Shown: positions 1 to 64,000 of the stretch, piece by piece | Numbering within the stretch: position 1 is the stretch's first letter | Layout of the letters: each line of letters begins with the position of its first letter | Position numbers and translations under genes: made by a program | Notes under the pieces: model-generated | The model's database searches: none | Seen by the model: the letters and a program-made list of their open reading frames with translations, nothing else | What the model was told of the DNA's origin: nothing | Assembly: GCA_045837725.1 (NCBI GenBank) | Contig: JBEWZL010000263.1 | Coordinates: forward strand, 186,001 to 250,000 | Source of the DNA: Vermamoeba vermiformis | Taxonomy: Eukaryota | DNA: 64,000 nt | Direction: 5' to 3'

Positions 1-3000
1 TTTTGGGGATTAGCTCTCCGGATTAAGATGAACAACTTTGGGGAATTTGTATTTAAACTGAAGAATCATGTAACACCAGTAGCAAAGTCATTTTTGCTGG
101 CGCTGTTCCATGGAGACAAAGGGGATCTACAGCTTTGGCTCGAAAAAATGAGAAATCAGAGTCCAGGGTTCAAAGACCTCGACGACTTGCGATATTTGCT
201 CAAAGTTCTATACATCAGTTGGCAGTCAACATGGGCTAGTCTGTTCCCGCTTCACAAGCACTTTGATACGTGGATTCGTCAGGCATCACAGCTGCTCCTT
301 TCAGACGCGCATACGAGCACAACATTAACTTGGGCGGACGCAGAAGAGCAATACCGAGGATTGGTTAAATTTTTAACAGCGCTGGCAGAGCTGCCAGAAC
401 CGTACAAAGTTGAAACGCAGTCCACGATAAAACAGATAGAACAATGGTGGTCCTCGCTACCTAAAGTCGGCAAGATGGTAGCTAGTAATGGAGTATGTAC
501 AATTGCAATATTTAATGCGAATCACAAGATACAAAAAATCTTGTATTGCAATTATAATCGACCCAAATTATTGCTTACTAACGGTCCCGTAACAGATATT
601 AATCACCGCAATTGATCTCCCGTTGAAGCAAGGACCAGGCTCAGCAGAGAAACAACACGCCGTGTTATTTGAAGGAGTTAACACACAACTCTCCGCGGAG
701 GCCGTGGAGCTCGTCACTGGAATACTGCCCGAGAGGGTCGAGAACTGCGAACAAGGTCTTATTGTAAAATTAAAGTCGCAAGAGGAGCACGATAAGATGT
801 TAGAACTGTCGGGGCACATCGTGTTGAGGCAGGGAAAGGTTAGTAGCTATTCTTTGATCAATGCTTTACTGCGGAAAAACTGCAACTAATTCTTTCGGCG
901 GATTTATTCTTTTTTCTTTTGACAAATTTTGACTTGTTTGCTGCATTAGGTCATCATCAAACCGTGGAGTTCATCCAAGCCTACAGCCTTGCGCCATGTG
1001 TTCACCATCACGCTACCAGGAGCCACACTGACTGACGCCAAGAATATCGCTGACATCGTATTGAATGTGCAACTCATCTCCGAGCCAGTCGTGTCGGCCA
1101 ACGGTGTGATCGAATACGAAGTGGCGCCTGACTCTGCGGCGTTATTGAAGCAGATCCAAACATGTTTCTTTAAGGGAGCACCAGTACGTCCAATTCCACT
1201 ATTTCCGAATAAGTGACTGACATTTCACAGCGCAAAATTGAAGAAAAAGATGTGGAGGTCACAGTTGAGATACCCGATGCAATTATCTACGGTATTCCTG
1301 AAGGACTTGATGAAGCTAAAATTGTCGCGTCCCTCGAGTTGATGGTCGACGCAGATATGACGGGCAAAGTGACGTACGTGGAGCTGCTGCAACTAGCGAT
1401 CCTTTACAAGCCCGAGCGAGACGTTGATTGGTTCAGTCTATCGCTCGTGCTGCGCGGCAAGAAGGTCACTGTCGCTCCCTTTTCCCAATATATCGTTAGA
1501 CTTTCAAATATTCCTATCGACCTCTACACTGAAGACAAGCTCACTGCGAAGCTCGCAGAAGATGTTCCCGCCAATAGCATCCAAGGCGTGTATTTAGATG
1601 CAAAAAATCAAACAGCGTACGTGCACTTGAAGAGCGCTGAAGCGAAGGATATCTTAGTTAAGAAAGAAATGATAGAGATCGGGGTAAGTTGTCACAATCA
1701 TACTCGCGTAGGTTTTAACCTTTCAATGCAGTTCAACTTGGAATCCAAATCATCGTACGTCGAGTTGCGAGTCATCAACTTGCCACCGAGCACGAGAATC
1801 AGCGAGATTGTCAAGCCTCTTGGAAGACTAATCTCAGCACGAATTGGTACAGTACGCGTTGACGAAGACACGCACACGGCGTTCGTGCCTGTGCCTTCAA
1901 ACGTAGTTCAACGCGCACTGGACCTACAACACTTCATGGTAAATAACAAGCAAGTGCAGATCATAGCAGACGTCGACAGCTCTACGTCAGTCACGATCAC
2001 CTTTAAGACACCTGCTATGGTCCGCTACTTGCAGAGATTTGCTAAAGGAGAACTGGACACTATAAAACAAAACTTTAGCGTGGACGTCGAAGGCATTGAC
2101 GAAGAACCAGGAATGCACATTCGATTGGTTAATAAGAGCGATGCTAACAGGGTGCTCAAGGCCAAAGACTTTCTAAAGCGCTTGTTAGACACGCTCGTGG
2201 AGGAGAAGATACAACTCAATTTTCCAGCTCGGTATACGCGACTTTTCAGCAAAGTAGTATCTTTGGTGAATATCCCGTGCGCCTCAATCGTGAAAGAAAA
2301 GATGAGCGGCGCATCGACGATCAAGGTATACTTAGCTGGCAAAAGAGAGTGGGTCTTGGACTTCACAAACGTAATCAAGAACTTCAAAACGTCAATTGTC
2401 GAAGATGTCATTTCGCTAAATGGAAATCAACGCGATTATATTGAAAAAGACTATACAAATATTTTGGCTCCGTACGTGGATCTACCTATTGACATGGAGC
2501 TGCAACAAAACACTGTTCGTATTAGCGGCATTGGAGCTCTTACAACAGACGTCATAACATTCTTCCGTGACACTTTGGAAGAGAAATTCTACAAAATTGT
2601 AATGAAAGAGAAGCCAACTGTGACACCAGCCAGATTGCATTACTTGCTGCTGTTTGAACAAGAGAACATTAGACAGTTTATTAAGACCAAGAACTTGCTC
2701 AGTGTAAAGCACTACATCAATCCTGTGGTCAATTCAATTACACTCAGTGGTCAGAGGAGTCAAGTGAAGACATTGGAAGAGGAACTCAAAGGCATCTTGG
2801 AAAGCATTATCAGCATTCAGTTTTCATTTGCAACTGAAGTCACTGAAGCTTACTTCAAACAAATTGATGCATGGGTGCAAGAGCTCAGTTTGAGCTTGAT
2901 GATATCACTTTCTTATCCTTCAGCCACCTCAAAGACTGTAGCTATCATTTGTGGACGGGATGAGAAGGCACTGGAACAGTTCTATTCAAGTTTGGAGTAC

Positions 3001-4934
3001 TATGTCTTGTCCTTGTTGCCTGGAAACAGACCCAAAGCATTGATCCGTCACAGTGCCCCCACACAGGCACAACCAAAGATGAGCAGCACAACACCCAACA
3101 CCAAGACGAGTGGTGGCATTTCATCCTTTCAAAGCATCTCTGCGAGTGTCAGTCCTAGCCCCAAGAAAGATGCACTAAACAAGTCTGGTCCTAATTCACC
3201 AGCCACGAACTCCATTGAGAAGAAAGCAGTGCCTCTCAATCCTCTCTACTTGGAGGCTATTGCTCCACGTCAGCCACTGACTGACAACAAAGAGAAGTGC
3301 TATCATCATCACTGTCCCAAGTGCAGAGAATATCATCACGTTGAAGTTAGATTCACGTGCCCCACATGCAGGTATGCAGCACTGATGCACACCATTGCTA
3401 GCGATCGGTATCTAATGTGCTCGACAGGAAATTGATGACGCAAGGCAAGCTGTCCACGTGTGACATTGCAGCTAGTCCCAAATTGACGTGGGGTGACTTG
3501 ATCAATCACAAGCAGAAGCTGTTGTGCGAATATGGTGACATACAGTCGTACCTGCTACAAGACTTGTCAGAAATGAATCAAAAAGCGAGCAAGTTCAACG
3601 AAGTTGTCGCAAGGTTCCCCGCACTGAAGAGCTTGTGGACTAGCCACGCAGACTTCCAGAAATCATTCCCTATCCTCCGCGAAGTCGTAAGTAGTTCCGC
3701 ACTGTGTCACGTGGAGCTAACTGTCTCGCAGCACAATCAATACCAGGTAGAGTTCTACTGCGCCAATTGTACGACAGCACTGAGTACCACCAATGTGCCT
3801 GAGCCTGTGTACAAGTTCGATCCGCAAACAAACGCCTGGGCTAGTTTTGTTCAAACTCTGCACAATCTATTGGTACGTGCAATTTAATTGCGTGAAGTGC
3901 ATGCTAACGGCACTTTAATAGATCTACCTTGAAATTCGACGAGATGAAAATCCACGCATTCAGCCCGGCTTGCCAGATCTGAACCAGCACTTGAAACTCA
4001 AAGAAATGGAGCTGAAAAACAATCAAATGTACGCGTTAATTGCCACGAGACATGTGCTAACAACTTATCTCAGGGCATTGAAAGTGAGCGGCATCAGTGA
4101 CGTGACACTCTCCGTGGTCAACACGCGACTGCACGACGCGAGCCAACAAGACTTTGTGGCCACAGAACTGCACTCGCGCTACATTGTGAAGCACATGGGC
4201 GCTGAACAGTTGCAGCGTTATCGTGAATTCGGTCGTGTGCTCGGCTACGCCATGGTCAACAGAGGCACTGCGTTCTTCAGTGCAGCACTGCCGCTGTGGA
4301 AATATCTCACGAACAGACCTATCACAACACTGGATCTGTACTTCATGTACCCGACACTCTACGACGTAAGTAATTTTGTTATGATTCATGAACGTGCAAA
4401 ACTAACGTGCCCGCGTTGCAGAACTTGCTGCGCATATTGCCTGTACAAAATGCGTTGAAGTACGAGCTAGCCAAAATACTCGCCAAGTGGAAGTTGTACG
4501 ATGAAGTGGAGCCAGGGCTGAAAGAGATTGCAGCAGGTCTGTTCGAAGTCATTCCCGCGGGCATCATTGAGCGACTGTCACCGCAAGAGCTCGAAGAACG
4601 GATCAACGGACCATTCAAACTCGAGTACGACGAGTTCAGGCGCTACATTCAGTTTGAAGGCGCATTTGCCAAACAACCGCCGCAACAAGACAAGTTCTGG
4701 GGCTTTTTCAACAGCGTGTCACAAGCAGTGCGTCAAAAGATGTTATATTGCATGTCAGGGCAGCTGCGATTGATACCCGAGCAGAAGTACATCATCGAGT
4801 CTAAATCAGCGGACAACGACCAGGCGTTTGTGCCTAAACAACGGAAATTATTATTGCCGCCGCACGATGCGTCAGGGGCGTTTGATCGCAGTACAACTGA
4901 AATTATGAAGTTTGTCAATTCAATAAGTACGTAA
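1..4934 (+). CDS. Large multi-exon protein (5' end outside window): RRM/KH-like repeats, Cys/His zinc-ribbon region, degenerate C-terminal HECT-like domain
   Basis: ORFs 28-615, 623-889, 989-1216, 1213-3435, 3417-3887, 3970-4458 and 4407-4934 join across short GT-AG introns (e.g. 3372-3427). RRM-like VRLSNIP...AYVHLKS and LRVINLP...AFV; CPKC...CPTC; HECT-like YREFGRVLGYAM, LWKYLTNRPITTLDL, GLFEVIP...SPQELEERING, FWGFF. Frame is open from base 1. Confidence 0.7.
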
Positions 4935-5046
4935 ACAATTGGTTCACTTTTCTTGTTTTGTATTCTTTTATTTGGTTTGATTTGTCTTTCAATTCTTTTT
5001 TTACTGAAAGAATAGCAAGTATTAATACAAGATATGTACAATGAGC

Positions 5047-6747
5047 CTATTGTTTAGTTGGTCGCAACAAGCAAGCTTTTTTCTTAGCATTTTTGTTAGT
5101 GACGTAATCATAGCAGTATTTACAGGGTGCTGCTGGGTCACACCAGCTGAGTCTGCGCGAATTACTCGTAGTTGGTCGTGATTCGCCGTCATCAACCACC
5201 GTGATCTTGGCTCGTTTTTTGGGTCGTTCGTTGTCAGATCCAGATGACACCTCTTCAACGTCCGGACCCTTTTCAGTATCCTCACTACTATCACTTTTCA
5301 CTCGCGATGATTCTAGTACTGGCTTCGATGCTAAACTGCGTCGTATTGCAGCGAGTGTCATGGTCAAATGTTCTTTGCGATAAGTGACACTGCCGTAGCC
5401 TTCGTTGATTTTCATGCGACACGCCAAACGCACCGCCCCAGCAGCGATGAGTTTCGGTTGAATCCAAATCTTACACGCTGCGAACTCGACAACAAAGCAC
5501 TAATCGGTCGTTAGTCACATTGATATTTCATTCAACTACTACTCACCCAATACTTCTGCGTGGCTTGGTCTCGAAATGCATTGATCAACTCTGCATCGGT
5601 GATTCGTGGCGAATAGACCTGACATTCAAAAGAGTGTTTTTCGTGCAAATGACGCGCGTCCAGTGTCATCGTCTTGGGCTCGAGCAGCGGCGGCCAACTG
5701 CAGATAATATCTCTGGTGAAGCATTGTTAGGATCAATCAATCACGGTGTCAAGTAGCACGTACTCGGCGAGGTCAAATGAGTTCCTAGCGTTCATATAGA
5801 GCTCCACATAGTGTTGTTCCGAGTCACCAATCCGCGGCCACTTCAGTCCACCGTACCACAGATGTTCATGGGTCTTCTTCTTGTTCAACTCGTCAATACT
5901 GTTGGCCTTAAGGGGTACTAATATTTGGTGCACAGAAGTGAGTTTTTGAAGTAATTGTGGTGCTGTGGGTGAATTTCCGAACGACAGAAATGCGATGGGC
6001 TGTGGTTTGGCACGACTGGTGTCAACTTGAAATATCTTTGAATGAAGAGTGCCGCATAGTAATTTCACACTAGTGTCGCCTATTATAATAATTCGATAGA
6101 GGTTGAATGTTAGGCGATATTCTCCGAGCAGTGGGGTGCCCTCTAAACTCAGATCCAGCGGCATGTGTTCGTGGTTTCCATGGATAATGATCGCTGTTTG
6201 ACCTGTGAGCTGATCTACCTCTTCATCTGTGTCAATTTTAACGAGATTTGTGCTTAAGACGATGTAATCTAGCGGGTTGAACGAGATCGCGGGACTTCCT
6301 AAAAAGGAATTGTCAGGATCGCTGCAGGTAAAGCTAAAAGCTTACCTAATAGGCTCAAAGCCACTATAATATCTTTATCGTCCTTGGTATTGACGGCAGG
6401 TTGTTGCACGATTGTTATTTTAAAGGTCTGTTTTGTTTTGTTTTGGGCCAATAGCTTGTCAATGCGCTCGAGCTCAAAATCTAACAATTAAATATGATTA
6501 ATATAAACATATTGATAATAAAATTGAACTTACTTTGCCGTGGAGTTTGCGAAGCTTGTCCAATATTATTATTTGAATTTTTATCCGCCTTGTAATTATC
6601 GTTCGATTGAATAGTCTCTGGTGGACGTTCCTCAGGTCGATCTCTAAATATTAAAATTAATATAATAATTATTTGGAGGGTTAGTGCTTACAGCGAGTAC
6701 CCAGCTTCTAGATCAAACGCTTCGTCTTCCATGTGTGACCAAGACAT
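5047..6747 (-). CDS. Uncharacterised multi-exon protein with a domain shared with the gene at 62-64 kb, an NLS-like PKKRAK and a Cys-rich tail
   Basis: ATG at 6747 (MSWSHMEDEAF). Exons include ORFs 6299-6487, 5733-6164 and 5047-5433, with introns 5698-5763 and 5500-5546. Motif WYGGLKWPRIGDSEQHYVELY. Confidence 0.65.
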
Positions 6748-6936
6748 CGCTTGCAACTTTCATAATTAATACCAAACGTGTATGTTGCATTCGATGATTG
6801 AAGAACGCGAATGAATTACAACCGGGCATTAATTTTTTCATTACAAAATGTCGAATTCAATGAAGCGTTAAAATCGCTAAACAACAAAATAGTAGTACGT
6901 TATATATTGTTTCGATGTTTTATTGGAGCACTGCTC

Positions 6937-8688
6937 TTAAAATAAGATTGAATCGTCTTCTTTGCTTCCAAAAAGAATTGCAAAATTGCATTGTTTTCTG
7001 AGAGCCACCAAGTGATCTCGCCACACTGAGATATGTGCCGCGGACTTGACTTTGATTTTAAAATATTTCAAGTCATATAGCGCTGTTAGGTGCATGATCG
7101 AGGGCAAATCATCGGGTTCTAGATCGCACCGTTGAATGGTCAAACAATTCAGCCCGTGCAAGGTGCCAATGGCCTCAAAGGTCTTAGCATTCAACTTGCA
7201 GTTAGATAGTTCCAGGGCCTGTAGTCTCGATAATAGTGACACGTGTTCAAAGGCACAAATGCTCGGATCTTGCGATGGTGCGGCAGAGATGTAAATTTTC
7301 TTCAATTTGGTCAATTTTTTGAGAATTTCTTCGTAGCCCACTTCAATCTCGACATTCTCCAAGTGCAGGCGCGCTAAAGTCGTTAATTGCGTGAAATCAG
7401 CGAGCTTGAATTGTTTGGGGTTGGATGCAGGCGATGACACGTGCAACGACTTGAGCCACGTTAATTGTATGATTGGATCGACATCATCATAGGCATAGTT
7501 AAGCACTATAACATGATTAATTAAGAATGTGCTCAGTAGCCAATAAAACATCCGGAACATACCTCCGAGGATGGTCAAGTGCGAGACAAATGTCAGGGGC
7601 AAGAAGTTGCTGGGCGAGAGATCTTTCATGCGATTGACGCGCAGACTGCGGAGCTTTGTCATTCGAGTGAATGCGTGCAGTATGTCAGCGGTCCAGTGCA
7701 AATGAAACACGTCCAAAAATGTCAAGTTGGCCGCGGTTGTCAAGTACTCTATTGGCTGCGGAATGTTGCTGTCGAACCAACTCAGCGTCAGTTCTTGCAG
7801 ATTGGTCAAGTTCGTGAACTGGTGCCAATTGGTCACGCCGTCAGTGTAATGCAGCGCCAGACACTTGAGTGCGGTCATGCGTGCCACCTCGTCCATGTCA
7901 ATCTTGTGAAAGGAGTTCCAGATCTTGAACTTGGTCAGGTTGGTATATAGTTCTATTTTAATAGGCGAGTTCTGCACGGGGTCATTGTCGTCGTAAAACA
8001 CCAGACTGTGCAGCCTCGTGCAGACTGTCAGACTTTCGAAGAATGTCGCGTTGATCGGTGAATTGACTAACAGGCGCAGTTGTGTTAATAGGCTCATATT
8101 GCTCTCGTTGAATACGAAGCTGCCGTTCAATGAGGTTAATTTGCGCATTTGATTGATGTATTGCAGCACGCCTCGATCCACCGTGTCCAAATATTTGTCG
8201 AAGATATTGAACGAGTGTAAATTCTGTAATCGCGTCAATCCTTCTAATTGAGTCGTCTCCGTTGAACTGGACAGCATTGTTAATTTTTGTAAGTTGATTA
8301 AATTGAATATTTTTGAGTAGAAATTCGGATGTAGTTTTCTCATAGAGCAATCGAGTTCTGTGACGGAAATTCGCACATAATAATTCCAATTCTTGCTGAC
8401 GGTGCTTAAGTGAAATAAATTCCACGGGGAGATGTAGCCCAATATGTGCATAATTATTTCTTTTGGAAGATCATGGATCGTTCTGTCCATTTCGATGTCC
8501 ATCATTACATCTGCATCCTGTCGTATTTAATTAATAAGTGACATGAATTTTAAACACGTCGGACGCTCTAAAAATTAATTTGTTAAATTTGAATTTAATT
8601 TTAAAATTGACTGAAAAATATGGAGTCATTTTTACAAGGAAATTCACATGTATATATCGTTATTAATAATGTAAATATTTACCTCCAT
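6937..8688 (-). CDS. F-box/leucine-rich-repeat protein
   Basis: F-box IHDLPKEIIMHILGYI...LSTVSKNW followed by many LxxLxxLxL repeats. Probable 2-codon first exon (ATG GAG|GTAAAT at 8688) and an in-frame intron near 7507-7560. Confidence 0.85.
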
Positions 8689-9202
8689 TTTTCTTTATGC
8701 CCTGAAAACTTTTCCGTGGATCAAACAGAAGATCAACCCCAAATCATGCACGGGCAGTGACACAATAGTTTTCTTCTATATAGCTATCATATACACGAGC
8801 GAAGTGCCGGAGTAGTGCTTTGGTGGAAATGGATTATGAAATAATTGCAATTTCAAACGAAAGAGGGAAAATTACTCGGGTCAATTCGTGACTCAAAACG
8901 GCACTGATTGAAATCACGACCTTCATACAAAATAGGGAAAAAAATTAGATGGAGGCCTAACTTATTCTTGCAATGCATTACTCATGAGTTCAAATCCCGT
9001 GCTAGGTACAGTAGATCTTGTTGTCTTGGTTGATAAAGCGGTCGCCGCTTGCGCGGGATGAGTAGCCCGCTCGACCGCAGCAGGTTCCCCATTCAGATCC
9101 AGGCACGTGAAAAACTTGCAAAGTCAGAAAAGTTGTATGATCCTAAACTAGCCGCGATTTCATTCTTTTATGCAGTATAAACACATCAGAAGACCACGGA
9201 GA

Positions 9203-10352
9203 ATGAGTTCTCATACTACTCCTTCTCCAGAAGCTACGCATGGGTCGACTATGAGTTCCGACGGGCACACGCCATCGGAGACTGCTCCGAATCTGGAAAT
9301 AAAAAAGTTAAAACAGAAGATCAGAAAGCAGCGCCGAACAATTAAAAAATTAAGAGAAACAAATTTTGAATTAGAGGAGCGGTTATCGCGGTTTATTGAA
9401 GACGACGTAAATCCGGATGTAGTGTTGGATATTAACAAAGAGGACGCTCACCCTCCGGTCGCAACTAACCCTGAAGAGCCTGTTACCACGAACAAATTGG
9501 CAAGCACCATGCTTTATATTGGTGACTGGTTACGAGCCTATTTCACGAAGTGGGGAGGTAAATTGATGAATTTATTGAAATGCAACTCAAACGCATATTA
9601 AATGTATTATGATAGGACGCAAATTTGTTGGTTCTGCGCCTATGATAGAGCCAATCAAAATATTTTGGTCATTCTTGGGTAGCTTCTTGGGTATTTTAGC
9701 GATCGGCGCTCTTCATACTTATGTTTGGACTCCAATCGGCAGGTAAGATAATAAATAGATATTACTATTCTTCCAATATTTCATTTGATATTCCTGTTTA
9801 CTAACGGATTCGGTTACAGAGTGGGTAGTCTCGGATCTTTCGGAGCTGCGGCGGTACTTATATACGCTGCTATTACTAGGTAAGCACCTGTGCAACTAAA
9901 TAAATGTTATGACTATGGCTTTAATGCTCCGAACATTAACTGAACTTCCATCCAGTCCCCTTGCTCAACCACGCAACTTGATTGTCGGCAATTCGTTGGC
10001 TGCCGTCATCGGCATATCCTACTGGTACATATTCCACGCCATCGGTGGCTATATGTGGATTGGTGCCGCATTAGCAGTGGCTACTTCAATAGCAGCAATG
10101 CACGTAACGAAAAGTCTGCATCCGCCCGCTGGTAAGTCATGCTCCTTCGCCTTCATATACTTACGTAATTAATGACTGGGTTATATAGGTGCTACAGCAC
10201 TGATAGCGGTAATGGATCCAACAGTGGCGAGTGTACAGGGCTACTGGTACATCTTGGTGCCAGTACTGGCTGGCGAGGGTGTATTATTACTTGTAGCTTT
10301 ACTTGTAGATAATTTATCGAAGATACAAAGGTATCCGGAATATTGGGTGTAA
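9203..10352 (+). CDS. HPP-family membrane protein (putative nitrite/anion transporter) with an N-terminal coiled coil
   Basis: Spliced exons give GSFGAAAVLIY, SPLAQPRNLIVGN and KSLHPPAGATALIAV, the HPP-family signature. Ends YPEYWV*. Confidence 0.85.
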
Positions 10353-10410
10353 ATAGTGAGATGTATAGTTAATAAATTAATATTTAAATCGATCACATGA
10401 CCACAACAAC

Positions 10411-12258
10411 ATGGATCTTCTTCTTGAATCGATCCCTTTGGAATTACAACAATTAATATTCTCTAAAATTCCTTTCAAATACTTCTAGTAAAAAGTCTCT
10501 GCAGGCCATGATGCAAATAGCTTTTCAACAAAATTAATTGTTCGTCGTACGCCCTATTTAAAGACGGCAGGCAAATAAATGTAAAAGCTATTATTTTTTA
10601 CTAATTTTTAAAAATTTATTCAGCGTGAGTCTTGTTTGTCGACGGTGGAACAAGTTGTTTTGGCAAACGAGAACCAGTATCGTGCTCCACAAAGACACAG
10701 GGTTTCGATATGAAGCTAAACTCAACAACGAAGATGAATTCAATGCATTGTTGACGAAACTAAGACCAGAACTCATCGAGAGAATTGCCCAACAAAACGA
10801 CTCGTTCTTGATCTCAAATCTGGACAAGTTCAAAAACCTCACGAGCTTCACGGAGTACAAACGCAAGGGGGTAAATAATCGTGCGGAGGAGAACAATGTC
10901 CAGATCTATTCAACACTGAAGAACTTGCCCAAACTGAAGCACCTGGATCTTCAATGTATGTCTTCGATTTCAAACTATAACCATGTCTTTGCGTGCAAGT
11001 CTTTAAGAGCAATGTTTCGTACTGACGCTATTAACGTACAGTTGAGAATGCTGCACGCGAAGAAGAGCTATTTGAAATAATAGCCGCGTGTACTTCACTC
11101 GAAACGCTCAGTTTTAAAGTGACGCACGGCTATTATTTCACCGGCCGTACCACGCCCTATTTAACCAGATTGAAGCGACTGAAAGACTTGAACTGGCCCA
11201 TGGACAAAAATAACTTTAAGGAGCTGGCTGATGCTGGCATTCAATTGACCAAACTCATATTCAACCACTCGCACGAGGACCTCCAACACATCTCTTTATT
11301 CACGAATTTGAAGTCCATTGTGATGTGTATGTGCAATCGATAATACTACAGCACCTATTCTAATCGTACTGCGGCTCATTTTAGACTGCAACAATACGTG
11401 TAACACGAAGACGATTGAAGCACTAGCGGCTCTAACAACGTTAGAAGAGATCGATCTTCCCTATCTAGCGTATGACTTACTTCCAGACCTGCAGAAACTG
11501 AGCTCGTTGAAAAATCTGAAGCGATTCACCATGTACGGTACCACTCAAGATCTAACCCAAGGGCTCGAACAGGTAATAATAAATCTGTTACTATTTGCCT
11601 ATCAAGTGTAAATGACGCGTTGTTGATTAGAAAGGATCGCCGTTCAGCTGGGTAACAAAACTGCCCTCGTTGAAATGTCTGCAGGTCAATACATTAGGCC
11701 ATGGTTTGCCAGACAATTTGAGTCAATGCACGGCCCTCAAAGAGCTGAAAATTAACGTCGAGACTATGGACGAGATGCTTGTATTAGTGCAACTGACGCA
11801 GCTTGAAGATTTGGTAATAGAGGAGGGAAACAACTTCAAAAACATGGCGGATGTGGTACCTCGACTGACACACTTGAAACGTTTGACCATCTCTTTTGGA
11901 TTTGGGGATGATTTGATGGAGTTGTCGCGTTGGAGTCAATTACAGGCGCTGACTCGTCTCGAGATAGAAAATATAGGCGATGTAACTGAAGATGAGATCT
12001 TGCGCCTCATCGCAGCAATGCCGAATTTGAAGCAGTTATTCCTTCATGGAAATCGTATTGCGGAACTAAACACCGATAGAATACCAAACACGAGCATCAA
12101 GTTCATTTCAACGCTCAGTGAGGCCGATCGGTTTTGGATGTGCGAATATACGAAGCACATTCGAGACACTGTTCATTGGCGCTTCTTTGGTAAGATACAT
12201 TCAATCATATGAATATCACAGCTAAGCGTATTTAATAACAGACACAAACCTCTATTGA
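10411..12258 (+). CDS. F-box/LRR protein, tandem paralog 1
   Basis: First exon MDLLLESIPLELQQLIFSKIP splices to VSLVCRRW (F-box). LRR exons follow (ORFs 10625, 11119, 11670). Last exon DTNLY*. Confidence 0.85.
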
Positions 12259-12434
12259 CCTGGCGACGCGCCGAAACTCAAGCTTCCTCATTGTATTTCA
12301 ATTAAATTAATGAATCTATGACATGATATTTCGTGTAAATACCATTGTAGATAATTTTAAGGCACAATGGTTGTAAAGGGCGCGATAAAATTTGCAACAA
12401 AATTTTTAATCGAACCTTCGGACCACAACGCGCG

Positions 12435-25785: not shown

Positions 25786-26371
25786 TTGTCTGAATAATAG
25801 TAAAAACTTGTCAGTCATATTTAAAAATTATTTTTACTCAATATTGTCGCTCGATAATATCTAGGCACAATAAAAATAGAAGAAATAAAATTTTTCAACC
25901 AATTGGAAAGCAAATCCAAACGTGTGTGGGATCTGCTAGCAGACTCACGATAGCCGTGCACGTCTAGTTCAATACTTACCCGCCGTGTATTGTTATGCGC
26001 GTGTTGATAAGTTGTAGTGAGTGATATTGAAAGTCAATGAGTTAATGAACTTCACGATCGAGTACACGCACAATAATTTTAACACGTGCTTTTTTGTAAG
26101 CAAGAGAATTTACTTCTGTGTTCGTTCGCACGCGACAATGGGGGAGACTATTCGAATCGAAAGCAAATTATGTAAAACCTGTCAATCAATCAAAAAAATT
26201 GATCTCTGCCAACGACAAATTTTTGTTTAAACAAAAGCGCGGATTACAACCCACTAACGTTGCGTTTCCAAAGTTTTAGGGAATAATTAGAGGGAGGTAC
26301 ATAACTTACAGCTCAGAGCACCTACGTGGACGTCAACCGACGCAAAAGAGGATCGCAGGACAAAAAATGAA

Positions 26372-26430
26372 TTCCGATACCGGGAGTCGAACCCGGGGCC
26401 CCTGGGTGAAAACCAGAAATGTTAACCGCC
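26372..26430 (-). pseudogene. 5'-truncated tRNA-Glu(TTC) copy lacking the first 14 nt
   Basis: 59 nt identical to 26698-26756. The 5' acceptor strand and first D-stem strand are replaced by unrelated AT-rich sequence. Confidence 0.9.
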
Positions 26431-26697
26431 ATGATTAAAAACAGTACGCAATCGCCCTATAAAGATTTGTTCATGAACATAACGAATGTCATATATCATC
26501 AATACGAAATTTCAATTGATTCGAATCAAAAAAATAACTCTTTGTATTCGTATCAATTAGATCTGTAATGATTCAAAAATAAATATGATCCGAATGAAAA
26601 TACTGTAATCGCAATATGAATTTTCATCAAAATAAAATCTGAATCACATCTTGCCCTACTAAGATGAATAGAAACAAAAAAGAGATAAAAAAACGAA

Positions 26698-26770
26698 TTC
26701 CGATACCGGGAGTCGAACCCGGGGCCCCTGGGTGAAAACCAGAAATGTTAACCGCCTACACCATATCGGA
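26698..26770 (-). tRNA. tRNA-Glu(TTC)
   Basis: TCCGATATGGTGTAGGCGGTTAACATTTCTGGTTTTCACCCAGGGGCCCCGGGTTCGACTCCCGGTATCGGAA folds as a cloverleaf with anticodon TTC and is followed by a T7 terminator. Confidence 0.95.
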
Positions 26771-26789
26771 TTGGTTGAAGGGCCGTTGC

Positions 26790-27444
26790 GAAGTCACTGG
26801 GGTCACATCTGGGTCACGCTGCACTCATCGCCGTGTCGCAGTTTCCCCCGTGCTGCTCTGTTCCGCTTCTTCCATCGGGACCACTTCATCCCCAAACACC
26901 ATGAGACCTGCTTCACACACAAAGTCGAAAACGACACCATTCACACTGTGTTCCACTGTGTCATCGCGGACCTGGTAGTTTCCGCGGTCAAACCAGTAGA
27001 CGCACTCCTCACTAACTCACCACTACCATGGACGCCTGAGGCGGTTCTACCACTCGCCTTTAGCGGCATCGAATTAATACTCCAAACGCTCAAACTATGG
27101 CTCATTTTCCGCACTGTACACTCGCTCAACTTCACAGGTGAAGGCCTCTCAACCAGCGGGATTGTCTCCGCTTACAAGAAGGAAATCTCAACCACTCTGT
27201 CGGCAATACTGGCTCGTAGGATCGCCTGCACCACCAACACTACTCTGCGCAAGTCGCCTGCCGAACTACCACAGCGCATCAGCGCCACGGTTGCAAAGTT
27301 CATGGACGAATACAACGCGCTGGGAAATCTCACACTCGGTCCTTGTAATTTGATATTGCTAGACTAATAAATTTTCATCTACGGGCTGCTTAGCAGCGCG
27401 GAATTAAAATGAAATGCGCGTCACCGGGTCTTTTATAAAAAAAA
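26790..27444 (+). mobile_element. Probable 5'-truncated non-LTR retrotransposon (ORF2 C-terminal zinc-knuckle region, 3' UTR, short poly(A))
   Basis: Intronless, C-rich frame with no ATG, ending at 27367: WGHIWVTLH...LFRFFH...CFTHKVENDTIHTVFHC...KLWLIFR, resembling the zf-RVT/CCHC end of L1-clade ORF2. AATAAA overlaps the stop and A8 lies at 27437-27444. The left boundary is approximate and no TSD is seen. Confidence 0.6.
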
Positions 27445-27581
27445 GCGTGCTACAGACTGCTTGAATTAACTATCTCATCGATTCTAACGATAGAATATAC
27501 TTTAACTAATGTATTCACCCTTGTCTATTGAATTACTATTTATTACAACTAATGATACATTGAAATTGGTTGTTCGTTGAA

Positions 27582-29744
27582 TTAGAACAAAAGAGCACCG
27601 CAGAAGATAGCGGCGGTAGCAGCAAGTTGAGCGACATTAGCGCTTGATGCGATAGGAGTCTTGGGCTCAACAGGATTGCCAGCGACAGCATTGGAGATGC
27701 TGAAAGCTTGGATCTCGTTGCTAGTAGCTTGCTCAGCGAAGATTGATCTCTTGCTAGTGGGCAAGTTGATTCTGCTCTCGATTTGAATGAAGAACTTGCC
27801 GTTCTTAAGAGTGGCCAAAGGAGCAGCTTGGAATCTGAATCCAGAGTTGATCGAATCTTGGCCGGGAATAGTGTTGTTGATCATCGCGGCGAATTGAGAC
27901 TCGAGAGCACCAAGAGTGAGAGCACCGTTCATGACAAGGCGAGTGATGGGACGAATGTTCCAAGTTTGAGCAGTGCAGCCGTACTGCTGACCATCGGGAT
28001 TGTACACGGGCTTAGTGTCGTCGATAGTGTAGCACAACCACACGTTGTAGATGCTGTTGGCGTAAGTGTTGTTGTCGCGACCAGTCACAATGTCAACAGT
28101 GCTCTTGACGAAGATAGTATCGAGCGAAGTGAAAGCAGTCTTAGGGTCACCATTGAAGCTTTCTGAGCCAAAGAATGAAAGGCTAGTCGGGAGCACGTTG
28201 TTAGAATTGCCGTAGCCGTTGTTGACAGCCAAGTTCAAAGTGAATTGAGCGGCGACAGTGACAGTGGCTCTCTTGCCAGCACCATCAGTGCGAGTGAATT
28301 GAATGGAGTAAGCACCGGAGTAGTTAGGCTGAGGAGATGAGGTCTTGAAGGTCCAAGTTTGTTGAATAGCAGCCGCAGGGTTGTTGGTAGAGGCCAAAGT
28401 GACGGAGGGAGGTTGAGCATTGACGGTGGGTGCAGACAAGCTGGAGCCAGCGATGAAAGTGTTGGTGGCCATAGTCAGCGCGAGATTCCCATCAGTATCG
28501 ATGTTCAATGAATTGATCGAGAAGCCGAAGATGTTGCTATCAGTGCCAGATGAGATCGAAGTCGAGGAGACTGAGAATGACACGAAGAACGGCACGGTGA
28601 ATTGAGTGGTCAAGAAGCCAGCAGCAGCGTTCAAAGGATCGACGGCCTTGACAGCAGTGACGTACAAAGTACCGTTGTATTGAATAGTGTCGCCAACAAT
28701 CGCGCGAACGATCGAGCTGTCACCAGTGCTGTTCTTGCAGTTCAAAAGGTCTTGGAAGGAGAAGCCAGGAGTAGTGTAGTTGACCTTGCTGCAGCCACTA
28801 GGACTGACAGTCCAGTCGGCAGTGCTATAGATAACCGGCGTTAATTAAGCGGTCGATATTTGATTAAATAATCTCCAAAAAAATAATTATCCCGCCGCTG
28901 CAATATTACTAAATAAGGAAAATTTGTCCGCTCGAGTAACTTACGCAGCATCACCAAGACGGTAAGCCAAGAAGTTTTCGCTGTTAAGGGCATCAGGGTA
29001 ATCAGCAGCGGGAGCGGCGTTCCAAAAAGCAGCAAAGTCGCGGTTGTCGAGGTCAGATTTAACTCTGTTCTCGCAGTTAGTAGCAGCCAAACCATTGGCA
29101 CCCTTAGTGATGTCGCCAGTGAAAGGAGCGAAGTCGATAACCCAAGTGTAGCCTTGGAGCAAGTACTGCGCGATGACGGTGAAGTGGAATTTCTGTTCGT
29201 TGTTATCGTATTCGATGGTGATCTCGGGTTGAGGAGGAGTGACGGTGGAAGTACCAACGGGGTCGAAGATGTCAGCGCAAGTGTCATCGGAGGGCAATCT
29301 GTCACCAACTGAATAACGATTTCGCCGTTAGTAATTTTATTTAAAATGCAATCGAATTCTCTTACCCTTCAATTCGTGGCTGCTGTAAACTGTTTCGGCG
29401 TTGTTATTGCTCTTGTCAACAACCTTCAAGTTGACAGTGATGTTGTAGTTGTCAGGAATAGTGAGCAAAGTGAGCTTTTGATCGACTTGGTTGGTAACAG
29501 CAGGAGTGGCAAGAGGAGTCCAATCCAAGACTTGAGTCTCACCGGCAGCAATACCGGCAGAGTATAAAATGTCGTAGTTCGAGAGAGGTGTCAGATCTGC
29601 CAAGTTGATGTTGAAGGACAGTACGTGACCGGAGGTTTGACGACTGATGCGCGAGACGTAGCCGTGTTCGATTGAGGGCACGGCGCTAGCGACTGCCAAT
29701 ACGGCCAGTAAGAATAAGGCAAATGAGCGAATAGAGCGAGCCAT
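27582..29744 (-). CDS. Secreted, probably GPI-anchored beta-rich surface glycoprotein
   Basis: Signal MARSIRSFALFLLAVLAVASA. Three exons (ORFs 29337, 28941, 27582). Many N-x-S/T sites, a KRS basic site, and a tail SSANVAQLAATAAIFCGALLF. Strongly biased codons suggest high expression. Confidence 0.8.
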
Positions 29745-31170
29745 ATTGATCAATAATAAGAATTGCTACTTATTGATCAGCTGTTGTTTGTTGTTTGTTT
29801 GTTGAAAGAAAATGATCGAAACAAACCGCTATTTATCTTCGAGCGATTTCGTAACGAGGAAAAATTCTTGCAAAGTATACAGCGGAATATCACCCGTTTA
29901 ATTATTGATTCATGAACGAAACGCGGAACAATGCAAAAAAGTCTTTTTACAGTCACTATTCATGAAAAAGCCAGAAGATAATCACTATATTTAGTCATCG
30001 GAGTAACCCCACAGCGGAACTATTTGTAAAATCTACAAGTCAATCGAGATACTGATTTCTGCACGTGCCTGTAGCGCTCCTCCGTACTTCATATATCTAT
30101 TATTAACAGCCCATATTATACAGCAATTGTAGAATACGAAGTGAGTATAAACGTAGCGATAACTAACGAATGAATAGAATTTGTTCGAGTTACCGGCAAG
30201 CAAGCAAGTGTCAACGGAATAATTTGGAAAATGACCGCAAGGCCTGGAGTACTCAATTTCGAAGGTTTTAAAATACCAAGGATAATCATCCTAATTCTAT
30301 GCGGAATGTAGGACTTACCTGGACAAGTAAATTCGCGAAATGGTCAAAGTGACAATTTATCTTCGAAGGCGTCTACTGCTAAAGCCAACGCACGAGCATA
30401 ACCTATCATTTAGTGCTTAGTATTACTCCTTAATTGCTATTAACTGTTAATGCAAACGCTTAGTAACACATCCGCTGCGCACAACTGAAAATTTACGACT
30501 TGTCTCGATGCATTGAGATTTAATTAACGCAGATATTCCGCGAGCAATCAAATTGCAATGCCAACCGATAAATGTTGCATTCTTACCATTTGCGAGCAGT
30601 CCGAGTATTAACTGGCAGTGTCTATCTACAACCGCACTACAAGATGCGCAGCCATCGCGGCTCACTCTACCTACTAAGTTATACTCAGTATGTCGCATCA
30701 TTAAATTATCAGCTATACTTTGAGAAATCACTTTTCAAGCGGCAGTTGCAGACAACAAAATTATTTTTCTGAATATTCGTTTGTTAAAAGTTCTTGAACG
30801 GATTGCTTGCGTAATATTGATATAATATTTATTTATTTTATTTGTATTTATAATGGGTGCCAAAAAAAAATGATAATGCTTACCGCACAGATGGAGTGAA
30901 AATGCTAACTTGGTAAGTTCCCAGTAAGGGTGTTGCCTGGCTCACACCGCAGCACGGTGTCGATAGCATAGTCATAATTATTAGTGTGCACGAAAAGAAG
31001 AGACGTGAATTATGGAAAACAATTTCCTTTTATTTTTTTGTTTGCATAATCTAATAGCTAAATGAGTAATGAAGAATTGATGCTTAGTTCGCAGAGCATC
31101 GTAAGTGAACTAGGCACCAATATTATTTTTGGTGGAAGTTGTAAAAAACCAAATTGAGTGTCCATCTGAC

Positions 31171-33755
31171 TTAGAGCTTGTCGAGGTACTTGTCCAGCGA
31201 AGGCAACTGTTGAGGCATGCCCTTTCGCTTGCGGATCGCCATCACCGTGTTGTAGGCCAAGGTGCCCTCAGTGAGCGGGTCACCTTCGATCGGTTTCCAG
31301 TGATCGAACACAAGTTGAGGGAACGCTCGACCAGAAGTATTCGAGGCCAACTCTTGCATGAAGCCGAAGCTCTCCATGACCGGCAAGTAAGCCTTGACGA
31401 CCACAATGGGGGAAGTGCCCTTCTGCTCTTCAGCGAACACGAAGCCGCGTCGCTTGGAGAGGACGGAATAGATAGGACCCATCGCGTCACGAGTCGTTTG
31501 GATCTCAGCCAAGTAGATCGGCTCGACCAAGACTGGCTTAGCTGTCAGTTGAGCAGCACCGAGCACTCGTTTCGTAGCGGGAGCGACTTGACCACTGCCT
31601 CTGTGCGCAGGATCTGCGTGCACCACAACGTCTTGCAGATTGAATCTGACACCACGAAGAGGTTCACCACAGAGCACACCTTGAGAAGTAGCCTCAACGA
31701 AACCGAGCTTGACGCTATCCTTGATCTCGTGCAAGTACTGAGCACCGTGAGTTTCATCGACGAAGATGTTGGAACCAGCTGTTTCAGAGCCTTCAGGACC
31801 AAAGAACCAGATCTTCTTGGCAGTGAAAGAGTCGAAGAAACCGTGCTTCTCGGAGAGAATGCGAACGCGCTCCTTGTGGTCGTAGACAGGCAAATTGTCG
31901 CCTTCGAGGACCTTGAGAAGATCGTCGCCCAAAGGTTCGGCAACTGCGTACAGTCTGTTGTGCTTGTTCTGTGACTTGGCCATGCACTGCATCGAAGAGG
32001 GAGCTGAGATGCTTTCCATGAAGTTGACTACTGGAGTGGACGTAGTGAACTCGACACCATTCAAGAAGGTCTTCAATTCAGACAAGAGAACTTCAAGGTG
32101 CAATTCTCCTGCGGCACCAAGGACGTGCTCACCAGTGCTTTCTTCTACCGTGACCTTGACGCATTGATCTGCGTTGGAGAGACGACGAAGAGCATCGACG
32201 AACTTGGGAAGATCTTGAGGTCTCTTGGGCTCAACAGCGACGCGTACGACTGGACTAACAGAGAACTTCATCGGGGCAATAGGGTAAGCAGTCGGAAGCG
32301 TAGACAGAGTACCTGATTTGCGCAAGTACTTGTCGATACCAACAACGGCCACAGTATTACCGCAAGGGCAAGAGTCAACTGTCTCGACGTTCTGGACCAT
32401 CATGAGCACCAAACGGTTGATGCGCTTGAGAGATGATTCCTTCTCCACCTTGCCACCGAGCGTGTCAGGGTGTTGATAGTCAGAATTCATCACGAGCACC
32501 TTGTCGCCAGATCTGAGAGTGCCAGAGAAGACACGACCAAAAGCGTAGAAACTCTTGTTGTCTTCAGCTTCGACCATCTTACTGACGAACATCATCGCAG
32601 GACCGTTAGGATTGCACTCGCGAATAGCAACGCCAGCTTCATCATCCAAAGGACCAGTGTAGAGCACTTCAGCGCGGTATCTTTGAGCTTCGCGCGGGCT
32701 AGGCAGACGAGTGATGATCATCTCAGAAAGAGCGTCAGCAGCAAAGAGGAACTTCTGCATGACACAAGAGAGGAGATCGTTGCCCATGTACTCTTTCTCC
32801 TTAGTAGAAAGCTTGATGTTCAGCTTGGTGAGGACATTCTCGAGCTCGGCAGTGTTGTTTTCGCTGATAGAACTGAAGATCTTGTAGATTGGCTCCAATA
32901 CTACCTTGCAGAAGAATCGTTCGAGCGGTTTGCCTGATTGCGAAAACGGCTTGTCGGTGAAGCGCTTAGTCTCATCGTCGTAGAAGTGGTCTCCCCAAAG
33001 TCTGTTCAAGATCTTCTCTGGGTCGACGTTTCTCTTCTTGGCGTACATTCGAGCGAACTGAGGAAGGGTGAACGCCCAACCTTGTTTGCCCGAACCAAAA
33101 GACACGTTGCCTTTGCGCGGATCGAGTTCGATGCTTCCCATGGCCTCATCTTCATAAGTCGAGAGAATGATGTTGACGTTTTGAATCTCCTTGTCGAGCT
33201 TACGGTACAAGTCTTCAGGCGAAAGTTTCAACTCCATAATGCCTCTGTCGACCTTGTTGACGTGCAGGACTGGTCGGATTCGCTCAGCGATAGCTTGGCG
33301 AGTGACAGTCTCAGTTTGGACGCATACTCCTTCGACGCAATCGACGACTACTAGCGCACCATCGGTAATTCGAAGAGCGGCAGTGACTTCAGAGCTAAAG
33401 TCGACGTGGCCAGGGCTATCTACCAAGTTGACCAAGAAACGGTCTTTTTCGTGATCGAAAAGGAGGGAAACTCCAGTTGACTTGATAGTGACGCCACGTG
33501 CCTTTTCTTCTTCCTTGGTGTCCATACCTCGCTTTTTGCCGATATCTTCTCGTCTAATAAGGCCTAAAATAGAGATTGGGGTCAATATTATTTGAAAAAT
33601 TCAAATTTGAAAAATTATTTACCTGCTCCAGCGAGGAGGGAATCAACCAAGGTTGTTTTGCCGTGGTCTACGTGCGCGATGACCGAAATGTTTCGGATTT
33701 TGTCTTGCTCGTGCATGAGCTTTAATACCTCAGCGGTATTGTCGTTTCGTTTCAT
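31171..33755 (-). CDS. Elongation factor 2 (eEF2)-like GTPase, divergent
   Basis: [81 protein letters not shown] and YLDKL. One intron at about 33563-33622. Confidence 0.93.
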
Positions 33756-34875
33756 AGATTTGCTTGTTTGTTTTACGGTGTTGTTGATTGTAGGGTGCTC
33801 CACTGGGTTGTTGAGTGGAACGAGTTGGTTGTTGTTGTTGAAGTTAATGGTAGTTGATGCGGACGGTAAGAGTAAGAGGAAGAGGAAGAGTCGGATTCAC
33901 CACCGGATTCTTCCATGGATAACCTCGTAATAATAAACTCTTTTTTAAATGCTGTGTGAGGGGGGCGTAAAACCCTTAGCAAATGTGTTATACAAAAGAT
34001 AAGATGAAAAATAAAGTGCGTGCAACAGCTCTTTTATTTTTTCAGCTTGAGAAACGCACAAGAATGGCGAAACCCAACAAAATTGTAAGAACGGACGGGG
34101 GAGGTTTTAGCTGAATTACCCCCCTCGCCATTTCTGCTCCATATCGCTAGTAACACAAGGCGAGACCTTCCAATCGCGCCTGTCACCGCCAGAACTTCTA
34201 TCGTTTTGCACCTCACACCTCTCGTACTTTCGTCCTATCCTATGCAGCATCATTCAAATGGGAGCGCGTAGTAAAGCAATTAGCGAGGTACTGATTCCTC
34301 AAAGGTACTTAAATGACACGCAAGTAATTAGTAATTAATTTTAATTGCTAAATCGATTAATCGGGTATAATAAATTTACGCAGCTGCCAAATCTCTGGTT
34401 GAGGGAGTTTGGTGGCTTCAGATTTGTGTATTTTATTATCTGAATTGCTAATTCAATTATTCAATTATTTCGTAACATAAGTTATTATTCTCAATTTTGT
34501 TATTAATTATTTTCGTTATTACAATTTTTATTTGAAAGGGAATATTCCGGATACACAAAAACGGATAATTTTTCGGCGTTTGTTTGCTTGCTCGCACCAC
34601 CAAAGTTGTACAAGTACAAAGCATACAACTTTTTATTAAAGGGCAGGGTACTGGCTAAAGAACCCGTGTACTAACAACTTTTTGCGGCCGCGCGAATGCC
34701 GCTGTCACCACTTGACACGCACTTTGTTCCGCCTTTTAATTCTACTAATTAGCAAGGCCCTGGTCGATGGAAGGCATAAAAGAGGGCGTTCGCAGCAGTA
34801 ATTCTTCATCTTTTACATAACTCGACGAGACACTACACTACTCTTACTCTCACTACATCCACACCACCATTAACA

Positions 34876-35100
34876 ATGAACGGCTCACCGTGTATACACT
34901 GCGACGGAGGCATGGGCAAGATGGGTCGCCCTTCAAGTGGTCGCTGCAAGTTCTGTCATGGTAGTGGCAGATTCGGCCACCGTGCTACGCTTGATTGCAT
35001 TCACTGCAAAGGAACTGGTCAATGCCGTTATTGCAATGGCTCTGGTACGCACGTTTATGATCCAAACGCGCCTCCTCCTCAGTGCTGCATCATTTTGTAA
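34876..35100 (+). CDS. 74-aa DnaJ-type CxxCxGxG zinc-finger protein with a CaaX box
   Basis: Four repeats (CIHCDGGMG, CKFCHGSG, CIHCKGTG, CRYCNGSG) and a C-terminus CCIIL. ATG in A-rich context, AATAAA downstream. Confidence 0.8.
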   Translation: MNGSPCIHCDGGMGKMGRPSSGRCKFCHGSGRFGHRATLDCIHCKGTGQCRYCNGSGTHVYDPNAPPPQCCIIL

Positions 35101-35353
35101 TTCGAGTCGCATTGCGTGATCTAGCTGCTGTCATTTCTCAGTAAAATAAATGTACATTTAATTTCGTAGAATTATAAAATACTCTAGGGTGCCAACGTAA
35201 TGCACAAAGTACTATTTGGACTTGTTTGCAGCTAGAGGCCTCTTATTTCGTTAGCCCGCTCAAATTTTTAAATTCAGATCTTAGTGTGTCAACAACCAGT
35301 GATGCTCTTATATATTTTGCTGCAAACATTACATCAATAAGAGTCGTTTATTA

Positions 35354-37864
35354 ATGGATTCATTCTCTCAGTTCGTTTATGGACGATTGGCGGCACGATC
35401 TGGTAAGTCAAGTCTAATGCATAACAAAATTCGAAAAATCTATTTATTAAATATTATAAACATTGGTAGTTTTGTTATACGATAAAATAATATCAATAGA
35501 CTGCAGCAACGAGAAGATTTTATTTTGATTTTTTAATTTTACTACAGAAAATGGGCGCTGGGTCAGTTATGTCGCGAATGAGCGAGGCACAGAGCTTCAA
35601 ATAATATCGTATAAATCATTAAAAGTATCAGCACGTTTCGATTTTTCTTCTTTTCGAATCAATGCAACGAAGAGCGATCGCAATCCAAAATTCAAAAATC
35701 AAGTAGCAACCCCAAAATCAAAGAATGCACGAGGCGGCGAGATAATTAGACAATTAGTGTGGAGTGGACGCGTGTGCTGGATTAGAACTCAGAGCGGCAA
35801 TTTATTCATCGTGTACATTGAGCAAACGGCGGCGTGTTTGGAGTGGGTCTTGATGCCCATTAAATCAAATGCAACGACTATGGACTGCGCGGACCCGTTC
35901 GTAACACCTTTGCCTTGCTCTCACGTGTCACGGCTGCCGAATGGTTACATATTTGAGTTCTCAGACCACCAAGTCTACGGTGCTATTCGAAACCCTTCAG
36001 CAGCACCGCTGTTCTTCAAGAATATCAAAGGACCTAAAAGTAAGGTTATTATAGTCCGCTGAATCGTACTAACATATGATGCTACAGCGGTGTCTCTAAG
36101 TCCTGACGAGAAATACTTGGCCATTGGTACACGAACAGACTGCGTTGATTTTATTTCAATTTTGAATTGCAGATCTTGGAACGTGTTATTGGTAAGTAGT
36201 TTATTTGTAGACGAACAGGTCCTTAACAACGCGCTTTCTTTAGACGTTCGAAGTGCCGACTCGAGATCTGCATGCAATTCATTGGATCCCGGACAAATCA
36301 GCCCTTGTTGTAGTGGATACTCCATTGGCCGTGAGTTCATAGTATACTTATAGCGTCGTGCACGTGTTTATGTAACTCGTATTTAGGGCCAATCGTTTGT
36401 CTATCGCCTCGACGGACATCTTAAGTACATTATCAATCAACACGAAGACGGAATGAATATTAAGAGCTTAGCGATGTCAACGAGACCCAGCCCAGAGTCT
36501 ATTTTGAGACAGCATTTGGTAGCTATCGGAAATTACGATCAGAACGTAAGCATTGCCAAGGACCTCAATCAATTGCGAGTACTTATGATGATTGATAGGT
36601 GCGATTGTATAATCCATTCACTGGCGGAATTGTTGGCAAACTCTGTCACGCATCTGTTCTGCGAAAAAATGCGTCTTTGGTACGTTCACTTACTTTCTTT
36701 AAGTGAATGGTTGCAGGAATATTGATACTTATATTTAGACTGTTTATACTGAATCAGAGGTCGTAGAAAGTATAGATCTCAAAACGAAAGGCTTTAGAGT
36801 TTGCAAGCATCGCAAATGTGAGTCTGTTTTCCACGCCTAATATTATTATAATTGTACATCCAACTAATAATATGATAGACAATGTCGACGAGAGCGAAGT
36901 GATACACGTTCCTACTCTAACAATAGACTACAATAACAACGAACCCGGCGCCATTCCCGCAGTGGGCGTAAGTTTCGTTGCATTCTGTCCTGCGGGCAAA
37001 CTCTTAGCGACAAAGAATGGTACGTGATATCCATATTAGTACTCGGGTAGTGATTAATAAGTTGCATTACAGATAATATGCCAAACGTGGTTTGGATCTG
37101 GGACGTATCGAGTTTGTACAGTCGCGAGGTAACTTTTCGCGAGTTTACGGAAGACAATTGCCCTTCTATATCACCAATGGTCGTATTGATTCATAAAGAA
37201 GGTAAAATTTATTTGAATGAACGTCGACACGGTTCACAAAAAATGATTTATTAATGTGTAACCTAGCGGTATCCGATCTGACTTGGGAGATTAAGGAAAA
37301 GCCAGAAGATGGACAAACACCCGTTATGAATAGTACTCTCGATGAAGAGAAGAAGAGGTATCGTCTGGCAATTGCAACAGGATCCAATTCGCTCTATCTT
37401 TGGTGCGATCTTGGTGCTTCGGCAATTAATTTGTCAACCGACTCATCGGGTACGTAATATTCGATGATATGACAATAGGAGATCTCATCTGATATTTTCG
37501 ATTTGCAGAGAAGTTTTCGGTACACAAACTCGTTTGGACAACACCACAAACGATCCTGCTGAAAGATCAGAATAAGTTCTGCTTGGCTTATCCTCCCGAG
37601 CTAGTTGAAGAGGATACTGCTAGTATTAACGGTAGTATAATAGAACAGAGTTCTTCGAGACCCTACGATGACGATCCGGATCACGTGGGTGATTACAAGC
37701 CGAATGTAGAGGACAGCTTTGATAATTCTCCGATGAAAGAACATTACTATGATGGCGACAGTATCATAGACCAGTCTATTGGAGACTACGACGGAGATAA
37801 CTTTGACGGAGATGTGATCGACCAGTCCAACATCGACGATTTTGATGGCGGAGATGAGGAATAA
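35354..37864 (+). CDS. WD40-repeat protein, WRAP73/WDR8-like, with an acidic tail
   Basis: SLSPDEKYLAI, VAIGNYDQNVRL and FCPAGKLLATKNDNMPNVVWIWD (characteristic of WRAP73), plus LAIATGSNSLYLW. Many short introns. Confidence 0.72.
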
Positions 37865-38344
37865 TTACTGGTATGATATATATCACAGTATTATACTTAG
37901 TTTTCCTTTCTGCGCCTTTCACCTATTTATTTGTAATAAATATTATTTATTTTGGATGCGCGTCCAAGGAAAGGATTATAGTTACCAGGATATTATTTAC
38001 TATATTGCAATATAGTATATCTGGCCAATCTAATCTTTGGATCGGAACTTCTGATCCACCTCGTCCATTTCGTACTGCGTTTACCGTATCTTTCTAGATC
38101 TGAATCACTTCGTACTCATAAATGATTGTCAACTCCTCTGATCGTCTTGAAATATTTAACTATAAAATATCTAACAAAATCTCGACGGACGTGACCCGCG
38201 AGATTAAATTTCGTTAGATGTGTCACGCACATGTCAAAATTTTGGGCGCGGGTAGTTTGTCAGACCATTTCAATCTTTGAAATTTTCATCGACTGGAGGA
38301 TGTATATGCGATATTTACTCAAATTTATATAAAGCAGAATCAAT

Positions 38345-41300
38345 ATGACAGACACCAGTAAATCAAAATCGCCCAAAGAGATCTTGGCTAAAATAGAAAG
38401 CAAACTTAAATCATCAGCTAAAACTAATACAACGCCAGTAGTTAAACCATCTACTACTACAGTAAATAATGGCTCGAGCACCTCTGCTGATTTTGACTCG
38501 CGACGAGCAACATTAACCACCACGGAGAATCCAGTTAAAAATACGCCCATTCCGGTCGGGCATTACAAAGCATATAGTACTGCTACATCGACATTATCTA
38601 GTAGCAACTACAGTGTTGATAATACGAGTCCAAAAGATTCTATGATGGATTCAATATCATTATCGCAATCGGGCTCTCCCCGAGTTCTTTCAGCTTCTCC
38701 AAAGGGGTAAGTAAAATAATGACATAACATATATAAAATTATTATTTTCACAGTGGCTCAAATTTATTTTTCAATCCGAGTTGGATGCGTTGAGATTCAG
38801 CCGTCTTTCTCTGAGAAGCTTCATTTTGCTCAATTTTCTGTTATATTGATTATTAATGAGCTTTTTAGCGACTCTTGGGTATCTGTGTCACCAAAAACCG
38901 ACGACAAAACCAAATCCGCTCTCACAGAACTCAAGTCCCGTATTGACAATATGACGTTAGAGCTTGCTCGAACAGAATTTTATGCAGAGGTAATATACAT
39001 AATTTTATGAGATATTTGCCTTGTCATTCTTGAATTCCTCAAGTTTCTAGAACTATCGATCCGAAAATCTTTTTCGTTAAAACTTGACTTGATTACATTC
39101 TGCGGATATTGATTGTGCGAAACAAAATTTATGCTAATTTTCAATAAGCCATAATAGTTCTCATTGATTCCCATTGACTTTCAAGATACTTTCGAAAACT
39201 CGTTACGCTGTGAATTGTCTGTCACTTTGAATTCGAGAAAGGACTGTAAATTATTCAAAATATTAATATTTATTTTTAAATATAGCTCGCTGAAAATTCT
39301 GTCGTGCAAAGTGTCGAGCAGCAACACCAATTATTGAAGAGTGTCAAAGAGTCCATTGCTGTCAACAAAAGATTGAACGAAGAAGTAGCAAGACGGCAGG
39401 TAAAATATTAGCAATAATAATCAACGCAAGACCATATGATCGTAATAGCTGTTAGTCCGATGAACGTAATGTTAAAGAATTTCTATTTTAGGAAACAATC
39501 AACACAAAAATACACAAGCACGCCGAGTTAACTGAAATGGCCACGTCAATTGATAAATTATTCACGCAACTCAAATCATGCAAAGAATTATTGAAGTCAA
39601 AAATAGTCGAGGTTCAGGTGCGTGTTTGACTTTTGCCACAGTCAGTCGTAATTAACATTAGTCTAATATAATTATGATATACAGGGCGGATACAGCTCGA
39701 AGAGTGCGGAGCTACGCAGTTCATCGCGAAAGATAATGTTGAGCGGAAGAAAATCTAGCAAGGAATCAGAGGTACTTTTGAACGATTAATTACCCGGACA
39801 CAAAATATTTTGACAGCAAATATGGTGAAATTCTGTTAAGACTGTCATTCGCGGCACTGATACGTGTCGGCGGAGCCATTTTTAGCATTTTTCTGCTCGC
39901 GAATCTTTGCTAAAGATACTCACAAAATAATGTCAAAACGCTTCTGCGGAATTCATTCTGACGGCTTTAATTTATTAGCCGGACTCACCGAGGCGAGATG
40001 TTAGCTCTATCAATAGAATTGTAGCACTGCAGTCAATTTCACATCACCTCGAAGATTCGTTGTACTTGTACAAAGTCGTCAAGTTACAGAACGACAAACT
40101 GACGTACTTTTTGGAGAAATTGAATGCCAATCAACAGCAACAGGAAGCCAAATTGCAAGAGCTAAACGTACGATTAATCGCGTATTGTAGCCTGTAATTC
40201 TCACACTTTTGTGTAGGAACAAGAAGCACGGTTTAAAACAAACGAAGAGCTCGAGAAAGTACTCAAATCCAAGCTCGTTAATTTCACTGAACCGTTTCAA
40301 CAACTGATTAAACTACTCGACAACGACGACTTGCCGCAAAGTGACAATCAACCCATTAATGAAAAACTGACTCAGATTTGCGCCAAGATTAAGGCTGAAA
40401 ATGAGCGTACGCGCAAAGAGATCAATGAAATCTTAAAGAACGAGCCCGGCATCAAAATACAGGTACCAAATTTACGCTTGATGATGACTTCAGAGACTAA
40501 ATTTTGGCTTAGGTTCGGTCTACTGATGTCGTAGATTTGGCCACGCTTGAAGAGCGCGAGGAAGATGACGACACAATCAAGTTCATTAAAGGCCCGAAGG
40601 GAGAGGCCATTGTTCGAGCGGCCAACATTGACAGGTTGGTGGAAAGACTGACATCGTCGACTTATTCAGGTATGTTGCAGTGCTAGTAGACATCTGGATG
40701 AATAGCCATAGGCAGTCGTAATGCCCGGATTACTAATACTCGTAATCTAGATGTGCTGTTCCGTGACTCGTTCTTGCTGACTTACCGGTCATTTATGAGC
40801 TCCACAGAGCTGATGGAGAAGTTGATCGATAGATACTGCGTGACACCTGTACAGAAAGATCTTTCAGCGGCAATTTTGGAAGCTTTGAGACAAAAGCAAG
40901 TGCCGATTAGATCCAGGTACGTGAGATCCATTTTCAAAATTAGAATTAAGTATACTAATGATGATATCAAATATAGAGTACTGAGTGTCATTAAGCGATG
41001 GATTGACAAGTATTTCTTCGATTTCTCGAACCAGCTCTTCGAAAAGATGTTTTTGAACTTTTTGAACAACACCGTTGCGAAGACTGGATACGAACAACAA
41101 GTGCAGCCATTGATATCGCTCTATAATAGAAAGGTACTAGCCCTCGCCTACATACAGCTCGATACTAATTTGCTCTACTTAAATAGAAACAAGGAATAGA
41201 CGATGAAAAACAACCTAATAACCCACCACCTCCAGAGCCACTTTTACCCATGTTCATCAAGTTCAATGGCATTTGTGACCTGCATCCGATTGAGGTATGA

Positions 41301-42206
41301 TATTGATTGACTAGCAATAGCTATTGTGCGGTACATTAATGATCTGCAGGTGGCACGACAAATTACATTGATCGAAGCTGCGTTGTTCAAAGCGATCAAG
41401 CCGCACGAGTTATTAAATCAAGCGTGGACCAAGAAGGACAAAGAAACTAAGGCACCTAATGCTCTGAGGATGATTAGACATTCTTCGAGAGTAAGTTTTA
41501 ACGCCGTGGTTGAGCATCATAACACGGAAGTTAACATGTTTTAGATTTCGTACTTGGTTGTTCACGAGATTCTACGGTGCGAGTCTATTGCTCGACGAGT
41601 TGAAGCTATTAAGAGGTTTATCGATACTGCTAATGTAAGCGAGGGACCTTCAACGAAGCTGTGTTTAACTCTCTTTATAGGAATGTAGCAAGATTGGTAA
41701 CTTCAACGCAGTCATGGAGATCACAGCGGGTCTAGGCAATGTAGCGATCTCGCGATTGCAAAAGACGTGGCGCGAAGTTGAGAACGAGAAGGTGTTCTTG
41801 CTCGAGGACTTGCAAGAGTACAGCAACAACAACTACAAAATTCTCAGAACTCTCGTGCACTCCACACCAAGTGTCATCCCGTTCTTAGGTACGTCGACCA
41901 TTATAAAGTTATAAAAAGTATCATTACTAACTTTGATTTTTAGGTGTTTACTTGACGGATCTAACGTTTATCGAAGATGGTTCCAAGGACATGTTCGGCA
42001 ATTTAATTAACTTCTCGAAGCACCTGAAAATTGCCGAGCAGATTCTGGAGCTGCAACGATTCCAGCAGAGCTTGAATTACAACTTCAAGCCGATCGATTA
42101 CATTCAATCGTTTATCGAGGACTCTGAATTGATAGACGAGGAGACAGCATATGAAATGTCAGTCAAGCTGGAGGCAAAGAAAATTCCAAAGGTTTTCGAC
42201 ACATAA
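38345..42206 (+). CDS. RasGEF (coiled coil, REM and CDC25 domains)
   Basis: FRDSFLLTYRSF, RVLSVIKRWIDKYFFDF, VARQITLIE, GNFNAVMEI, PSVIPFLGVYLTDLTFIEDG and LINFSK. Confidence 0.92.
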
Positions 42207-42372
42207 TTGTACAATAAAATAGGTTTTGTAGCGTTACAACTTCATTTACGCATTATTTCCTTTTTTAGATCTTCTTACGCCGGAAAGTTGTACTGCGAGG
42301 CGTTGGAGTACTCATTATTAGTTGTCGTGATTATAGGCAAGAGTGTCCTGTGAATCAAAAGAGTTCACTACG

Positions 42373-44706
42373 ATGACAAAAATCGAGCATCTGGTATTTT
42401 TTGTTCTGCTGATCAGTGCACAGCACATTACGCCAGCATTGTGCCGTAATATCCAAAGGGCATATCCGGAGGGCAATGATAGTGTTGTAATCCCTGAGGT
42501 AAACGCAATAAATTTTTGATACGTATTCTCGATGCATTTTTTATAAAATAAAACAAAGTATGAATATAATAGTATAATATTATCGGCAAATTAATGCTCA
42601 ACATAATCTAATTTTTGAACATAATAGGGTTGGGTTCAGTCCGATCTTAAAGCAACTTCTGATACTGACGTGCGCTTCGTTATTGGATTAAAACTACAAA
42701 ATGAAGAACAGTTATTGGTGAGTTTTTAGTTAATTATTGGTAGTTAACTCACCATCTAATGCAGGAAAAATTCTGGTCGGTTTCAGATCCAGATCATCCT
42801 GATTACGGTATGGCTGATACTGGGATCGCTTCGCCAATATTAACGTTATCTTGCAGGCAAATATATGACGCTGGAAGAAATTACCTCTTTAGTAGCACCG
42901 TTGGACTCGCATATTGAGGTTGTTCGCTCGTGGTTGGAGGCTCATGGCGTCACCTCGATAGACAGTATAATCACCAAAGACTACTTGATTGCTGTTGCCC
43001 CTGTCAGAGTTGTCGAGAAGGTGCGTGTTAAAAAATACATTATAATACAGAGGACATTCTATGCCTCTCGCAGAGTACCACTGCAGATCTAACACTTCGT
43101 CTTCTTTAGATGTTCCAAGTAACCCTTCGTTACTTCGATAATGCTTATGACGATAGAAGAGTATTGCGATCAAGCATGCCTTACTCTGTTCCTGCAGAGC
43201 TGTCCTCGGCTATTGACATCGTGTTTGGACTAACAAACTTCCCTGCTACCACCCTTCCGATAATTCACAGCTCTAAACGAAATACTCATCAATTTGCACC
43301 TGCCGTCTATCCAAACAACATCAAGAGGGTGCTGCACATTGGAGATGTTGTTGGCAGTGGTCGTGATGACAATGTTCAGGTGCGTATCAGATCCGTTATA
43401 TTGTTAAAATTCTAACGTTTAACTAGGCTGTCGTTGAATTCGTGGGCCAGTACTACAATCCCGCGGATTTGGTGTATTTCTTGAACTACTTCGGCTTGCC
43501 TAATCAAACGATCAGCAATGTTATCGGTTACAACGATCCGACTAATGCGGGCGAAGAAGGTATGAATCAAAATATACCTGCCACTCACTAATTTTTATCA
43601 GCTACCTTGGACGTACAATACATCGTGGGAATTGGAACGAATGTTAGCACTTGGTACGCATCTACAGTGTTATGTTAATCAGGCTAACATTGAGTAGGTT
43701 TTATTCAATCCCGGCTCCAAGCACCGATCCCGATCCGTTTCTTGACTGGTTGTTGTTGATGAGCAACGAGACTCAAATACCGAATGTCATCTCAGTGTCT
43801 TACGGAGGAGCTGAAAATAGCTTCACTCTTCAGTCTGTCACAAGATGTAACGTGGAGTTTGTCAAAGCGTAAGTTATGCATTATATAGTAGTACCCATAT
43901 CTGACACTCATTAGTGGGCTTCGTGGCTCTACGATATTGTTCGCTTCTGGTGATTCGGGAGTGGGCTGCAACGCGAACTGCACTAGTTTCGTACCCAACT
44001 GGCCAGCGAGTAGCCCGTACGTTACCGCTGTCGGAGGCGCTATATTAGACAAAGAATCACCCTTTGCAGTCGAAGGTGACTCGATATCGGGAGGTGGATT
44101 CTCGAGTTATTTTGGCGTGCCCAAGTATCAAGTACGTAACGGAAGACCACATTTTGCACGGTACTAATCTGCCGTAGAAAAATGCTGTTGCTAGCTATAT
44201 CGCTAAAAGCAAGTTACCTCCAACGTCTTTTTATAATATAAGTGGTCGTGGTATCCCCGACTTGGCTGGATTCTCCGAAAATGTCGTCATATTCATGGGC
44301 GGCGGTGAAGTTGGTGCAGGTCAGTTGTTAACAACGTCGAAAGTTTAAACACTTAATTGACCACTCATTTTATAGCGGGCACATCCTGCTCAGCCCCAAT
44401 TACTGCGGGAGTATTGTCGCTAATCAACGACGCGCTACTGCAGAAGGGAAAACCACCTTTGGGATTCTTCAATCAGCTCTTGTACAAACTCACGCCAAAG
44501 TATCCTAATGCAATCTACGGTAGGCATTATATTATTGAATACCACGATCTCACATTAGCATAGACGTCAAGATCGGTGTGCCTAACGGTTATGAATGTTG
44601 CTCTGGATTTTCATGTGCGACTGGTTGGGATCCCGTGACTGGCTTAGGTATCACGATGTTCACCGAGCTCCGCGATGCAATTTTCAAGTATCTTCAATAT
44701 GTGTAA
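42373..44706 (+). CDS. Tripeptidyl-peptidase I-like serine-carboxyl peptidase (sedolisin, S53)
   Basis: Signal peptide; prodomain SDPDHPDYGKY; EATLDVQY, SVSYG, FASGDSG, PASSPYVTAVGG, SGGGFS, GTSCSAP and GWDPVTGLG. Confidence 0.93.
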
Positions 44707-44807
44707 CTCTTCAAACGCTTTGATAAACGAAGTAAAGCTGGTAGGATTTTGGTGTTTTTTTCTAGCGCCGATAAATTCCGGGAAAGGGCCTGTGCCTTCG
44801 TTGTCCC

Positions 44808-47800
44808 ATGGCAAAATTATTTGTAAAAACCAAAATGAATGAACAACCACAGCTAGGCGCCGAAAATTGCGACAAGAAGCGAAAAAATCCGTTTTCGGAC
44901 TCCTCCCAACCAAAGAGACGGAAAATGGATTCAGATTCGGAGGCTAGGATCAAAATGAACTCCTTAAATGACGAAAAAATGGAAGAAAATATGGGCGATA
45001 TTTTACCTTACGAAATATTAATTCAAATATTCCAAACTCTTTCTCCTGCGGATCGAGCCAAGGCATCTGTCACTTGTCATGCTTGGCGAACCACAGCGCA
45101 GGATGATTCTTTGGCCTGGTACCCTTTATCTCGGTACAGATTGACGGAATCTCTTAGTAACTACAGATATAATAAATTGAAAGCACCTGGCTCGTACAAA
45201 ACATTGATCGAAGCACGAACGGCGAACATCACTTCCGATCTGCAGTTTGATGGGATTTTGCAATACATTGGCGTAGATCCTTACAATCGAAGTAATCACT
45301 ATTACTGGGTAAGTCGGTTAATATTATCTAATATCGAACTAACATTTTAACAGGTCAAATTTAACTCTGAGATCCGTCTATTCAGCGGCACCTCCAAATT
45401 TATGTCTGACGATTGGAATTCTGATGCATATCGGTACTTTTTACACGAAGAGAAGCATCACTATGCACCTGGTGTATTTGAAATGATTATAAAAGGCGAA
45501 GTGAATGTCAGGAAGTACGCGTTGCTTTGGATTTGAATTGTTACTAACGTGGCTCAAAGAGTTGAACGGCGTGTGCGAAATGGAGAAACAATCGGACAAC
45601 GAGGAAGTTTGCTTAATATAGCAGCGAAGCATTTTTTGGACCAAGAAATGAAGCGCCAGCCGAAAAATAACTGGGAGAAAACTTATTTACGGCAAGGTTA
45701 CAATTCGTTATTGTCGTACACGCCACAGGTAGATATTATATATGACATTTCGGACTTTATTTTTGATGGCTTCAAATATTGCAGGTGGATGCAGTTGTGA
45801 CAGCCCAAAACGAGCGATTGCTCGGGGTCAAGTTGCACGACTACCAATTACGCGCCATAAATTTCATGGTGTCTGTCGAGCAAGAGCGCAAGCGTAAGGT
45901 TTAATCGTGCACGGTGTATGTAATAATTTTTTTCTTAGAACTGAAATTCTCTCCGTTGCTCTTCTTGCCGATGAGCTATTTGTTAGTCAATCCTTTAACC
46001 GCTGATAATTCGTTGGTTCTGCCCGAGGATGCTGAGAAGCACGATATGACGTTCACTGTGAAAGGTATGTTGACACGTGTCAATGGATCCACTGACATTA
46101 TGCGCTATCAGGCGGTGTTTTGGCAGATGAAATGGGCCTCGGAAAGTCACTCGAAGGTTCGTGCATGCATTTTTGATATCGTTCGTTGCTAATTTATGTA
46201 GTTTTGGGACTCATTTTACAACGTCCAATGATTCAAAAGCCCGATGAAGACAAGCTCTTCGTGTCCAAGGCCACACTAAGTAATCAACAGCCTTATTTTC
46301 ATCGTCACAATCTCTCACATATTCGTTAGTTTTTTGCCCCAATCACTTGGTCCAGCAGTGGCAAGATGAGATTGAAAAGCACACTCAACCCAAGCTGTCC
46401 GTGCTAACCATCACAACGATTCATCACGTCAAGAAGTACACGCCGCAAGATGTGATGGACGCTGACGTTGTGATCGCTAGTTACAATTTATTGCAAAATC
46501 GTAATTATCTCAAATATCCAAACGGCGAAGATGACGAGAAACCTGAACTTCATCCGAATCGCAGATTCCAACGGATCGACGCTTTATTGGAGGTAAGTAG
46601 CACCGTTTTATTAGTTTTACTAAGTTAACCTCGTGCACGATAGGAGAACCGTAAGAAAAAGAACGCTGAAACAGCTAAAGGAGTGATATTGGAGCACTAT
46701 TTATGGCACCGCATTGTGCTGGACGAAGGCCACGAAGTGATCAAAGAAGACAAGTTGGTTAAAATGCTGCACAATTTCAGCTGTACCCACAAATGGCTCG
46801 TCTCTGGCACGCCTTTTCCACGAGGGTCAGTCACTTTGAGTATTGTTTTCTTTGAACCTTTTTAACAATATGTAGGAGCGATATGTACAAAGTGAGACAT
46901 TGGCTCGACATTGCTATTCTCCAGGGCGGGGAGCAGGAGTACCCTCTTGGTGTCAACTACAGTTCCGTGTACTACATGCCAAATAACCTGGTGCCCGTCG
47001 AGTAAGTATTGCAAGAATGGATCATTTGACTCCGAATCAATTACTAAAGTACATCCTCCTAGTCGTGCTTTGGGCGATTTCTTTATTCAAAAGTTGCTGT
47101 GGAGAAACACAAAGGTATTAGAACTATAATTGAACGTGTCAACTGAACGAACATTACTTCTTAGAAAAGTGTCAATGTGGAGTATGAAATGGTTTCAGTG
47201 AAGGAAGAGATCAAGTCCGTTACATTTACGCCGCTAGAGAAAGCAATTCACAGCCATTTTTCATATTATTATTGCGACAAAGAGCAACGAGCCAGTTGTT
47301 GTGTCATGCAAAGTGAATGGGGCAAAACAAATGAAGAGCGCAAGAATTATTTCATTGCTTTAAGGCAAAAATGGATTAACGAGGTGCAAGGTGAGCTCGA
47401 CGAGTTGAATACAAAGCACCAGTTCTACAGTACGAAGTTGGAAAAGCGTAAAAAAGTGGACCCGACAAACACGGTTGGCTTGAACGCTGCAAATGACTTT
47501 ATGAGGAGCTATCCCGGATTTAACACCGCGTTAACTGAGCGATTAGCTCGGCATAAGGCGATTTTGAAAGAATTTCAAAGTTTGGTAAGATCCGGATCAA
47601 CAAACGAGCGGTAAAATATTAATAATTTTACTTATAGGAGCTCGATGAAGACAACGAAGAGGTAGGAATGGACATAATATATAATGTAATTGACAATTTT
47701 AGGGCCACACGACCAAACTACGCGAGCTGGTGTCGTACCTGAAAGAGCTGTTCGAGCGAGATCCGACAAAGCGTGTCATCATCTTCTCGCAGTACCACGG

Positions 47801-48272
47801 CTTCTTGGAACAAATAGGCAGAGAACTCACTGAGAACGATATTATGACCACTAATCTCAAAGGGTAAGATTCAAGTGTCAAACTTCGATTTTTGACATGT
47901 CAATCTGATTGTCGTGCCCTAGAAATGTGTATCAAAAGGCGAATGGATTGAGCAAGTTCAAGGCGGACAAATCAGCCGTCAAAGTGATGCTCATGAGCTT
48001 CAACAAGACCTCTTCGGGCACCAATCTGATCGAAGCCAGTCACGTGATCTTCATGGGTACGTATTCAATGAATATTATCACAGTACTGAAGCCATGCTGA
48101 ATGGGAATCAGATCCACTGAACAAGTCAGTCATGGAAGTCAAAGCGATCGAGTCTCAAGCCATTGGACGCGCACAGCGACAAGGACAGACGCAACCAGTC
48201 ACACTCGTTCGATTTCTGGTCGCTGATTCTGTCGAGACCGAAGTGCACGCCAGAAATACCAGAGTGAAGTGA
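44808..48272 (+). CDS. F-box plus SNF2-family (Rad5/Rad16/SHPRH-like) helicase
   Basis: F-box ILPYEILIQIF...VTCHAWR. Helicase motifs GGVLADEMGLGK, WHRIVLDEGH, SGTP, IIFSQY, SGTNLIEASHV and QAIGRAQRQGQ. Confidence 0.88.
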
Positions 48273-48526
48273 AGACTATATGAATATGTAGTAGCATATT
48301 GTAATAAAACACAGAATCAATACATTCGCTAGATCCGGGCCCGATGCCAATTATTTTCTTGCTCTCAAAGCGAATAGGCTTCTGATGTGAATCCACGTAA
48401 TGTTGGCACAGCCTTTGAGGGCGTAGTGAATTTTATGTGACATACGCAATTCACACGCAGGCGGATATTTTATCGGCAAAAACAACGACAGAATCTTTAT
48501 AATTTCGTACACAAGTAACACCACAC

Positions 48527-50876
48527 ATGAATCGTGTAGTATTAGTGTCGTGCTTATTAATTTTAGCTAGCTTAGCCAGCGCTGAGTGGAGTAAGTAATT
48601 TGTTTAATACGGACTATTGGATCTGCTCGTTAACGAATCAAATTGAATAGCGCTTCCACTGCCATTCGTATCGAATGTATTCAGCTCATCAATGGTTCTT
48701 CAAAGAGAGCCTCAAAGGTAACCCGATCCACTCAAATAGATCGTTACACTACATTGATCCCACGAAACAATTCTTTTAACATTATTTCGCAGCGCAAAAA
48801 TATGGGGATGGTCTAAAGTAGCAGATAAAGTGAATTTGACGCTTACTGATGCCTCGCAGAACAGCGAATACTACGAGGCAACTGCTGGCTCGGATGGCAA
48901 GTAAGTTGGACCATTTAAAACAGAGTCGGGCATCCGTGTATTTAAATCTATTAATCGTACCGATCCCCGCTTTATTTATTAATTTATACTAACGCGTCAA
49001 TCTCGCTGTATTTGACATTCGATTGACATGATCTCGTATCAACTTCAGATGGCTCATCACCTTATCGCCGAAACAAGCTGGTATGATACGGCTGTGATTA
49101 TTTATGAATTGTTTTAGCTAACTGAAAGCAGGCGGTCCTTATTCAATCGTGATCCAAGGAGCCGCGGGAAACAGCTCAACATTGACAGATGTGCTGTTTG
49201 GTGACGTTTATTGGTGCTCTGGACAATCAAATATGGAGGCAAGAATGATTTAAAGGATAATTTAACCACTAATTCAGCCACCCTAATTGTTTATTGTAGT
49301 TCTCTCTATCGGCCGCATTCAACGGAACAGCCGCTGCAGCCGTGGCAGGAAACTACACGAACATCAGATTGATCCGCGTGCCTCGCATTAACTACCCCGT
49401 GCCTTATGTACGTTATACTTCGAGATACTTGTAGCTGTCATTGTTGACACCTGTCATCATTACTAGGATTTGTGGAGCCCCAATCCCGTGCTCAATGCCA
49501 CTACTCGCTGGTACCAAGCAGCTACCAGCGTCGTGTCGAGTTTCAGCGCAGTGTGCTGGTGGAATGCAGTGCACATGTCAGACGAGTTGAACAACACTGT
49601 GCCGATCGGTCTCATTGGCAACTACTGGGGCGGCACTGCTATTGAGCGCTGGTTGAGTCCTCAGTTGTACAACGCTTCAGGGTGTGCGGGCCAAAGCACT
49701 TTCATCGACAATCAAGCGACCATCTTCAACGCAATGGTGTACCCGTTCATTCCCATGGCACTCAAGTCCATGTACTGGTACCAAGGTGAAGCTAACGGCG
49801 GTGCTCCAGACTACTACAAGTGCATTCTGCCCAAGTTTGTTGCTGACTACCGCACTCTGTTCAACTCAGGTACGTGATCTGCTGCAACCTATCGATTCTT
49901 TCACAGTTTTAACCTAAGGCCTTGTACACAGACATGCCGTTCACGTTCGTGCAACTAGCTCCCATGAACTACACGGGAGATTTCTGGCCCAAGTTTAGAG
50001 CGATGCAATACGACGCGTCGTTGTTGATCGACAAATCGTGCCTCGTCAGCACTACTGACCTCGGTGACTTGGACTCAGGCGGAGGTCCTATTGTACGTAT
50101 TAAGAGTCGTTCTTAAGGCACAACTGACATAGTTGATAGCACCCTCGTATTAAAGAGCCTGTTGGCTATCGTGCTTCCTTGTGCACAAGAAGACTTGTGT
50201 ACGGCAAGAGCGGTGTTTGGAACGGTCCTTTGCCTTTGGTACGGTACTTTAGTACGACGAAACACGTTGTAATCTATCCTCTTAGTGTGCTACAGCTAGT
50301 AACGACACGAATGAGATCACAGTGTCATTTGTTAAAGACACGATTGGCACTGTAAGTAACACTTTCCGGTCAACTTTTTTACAGCTTCTGACGAATGACA
50401 GGGTCTGGTATTCAATGAGCCTTATTGTCCTAATGGCTACGGACTAGCAACCTGTGGCTTGCCCTGGTCGGTGTACAACGGCACGGCGTGGTACAATGCA
50501 ACATTCACAATGAGTGACGACAAGACTCAAGTGATTTTGAGCGGTGATTATATCATCTCAAAGTACGTGCCATGCAATTAACTGGCTTGATTGAGCACTA
50601 ATGATCTTTATCAATAGCCAATCTACGATTCAAATCCGTTACGCGTGGGGTTCGTACTCACAAGCAACGCTGTTCAACTCGGCCAATGTCGCATCACCAG
50701 TGTTCGCCATCAAGCTGTCAGAGTGTCCTGTCGAACCACCACTCGTCGAGCCACCACTCGTCGAGACCCCGCAGAGTCCGTCGAACTCTCCTTCTGCGCA
50801 CGCCAGCAGCGCAGTTACCATACTGTCACTCGCCAGCTTGCCTTTTGTATTGCTGGTCCTTGCGTTCCTTGCTTAA
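48527..50876 (+). CDS. Sialate O-acetylesterase (SASA/SGNH), secreted with a GPI-like tail
   Basis: MVLQRE, GDVYWCSGQSNME, FSAVCW, WGGTAIERW, WYQGEAN, VQLAP, HPRIKEPVGYR and IRYAW. Pro/Ser stalk and hydrophobic C-terminus. Confidence 0.92.
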
Positions 50877-51581
50877 GTTAGTAAACCTCGAGCTTTATCG
50901 GCAACCACGTAGAAGGTATCAATACAACGTGTTATTAGAATGTTTTGTTTGTGTTAATATCATAGGCAATTTCGATGCGATTTCATCCGGTCATACTTGA
51001 CAAGCAGCTCCATCACTCACGTTGGTAAACACCACAAGGGACTGCAGATGTGTTGCAGCTAATAATAATTCATCGTTCAAATATTATTCCAGATCGAGTA
51101 ATTAACATAATCTTTCGACCGAGCTAATGCATCACCATAACTTCGCTATGATAAGATATTATCAATTATTTTCTAGCAGGCGCGTTCACTCAAGCCTTGA
51201 GTAACACAAAGGACCCATCTTGATCTGGTATGATTTTTCTTCCTCGATCACTTCTTGCGTAAGTGCTCCGTTAAAGATTAATGGCTATTAGTAATATTAA
51301 CGATGCTTTAATAATAACTGTAATAATTATTTTGTATTACTACTCACTATTAATTATTTTAGGAGCGTCAAGCAAAAACAGATCCACCGGGGTGCGTCTG
51401 AATTTGCCAAAACGTAAATATTTTTGCCATTTTTATGAAGTAGATACGATGAGACTTTTGTCGTTGTTCGGACTGGCTTTTGGTCCGCCTGGATTGCGCG
51501 AAAAAATCTTGCGCAATTTTTCACCTAAGTTAAAAGTGTTTCAGTTTCTCTTAACTATTGTCATTTGACAATAAATTTAAG

Positions 51582-54500
51582 ATGAGTGGACGAGGCTATA
51601 CTGACGAAGAAGCAAAAGGTAAGATGTCAAAATTTTAATCGCGAATCTGATTCTTGAAAACGAAGGGCTGCTGAATGGAGAAGGTCCTAAAAGCCGGCGA
51701 ATGAGCTTTGGAGCGAAGGCAAGTTGATGACAAGCCTATTGCAAAGTTAAATAACGAGATTTTCAGATCGCGATCGCCGTTGCAATTGTCGCGGTTGTTG
51801 CAGGAGCGACAGTTGGTATTGTCTTTTGGGCTAAAAGTGATCGTCCTGATTTTCAGCAAATGATGTTCGATGCTATTGATCCAAACGGCATCAAAAGTAC
51901 GATGAAAGAACTTAGTTCTTACCCGCATATTGCTGGATCTCCTGAAAACTATCAAGCTGCAGAATGGGTCAAAAATAAGTACGACAATAATAGTCCATAT
52001 ATCTGTTGTCTAATTATCGACTAGATTCATCGAACATGGCATCCCAGAAGTCTGGATCGAGTCTTATCCAGTATTACTCAATTATCCGCTTGACCGTGTT
52101 GTTAATTTAGTCGGCGGTGCTTCTCAGAACTATTCATGCGTCATGGAAGAGAAAGTAAGCCTTTATTATTTAATTTCCGAACTTATTTCAAAAATACACT
52201 GCCTAATTTGGAAATCATTATTAATGGTGGCACTTATAGTCATATCAAAGCATTGATGGCACGTCAGGAGATCCGCGAGCAGTTCCGCCGTTCAGTGGCT
52301 ATTCTGCTTCGGGTGATGTCACTGCTGAGCTCGTATTTGCTAATTATGGACGTATTGAAGACTACCTTTATCTCGATAAGAACAATATTCCAATTAAGTA
52401 CGCAAATTAATATTTTTTCTGTTGGATCTGACTAATTTCTGATGTTTAGGGACAAAATTGTTATTGTCCGTTATGACAAGATTTTCCGCGGCGACAAAGT
52501 GCACATGGCCGAGCAGCGAGGAGCAGCAGGCGTATTGATCTATCACGACCCAGCTGATGACGTACACGGCACGGTCTATCCTTACGGTCCGTGGCGTGCT
52601 CCGACGAGTGTGCAGCGCGGCACAGTGTGGATCGGCAATGGTGATCCGACCACGCCCGGCTACCCTTCAACACCGTACAGCCCGCGCTTGAACTTGAATC
52701 AGACCCGCGACGCTGCATTGAACCTGTGAGTGATGGGAAGTCACTAGTATTCATTCACTAACCTCGCTTTAGGAACACTCCGCTGCCTTCAATTCCTGTT
52801 CAGCCACTCGGATACGCCGATGCAGAGCCACTGTTGCGAGGTAAGCGAGACAGTATGACGTACGAAGCCATACCTAATACCTCGAAACAACAGCCATTGG
52901 TGGCCATGCTATTCCGTCTGCGGACTGGCAAGGAGGTCTCAACTTCACTTATCACATTGGGCCTGGCCCCGCCATAGTACACATGAAGTAAGAATGATAT
53001 TAGTATCATTGCACGTGTTTATTATAACATCTATTCAATAGACTCGAAATGAACTTCACGATTGTCAACATCCACAACGTGTTCGCAAAAATTCCTGGTG
53101 AAATCGAGCCCGATCGTATGGTCCTCGCTGGAAGTCACAGAGATGCGTGGGTAAGTTAGTAGCAGTCTGTGTTAATATCGCTAATATCTCCAGACATTCG
53201 GAGCTACGGATCCGATCAGCGGAACTTCGAACATGCTCGAAGCAGCCAAGGGCCTTGGCAAGATTTACGCGAATGGTAATGCATTGTATTCTCTAAGTAT
53301 AATCATTGGATATTGACGAGCTAGTACAGGCTGGAGGCCTCGTCGTTCAATTGTGATGTGTTCGTGGGACGGCGAAGAGTACGGTCTAATTGGCTCGGTT
53401 GAATTCACTGACTTGCACTTCAAAGAGCTCACTGAACGAGCGGTCATCTACATGAACATGGACCCCGGCGTAAGTAATCAAGTCGATTTGACGGTTGAGT
53501 TGACACGTGTCAAATGTAGGTCTACGGCATCGACTTCTTCGGTGCTTCAGGCACACCCAACCTCCGTCAAATGATGGTTGAAGTGACGAAACAGGTGCCG
53601 GGGCCTAGTGCGAGCAATGCACCAACGACAGTGTTTGATTTGTGGAGCAAGGGAGGCAATGACTCCCGCACCAACTTGCCTACTTTCGGCACATTGGGCG
53701 CTGGTTCTGATTACGGTGGCTTCTTACAGGTACTTTTGATTTATTATTGGCCATCACTTCGGCATGACTTCTGACATCATTGACAGCGCGTCGGAGTTCC
53801 TAGTTTGGACATTAGTTTCCAAAGTTTTGATGGCGCGTACATTGCTGGCGCGTATCACTCCAACTACGACAGCTTTTACTACTTCAATCAGTGGCTCGAT
53901 TCCAAGTACGAATACTCAGCCAGTCTGACCAAAGTGTTCGGACTCGTCCTCAAAACTTACAGCGGTAAGTCCACTTATTTTTGCCTTACATTCGCGAAAC
54001 TTACTCTTTCATTTAGAATCTGTCGTACTGCCGTTTAACTACGGAGATTACGCAGGAGATTTAACTGCGTTTGTTGCTCAACTCGAACAAGGGGCACAGC
54101 AGACTTTCAACAAAACTTACGAAGAGTTCCAAATCATCAAGAGCGCTGTAAGTTGGAGCACAAGTTTGAGGACTATATTCATATGATCTTATATTAGGTT
54201 TATCGCTTTGCGAATTGCACGCAACAAGTTCAAAATGACATCAATAAGTACTCCGCATTGGCGAAGGATGACAAGGAATATGCGTTGCAAATCAGACAAT
54301 TGAATGATCGATTAATGCTCACTGAGCGTGCTTTCATCGATTACAATGGCTTGCCTGGTGCTCCGTTCTTCAGACACGTGGTTTATGGTACAAAATTTTA
54401 TCAATTTTATTCGCTTACTTTGAGCTAATGCACAGTTATTCAATAGCGCCAAGCAAGTATAATGAGTATTATGGCCAAGCCTTCCCGGCAATCTCAGACT

Positions 54501-54598
54501 CTATCTACGTTCGAAATGAAACAGCGATGCTTTGGGCCGTGCGATACAATTCATTGTTTGTTGATGGCGCAACAGCATTTTTATGTCCAAAATTTTGA
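51582..54598 (+). CDS. Glutamate carboxypeptidase II / NAALADase-like M28 peptidase (type II membrane, PA domain)
   Basis: N-terminal TM; HIAGS, RYDKIFRGDKV, VQRG, GDPTTPGYPS, GSHRDAW, GATDPISG, SWDGEEYGLIGS, GAGSDY, YHSNYD and NDRLMLTERAF. Confidence 0.93.
53805..53858 (+). repeat. 54-bp exact inverted repeat, copy A (inside a GCPII exon)
   Basis: TTGGACATTAGTTTCCAAAGTTTTGATGGCGCGTACATTGCTGGCGCGTATCAC is the exact reverse complement of 61971-62024. Confidence 0.95.
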
Positions 54599-55090
54599 GC
54601 TTAATGTTCTAATAAAATCCATTTAGATGCTTAAAGCGAAGGTGCAGCAAGAACTATTGTTACATAAATGGGACTTGATGTAGGGTCAAATCAACGAAGG
54701 AAAATTCCTTTATAAAAATAAAAAGAGTTGCTATATTTAGAAATCAAAGAAAAAGGCATGTACATTCGGAAAACCCGAACGTACGCAATTACGGTACGAC
54801 AATACAACAGCAGTTGAGTTCATACATAGTGTTCGGTATGTTACCAACGTAAAACGAAGCAAAATTAAATTTACGAGAATTCAGATCGTAGAAAAGCTTT
54901 TAAAGAACTCTTTAAACTCTATCGTTTTAAGCTGAAATTACCTTAAATATTTTAATCAGAGGTTTAAAATTTAGAGCATTGAACGAACAAAAGTGTACTA
55001 AAACCAAGTACAAATACTGAAAACAATTTAGGGATAATTTTTAAAATATTAATCTACCATATTAATAAGTAGTATTTTAGAGTACCAGTA

Positions 55091-55705
55091 ATGGGCCAAG
55101 AGAATAAACGGCAACCGAAATCCGATTGCGTCGGCAACGTTTTAGCTAAAATTAGTACTGTGGTTATTCCTATTCTGATTGTCGGTCACGACAAGGTGGG
55201 CAAGACCTCATTAATTAGGAGATTCGTGTTTGGCGACAATTTGGAAGAATCTAATGCAGATGCGGATGCATCCACTAATGGTCTCCGAAAAAGAATAGCA
55301 GTCGACAACACTCCTCAAACACTGGAGTTATTCGATGAAGTAGGTGGACATAATTACGACGTAGAGGCACTTCATACAGCCATCAAGAACGTAGAAGCCT
55401 TTGTGATCGTGTACGAAGTGGATTCGCCGCTCAGTTTTGAAAAAGTGCAAGAGAAATACAACCTTATTGAGAGCGTTACTGAAGGCACTTCAGCGCCTAT
55501 AGTCATTGCAGCCAACAAAGCCGACACGGACAAATTCCATTGGAAGGTCAGTACCGAGCAAGGTAAAAGCTTAGCGGATCGGATGGCGCACGGCGAATAC
55601 ATCGAAGTGAGTGCCAAGAGCGGGCATAATGTCAACAAGTTGTTTGAACGCGTTGGAGAGCTCGCTGTAATTAAGAGAAGACCGCCGCCGCCTCTGAAGA
55701 ATTAG
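55091..55705 (+). CDS. Atypical Ras-family small GTPase (intronless, no CaaX)
   Basis: GHDKVGKTS (G1), LFDEVGG (altered G3), NKAD (G4) and EVSAK (G5). N-terminus MGQ. Confidence 0.88.
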   Translation: MGQENKRQPKSDCVGNVLAKISTVVIPILIVGHDKVGKTSLIRRFVFGDNLEESNADADASTNGLRKRIAVDNTPQTLELFDEVGGHNYDVEALHTAIKNVEAFVIVYEVDSPLSFEKVQEKYNLIESVTEGTSAPIVIAANKADTDKFHWKVSTEQGKSLADRMAHGEYIEVSAKSGHNVNKLFERVGELAVIKRRPPPPLKN

Positions 55706-56053
55706 AACGAGCGAAGAAGATGCTCTGTTGCTGTTAATAATATTGTATATAGGATTTTCATCGATTTTGTAAGATGTACAACAACATTGAATAGTTTTAA
55801 AACAATAATTTTGATGCCAGATCAAGCTCGCTACAAATGGCGCGGTGGTTTCCAGCATTGAAATCGATTAAAACAAAAATTAAACGATCTGTTATCATTA
55901 ACGATATTTTATTCGCGAATAAAAGGGTGGTTATTTACAGGGTAAACGGGATTTGGGTTGATAAATTAGATTTGCGCCGATTGTCTATTAAAATTATGAC
56001 GATTATCGTAATAATTTTGTTATTGTATTGTGGTTCGGCATATTCGTATGTAC

Positions 56054-56674
56054 TTAATCGTTCTTGATAATACCACTGTTGTGGATTTCAAGAGGAGGAT
56101 ATCCAAACAAAGTGCGAATCTTGTTATTAACAATAGCAAAAGGTCCGTGACCAGCATAAGTAGCATATCCTAACAGCATAGCAACGGTAGCAGCTTGACC
56201 GTAAACTCTGAAAGCCATACCTAAGCGAAGAGGGATTAATAAATTGGATCACAGTGAGTTCATTTGAAATATTCCGGATAAAAATATGACAGTAATTGCA
56301 TCGTGCGCCTAATAGAAATAATGGTAATAATATTGCTGTAGAAATTAATTTAAGCACGGGATCTAGAATTGAAAAATTTTGTGACACGGCAATTACCTCG
56401 CGCGCTTTGTTGCTTGTTGCCAGACATCATAGAAAACATTCCGTAGCCGAGGACACCAGCAGTAGCAGCCATACCTATTTTAATTAATTTGTCAGAATAA
56501 ATCCAAGCCGAGTGGAAATATTTCATTTCGGGATGTGCTTCTCAATGCCGCGGCATACTTACCAATGCCGACGAATGGTGTTCGCTTAAGAGTGTCCGAG
56601 ACACTGTGGGTTTGAACTTCGGCGCGGTCGCCGTATTCGCGCTGAGGAGTAAGAATACCGCTGTTTTTGCTCAT
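56054..56674 (-). CDS. HIG1-domain mitochondrial membrane protein (HIGD2/Rcf1-like)
   Basis: Three exons splice to LKRTPFVGIGMAATAGVLGYGMFSMMSGNKQQSARGMAFRVYGQAATVAML, matching the HIG1 pattern. Stop at 56054-56056. Confidence 0.85.
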
Positions 56675-57111
56675 GATTAGATGTGGTTTTTGTTTCGTAA
56701 GAAATTGACGTGTGGTGTCGTCTTCTTTTGTTTGGTGAATATTTGGCCCAAAAATTTGCTTAAATATCCGTTTTTTTGAAGCGCCGCTCGGAAAATCAGC
56801 TGACTATTCATGAAAAAAATGGCAAGTCACACCGACCGGAGATTCGATTGCAATTGTTATTCGTGAGTTAAGAAGACCACTGTTTGATGATCTGATGTTC
56901 GTAGAGCAATTTCAATGTCTTGTTCGTGCCGTGGGTTCTCTGGTTAGATTTGACCTTTTTCAAACTCCGTGAATGACAGCTAACTCCGTAAATTGGTTCT
57001 GCAAGCCCGTTGAAATATTTGCTGTAGGATAAAGGAGTCAATTGTTGAATATTAGCGCTGCCGGATTAATGCGGCCTCGAAAAGTTCGTTCTTCTTTTTT
57101 GTTTTTCTGTT

Positions 57112-58799
57112 ATGCTCCGATCAACAGTCTCGCGTCGCTTTCTTAGCCTTACGAGTACATTAAGCACCACAAATAAGGCAGCTTCACCTCTTTTACTTAC
57201 ACTACAGCGCAGATCGATCTCAAACTCGAAGATGAGCACTACAATTGCTGAAGTTAAGCCAGGCACGACCAGAATTGGTTGGATTGGTACTGGTGTAATG
57301 GGTACATCAATGGTTGGTCATATGTAAGCTAAACCAACCCGGATCATGCATTTTTAATTAATTGATATTTTTGTCAAAAATATTAATTCATTTACCGAGA
57401 ATATTCAGCTAGACCGTTATTTAAATATTTGAATAAATTATGAGATCATTCTGGTTTAAAGGATCCTTTATTTACCTTCAGAAATTTCGAATCATATTTC
57501 TTGGGTGCTTTAATATATTATTGTATGCATACCATATCATTATTTTTTGTTAGTATGAAAGCTGGTTACTCTGCCACTGTCTTCAATCGCACTGCATCCA
57601 AGGCTCAAGCTCTGGTCGAGAAAGGTGCTAAAATAGGCTCATCACCAAAGTAAGTACTGCGATTCTTAATATAATATTTGCACGTGCTATTTATCAATTA
57701 TCTATCAATTAGCATAATTTAATGCTCAATTTCTTGTAGAGAAGTCGCTGAGCAATCAGATATCGTGTTTACTATTGTTGGCTACCCTAAAGACGTCGAA
57801 GAAGGTAAATAATACACACAGCAGTATATTAATTGATACACTATTCAAAGTGTTAATATGTGAAATTGATACGTTATTTTTTTTGTTGTTGGATCGGATC
57901 TTTTGAACAATAAGAAAAGTGACTAACATTTACTTCATATGAACAGTCATCTTAGGCACTGACGGAGTGTTGGCTGGTCTCAAGCCAGGCGGTATTGTGG
58001 TGGATATGACCACTTCTAAGCCTAGTCTTGCGCAACAGATCTCGCAAGCCGCACTTGCGAAGGGCTGTCATGCAGTCGATGCCCCAGTCTCTGGCGGCGA
58101 TATTGGCGCTCGTGAAGCTCGATTATCGATCATGGTCGGCGGCGAGGAGAACGTCGTACAAGCCATTGAGCCTTTGTTCAAATGCATGGGCACGAACATT
58201 AAGTACATGGGTCCTGCTGGTACGTCAAAAATTTTACCGATGTGTTACCTTTTATTTCTCATTTAAAACCTACTACGGCTCATGCTAGTGTATTATATGC
58301 CTGACATGGTATTATATAGGTGCTGGCCAGAACACTAAGATGGTCAATCAAATTTTGATCAGCACGATGATGGTCGGTCTCGTTGAAGGTCTTATTTACG
58401 GTTACAAGGCTGGTTTGGACTTGAATCAAGTCTTGGCGGCTGTTAGTGCCGGTGCTGCGGGCAGTTGGTCCTTGAACAATTATACTCCCAGAATTTTCAA
58501 GCGTAACTTCGTAAGTGAAAATTATTTGTTCAGATCCCGCTTTTGACGCAATATTAATTCTTGGAATTAAATAGGACCCTGGTTTCTTCGTCGAACATTT
58601 CATCAAGGATTTGGAGATTGCCATGAGCGAGGCACAACGCATGGACTTGAAGTTGCCAGGCCTCGAATTGGCCCTCAAGTTGTACAACGAGTTGAAGGCC
58701 CTCGGTCACGGCAAGAAAGGCACTCACGCGCTGATGTTGGTGCTCGAGAAGATGAACAACGTGGAGGTCAATGTGCCTCAGCCCGCTGAAGCGAAATAA
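57112..58799 (+). CDS. 3-hydroxyisobutyrate dehydrogenase-like (beta-hydroxyacid dehydrogenase), mitochondrial
   Basis: R/S/L-rich transit peptide; [39 protein letters not shown] and [12 protein letters not shown]. Confidence 0.92.
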
Positions 58800-58995
58800 A
58801 CAAGCTTATCCTCTTTGCCACAATCATATTGGCCATTTATTGCCGTTGAGCGCACTACCTTCAACTTACTTTATTTTTGTTGTCGCGTGTAACGGTGGCG
58901 TGGGTGTTTCCAAACATGGTGAAACTGCCCGCTTTACAGGGTTTTTTAATGAAACATGCCCGCTTTACAGGTTCTAAATTTAACCTTACTTCACA

Positions 58996-61807
58996 ATGGA
59001 CCACAATATTGTCGTCCTAGTACTTTTGTTATTCAATCCAGCACTTGGGTTACGATCAATAAATTTAACTCCAGGTTGGCCGTACCAAAGCACGGCTCTT
59101 TCGGGATCGGCAGCCCAAGCTTTCTCAAACTTAACCGAAATAATTGTGGAGGCTCGAATTCATGACTTTGACACCTCTCAATCGAGTATGGCAATTTGCT
59201 TATATTTTTGGGACTAAAACAAAATTTTCAGGTTACAAGTGGATCTTCAACGCGGCTGGGCTGTCCTTACGAACTTACGAGGCTGGATTTTATTTCTACA
59301 ACGACCGCGACGTATTTGACGGACCAACCGGACAAATTATAGATGTAACAGGAAGAACGGATGTTCTAGTTCGTTTTGGCCGTGGAGCAGATTCGGTTTA
59401 TTTTGCCGAACTGTGGAACGTAGATGGTAGTGATTATAGATACGCTGGTTTTAAGGTCAAAACTCTCGTGCCAGATTGGAGTAGTGGGAAGATCGAGCTC
59501 AGCAATGTCCCAACTACTGCCAAAATAGCGTGGATGAGAATCTACTCGAAAGTCACGACCGGACAGAGTTTCCCGCCCTCGCCGATCCCCAGAGATAATT
59601 TGCTGGCTAACTACAATTTTGAAGATAATGGCAACGATTCAGGGCCTCATGGAATCGATTTTGCATTCGATGGATCTGCTACATTTTCAGACACCCCAAC
59701 TTACAATCCCGTAGCCAGTCTGCTACGTGTCGGTTCACCTACTTGGACCTCGCAGCTCTCTGTGCGAGCCAACGTCGATTTTGAAATAGATGGATCGTTC
59801 AGCTATCCTCTTGGCAACGAAGAGCCACTCACGTACAGCTGGGAGCTGCGCAGTCAGCCAGGCTCTAGCGCCATTCAATCCCCTAACGCAGCTAAAATTT
59901 CCTTTTCTGGAACTGAGTTTGGATCTTACGTTTTCAAATTGACCGTTACAGAGACAGGCACAGGTGCCTCTAGTTCGGCCGAGATTGCCATCGGAGTTGT
60001 TCCGACGGACATCAACGGCGTCGTGCAGCACGATGATCCGTTACTAGCAACAGTGTTTGGTCCGTTGATTCTGTGGGGAGAGTCGCCGTGGCCGTTTTTG
60101 GACGAGCGAAATTACGCGCTGCTCGAGTACTTTATTGAGACACTTCATTCCGCACCGGAGTTTGACAGTCTCGACTGGTCGCAAGCACTCAGCGGAACAA
60201 TTTCTGTCACGAAAGACTCCACGACGGTGACCGGCACTGGCACGGATTTTCAGAACGATTTCTGTGACGGCGGTACAACGGGGACTCGTTCGCTGGTCAT
60301 CTGGTACCAAGACAACAACGAGATTGGCCGCAGACACTACGATGTGGTCTCTTGTCAAAGTGCGACCCAATTGACACTCTATCAAGCCTATTCTACGACA
60401 GACAGCGCGTCAGGCATTCAACACTCACGACTGTGGTGTCCTGCGTGCTGGCTCGGCGGCAGTTCAAACATCAACTACTACGACAATGTGCTGGCGTTGT
60501 ATTCATTCTACTACCGAACTGGCCTCCAGAAGTACCTAGACGAAGCACGCAGGTTGGCAGATCTCTGGGTCAAAGCACCAACACTGGACGAAGGACGAAT
60601 CTGGACCACTGGCCTAGACGTAGGTCCCAAGCGTGGTCCACCACGTTTACAGGCCTTGCTAGGAGTTATGTGGTCCGCTTACGAGCAAAAATCAGACTAC
60701 CTATGGACCGTCGTAGGCAGAATTCTGACCATCTCAGAGCCGCAAAGTTACGTCGGCGATGTTCGTGAAGACGCCTACACACTGGGCTTCATGTCCGTCG
60801 CTTCCATGCTCCACCCTGATGCGAGCACGCGGCAACAATACAAGGACAGTGTCAACGCAACTTTGCACATTAAGTGGTTGCCTACGAGGGACGCGACGTA
60901 CAAGACTTGGCCGGTGTTGTACTATGGAATTTCGCCTTGGAACGGGTACACGGGCACGGTGGCAGTGACGCAGGGCTCCACTCAAGTGATTGGCACGGGC
61001 ACGGCATGGACCGCTGACATGACACAGAACTTCTTTTGGGTCGCTGATGTCAACGGTGCCAATGGGGATTCTGAGGCGTACCTCAACCCAACTTTTGTAT
61101 CTCCCACCGAGATCACACTGCCCCGCCCTTACGAGGGACAAACAGCGACTGGTCGTGGCTGGCAGTTCAACAACGTTGTGGGCAGAGCAGTGCAACCTTT
61201 TCAGCTGGGCATTGCAGCGCAAATGTTCTACTACGCGTATCGAGCTACTGATTCAGCACTGGCGAGCGAGTTGATGTTCAACGCCATCGACTTTATCATG
61301 GACTACGGCATTCAAGAGTCAATGCGCGCACTCTACTACGCACGTCTGTCACCTTCCTGCGAACCAATCACAGATAACATGCCTGGATGTGCGGGCAGTC
61401 CTTCTGACTCGCTGCAAGTGGCCAACGCCCGATTTCTGAACGGAGAAGTCATCGCGGCGTTCTCGCGCGCATACACCGTCAATCCGACCCAAAAGATTTT
61501 AAGAGAGGGAGACAATCTAGTGTCAGCAGCGCTGGGCCATCTCGGCGGTCCTGGCGCCGATGACAACTACGCCCTGGAGCTGCAAGAGTTCATTATCGCC
61601 AAGTCGTTCAAGTTCAAAGACATTGGATTCTTCTTCGGAGTGGGTGGTTCAGCCACGTGGCCTGCTGCGCGCTTGGGACCTTCGCCACCCAGCTCGCCTA
61701 ATTCTCCGTCAGCGACCACGACTCCCAAATCAGTGTCAGATGCGTCTGGTCTGTACGCGAATGTTGCTAGCTTTATTATGATAGGATTGTTAGTTTGTGT
61801 AATGTAA
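58996..61807 (+). CDS. Large secreted/GPI-tailed protein: LamG-like and PKD-like domains plus an (alpha/alpha)-toroid-like region with two GTxxVTxxSTxVxGTGT inserts
   Basis: Signal exon 58996-59185, intron 59186-59231, then a single 2.6-kb exon. PKD-like DGSFSYP..LTYSW...GSYVFKLTVT; YYDNVLALYSFYYRTG; QPFQLGI; Pro/Ser stalk and hydrophobic tail. Confidence 0.8.
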
Positions 61808-61970
61808 TGTTTGTTTTTCTATTTTAATTGTGTGTGAATAATGCTATAGCATTTCTGCAAAACGAAATAAAAGAGAAGACAACAAGTGGTTTGACGGTAC
61901 TCTCTGTACGACAGAATCTTAATTTATTGCCCGCTTACTATTCGGCTTGTTCAAGCGGAGTTAAACTGTC

Positions 61971-62024
61971 GTGATACGCGCCAGCAATGTACGCGCCATC
62001 AAAACTTTGGAAACTAATGTCCAA
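61971..62024 (-). repeat. 54-bp exact inverted repeat, copy B
   Basis: Reverse complement of 53805-53858 with no mismatch. The first flanking base differs on both sides. Confidence 0.95.
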
Positions 62025-62076
62025 GATGGATCCGTTGTTTTCACATTTCGACAACAGGACTCCAATGCGAACTATA

Positions 62077-64000
62077 TTATTGGTGATATTCGCTGTACTG
62101 CCTCGAACTAGCCTTTGACGGCATAGTAGTCTCCATGACGAGTTTTCTGAGCTCTGTCAGCGCTGTATTGAGTTCAACCTCGTTCAAGATGATCGTCTCC
62201 ATTTGCTCGCGGGTGATTTGGCTGAAACAAAGTCTTATTAAGACCAACTCTATTAAAACATAATTGAGATATTACGTACCATAGGGCATAAAGTGAAGTG
62301 ATGCCGTTGCGTTGAAAGTCGTGGTAATAATGTTCCATATTCAGACCTCGAAAGAAGTTCAACATGTCAGCAGGCAAAGTACTTAGCGTGCACGTGATTG
62401 GCTGTAATTGGCGCGGTGTGGGGTCTTGAACGGTAATGTACAAACACAAAATTGTTTTTCGCTCTGAAATTTCACTTTCGTTAGATCTGACTAACACTGT
62501 TATCGTATAATCGCTTACCTAGCATTTTGGGTCCAATACAGAGCAATAAGCCATTATAATGCATCTTTAATGCCTAAATAAGACAGTTAGATCCTGGTCC
62601 AATTAACGCAAGTAGCGGATGTGGCTCACCCAAAACGCTTTGAAGTTCGGGTCCCAAAATGCTTTAGGCAACGAGTGCTTATCGGTGAGCACGGGTGATA
62701 TTAACTGAATGCAGTAGTGTCCTGTCGGCATGGTCTGTGAATCACAAATGCACATTTCACGTGCCATCAACAACTTTGGCAACTCATTGATGTGGCTGCA
62801 AATAAAGGTTAGCACCGACATTACCAAATTAGGCAAGAGACTTACGGGATCGCTTGAATGCGCGGGTCATTGGGTATGAACAGCTCCATGTACTGTTGCT
62901 TGATCGTGCCCAAACCAGGCCACAACAGCCCTCCGTGCCAAGCTGGGGGTGGCTCAATGCGTGTCAGCACGAGTGGTCCGTCAGCAATGTACGGCAACAA
63001 CACTTTTTGCTGCGCTTTGGAGCTGTCACTGGCCTTAGTCTTCTCGGAACTGCTGTGTGATTGGCGCAAGTTGTCGGGAGTTCTGTTCCTTGAAGGCGGG
63101 TACAACTGATTTTGCTCCGAATAATTCACACCCTCACTGCTATTGTTGGTGTTGTTATTCGTATTATTGATGTTGTTATTGTTGAGGGCCTGTGTCGTGT
63201 TAGATACTGGGATCATTTTTCCGTCCGGGCCACTGTAATAATTCCATTGGTAATTGGTGTTATTGTTGTTGTTATTCACGGCGTTGTTTATGCGCGCTGA
63301 AGGGTCCTCTTGACTGTCATTAATCGTGATCACATTTTGTTCCTGGTAGCTCGGCACAGCTGCAGTCTGTTGGTGTTGCACTAACGGTGCCATCGTCTTT
63401 GTGACTTTATCAGGACTGACTCTGAAATATTTATCTAATGGACCTATGATACGCGGTGAGGTGCTGTCATTATCGTTGGTATTGTTACCCTCCGCGATGT
63501 TGTTTGAAAATCCCTCGGGGTTCGGCTGAACATGCTGTCTTGGACTGATTGAGGGCGCAGTATTAGTGCCGGGGATGGCATTATTGTTATTGACTGCATT
63601 AGCTCTCGGCATTGGAGGACTATTCGGGGGCAAGTAGCTCTGCTCATCGAGCTCAAAATTGGTCAGTCCAAACTCGCTCGACCTCGCCAAGTCATTGTCA
63701 GGTCTCGTCTGTTGTTCCTGCCCTTGCTGCTGTTCAATTTGGATGTCTGGCACTGCCTGATGATCCGTGTACTGTTGCGTTAATTGTCCTAAATCATCTG
63801 GTGAGTGTGCTGGCGAGGCATGATCTCGCTCAGGCGAGCGATTACTTTGTTCGTCTTGGCCGTATGGCGCAGCTGACTCTTGTGACGCTTGTGACTGACT
63901 GGCGGCGCTCCAATACGACCAGTATTCGTCCGTGCGATAAATTTGGCGGCGCGAGGGACGAGAGTTGGGTTTCAATCGATTCAACTCGCTTTGATCCGCA
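62077..64000 (-). CDS. Putative regulator (5' end outside window): Q/N/S-rich N-terminus, uncharacterised central domain, C-terminal SAM-like domain
   Basis: ORF 62842-63984 is spliced via introns 62796-62845 and 62574-62629. SAM-like FFRGLNMEHYYHDFQRNGITSLYAL..ITREQM. Simplest stop is at 62077; an alternative last exon would end at 61938. Confidence 0.7.

Follow-up and report, generated by a model that had tools for sequence, protein, structure and literature searches.

The window, by which we mean the whole 64-kb stretch of DNA that was analysed, contains a perfect inverted copy of 54 nt of a GCPII-like exon, situated 8.1 kb downstream of the original in the spacer between two convergent genes. 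The 54 bases at 53805-53858 on the plus strand (copy A) are the perfect reverse complement of those at 61971-62024 (copy B), with 54 of 54 bases identical. We put the probability at roughly 70% that copy B is a one-off templated insertion ("one-off" within the 64 kb), made at the DNA level and in cis, and likely a neutral scar.

Copies A and B constitute the only inverted repeat pair that a repeat search detected in the 64-kb window. The exact 54-bp inverted copy had been described in the first-pass annotation, and both this repeat search and a listing of exact repeats reproduce it at 54/54. Thirteen maximal exact repeats of at least 18 nt are present in the window, and eight of them reach at least 25 nt, comprising six between tandem paralogs (10.6-14.1 kb), one partial copy of a tRNA-Glu and the pair formed by copies A and B. 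A self-alignment, which the first-pass annotation had proposed as a check, was carried out on the window by sensitive blastn and returned nine non-self pairs at E<=0.05, including copies A and B at E 1.4e-22. No other dispersed pair is stronger than E 0.02. Of the remaining eight pairs, four exceed this strength (three tandem paralogs and one tRNA copy) and four are weaker (two palindromes and two exact 19-mers). By our own estimate, the chance expectation of a 54-mer match in 64 kb is ~1e-23.

Several of the other repeats have features of their own. Three tandem units of ~2 kb at 10419-14187, spaced 1992-2024 nt apart and 82-93% identical, look like a small tandem gene family. The positions 26362-26444 and 26698-26770 hold a tRNA-Glu(TTC) pair, in which the intact gene is accompanied, 326 nt away, by a 99% identical copy of its 3' part; this partial copy is without the 5' 14 nt, is called by neither ARAGORN nor Rfam, and is a truncated tRNA copy. 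Short palindromes are found at three places, two of them perfect (20 nt at 37998-38017 and 18 nt at 55907-55924) and the third imperfect (37 nt at 57356-57392).

Copy A lies within an intact exon-intron context, with the following features:

53805-53858, plus strand: copy A (donor), 18 codons reading LDISFQSFDGAYIAGAYH, inside the GCPII-like exon
53787-53964, plus strand: exon with copy A, in the PA/M28/TFR_dimer (GCPII-like) gene, splice sites read from the sequence
53730-53786 (GT..AG, 57 nt) and 53965-54016, plus strand: introns flanking the copy-A exon, as read from the sequence

The introns of the window are of the GT..AG type and ~50-60 nt long, and the organism is an intron-rich eukaryote. 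Copy A begins 18 nt into its exon and is codon-aligned over exactly 18 codons; the register, verified from the exon start at 53787, agrees with the 18-codon reading given in the first-pass annotation. The host gene has the PA, Peptidase_M28 and TFR_dimer domains in this order, detected by Pfam on separate exons (E 1.1e-6, 1e-6 and 2.4e-11, respectively). The exon preceding copy A (53520-53729) aligns to positions 423-483 of GCPIII (3fec_A, E 3.3e-4) and to positions 459-520 of NAALADL (4twe_A, E 1.7e-3), and the copy-A exon aligns to positions 523-579 of 4twe_A, directly after the segment matched by the preceding exon. In this last alignment, which for the exon alone (60 residues) has a weak E value of 0.5, SLDISF faces SMDIAY and AYHSNYDSF faces TYHTAFDTF. 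Although weak by itself, the match is convincing because it is collinear with that of the preceding exon. The His of the YH motif in copy A is one that we take to be a zinc ligand in GCPII. Searched separately, the copy-A exon and the preceding exon matched no Pfam family even at E<=10, and the exon after copy A retrieved no GCPII chain from the PDB, giving two weak unrelated matches only. A word search of the copy-A exon against longer proteins yielded 15 candidates, none at E<=0.001. Because copy A occupies a conserved collinear position in a PA/M28/TFR_dimer gene, it is the native copy and most probably the donor; the domain order and the collinear alignments to 4twe_A and 3fec_A uphold the same proposal in the first-pass annotation.

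Copy B lies in a different setting, which comprises the following features:

61971-62024, minus strand: copy B, perfect inverted copy, with the same sense on the minus strand as copy A
62077-62221, minus strand: last exon of a SAM-like gene, with its TAA at 62079-62077 and the preceding intron at 62222-62279
61923-61928, minus strand: AATAAA, downstream of copy B, presumably the SAM-like gene's poly(A) signal
59144-61807, plus strand: convergent open frame of 887 codons with a PKD-like domain, its stop at 61805-61807 and a separate AATAAA at 61866-61871

Copy B begins 52 nt beyond the TAA of the SAM-like gene and ahead of that gene's AATAAA, in the 270-nt spacer between the two convergent genes and on the SAM-like gene's side, while the AATAAA of the convergent gene lies ~100 nt before it. 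The first-pass annotation had placed it between the stop of the SAM-like gene and the AATAAA, and with these two at 62079-62077 and 61928-61923 the placement is correct. Copy B is presumed to lie in the 3' UTR of the SAM-like gene and, if that 3' UTR extends so far, the GCPII-like and SAM-like mRNAs would both carry the 54 nt in sense. The SAM assignment is tentative, since the matches of the upstream exon to SAM_EPH (19 bits, cut-off 27) and SAM_2 (17 bits, cut-off 20.5) are below the Pfam cut-offs. The convergent 887-codon frame is intron-free; its product has a single K319L-like PKD domain and a tail rich in Ser and Pro, and is hydrophobic at the C-terminus. This 887-residue protein had no usable match in the ESM Atlas.

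The first-pass annotation had also noted an open frame through copy B. Such a frame exists at 61938-62156 on the minus strand and comprises 72 codons, though it differs from the frame of the SAM-like exon, and beyond copy B it continues for 10 codons (DSLTPLEQAE and a stop). The 72-codon frame has no Pfam match and no protein relatives in a word search among proteins of near lengths. A copied piece of coding sequence may show perfect codon alignment and an open frame for that reason alone, and we take both features of copy B to have this origin.

Similarity between the two copies stops sharply at the edges of the 54 nt. When each copy is aligned locally together with 300 nt on either side (654 nt in all), exactly the 54 nt are returned, and alignments restricted to the flanks score 10 and 14, compared with shuffle means of 9.5 and 9.9 and shuffle maxima of 15 and 16. 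At the left junction the extension is 0 nt by definition, and at the right junction there is either a 2-nt AC overlap or an offset match of GACAG or ACGACAG. As the first-pass annotation had observed, GACAG adjoins copy B directly and follows copy A at a distance of 9 nt; when 200,000 pairs of positions were drawn at random, the probability of such a 5-mer coincidence came to P=0.019 with one junction considered and P=0.038 with both. The longer form of the match is located as follows:

53866-53872, plus strand: ACGACAG, 7 nt after copy A, matching the copy-B junction

At copy B, ACGACAG straddles the junction, its AC being the final 2 nt of the copy and its GACAG the letters that follow. This extension was noticed post hoc, and a formal P, of nominal significance, belongs to the GACAG 5-mer only. 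The ACGACAG match is possibly microhomology. However, the 9-nt offset of GACAG is explained by no single simple template switch, and an offset match of this kind (P ~0.02-0.04) weighs against the reading of copy B as a templated insertion. A hairpin near the junction (ACGACAG/CTGTCGT) was considered as a notable structure and rejected on the basis of the fold of the region (z -1.57). A further resemblance in the flanks is that between ATTAAGATTCTGTCGTAC (61906-61923, minus strand, downstream of copy B) and ATTTAGAATCTGTCGTAC (54011-54028, plus strand, 152 nt downstream of copy A), which agree at 16 of 18 positions; ATTAAGATTCTGTCGTAC contains the reverse complement of ACGACAG, and the score of this resemblance is within the range of shuffled flanks.

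The flanks also bear on gene conversion, a variant raised in the first-pass annotation. According to this explanation, which we consider unlikely, an old and decayed inverted exon fragment at 61.93-62.03 kb would have had 54 nt refreshed recently from copy A. When gaps are made very cheap, a collinear alignment emerges between the right flank of copy B and the part of the donor exon downstream of copy A, through the blocks GACAG, TTTA, ACTyC, GCTyGA, CAAG and CGAATA.T.AGC, with a score of 82.7 against a null of 65.9 +/- 5.7 (2 of 300 shuffles), and this gap-rich resemblance could reflect an older, longer copy. However, anchored alignments with real-sequence nulls give right-flank p values of 0.021-0.65 over nine parameter settings, so that extended homology on this side is not robust across parameters and may be regarded as a hint only. 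The left flank is never notable (p 0.22-0.75 in anchored alignments, 0.27 with cheap gaps). Gene conversion requires flanking homology; none is detectable at copy B, and standard local alignment finds nothing past the 54 nt. What survives of the variant is thus a marginal, parameter-dependent hint.

An origin through RNA was considered in two forms. There is no target-site duplication at copy B, where the flanks GGATCCATC and GACAGTTTA have no direct repeat in common; nor is the copy followed by a run of A that could be a poly(A) tail. The lack of both argues against retrotransposition, and an insertion of this type (class 1 TSIP or processed fragment) was rejected for want of a target-site duplication and a poly(A) tail. 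In the second form, which we regard as quite unlikely, a double-strand break would have taken up a fragment of the GCPII-like mRNA or its cDNA, in the manner of class 2 templated sequence insertions. Such patches are without target-site duplication and poly(A) (PMC5110952), and copy B corresponds to a piece wholly inside one exon, compatible with an RNA template. However, the piece crosses no exon junction, so that nothing in it points positively to an origin from RNA. There would also be no reason for an RNA patch to settle within 8 kb of the gene that it came from, and its doing so by chance would be most improbable. With donor and copy as close as 8.1 kb on the same molecule, a DNA template in cis is more likely than an RNA patch.

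Searches beyond the window gave no further copies, related loci or empty site among the collections covered. The 24-nt repeat core had no exact match in metagenome, viral and prokaryotic genome contigs, and a search of metagenome contigs for the orthologous locus, based on the C-terminal 250 residues of the convergent open frame, returned 68 pattern matches, none of which was confirmed. For positions 61500-62600, 24 sequencing runs were listed, of which 20 contain all or part of the stretch and four contain at least half of its words. Four runs (X1, X4, X7 and X21) were compared over 53400-62600; runs X9-X20, whose word shares are small, do not enter the evidence.

Copy B is present in a second lineage. 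X7, a soil metagenome from another study and year, includes a 151-nt contig (record 22) that lies on 61909-62056 with two other letters and one gap; it runs through copy B and on into 62 nt of flank on the left and 32 nt on the right, which satisfies the 31-letter rule for bridging. Over 8 of the 13 X7 records, 32 of 1571 letters differ from the window (~2%). Since this lineage, ~2% diverged, carries copy B, the insertion predates the split between the two. Among several readings, the first-pass annotation had proposed a very recent templated insertion, with copy A as the native donor and copy B between the SAM gene's stop and its AATAAA. The native donor, the presumed 3' UTR site and the templated insertion are retained here, whereas "very recent" is, on the scale of strain divergence, not supported in view of X7. 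By our own estimate, ~0.5-0.7 changes between the copies would be expected under neutrality since the X7 split, and an identity of 54/54 would be expected about half the time; the identity thus requires neither extreme recency nor selection.

The other three runs differ in what they reveal of the region. Eight contigs of X1 (organism A) each match the window letter for letter along 440-965 nt. Near copy B, the sole X1 contig at 61939 has a 9-nt deletion there, and at 62055-62061 two contig forms (depths 342.2 and 434.4) both have 1-nt indels relative to the window. No X1 form matches the window at 61939 and 62055-62061, which suggests several haplotypes or strains in X1, or a window that is a consensus at these positions. 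X1 contigs at 57329-57876 likewise fall into two depth classes with small indels (e.g., 375.8 of 894.2). Two X1 records fit two places, as they might if X1 contained both copies, though this does not prove that it does. In X4, a water metagenome, the depth in the bin 61689-61995 comes fully from record 16, and the run is uninformative on copy B because this record ends at 61924. X21 consists of raw RNA reads from a 90-95% alike lineage (1665 of 1865 reads in that band), and its depth over the GCPII-like and SAM-like genes is 0 in nine of ten bins and 0.06 in the remaining one (54321-54627). Elsewhere, X21 reads pile up at 56050-56720 to ~100-125 per strand class with several opposite-strand joints, and a 176-nt skip at 56218-56393 has CT..AC ends, indicating an intron of a minus-strand gene.

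A functional role for the repeat is very unlikely. The 54 nt might act as a shared sense tag (the target of a regulator or small RNA), as an antisense element through convergent read-through, or as a pair of recombination sites. By their orientation the copies are in sense in both presumed mRNAs, the frame remains open for 10 codons past copy B, and copy B has been kept in the X7 lineage. However, retention at ~2% divergence would be expected under neutrality. Folded as DNA, 61900-62080 does not stand out from its shuffles (z = -1.57; 16 of 200 fold at least as well), and Rfam has no match at copy B, its two matches in the whole window both being tRNAs elsewhere. An antisense action would have to contend with the convergent gene's own AATAAA ahead of copy B. 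In the recombination variant, a flip of 53.86-61.97 kb would truncate the peptidase after the His codon (adding DSLTPLEQAE before a stop), and the truncated peptidase would lose its TFR_dimer domain. Among 15 of the 29 joints, those listed, none falls at the repeat, and contigs drop rare forms. The stronger claim that selection has kept the 54-nt pair, as inversion sites (53.86-61.97 kb) or as a 3'-UTR/coding tag coupling two mRNAs, is highly improbable. If it were true, inversion would switch the peptidase to a form truncated after the catalytic Tyr-His, with 3' ends swapped with the SAM-like gene, or the shared tag would place both mRNAs under a common regulator, either a small RNA or an RNA-binding one.

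It is scarcely credible that copy B arose as an artefact when the window was assembled or polished. The small indels between the window and the X1 contigs nearby (9 nt at 61939; 62055-62061), perhaps reflecting a haplotype consensus, might point that way, but the independent X7 contig joins both native flanks through copy B.

Templated insertion is the reading that best fits these observations. All 54 bases of the insert have a native genomic source elsewhere, namely copy A in the GCPII-like exon, and homology does not extend beyond the insert, apart from the marginal right-flank hint obtained with very cheap gaps. In the mechanism that we infer, a 54-nt stretch of the GCPII-like exon would have been copied at the DNA level, in cis and inverted, with copy A as template, and the copied stretch would have entered a break or stalled fork in the convergent-gene spacer 8.1 kb downstream. 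The route was probably either a template switch during replication (FoSTeS/MMBIR type) or an event at a double-strand break, namely synthesis-dependent end joining or the capture of a patch. Afterwards, copy B would most likely have been a neutral scar.

Understood in this way, the locus is a clean case, found in nature, of a microbial eukaryote that carries a short templated insertion, with an unambiguous donor and both partners on one 64-kb stretch. Copy B is common to at least two lineages; once an empty site is available, it could serve to mark strains and to test template-switch models. Taken alone it gives no indication of new biology, and looks like an ordinary case of an already known kind, a templated insertion or repair scar. 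Three known systems are relevant for comparison. Templated insertions of the MMBIR type have an insert near and inverted to its template, with microhomology at the junction, as described in PMC8421209. Copy B resembles these MMBIR/FoSTeS events in being short and inverted, in having its template on the same molecule, and in its sharp edges and lack of a target-site duplication. It differs from them in being a single simple insert rather than a complex rearrangement and in the distance of its template, 8.1 kb against ~100 bp; the MMBSearch tool of the same paper searches for the template within 100 bp, and the longer distance weighs against an MMBIR reading. Insertions at breaks in yeast include templated ones that are distant and inverted (PMC11724301). 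Copy B is similar to these Break-Ins (RPA, Rad27 and Dna2 mutants), in which pieces of nuclear DNA are inserted at a break, sometimes inverted. As presented there, however, the Break-Ins are experimental, with an induced break and mostly in mutants, whereas copy B is a natural inherited allele for which a break is presumed. Insertions that patch double-strand breaks in humans, which are inherited and without target-site duplication or poly(A), are described in PMC5110952. Like the class 2 human TSIPs of that paper, copy B is an inherited short templated insertion without target-site duplication, poly(A) or cryptic poly(A) signal. However, the class 2 TSIPs are proposed there to be RNA-derived and to come from distant regions, whereas the closeness of copy B to its source favours a DNA template in cis.

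Follow-up and report, generated by a model that had tools for sequence, protein, structure and literature searches.

On its minus strand, the window analysed here, a stretch of 64,000 nucleotides (64 kb) of eukaryotic and probably fungal DNA, carries two genes, A (5047-6747) and B (from 62077 past the window end at 64000), whose predicted products resemble each other over a limited region. This raises the questions whether the region is a true common domain, whether it belongs to a known family, and whether it is the DNA-binding domain of a new transcription-factor family, as suggested in the initial annotation.

Similarity between genes A and B

All six peptides quoted in the initial annotation were found in minus-strand frames where they had been placed. 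Judged by their sequences, genes A and B are true paralogues over a domain of ~140 aa. BLASTP of spliced A against spliced B gave 28% identity over 106 aa (48.5 bits, E=3e-10), a significant pairwise alignment, and A aligned with the independent spliced orthologue P0004 with 26% identity over 137 aa (50.8 bits, E=9e-11). The Smith-Waterman score of A against B was 109, while shuffled sequences scored 27.5 ± 4.7 with a maximum of 54 (z ~17; 0/2000 at or above 109). In tblastn searches of unspliced single exons within the window, each domain recovered the other copy (E=1e-4 and 5e-5). No third copy was found in the 64-kb window by tblastn with both domains; the next match, of the B domain in the adjoining HECT gene (3925-4218), was not significant (E=0.14) and was rejected.

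Chance, or splice models picked to maximise the similarity, could be suspected from the introns of gene A, which were predicted from sites and frame only, and from the ambiguous loop alignment around the phase-2 intron, but we give this reading next to no probability and regard it as already effectively refuted by these comparisons, since tblastn links the loci without any splicing, no shuffle reaches the score, and the independently built P0004 aligns to A in the same way.

A W-x-G-G-L-x-W-P motif is invariant at the domain start in A and B. The residues kept in the pairwise alignment are for the most part W, G, P or L rather than basic. One Cys, one His and one Asp are roughly kept in both genes, with which a catalytic role would be compatible.

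Gene structures, splicing and expression

The coordinates of all features are listed in Table 1. The splice model of gene A was built with canonical sites and reading frame as the only guides and predicts a product of 479 aa, or of 484 aa with the alternative acceptor of the phase-2 intron. Use of acceptor 5713 would add 5 residues and close a 4-residue gap relative to B; the alignment scores of the 51-nt and 66-nt introns were 108 versus 109 against B and 115 versus 114 against P0004. The predicted architecture consists of an N-terminal region of alternating hydrophobic strands, the domain, an acidic Ser-rich tract, the stretch PKKRAK, which we take to resemble a classical monopartite nuclear localisation signal, and a Cys-rich tail, for which exon-by-exon search gave no Pfam match. 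Gene A has no SAM domain, and its architecture is unlike that of B.

Table 1. Positions of the genes, introns and domains within the window.
Feature	Position	Strand	Description
Gene A coding region	5047..6747	-	six exons; canonical GT..AG model; ATG 6747, stop 5049-5047
Cys-rich C-terminal stretch of A	5113..5142	-	C-x6-C-x2-C and further Cys downstream
P-K-K-R-A-K stretch of A	5206..5223	-	from the sequence; in acidic/Ser-rich tail
Shared domain in A	5398..5930	-	~140 codons, two introns inside; W-Y-G-G-L-K-W-P at 5858-5838
A phase-0 intron	5500..5546	-	47 nt, GTGAGT..TAG, directly after conserved Trp; column of B intron 2
A phase-2 intron	5698..5763	-	donor GTACGT 5763; acceptor CAG 5698 (66 nt) or in-frame CAG 5713 (51 nt)
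Gene B last exon	62077..62221	-	TAA stop 62079-62077
Probable SAM domain of B	62131..62386	-	Pfam matches below cut-off; split by intron 4
B intron 4	62222..62279	-	58 nt, GTACGT..CAG, inside SAM-like region
Shared domain in B	62387..63006	-	153 codons, four exons, three introns inside; spliced model and BLASTP to A
B intron 3	62464..62518	-	55 nt, GTAAGC..CAG; without counterpart in gene A
B intron 2	62574..62629	-	56 nt, GTGAGC..TAG, phase 0, directly after conserved Trp
B intron 1	62796..62845	-	50 nt, GTAAGT..CAG, phase 2, 14th codon after E of 'EL'
Gene B large exon	62846..64000, past window end	-	open frame; X7 contigs cover exon

The large exon of gene B is mostly N/Q/S-rich low-complexity coding sequence, and its tail is 100% identical in P0001 and 82% in P0002. 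The last ~54 codons (63006-62846) open the shared domain, with W-H-G-G-L-L-W-P at 62940-62920. All four introns of gene B are supported, and the gene is spliced and expressed. At the three domain introns, RNA-type contigs of X7 skip 55, 56 and 50 nt (intron 3 in two contigs, introns 2 and 1 in one each), and the spliced orthologues P0004 and P0017 read across all four introns. Intron 1 is bridged by 2+2 raw RNA reads (X21, X23), which join 62786 to 62855 with 18 letters (68 minus 50), and intron 4 by two raw X23 reads, which join 62220 to 62283 with 4 letters (62 minus 58); the raw RNA reads over B were few (7, 6 and 10) and 90-95% alike. At the 50-nt intron, the joint in X7 is reported one base off and with non-canonical ends, which we read as a synonymous third-position difference in the relative represented by X7.

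The layout described for B was supported, with a long disordered N-terminus rich in N, Q, S and P, followed by the domain and a probable SAM domain. The orthologous protein has 1436 aa; nearly all of the B protein is predicted to be disordered, and the folded parts appear to be only the shared domain and the adjoining C-terminal SAM-like domain. The latter follows within ~10 residues, with no oligomerisation segment between them. In the B orthologues, a conserved acidic and hydrophobic SIM-like island lies upstream, and P0017 has a KKRK stretch at its N-terminus.

The SAM fold is a five-helix bundle of ~65-70 residues. Exon 4 of B matched SAM_EPH with 18.7 bits (cut-off 27, E=0.0014) and SAM_2 with 18.1 bits (cut-off 20.5, E=0.0031), and SAM_2 also matched P0004 (17.4 bits, E=0.0049) and P0017 (16.5 bits, E=0.0097). 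These matches agree in place across searches, and every one lies under Pfam's curated cut-off. In the single-sequence model of the 237-aa C-terminus, helices were placed at 168-175, 179-188 and 212-234, with pLDDT <50 throughout. A SAM domain in B is probable.

Conservation of intron positions

The four domain introns of the initial annotation were reproduced by independent canonical GT..AG models in both genes, and its statement that two intron positions are identical held exactly for one of them. The phase-0 intron directly after the conserved Trp occupies the same alignment column in A and B. The phase-2 introns share the phase and the codon count from the EL anchor (14th codon), but in optimal alignments they lie 4 columns apart with the 66-nt model of A, or 1 column apart with the 51-nt intron ending at acceptor 5713, and they fall together only when the gap in the loop is set after the intron. 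A shared phase-0 intron column together with a same-phase intron within 0-4 columns argues for the paralogy of A and B.

Search for relatives of the domain

By all sequence searches performed, the domain is lineage-restricted and unrecognised in a 2025 copy of Pfam, in PDB sequences and in the ESM Atlas, in line with the initial annotation; none of the three gave a confident match to a known non-DNA-binding family either. With spliced P0004 and E values up to 10, Pfam returned only SAM_2, SAM_1 and MUCL1, and nothing on the shared domain; P0017 (E up to 1) gave sub-threshold SAM only, and the exon-by-exon search the weak SAM match and nothing else. Searching PDB sequences with exon 4 of gene A yielded three matches, all with E of at least 0.45, and with the C-terminus of P0004 (E up to 10) one match, the SAM domain of EphA5 (E=0.45). 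A PDB profile search (E up to 10) with alignment A3 found two IQGAP1 matches with E of at least 1.2. This alignment has 7 rows and still includes the read-through tail of P0006; alignments A1, A2 and A4, in which the exons of gene A formed separate rows, were dropped because MAFFT misplaced the fragments. No usable match was obtained from the ESM Atlas with exon 4 of gene A and the P0004 domain as queries.

A HMMER search of 1,835,955,588 representatives at E<=0.001 gave 7 matches, five of which are close orthologue fragments. The other two, P0007 and P0008, matched in 9 and 6 stretches and were rejected, after inspection of the sequences, as artefacts of tandem repeats. For exon 4 of gene A, a word-index search found no relatives among longer proteins (0/549 candidates), and a search for related loci found none in metagenomes (0/312 stretches). 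The exon-1 tail of B matched 2/599 metagenome stretches, both spurious, as the two contigs have 66-68% GC and show 16-18 matching residues followed by a stop; prokaryote genome contigs contained no related loci (0/170 and 0/592). Most database relatives (P0001, P0002, P0003, P0005, P0006, P0009 and P0016) are prokaryote-style ORFs that end at the first intron, and the domain therefore escapes routine searches unless spliced models are used. For the remote-homology search of the spliced form, the orthologue P0004 served as query.

Constraint and predicted structure

Between B and P0017, the domain is 84% identical with 152/153 positions aligned, compared with 55% in the upstream disordered part (237/331 aligned) and 71% in the SAM domain and tail. 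The domain is clearly more constrained than its surroundings in B. Its charge is close to neutral (pI 7.9-8.8, net +1 to +4); nucleic-acid binding may still be compatible with this mild positive charge and a pI of up to 8.8.

AlphaFold2 on alignment A3 gave an unusable model (mean pLDDT 40.0; no residue >70, 34/153 at 50-70), and so did the 237-aa C-terminus alone (mean pLDDT 31.6). In both low-confidence models, strands fall on the same segments, among them three in a row at the C-terminus, and there are 6-8 strands and 1-2 short helices. They weakly suggest a beta-rich domain, which may be globular. A Foldseek search with the first model gave PCNA as best match (E=0.45, TM 0.21), which is meaningless.

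Possible functions of the domain

Our preferred explanation, held tentatively and at a little short of an even chance, is that the domain would bind proteins or peptides as an adaptor module in two nuclear scaffold-type proteins, and that B would, in addition, associate with itself by way of its SAM domain. An interaction function is favoured over DNA binding by the near-neutral charge and the conserved positions, mostly W, G, P and L, by the domain's recurrence in two architectures that are unrelated, and by the remainder of B, which consists of disorder and SAM, a layout typical of scaffolds. From PKKRAK in A and KKRK at the N-terminus of P0017, we infer a nuclear location.

In our estimate, it is unlikely that the domain belongs, as a highly diverged member, to a known fold that does not bind DNA, either a distorted beta-barrel of the SPOC / MED25-ACID / Ku type that reads acidic or phospho-peptides, or a fold like that of UBC/UEV; its fold would then not be new. 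The UBC fold has an HPN motif and a helical C-terminal half. No HPN tripeptide occurs in the domain sequences of A, B and P0004, and the three predicted C-terminal strands speak against such a half. By eye, the order of the conserved segments fits either family, a lead only; as two unrelated folds both 'fit', this test is without weight. The SPOC review PMC10111866 describes a distorted barrel of seven strands in which the number of helices varies and whose members show very little similarity in sequence, and the strands and short helices of the low-confidence models come in an order compatible with it. Against these folds stands that SPOC (PF07744), Med25 (PF11232), Ku (PF02735) and UQ_con (PF00179) are absent from the Pfam list of P0004 at E up to 10, and that sequence and profile searches at E up to 10 gave no such PDB chain.

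The proposal of the initial annotation, an undescribed domain for sequence-specific DNA binding in a transcription factor that has the layout of p63/p73 or LSF/CP2, with a disordered N-terminus of the activation type, fared worse, and we consider it distinctly improbable. The step from the layout of B to a DNA-binding domain or a transcription-factor family found no support. The order of a disordered Q/N-rich region, a beta-rich domain and a SAM-like domain is real, the NLS-like basic stretches and the pI of the domain fit, and, the models being unusable, an Ig/p53-like fold, a beta-sandwich with a basic surface for DNA contact, may yet apply. Yet neither P53 (PF00870), CP2 (PF04516) nor any other DNA-binding family was listed by Pfam for P0004 at E up to 10. 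The DNA-binding domains of p53 and CP2 are longer than the ~140-150 aa found here. Furthermore, the SAM domain of B sits directly behind the domain without an oligomerisation segment, A and B have kept hydrophobic residues, Gly or Pro and not basic ones, the net charge is low, and the paralogue A has no SAM domain at all.

A bolder variant, to which we assign a very low probability, is that a fold without solved relative would serve as a DNA- or chromatin-contacting module of clade-restricted nuclear regulators; B would couple this module to a polymerising SAM domain and to SIM-like islands in >1,200 disordered residues, as a fungal analogue of SAM-driven chromatin scaffolds. If the domain were a new fold or a new chromatin or DNA reader, a clade-specific regulator family would be gained, together with an entry point to a very large disordered protein that is featureless in its other parts.

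Similarly little credit is due to the idea that B is a post-transcriptional regulator of the Vts1/Smaug type, whose SAM domain binds RNA and whose shared domain is accessory or RNA-binding, and we judge it to be very improbable. Fungal Vts1 combines a Q/N-rich N-terminus with a C-terminal SAM domain, which B resembles, and the EF-2 encoded in the window has its highest scores with EF-2 chains of fungi. But the matches to SAM profiles (SAM_2, SAM_EPH, SAM_1) are generic and weak, no Smaug-specific region was found, and A is without SAM.

The comparisons and RNA data show the paralogy of A and B, the splicing and expression of B, the constraint on the domain and the lack of a recognisable family, and in the adaptor reading a globular beta-rich fold, a nuclear location, interaction with partners and, for B, SAM-mediated self-association would be added to these. 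At present, the result is a well-documented orphan domain that is real, constrained and duplicated, with expression seen for B. In eukaryotes that are poorly sampled, orphan domains limited to few related species are frequent, and a specialist would be only modestly surprised.

Comparison with known systems

SAM proteins of the Polyhomeotic and Vts1/Smaug types share with B and its orthologue an N-terminus that is very long and of low complexity, and a SAM-like domain at the C-terminus. They have no counterpart of the ~150-aa domain of B, and the SAM match of B is below the cut-off; FCS zinc finger and Smaug regions were not detected by Pfam in P0004 and P0017. With p53/p63/p73 and LSF/CP2, B has in common that a disordered region is followed by a beta-rich domain and then by a SAM-type domain, whereas the A/B domain differs by the missing sequence match, a shorter length, the absent oligomerisation segment and its non-basic conserved residues.

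Compared by eye, the SPOC / MED25 ACID(PTOV) / Ku clan is like the domain in its size of ~140-150 aa, in the predicted mostly-beta structure with few helices and in the putative use as a nuclear module, but the domain differs by having no profile or PDB sequence match to it. According to PMC10111866, sequence conservation within this clan is very low.

Lineage-restricted fungal orphan domains in general likewise have few close relatives, here 5 true matches among 1.84 billion representatives. Unlike these, the A/B domain is duplicated into two architectures, has conserved introns and is clearly more constrained than its surroundings.

Gene models and splicing evidence

The window is eukaryotic, with a G+C content of 43% and short introns (47-66 nt) with GT..AG ends. 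Two of its minus-strand genes, A and B, share a domain of about 140-150 residues, and all peptides quoted for them in the initial annotation were found in the frames given there.

Features of the window with coordinates and strand
Feature	Coordinates	Strand	Details
Gene A	ATG 6747 to stop 5049-5047	-	6 exons, 479 aa
Shared domain, gene A	5398-5930	-	
Gene B	beyond 64000 to TAA stop 62079-62077	-	5 exons in view
Gene B exon	64000-62846	-	
Gene B exon	62795-62630	-	
Gene B exon	62573-62519	-	
Gene B exon	62463-62280	-	
Gene B exon	62221-62077	-	
Shared domain, gene B	62387-63006	-	
HECT match	4392-4934	+	E=1.3e-13
HECT match	3922-4458	+	E=7.5e-4
F-box and/or leucine-rich-repeat reading frame	6937-8526	-	
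F-box and/or leucine-rich-repeat reading frame	11631-12212	+	
F-box and/or leucine-rich-repeat reading frame	13617-14378	+	
F-box and/or leucine-rich-repeat reading frame	44775-45350	+	
Two Ras-family GTPase reading frames and RasGEF N-terminal motif	22109-22543, 55073-55705, 40702-41199	+	
SNF2-related fragment	46284-46628		
SASA-type carbohydrate esterase fragment	49467-49877		

The splice models of gene B are right. Contigs of sequencing run X7, whose type was guessed as RNA, skipped 55 nt at 62464-62518 (two contigs), the 56-nt intron (one contig) and the 50-nt intron (one contig), coinciding exactly with the three introns within the domain. At the 50-nt intron the joint came out shifted by one base, with ends that are not canonical, which we ascribe to a synonymous difference at a third codon position in that relative. 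Among reads declared as RNA-Seq, two from X21 and two from X23 bridged 62786 to 62855 with 18 letters in between (68 minus 50), and two from X23 bridged 62220 to 62283 with 4 letters (62 minus 58). Raw RNA reads over gene B were few (7, 6 and 10 aligned) and only 90-95% identical, and therefore originate from a diverged relative. All four junctions were likewise crossed by two spliced orthologues, P0004 of 821 aa and P0017, which has 1436 aa and derives from a Logan contig of 4.9 kb.

Over 61900-64000, the RNA runs X21-X23, which bear the species label of the best DNA run, were only 90-95% identical to the window, whereas the X7 contigs, under a different label, were 95-99% identical; the species labels therefore span diverged strains or species. 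Metagenomes from water, soil, aquifers and sludge are among the runs that contain the stretch, mostly in small shares that do not point to a habitat.

The introns of gene A were predicted from their canonical splice sites, their typical lengths and the reading frame that they restore. An alternative in-frame acceptor at 5713 would shorten one intron from 66 to 51 nt and add five residues, with alignment scores alike for the 51-nt and 66-nt models (108 vs 109 against B; 115 vs 114 against P0004).

Similarity and intron positions of the shared domain

Spliced A and B were 28% identical along 106 residues (48.5 bits, E=3e-10), and A and the independently modelled P0004 were 26% identical along 137 residues (50.8 bits, E=9e-11). 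Even without splicing, tblastn inside the window linked the two loci (E=1e-4 and 5e-5); a third copy was not detected by this search, the next match having E=0.14. The Smith-Waterman score of 109 was reached by none of 2000 shuffles of the A domain (mean 27.5 +/- 4.7, maximum 54). Judged by these alignments the similarity is real, and its origin by chance or artefact is hardly credible.

Two identical intron positions had been claimed. One of them, the phase-0 intron that follows the conserved Trp, indeed occupies the same alignment column in A and B. The phase-2 intron lies, in both genes, in the 14th codon counted from the E of 'EL', but optimal alignments set the two positions 4 columns apart with the 66-nt model and 1 column apart with the 51-nt model; the intron sits in a poorly conserved loop, and the positions coincide only when the gap is set downstream of the intron. 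The domain in B has an extra intron (62464-62518) without counterpart in A. Jointly, the introns support an old duplication, at a time when the domain was already split.

Family searches and fold

The description of an unrecognised, paralogous domain stands. Pfam gave no family for the domain of P0004 at E up to 10, sequence and profile searches of the PDB gave at best E=0.45, and the Atlas held no usable match. HMMER over 1,835,955,588 representative proteins yielded seven matches at E<=0.001, a library size at which a single-sequence search requires roughly 45 bits and would therefore miss relatives that are less than about 30% identical, among them A-type paralogues from other species. Five of the seven were fragments of close orthologues (P0001, P0002, P0003, P0005, P0006); the other two (P0007, P0008) were rejected on inspection as tandem-repeat proteins, which matched in 9 and 6 stretches.

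Most database relatives are prokaryote-style reading frames halting at the first intron. P0001, P0002, P0003, P0005, P0006, P0009 and P0016 end at, or run into, this intron and appear to come from eukaryotic contigs annotated in prokaryote style, which conceals the domain from routine searches.

AlphaFold2 with a seven-row alignment, mostly of fragments, reached a mean pLDDT of 40.0 and a pTM of 0.37, and the 237-residue C-terminus alone a pLDDT of 31.6. Foldseek on the former model returned PCNA (E=0.45, TM 0.21), a meaningless match. Both low-pLDDT models placed strands in the same segments, with three successive C-terminal strands and one or two short helices, which hints weakly at a beta-rich domain. 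Fits by eye of the conserved segments to a SPOC/MED25-ACID barrel and to a UBC-like fold were given no weight, since these two unrelated folds both fit.

Protein architecture

Between B and P0017, identity was 84% in the shared domain (152 of 153 positions aligned), 71% in the SAM plus tail (72 of 83) and 55% in the disordered part (237 of 331), so that constraint is strongest on the domain. Against Pfam, P0017 matched only a sub-threshold SAM_2 at its C-terminus. The rest of P0017 is P/Q/S/T/N-rich low complexity with a few short islands in the disordered N-terminus that are conserved among P0001, P0004/P0017 and P0005. SAM matches were repeated and co-located, all under the Pfam cut-off (E 0.0014-0.0097), and the PDB search matched the EphA5 SAM (E=0.45); a SAM-like domain in gene B is probable.

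Upstream of the window's end, these orthologues carry, as one such island, an acidic Ser-rich stretch, then D-D-V-[IV]-I, which we take to resemble a SUMO-interaction motif, followed by a basic R-R-S..P-R-R-L segment; a K-K-R-K stretch lies close to the N-terminus of P0017.

Gene A begins with a different region, about 160-230 residues long and with hydrophobic stretches in alternation, for which Pfam, PDB and Atlas gave no match. This region is followed by the shared domain and then by an acidic Ser-rich tract, a PKKRAK stretch and a tail rich in Cys.

Neighbouring genes

A large multi-exon gene with a C-terminal HECT ubiquitin-ligase domain (1213-4934, +) is convergent with gene A. For the reading frames of 740 aa (1213-3435, +) and 547 aa (24184-25827, -), Pfam gave no family at E<=0.001. 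The F-box and leucine-rich-repeat frames suggest a local gene expansion within the 64 kb. The EF-2 reading frame (31171-33600) scored highest with chain 7old_C (881 bits), presumably of a filamentous fungus, followed by yeast eEF2 (835 bits) and chains at 827-830 bits, which we assume to be fly and human; this hints weakly that the window is of fungal origin.

Possible function of the shared domain

No DNA-binding family matched the shared domain in the Pfam search with P0004 at E up to 10. The domain is near neutral (net charge +1 to +4; pI 7.9 in A, 8.6 in B, 8.8 in P0004), conserves chiefly W, G, P and L between A and B, and is part of two architectures that are otherwise unrelated; in B it adjoins the SAM-like domain, at the end of a disordered stretch of more than 1,200 residues. 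These properties lead us, tentatively, to prefer a protein- or peptide-binding adaptor module in putative nuclear scaffold-type proteins, of which B would self-associate via its SAM.

A divergent form of a known barrel-type reader, whose function would overlap with that of an adaptor, is a less likely identity. The DNA-binding transcription factor proposed in the initial annotation found no support in family matches, charge or the conserved residues, and is improbable. A Vts1/Smaug-type RNA regulator is very doubtful. The orphan-domain finding is solid but ordinary, and its value hinges on a structure or a binding assay. As for known barrels, a review describes the SPOC clan as a seven-stranded barrel whose sequence is very poorly conserved (PMC10111866).
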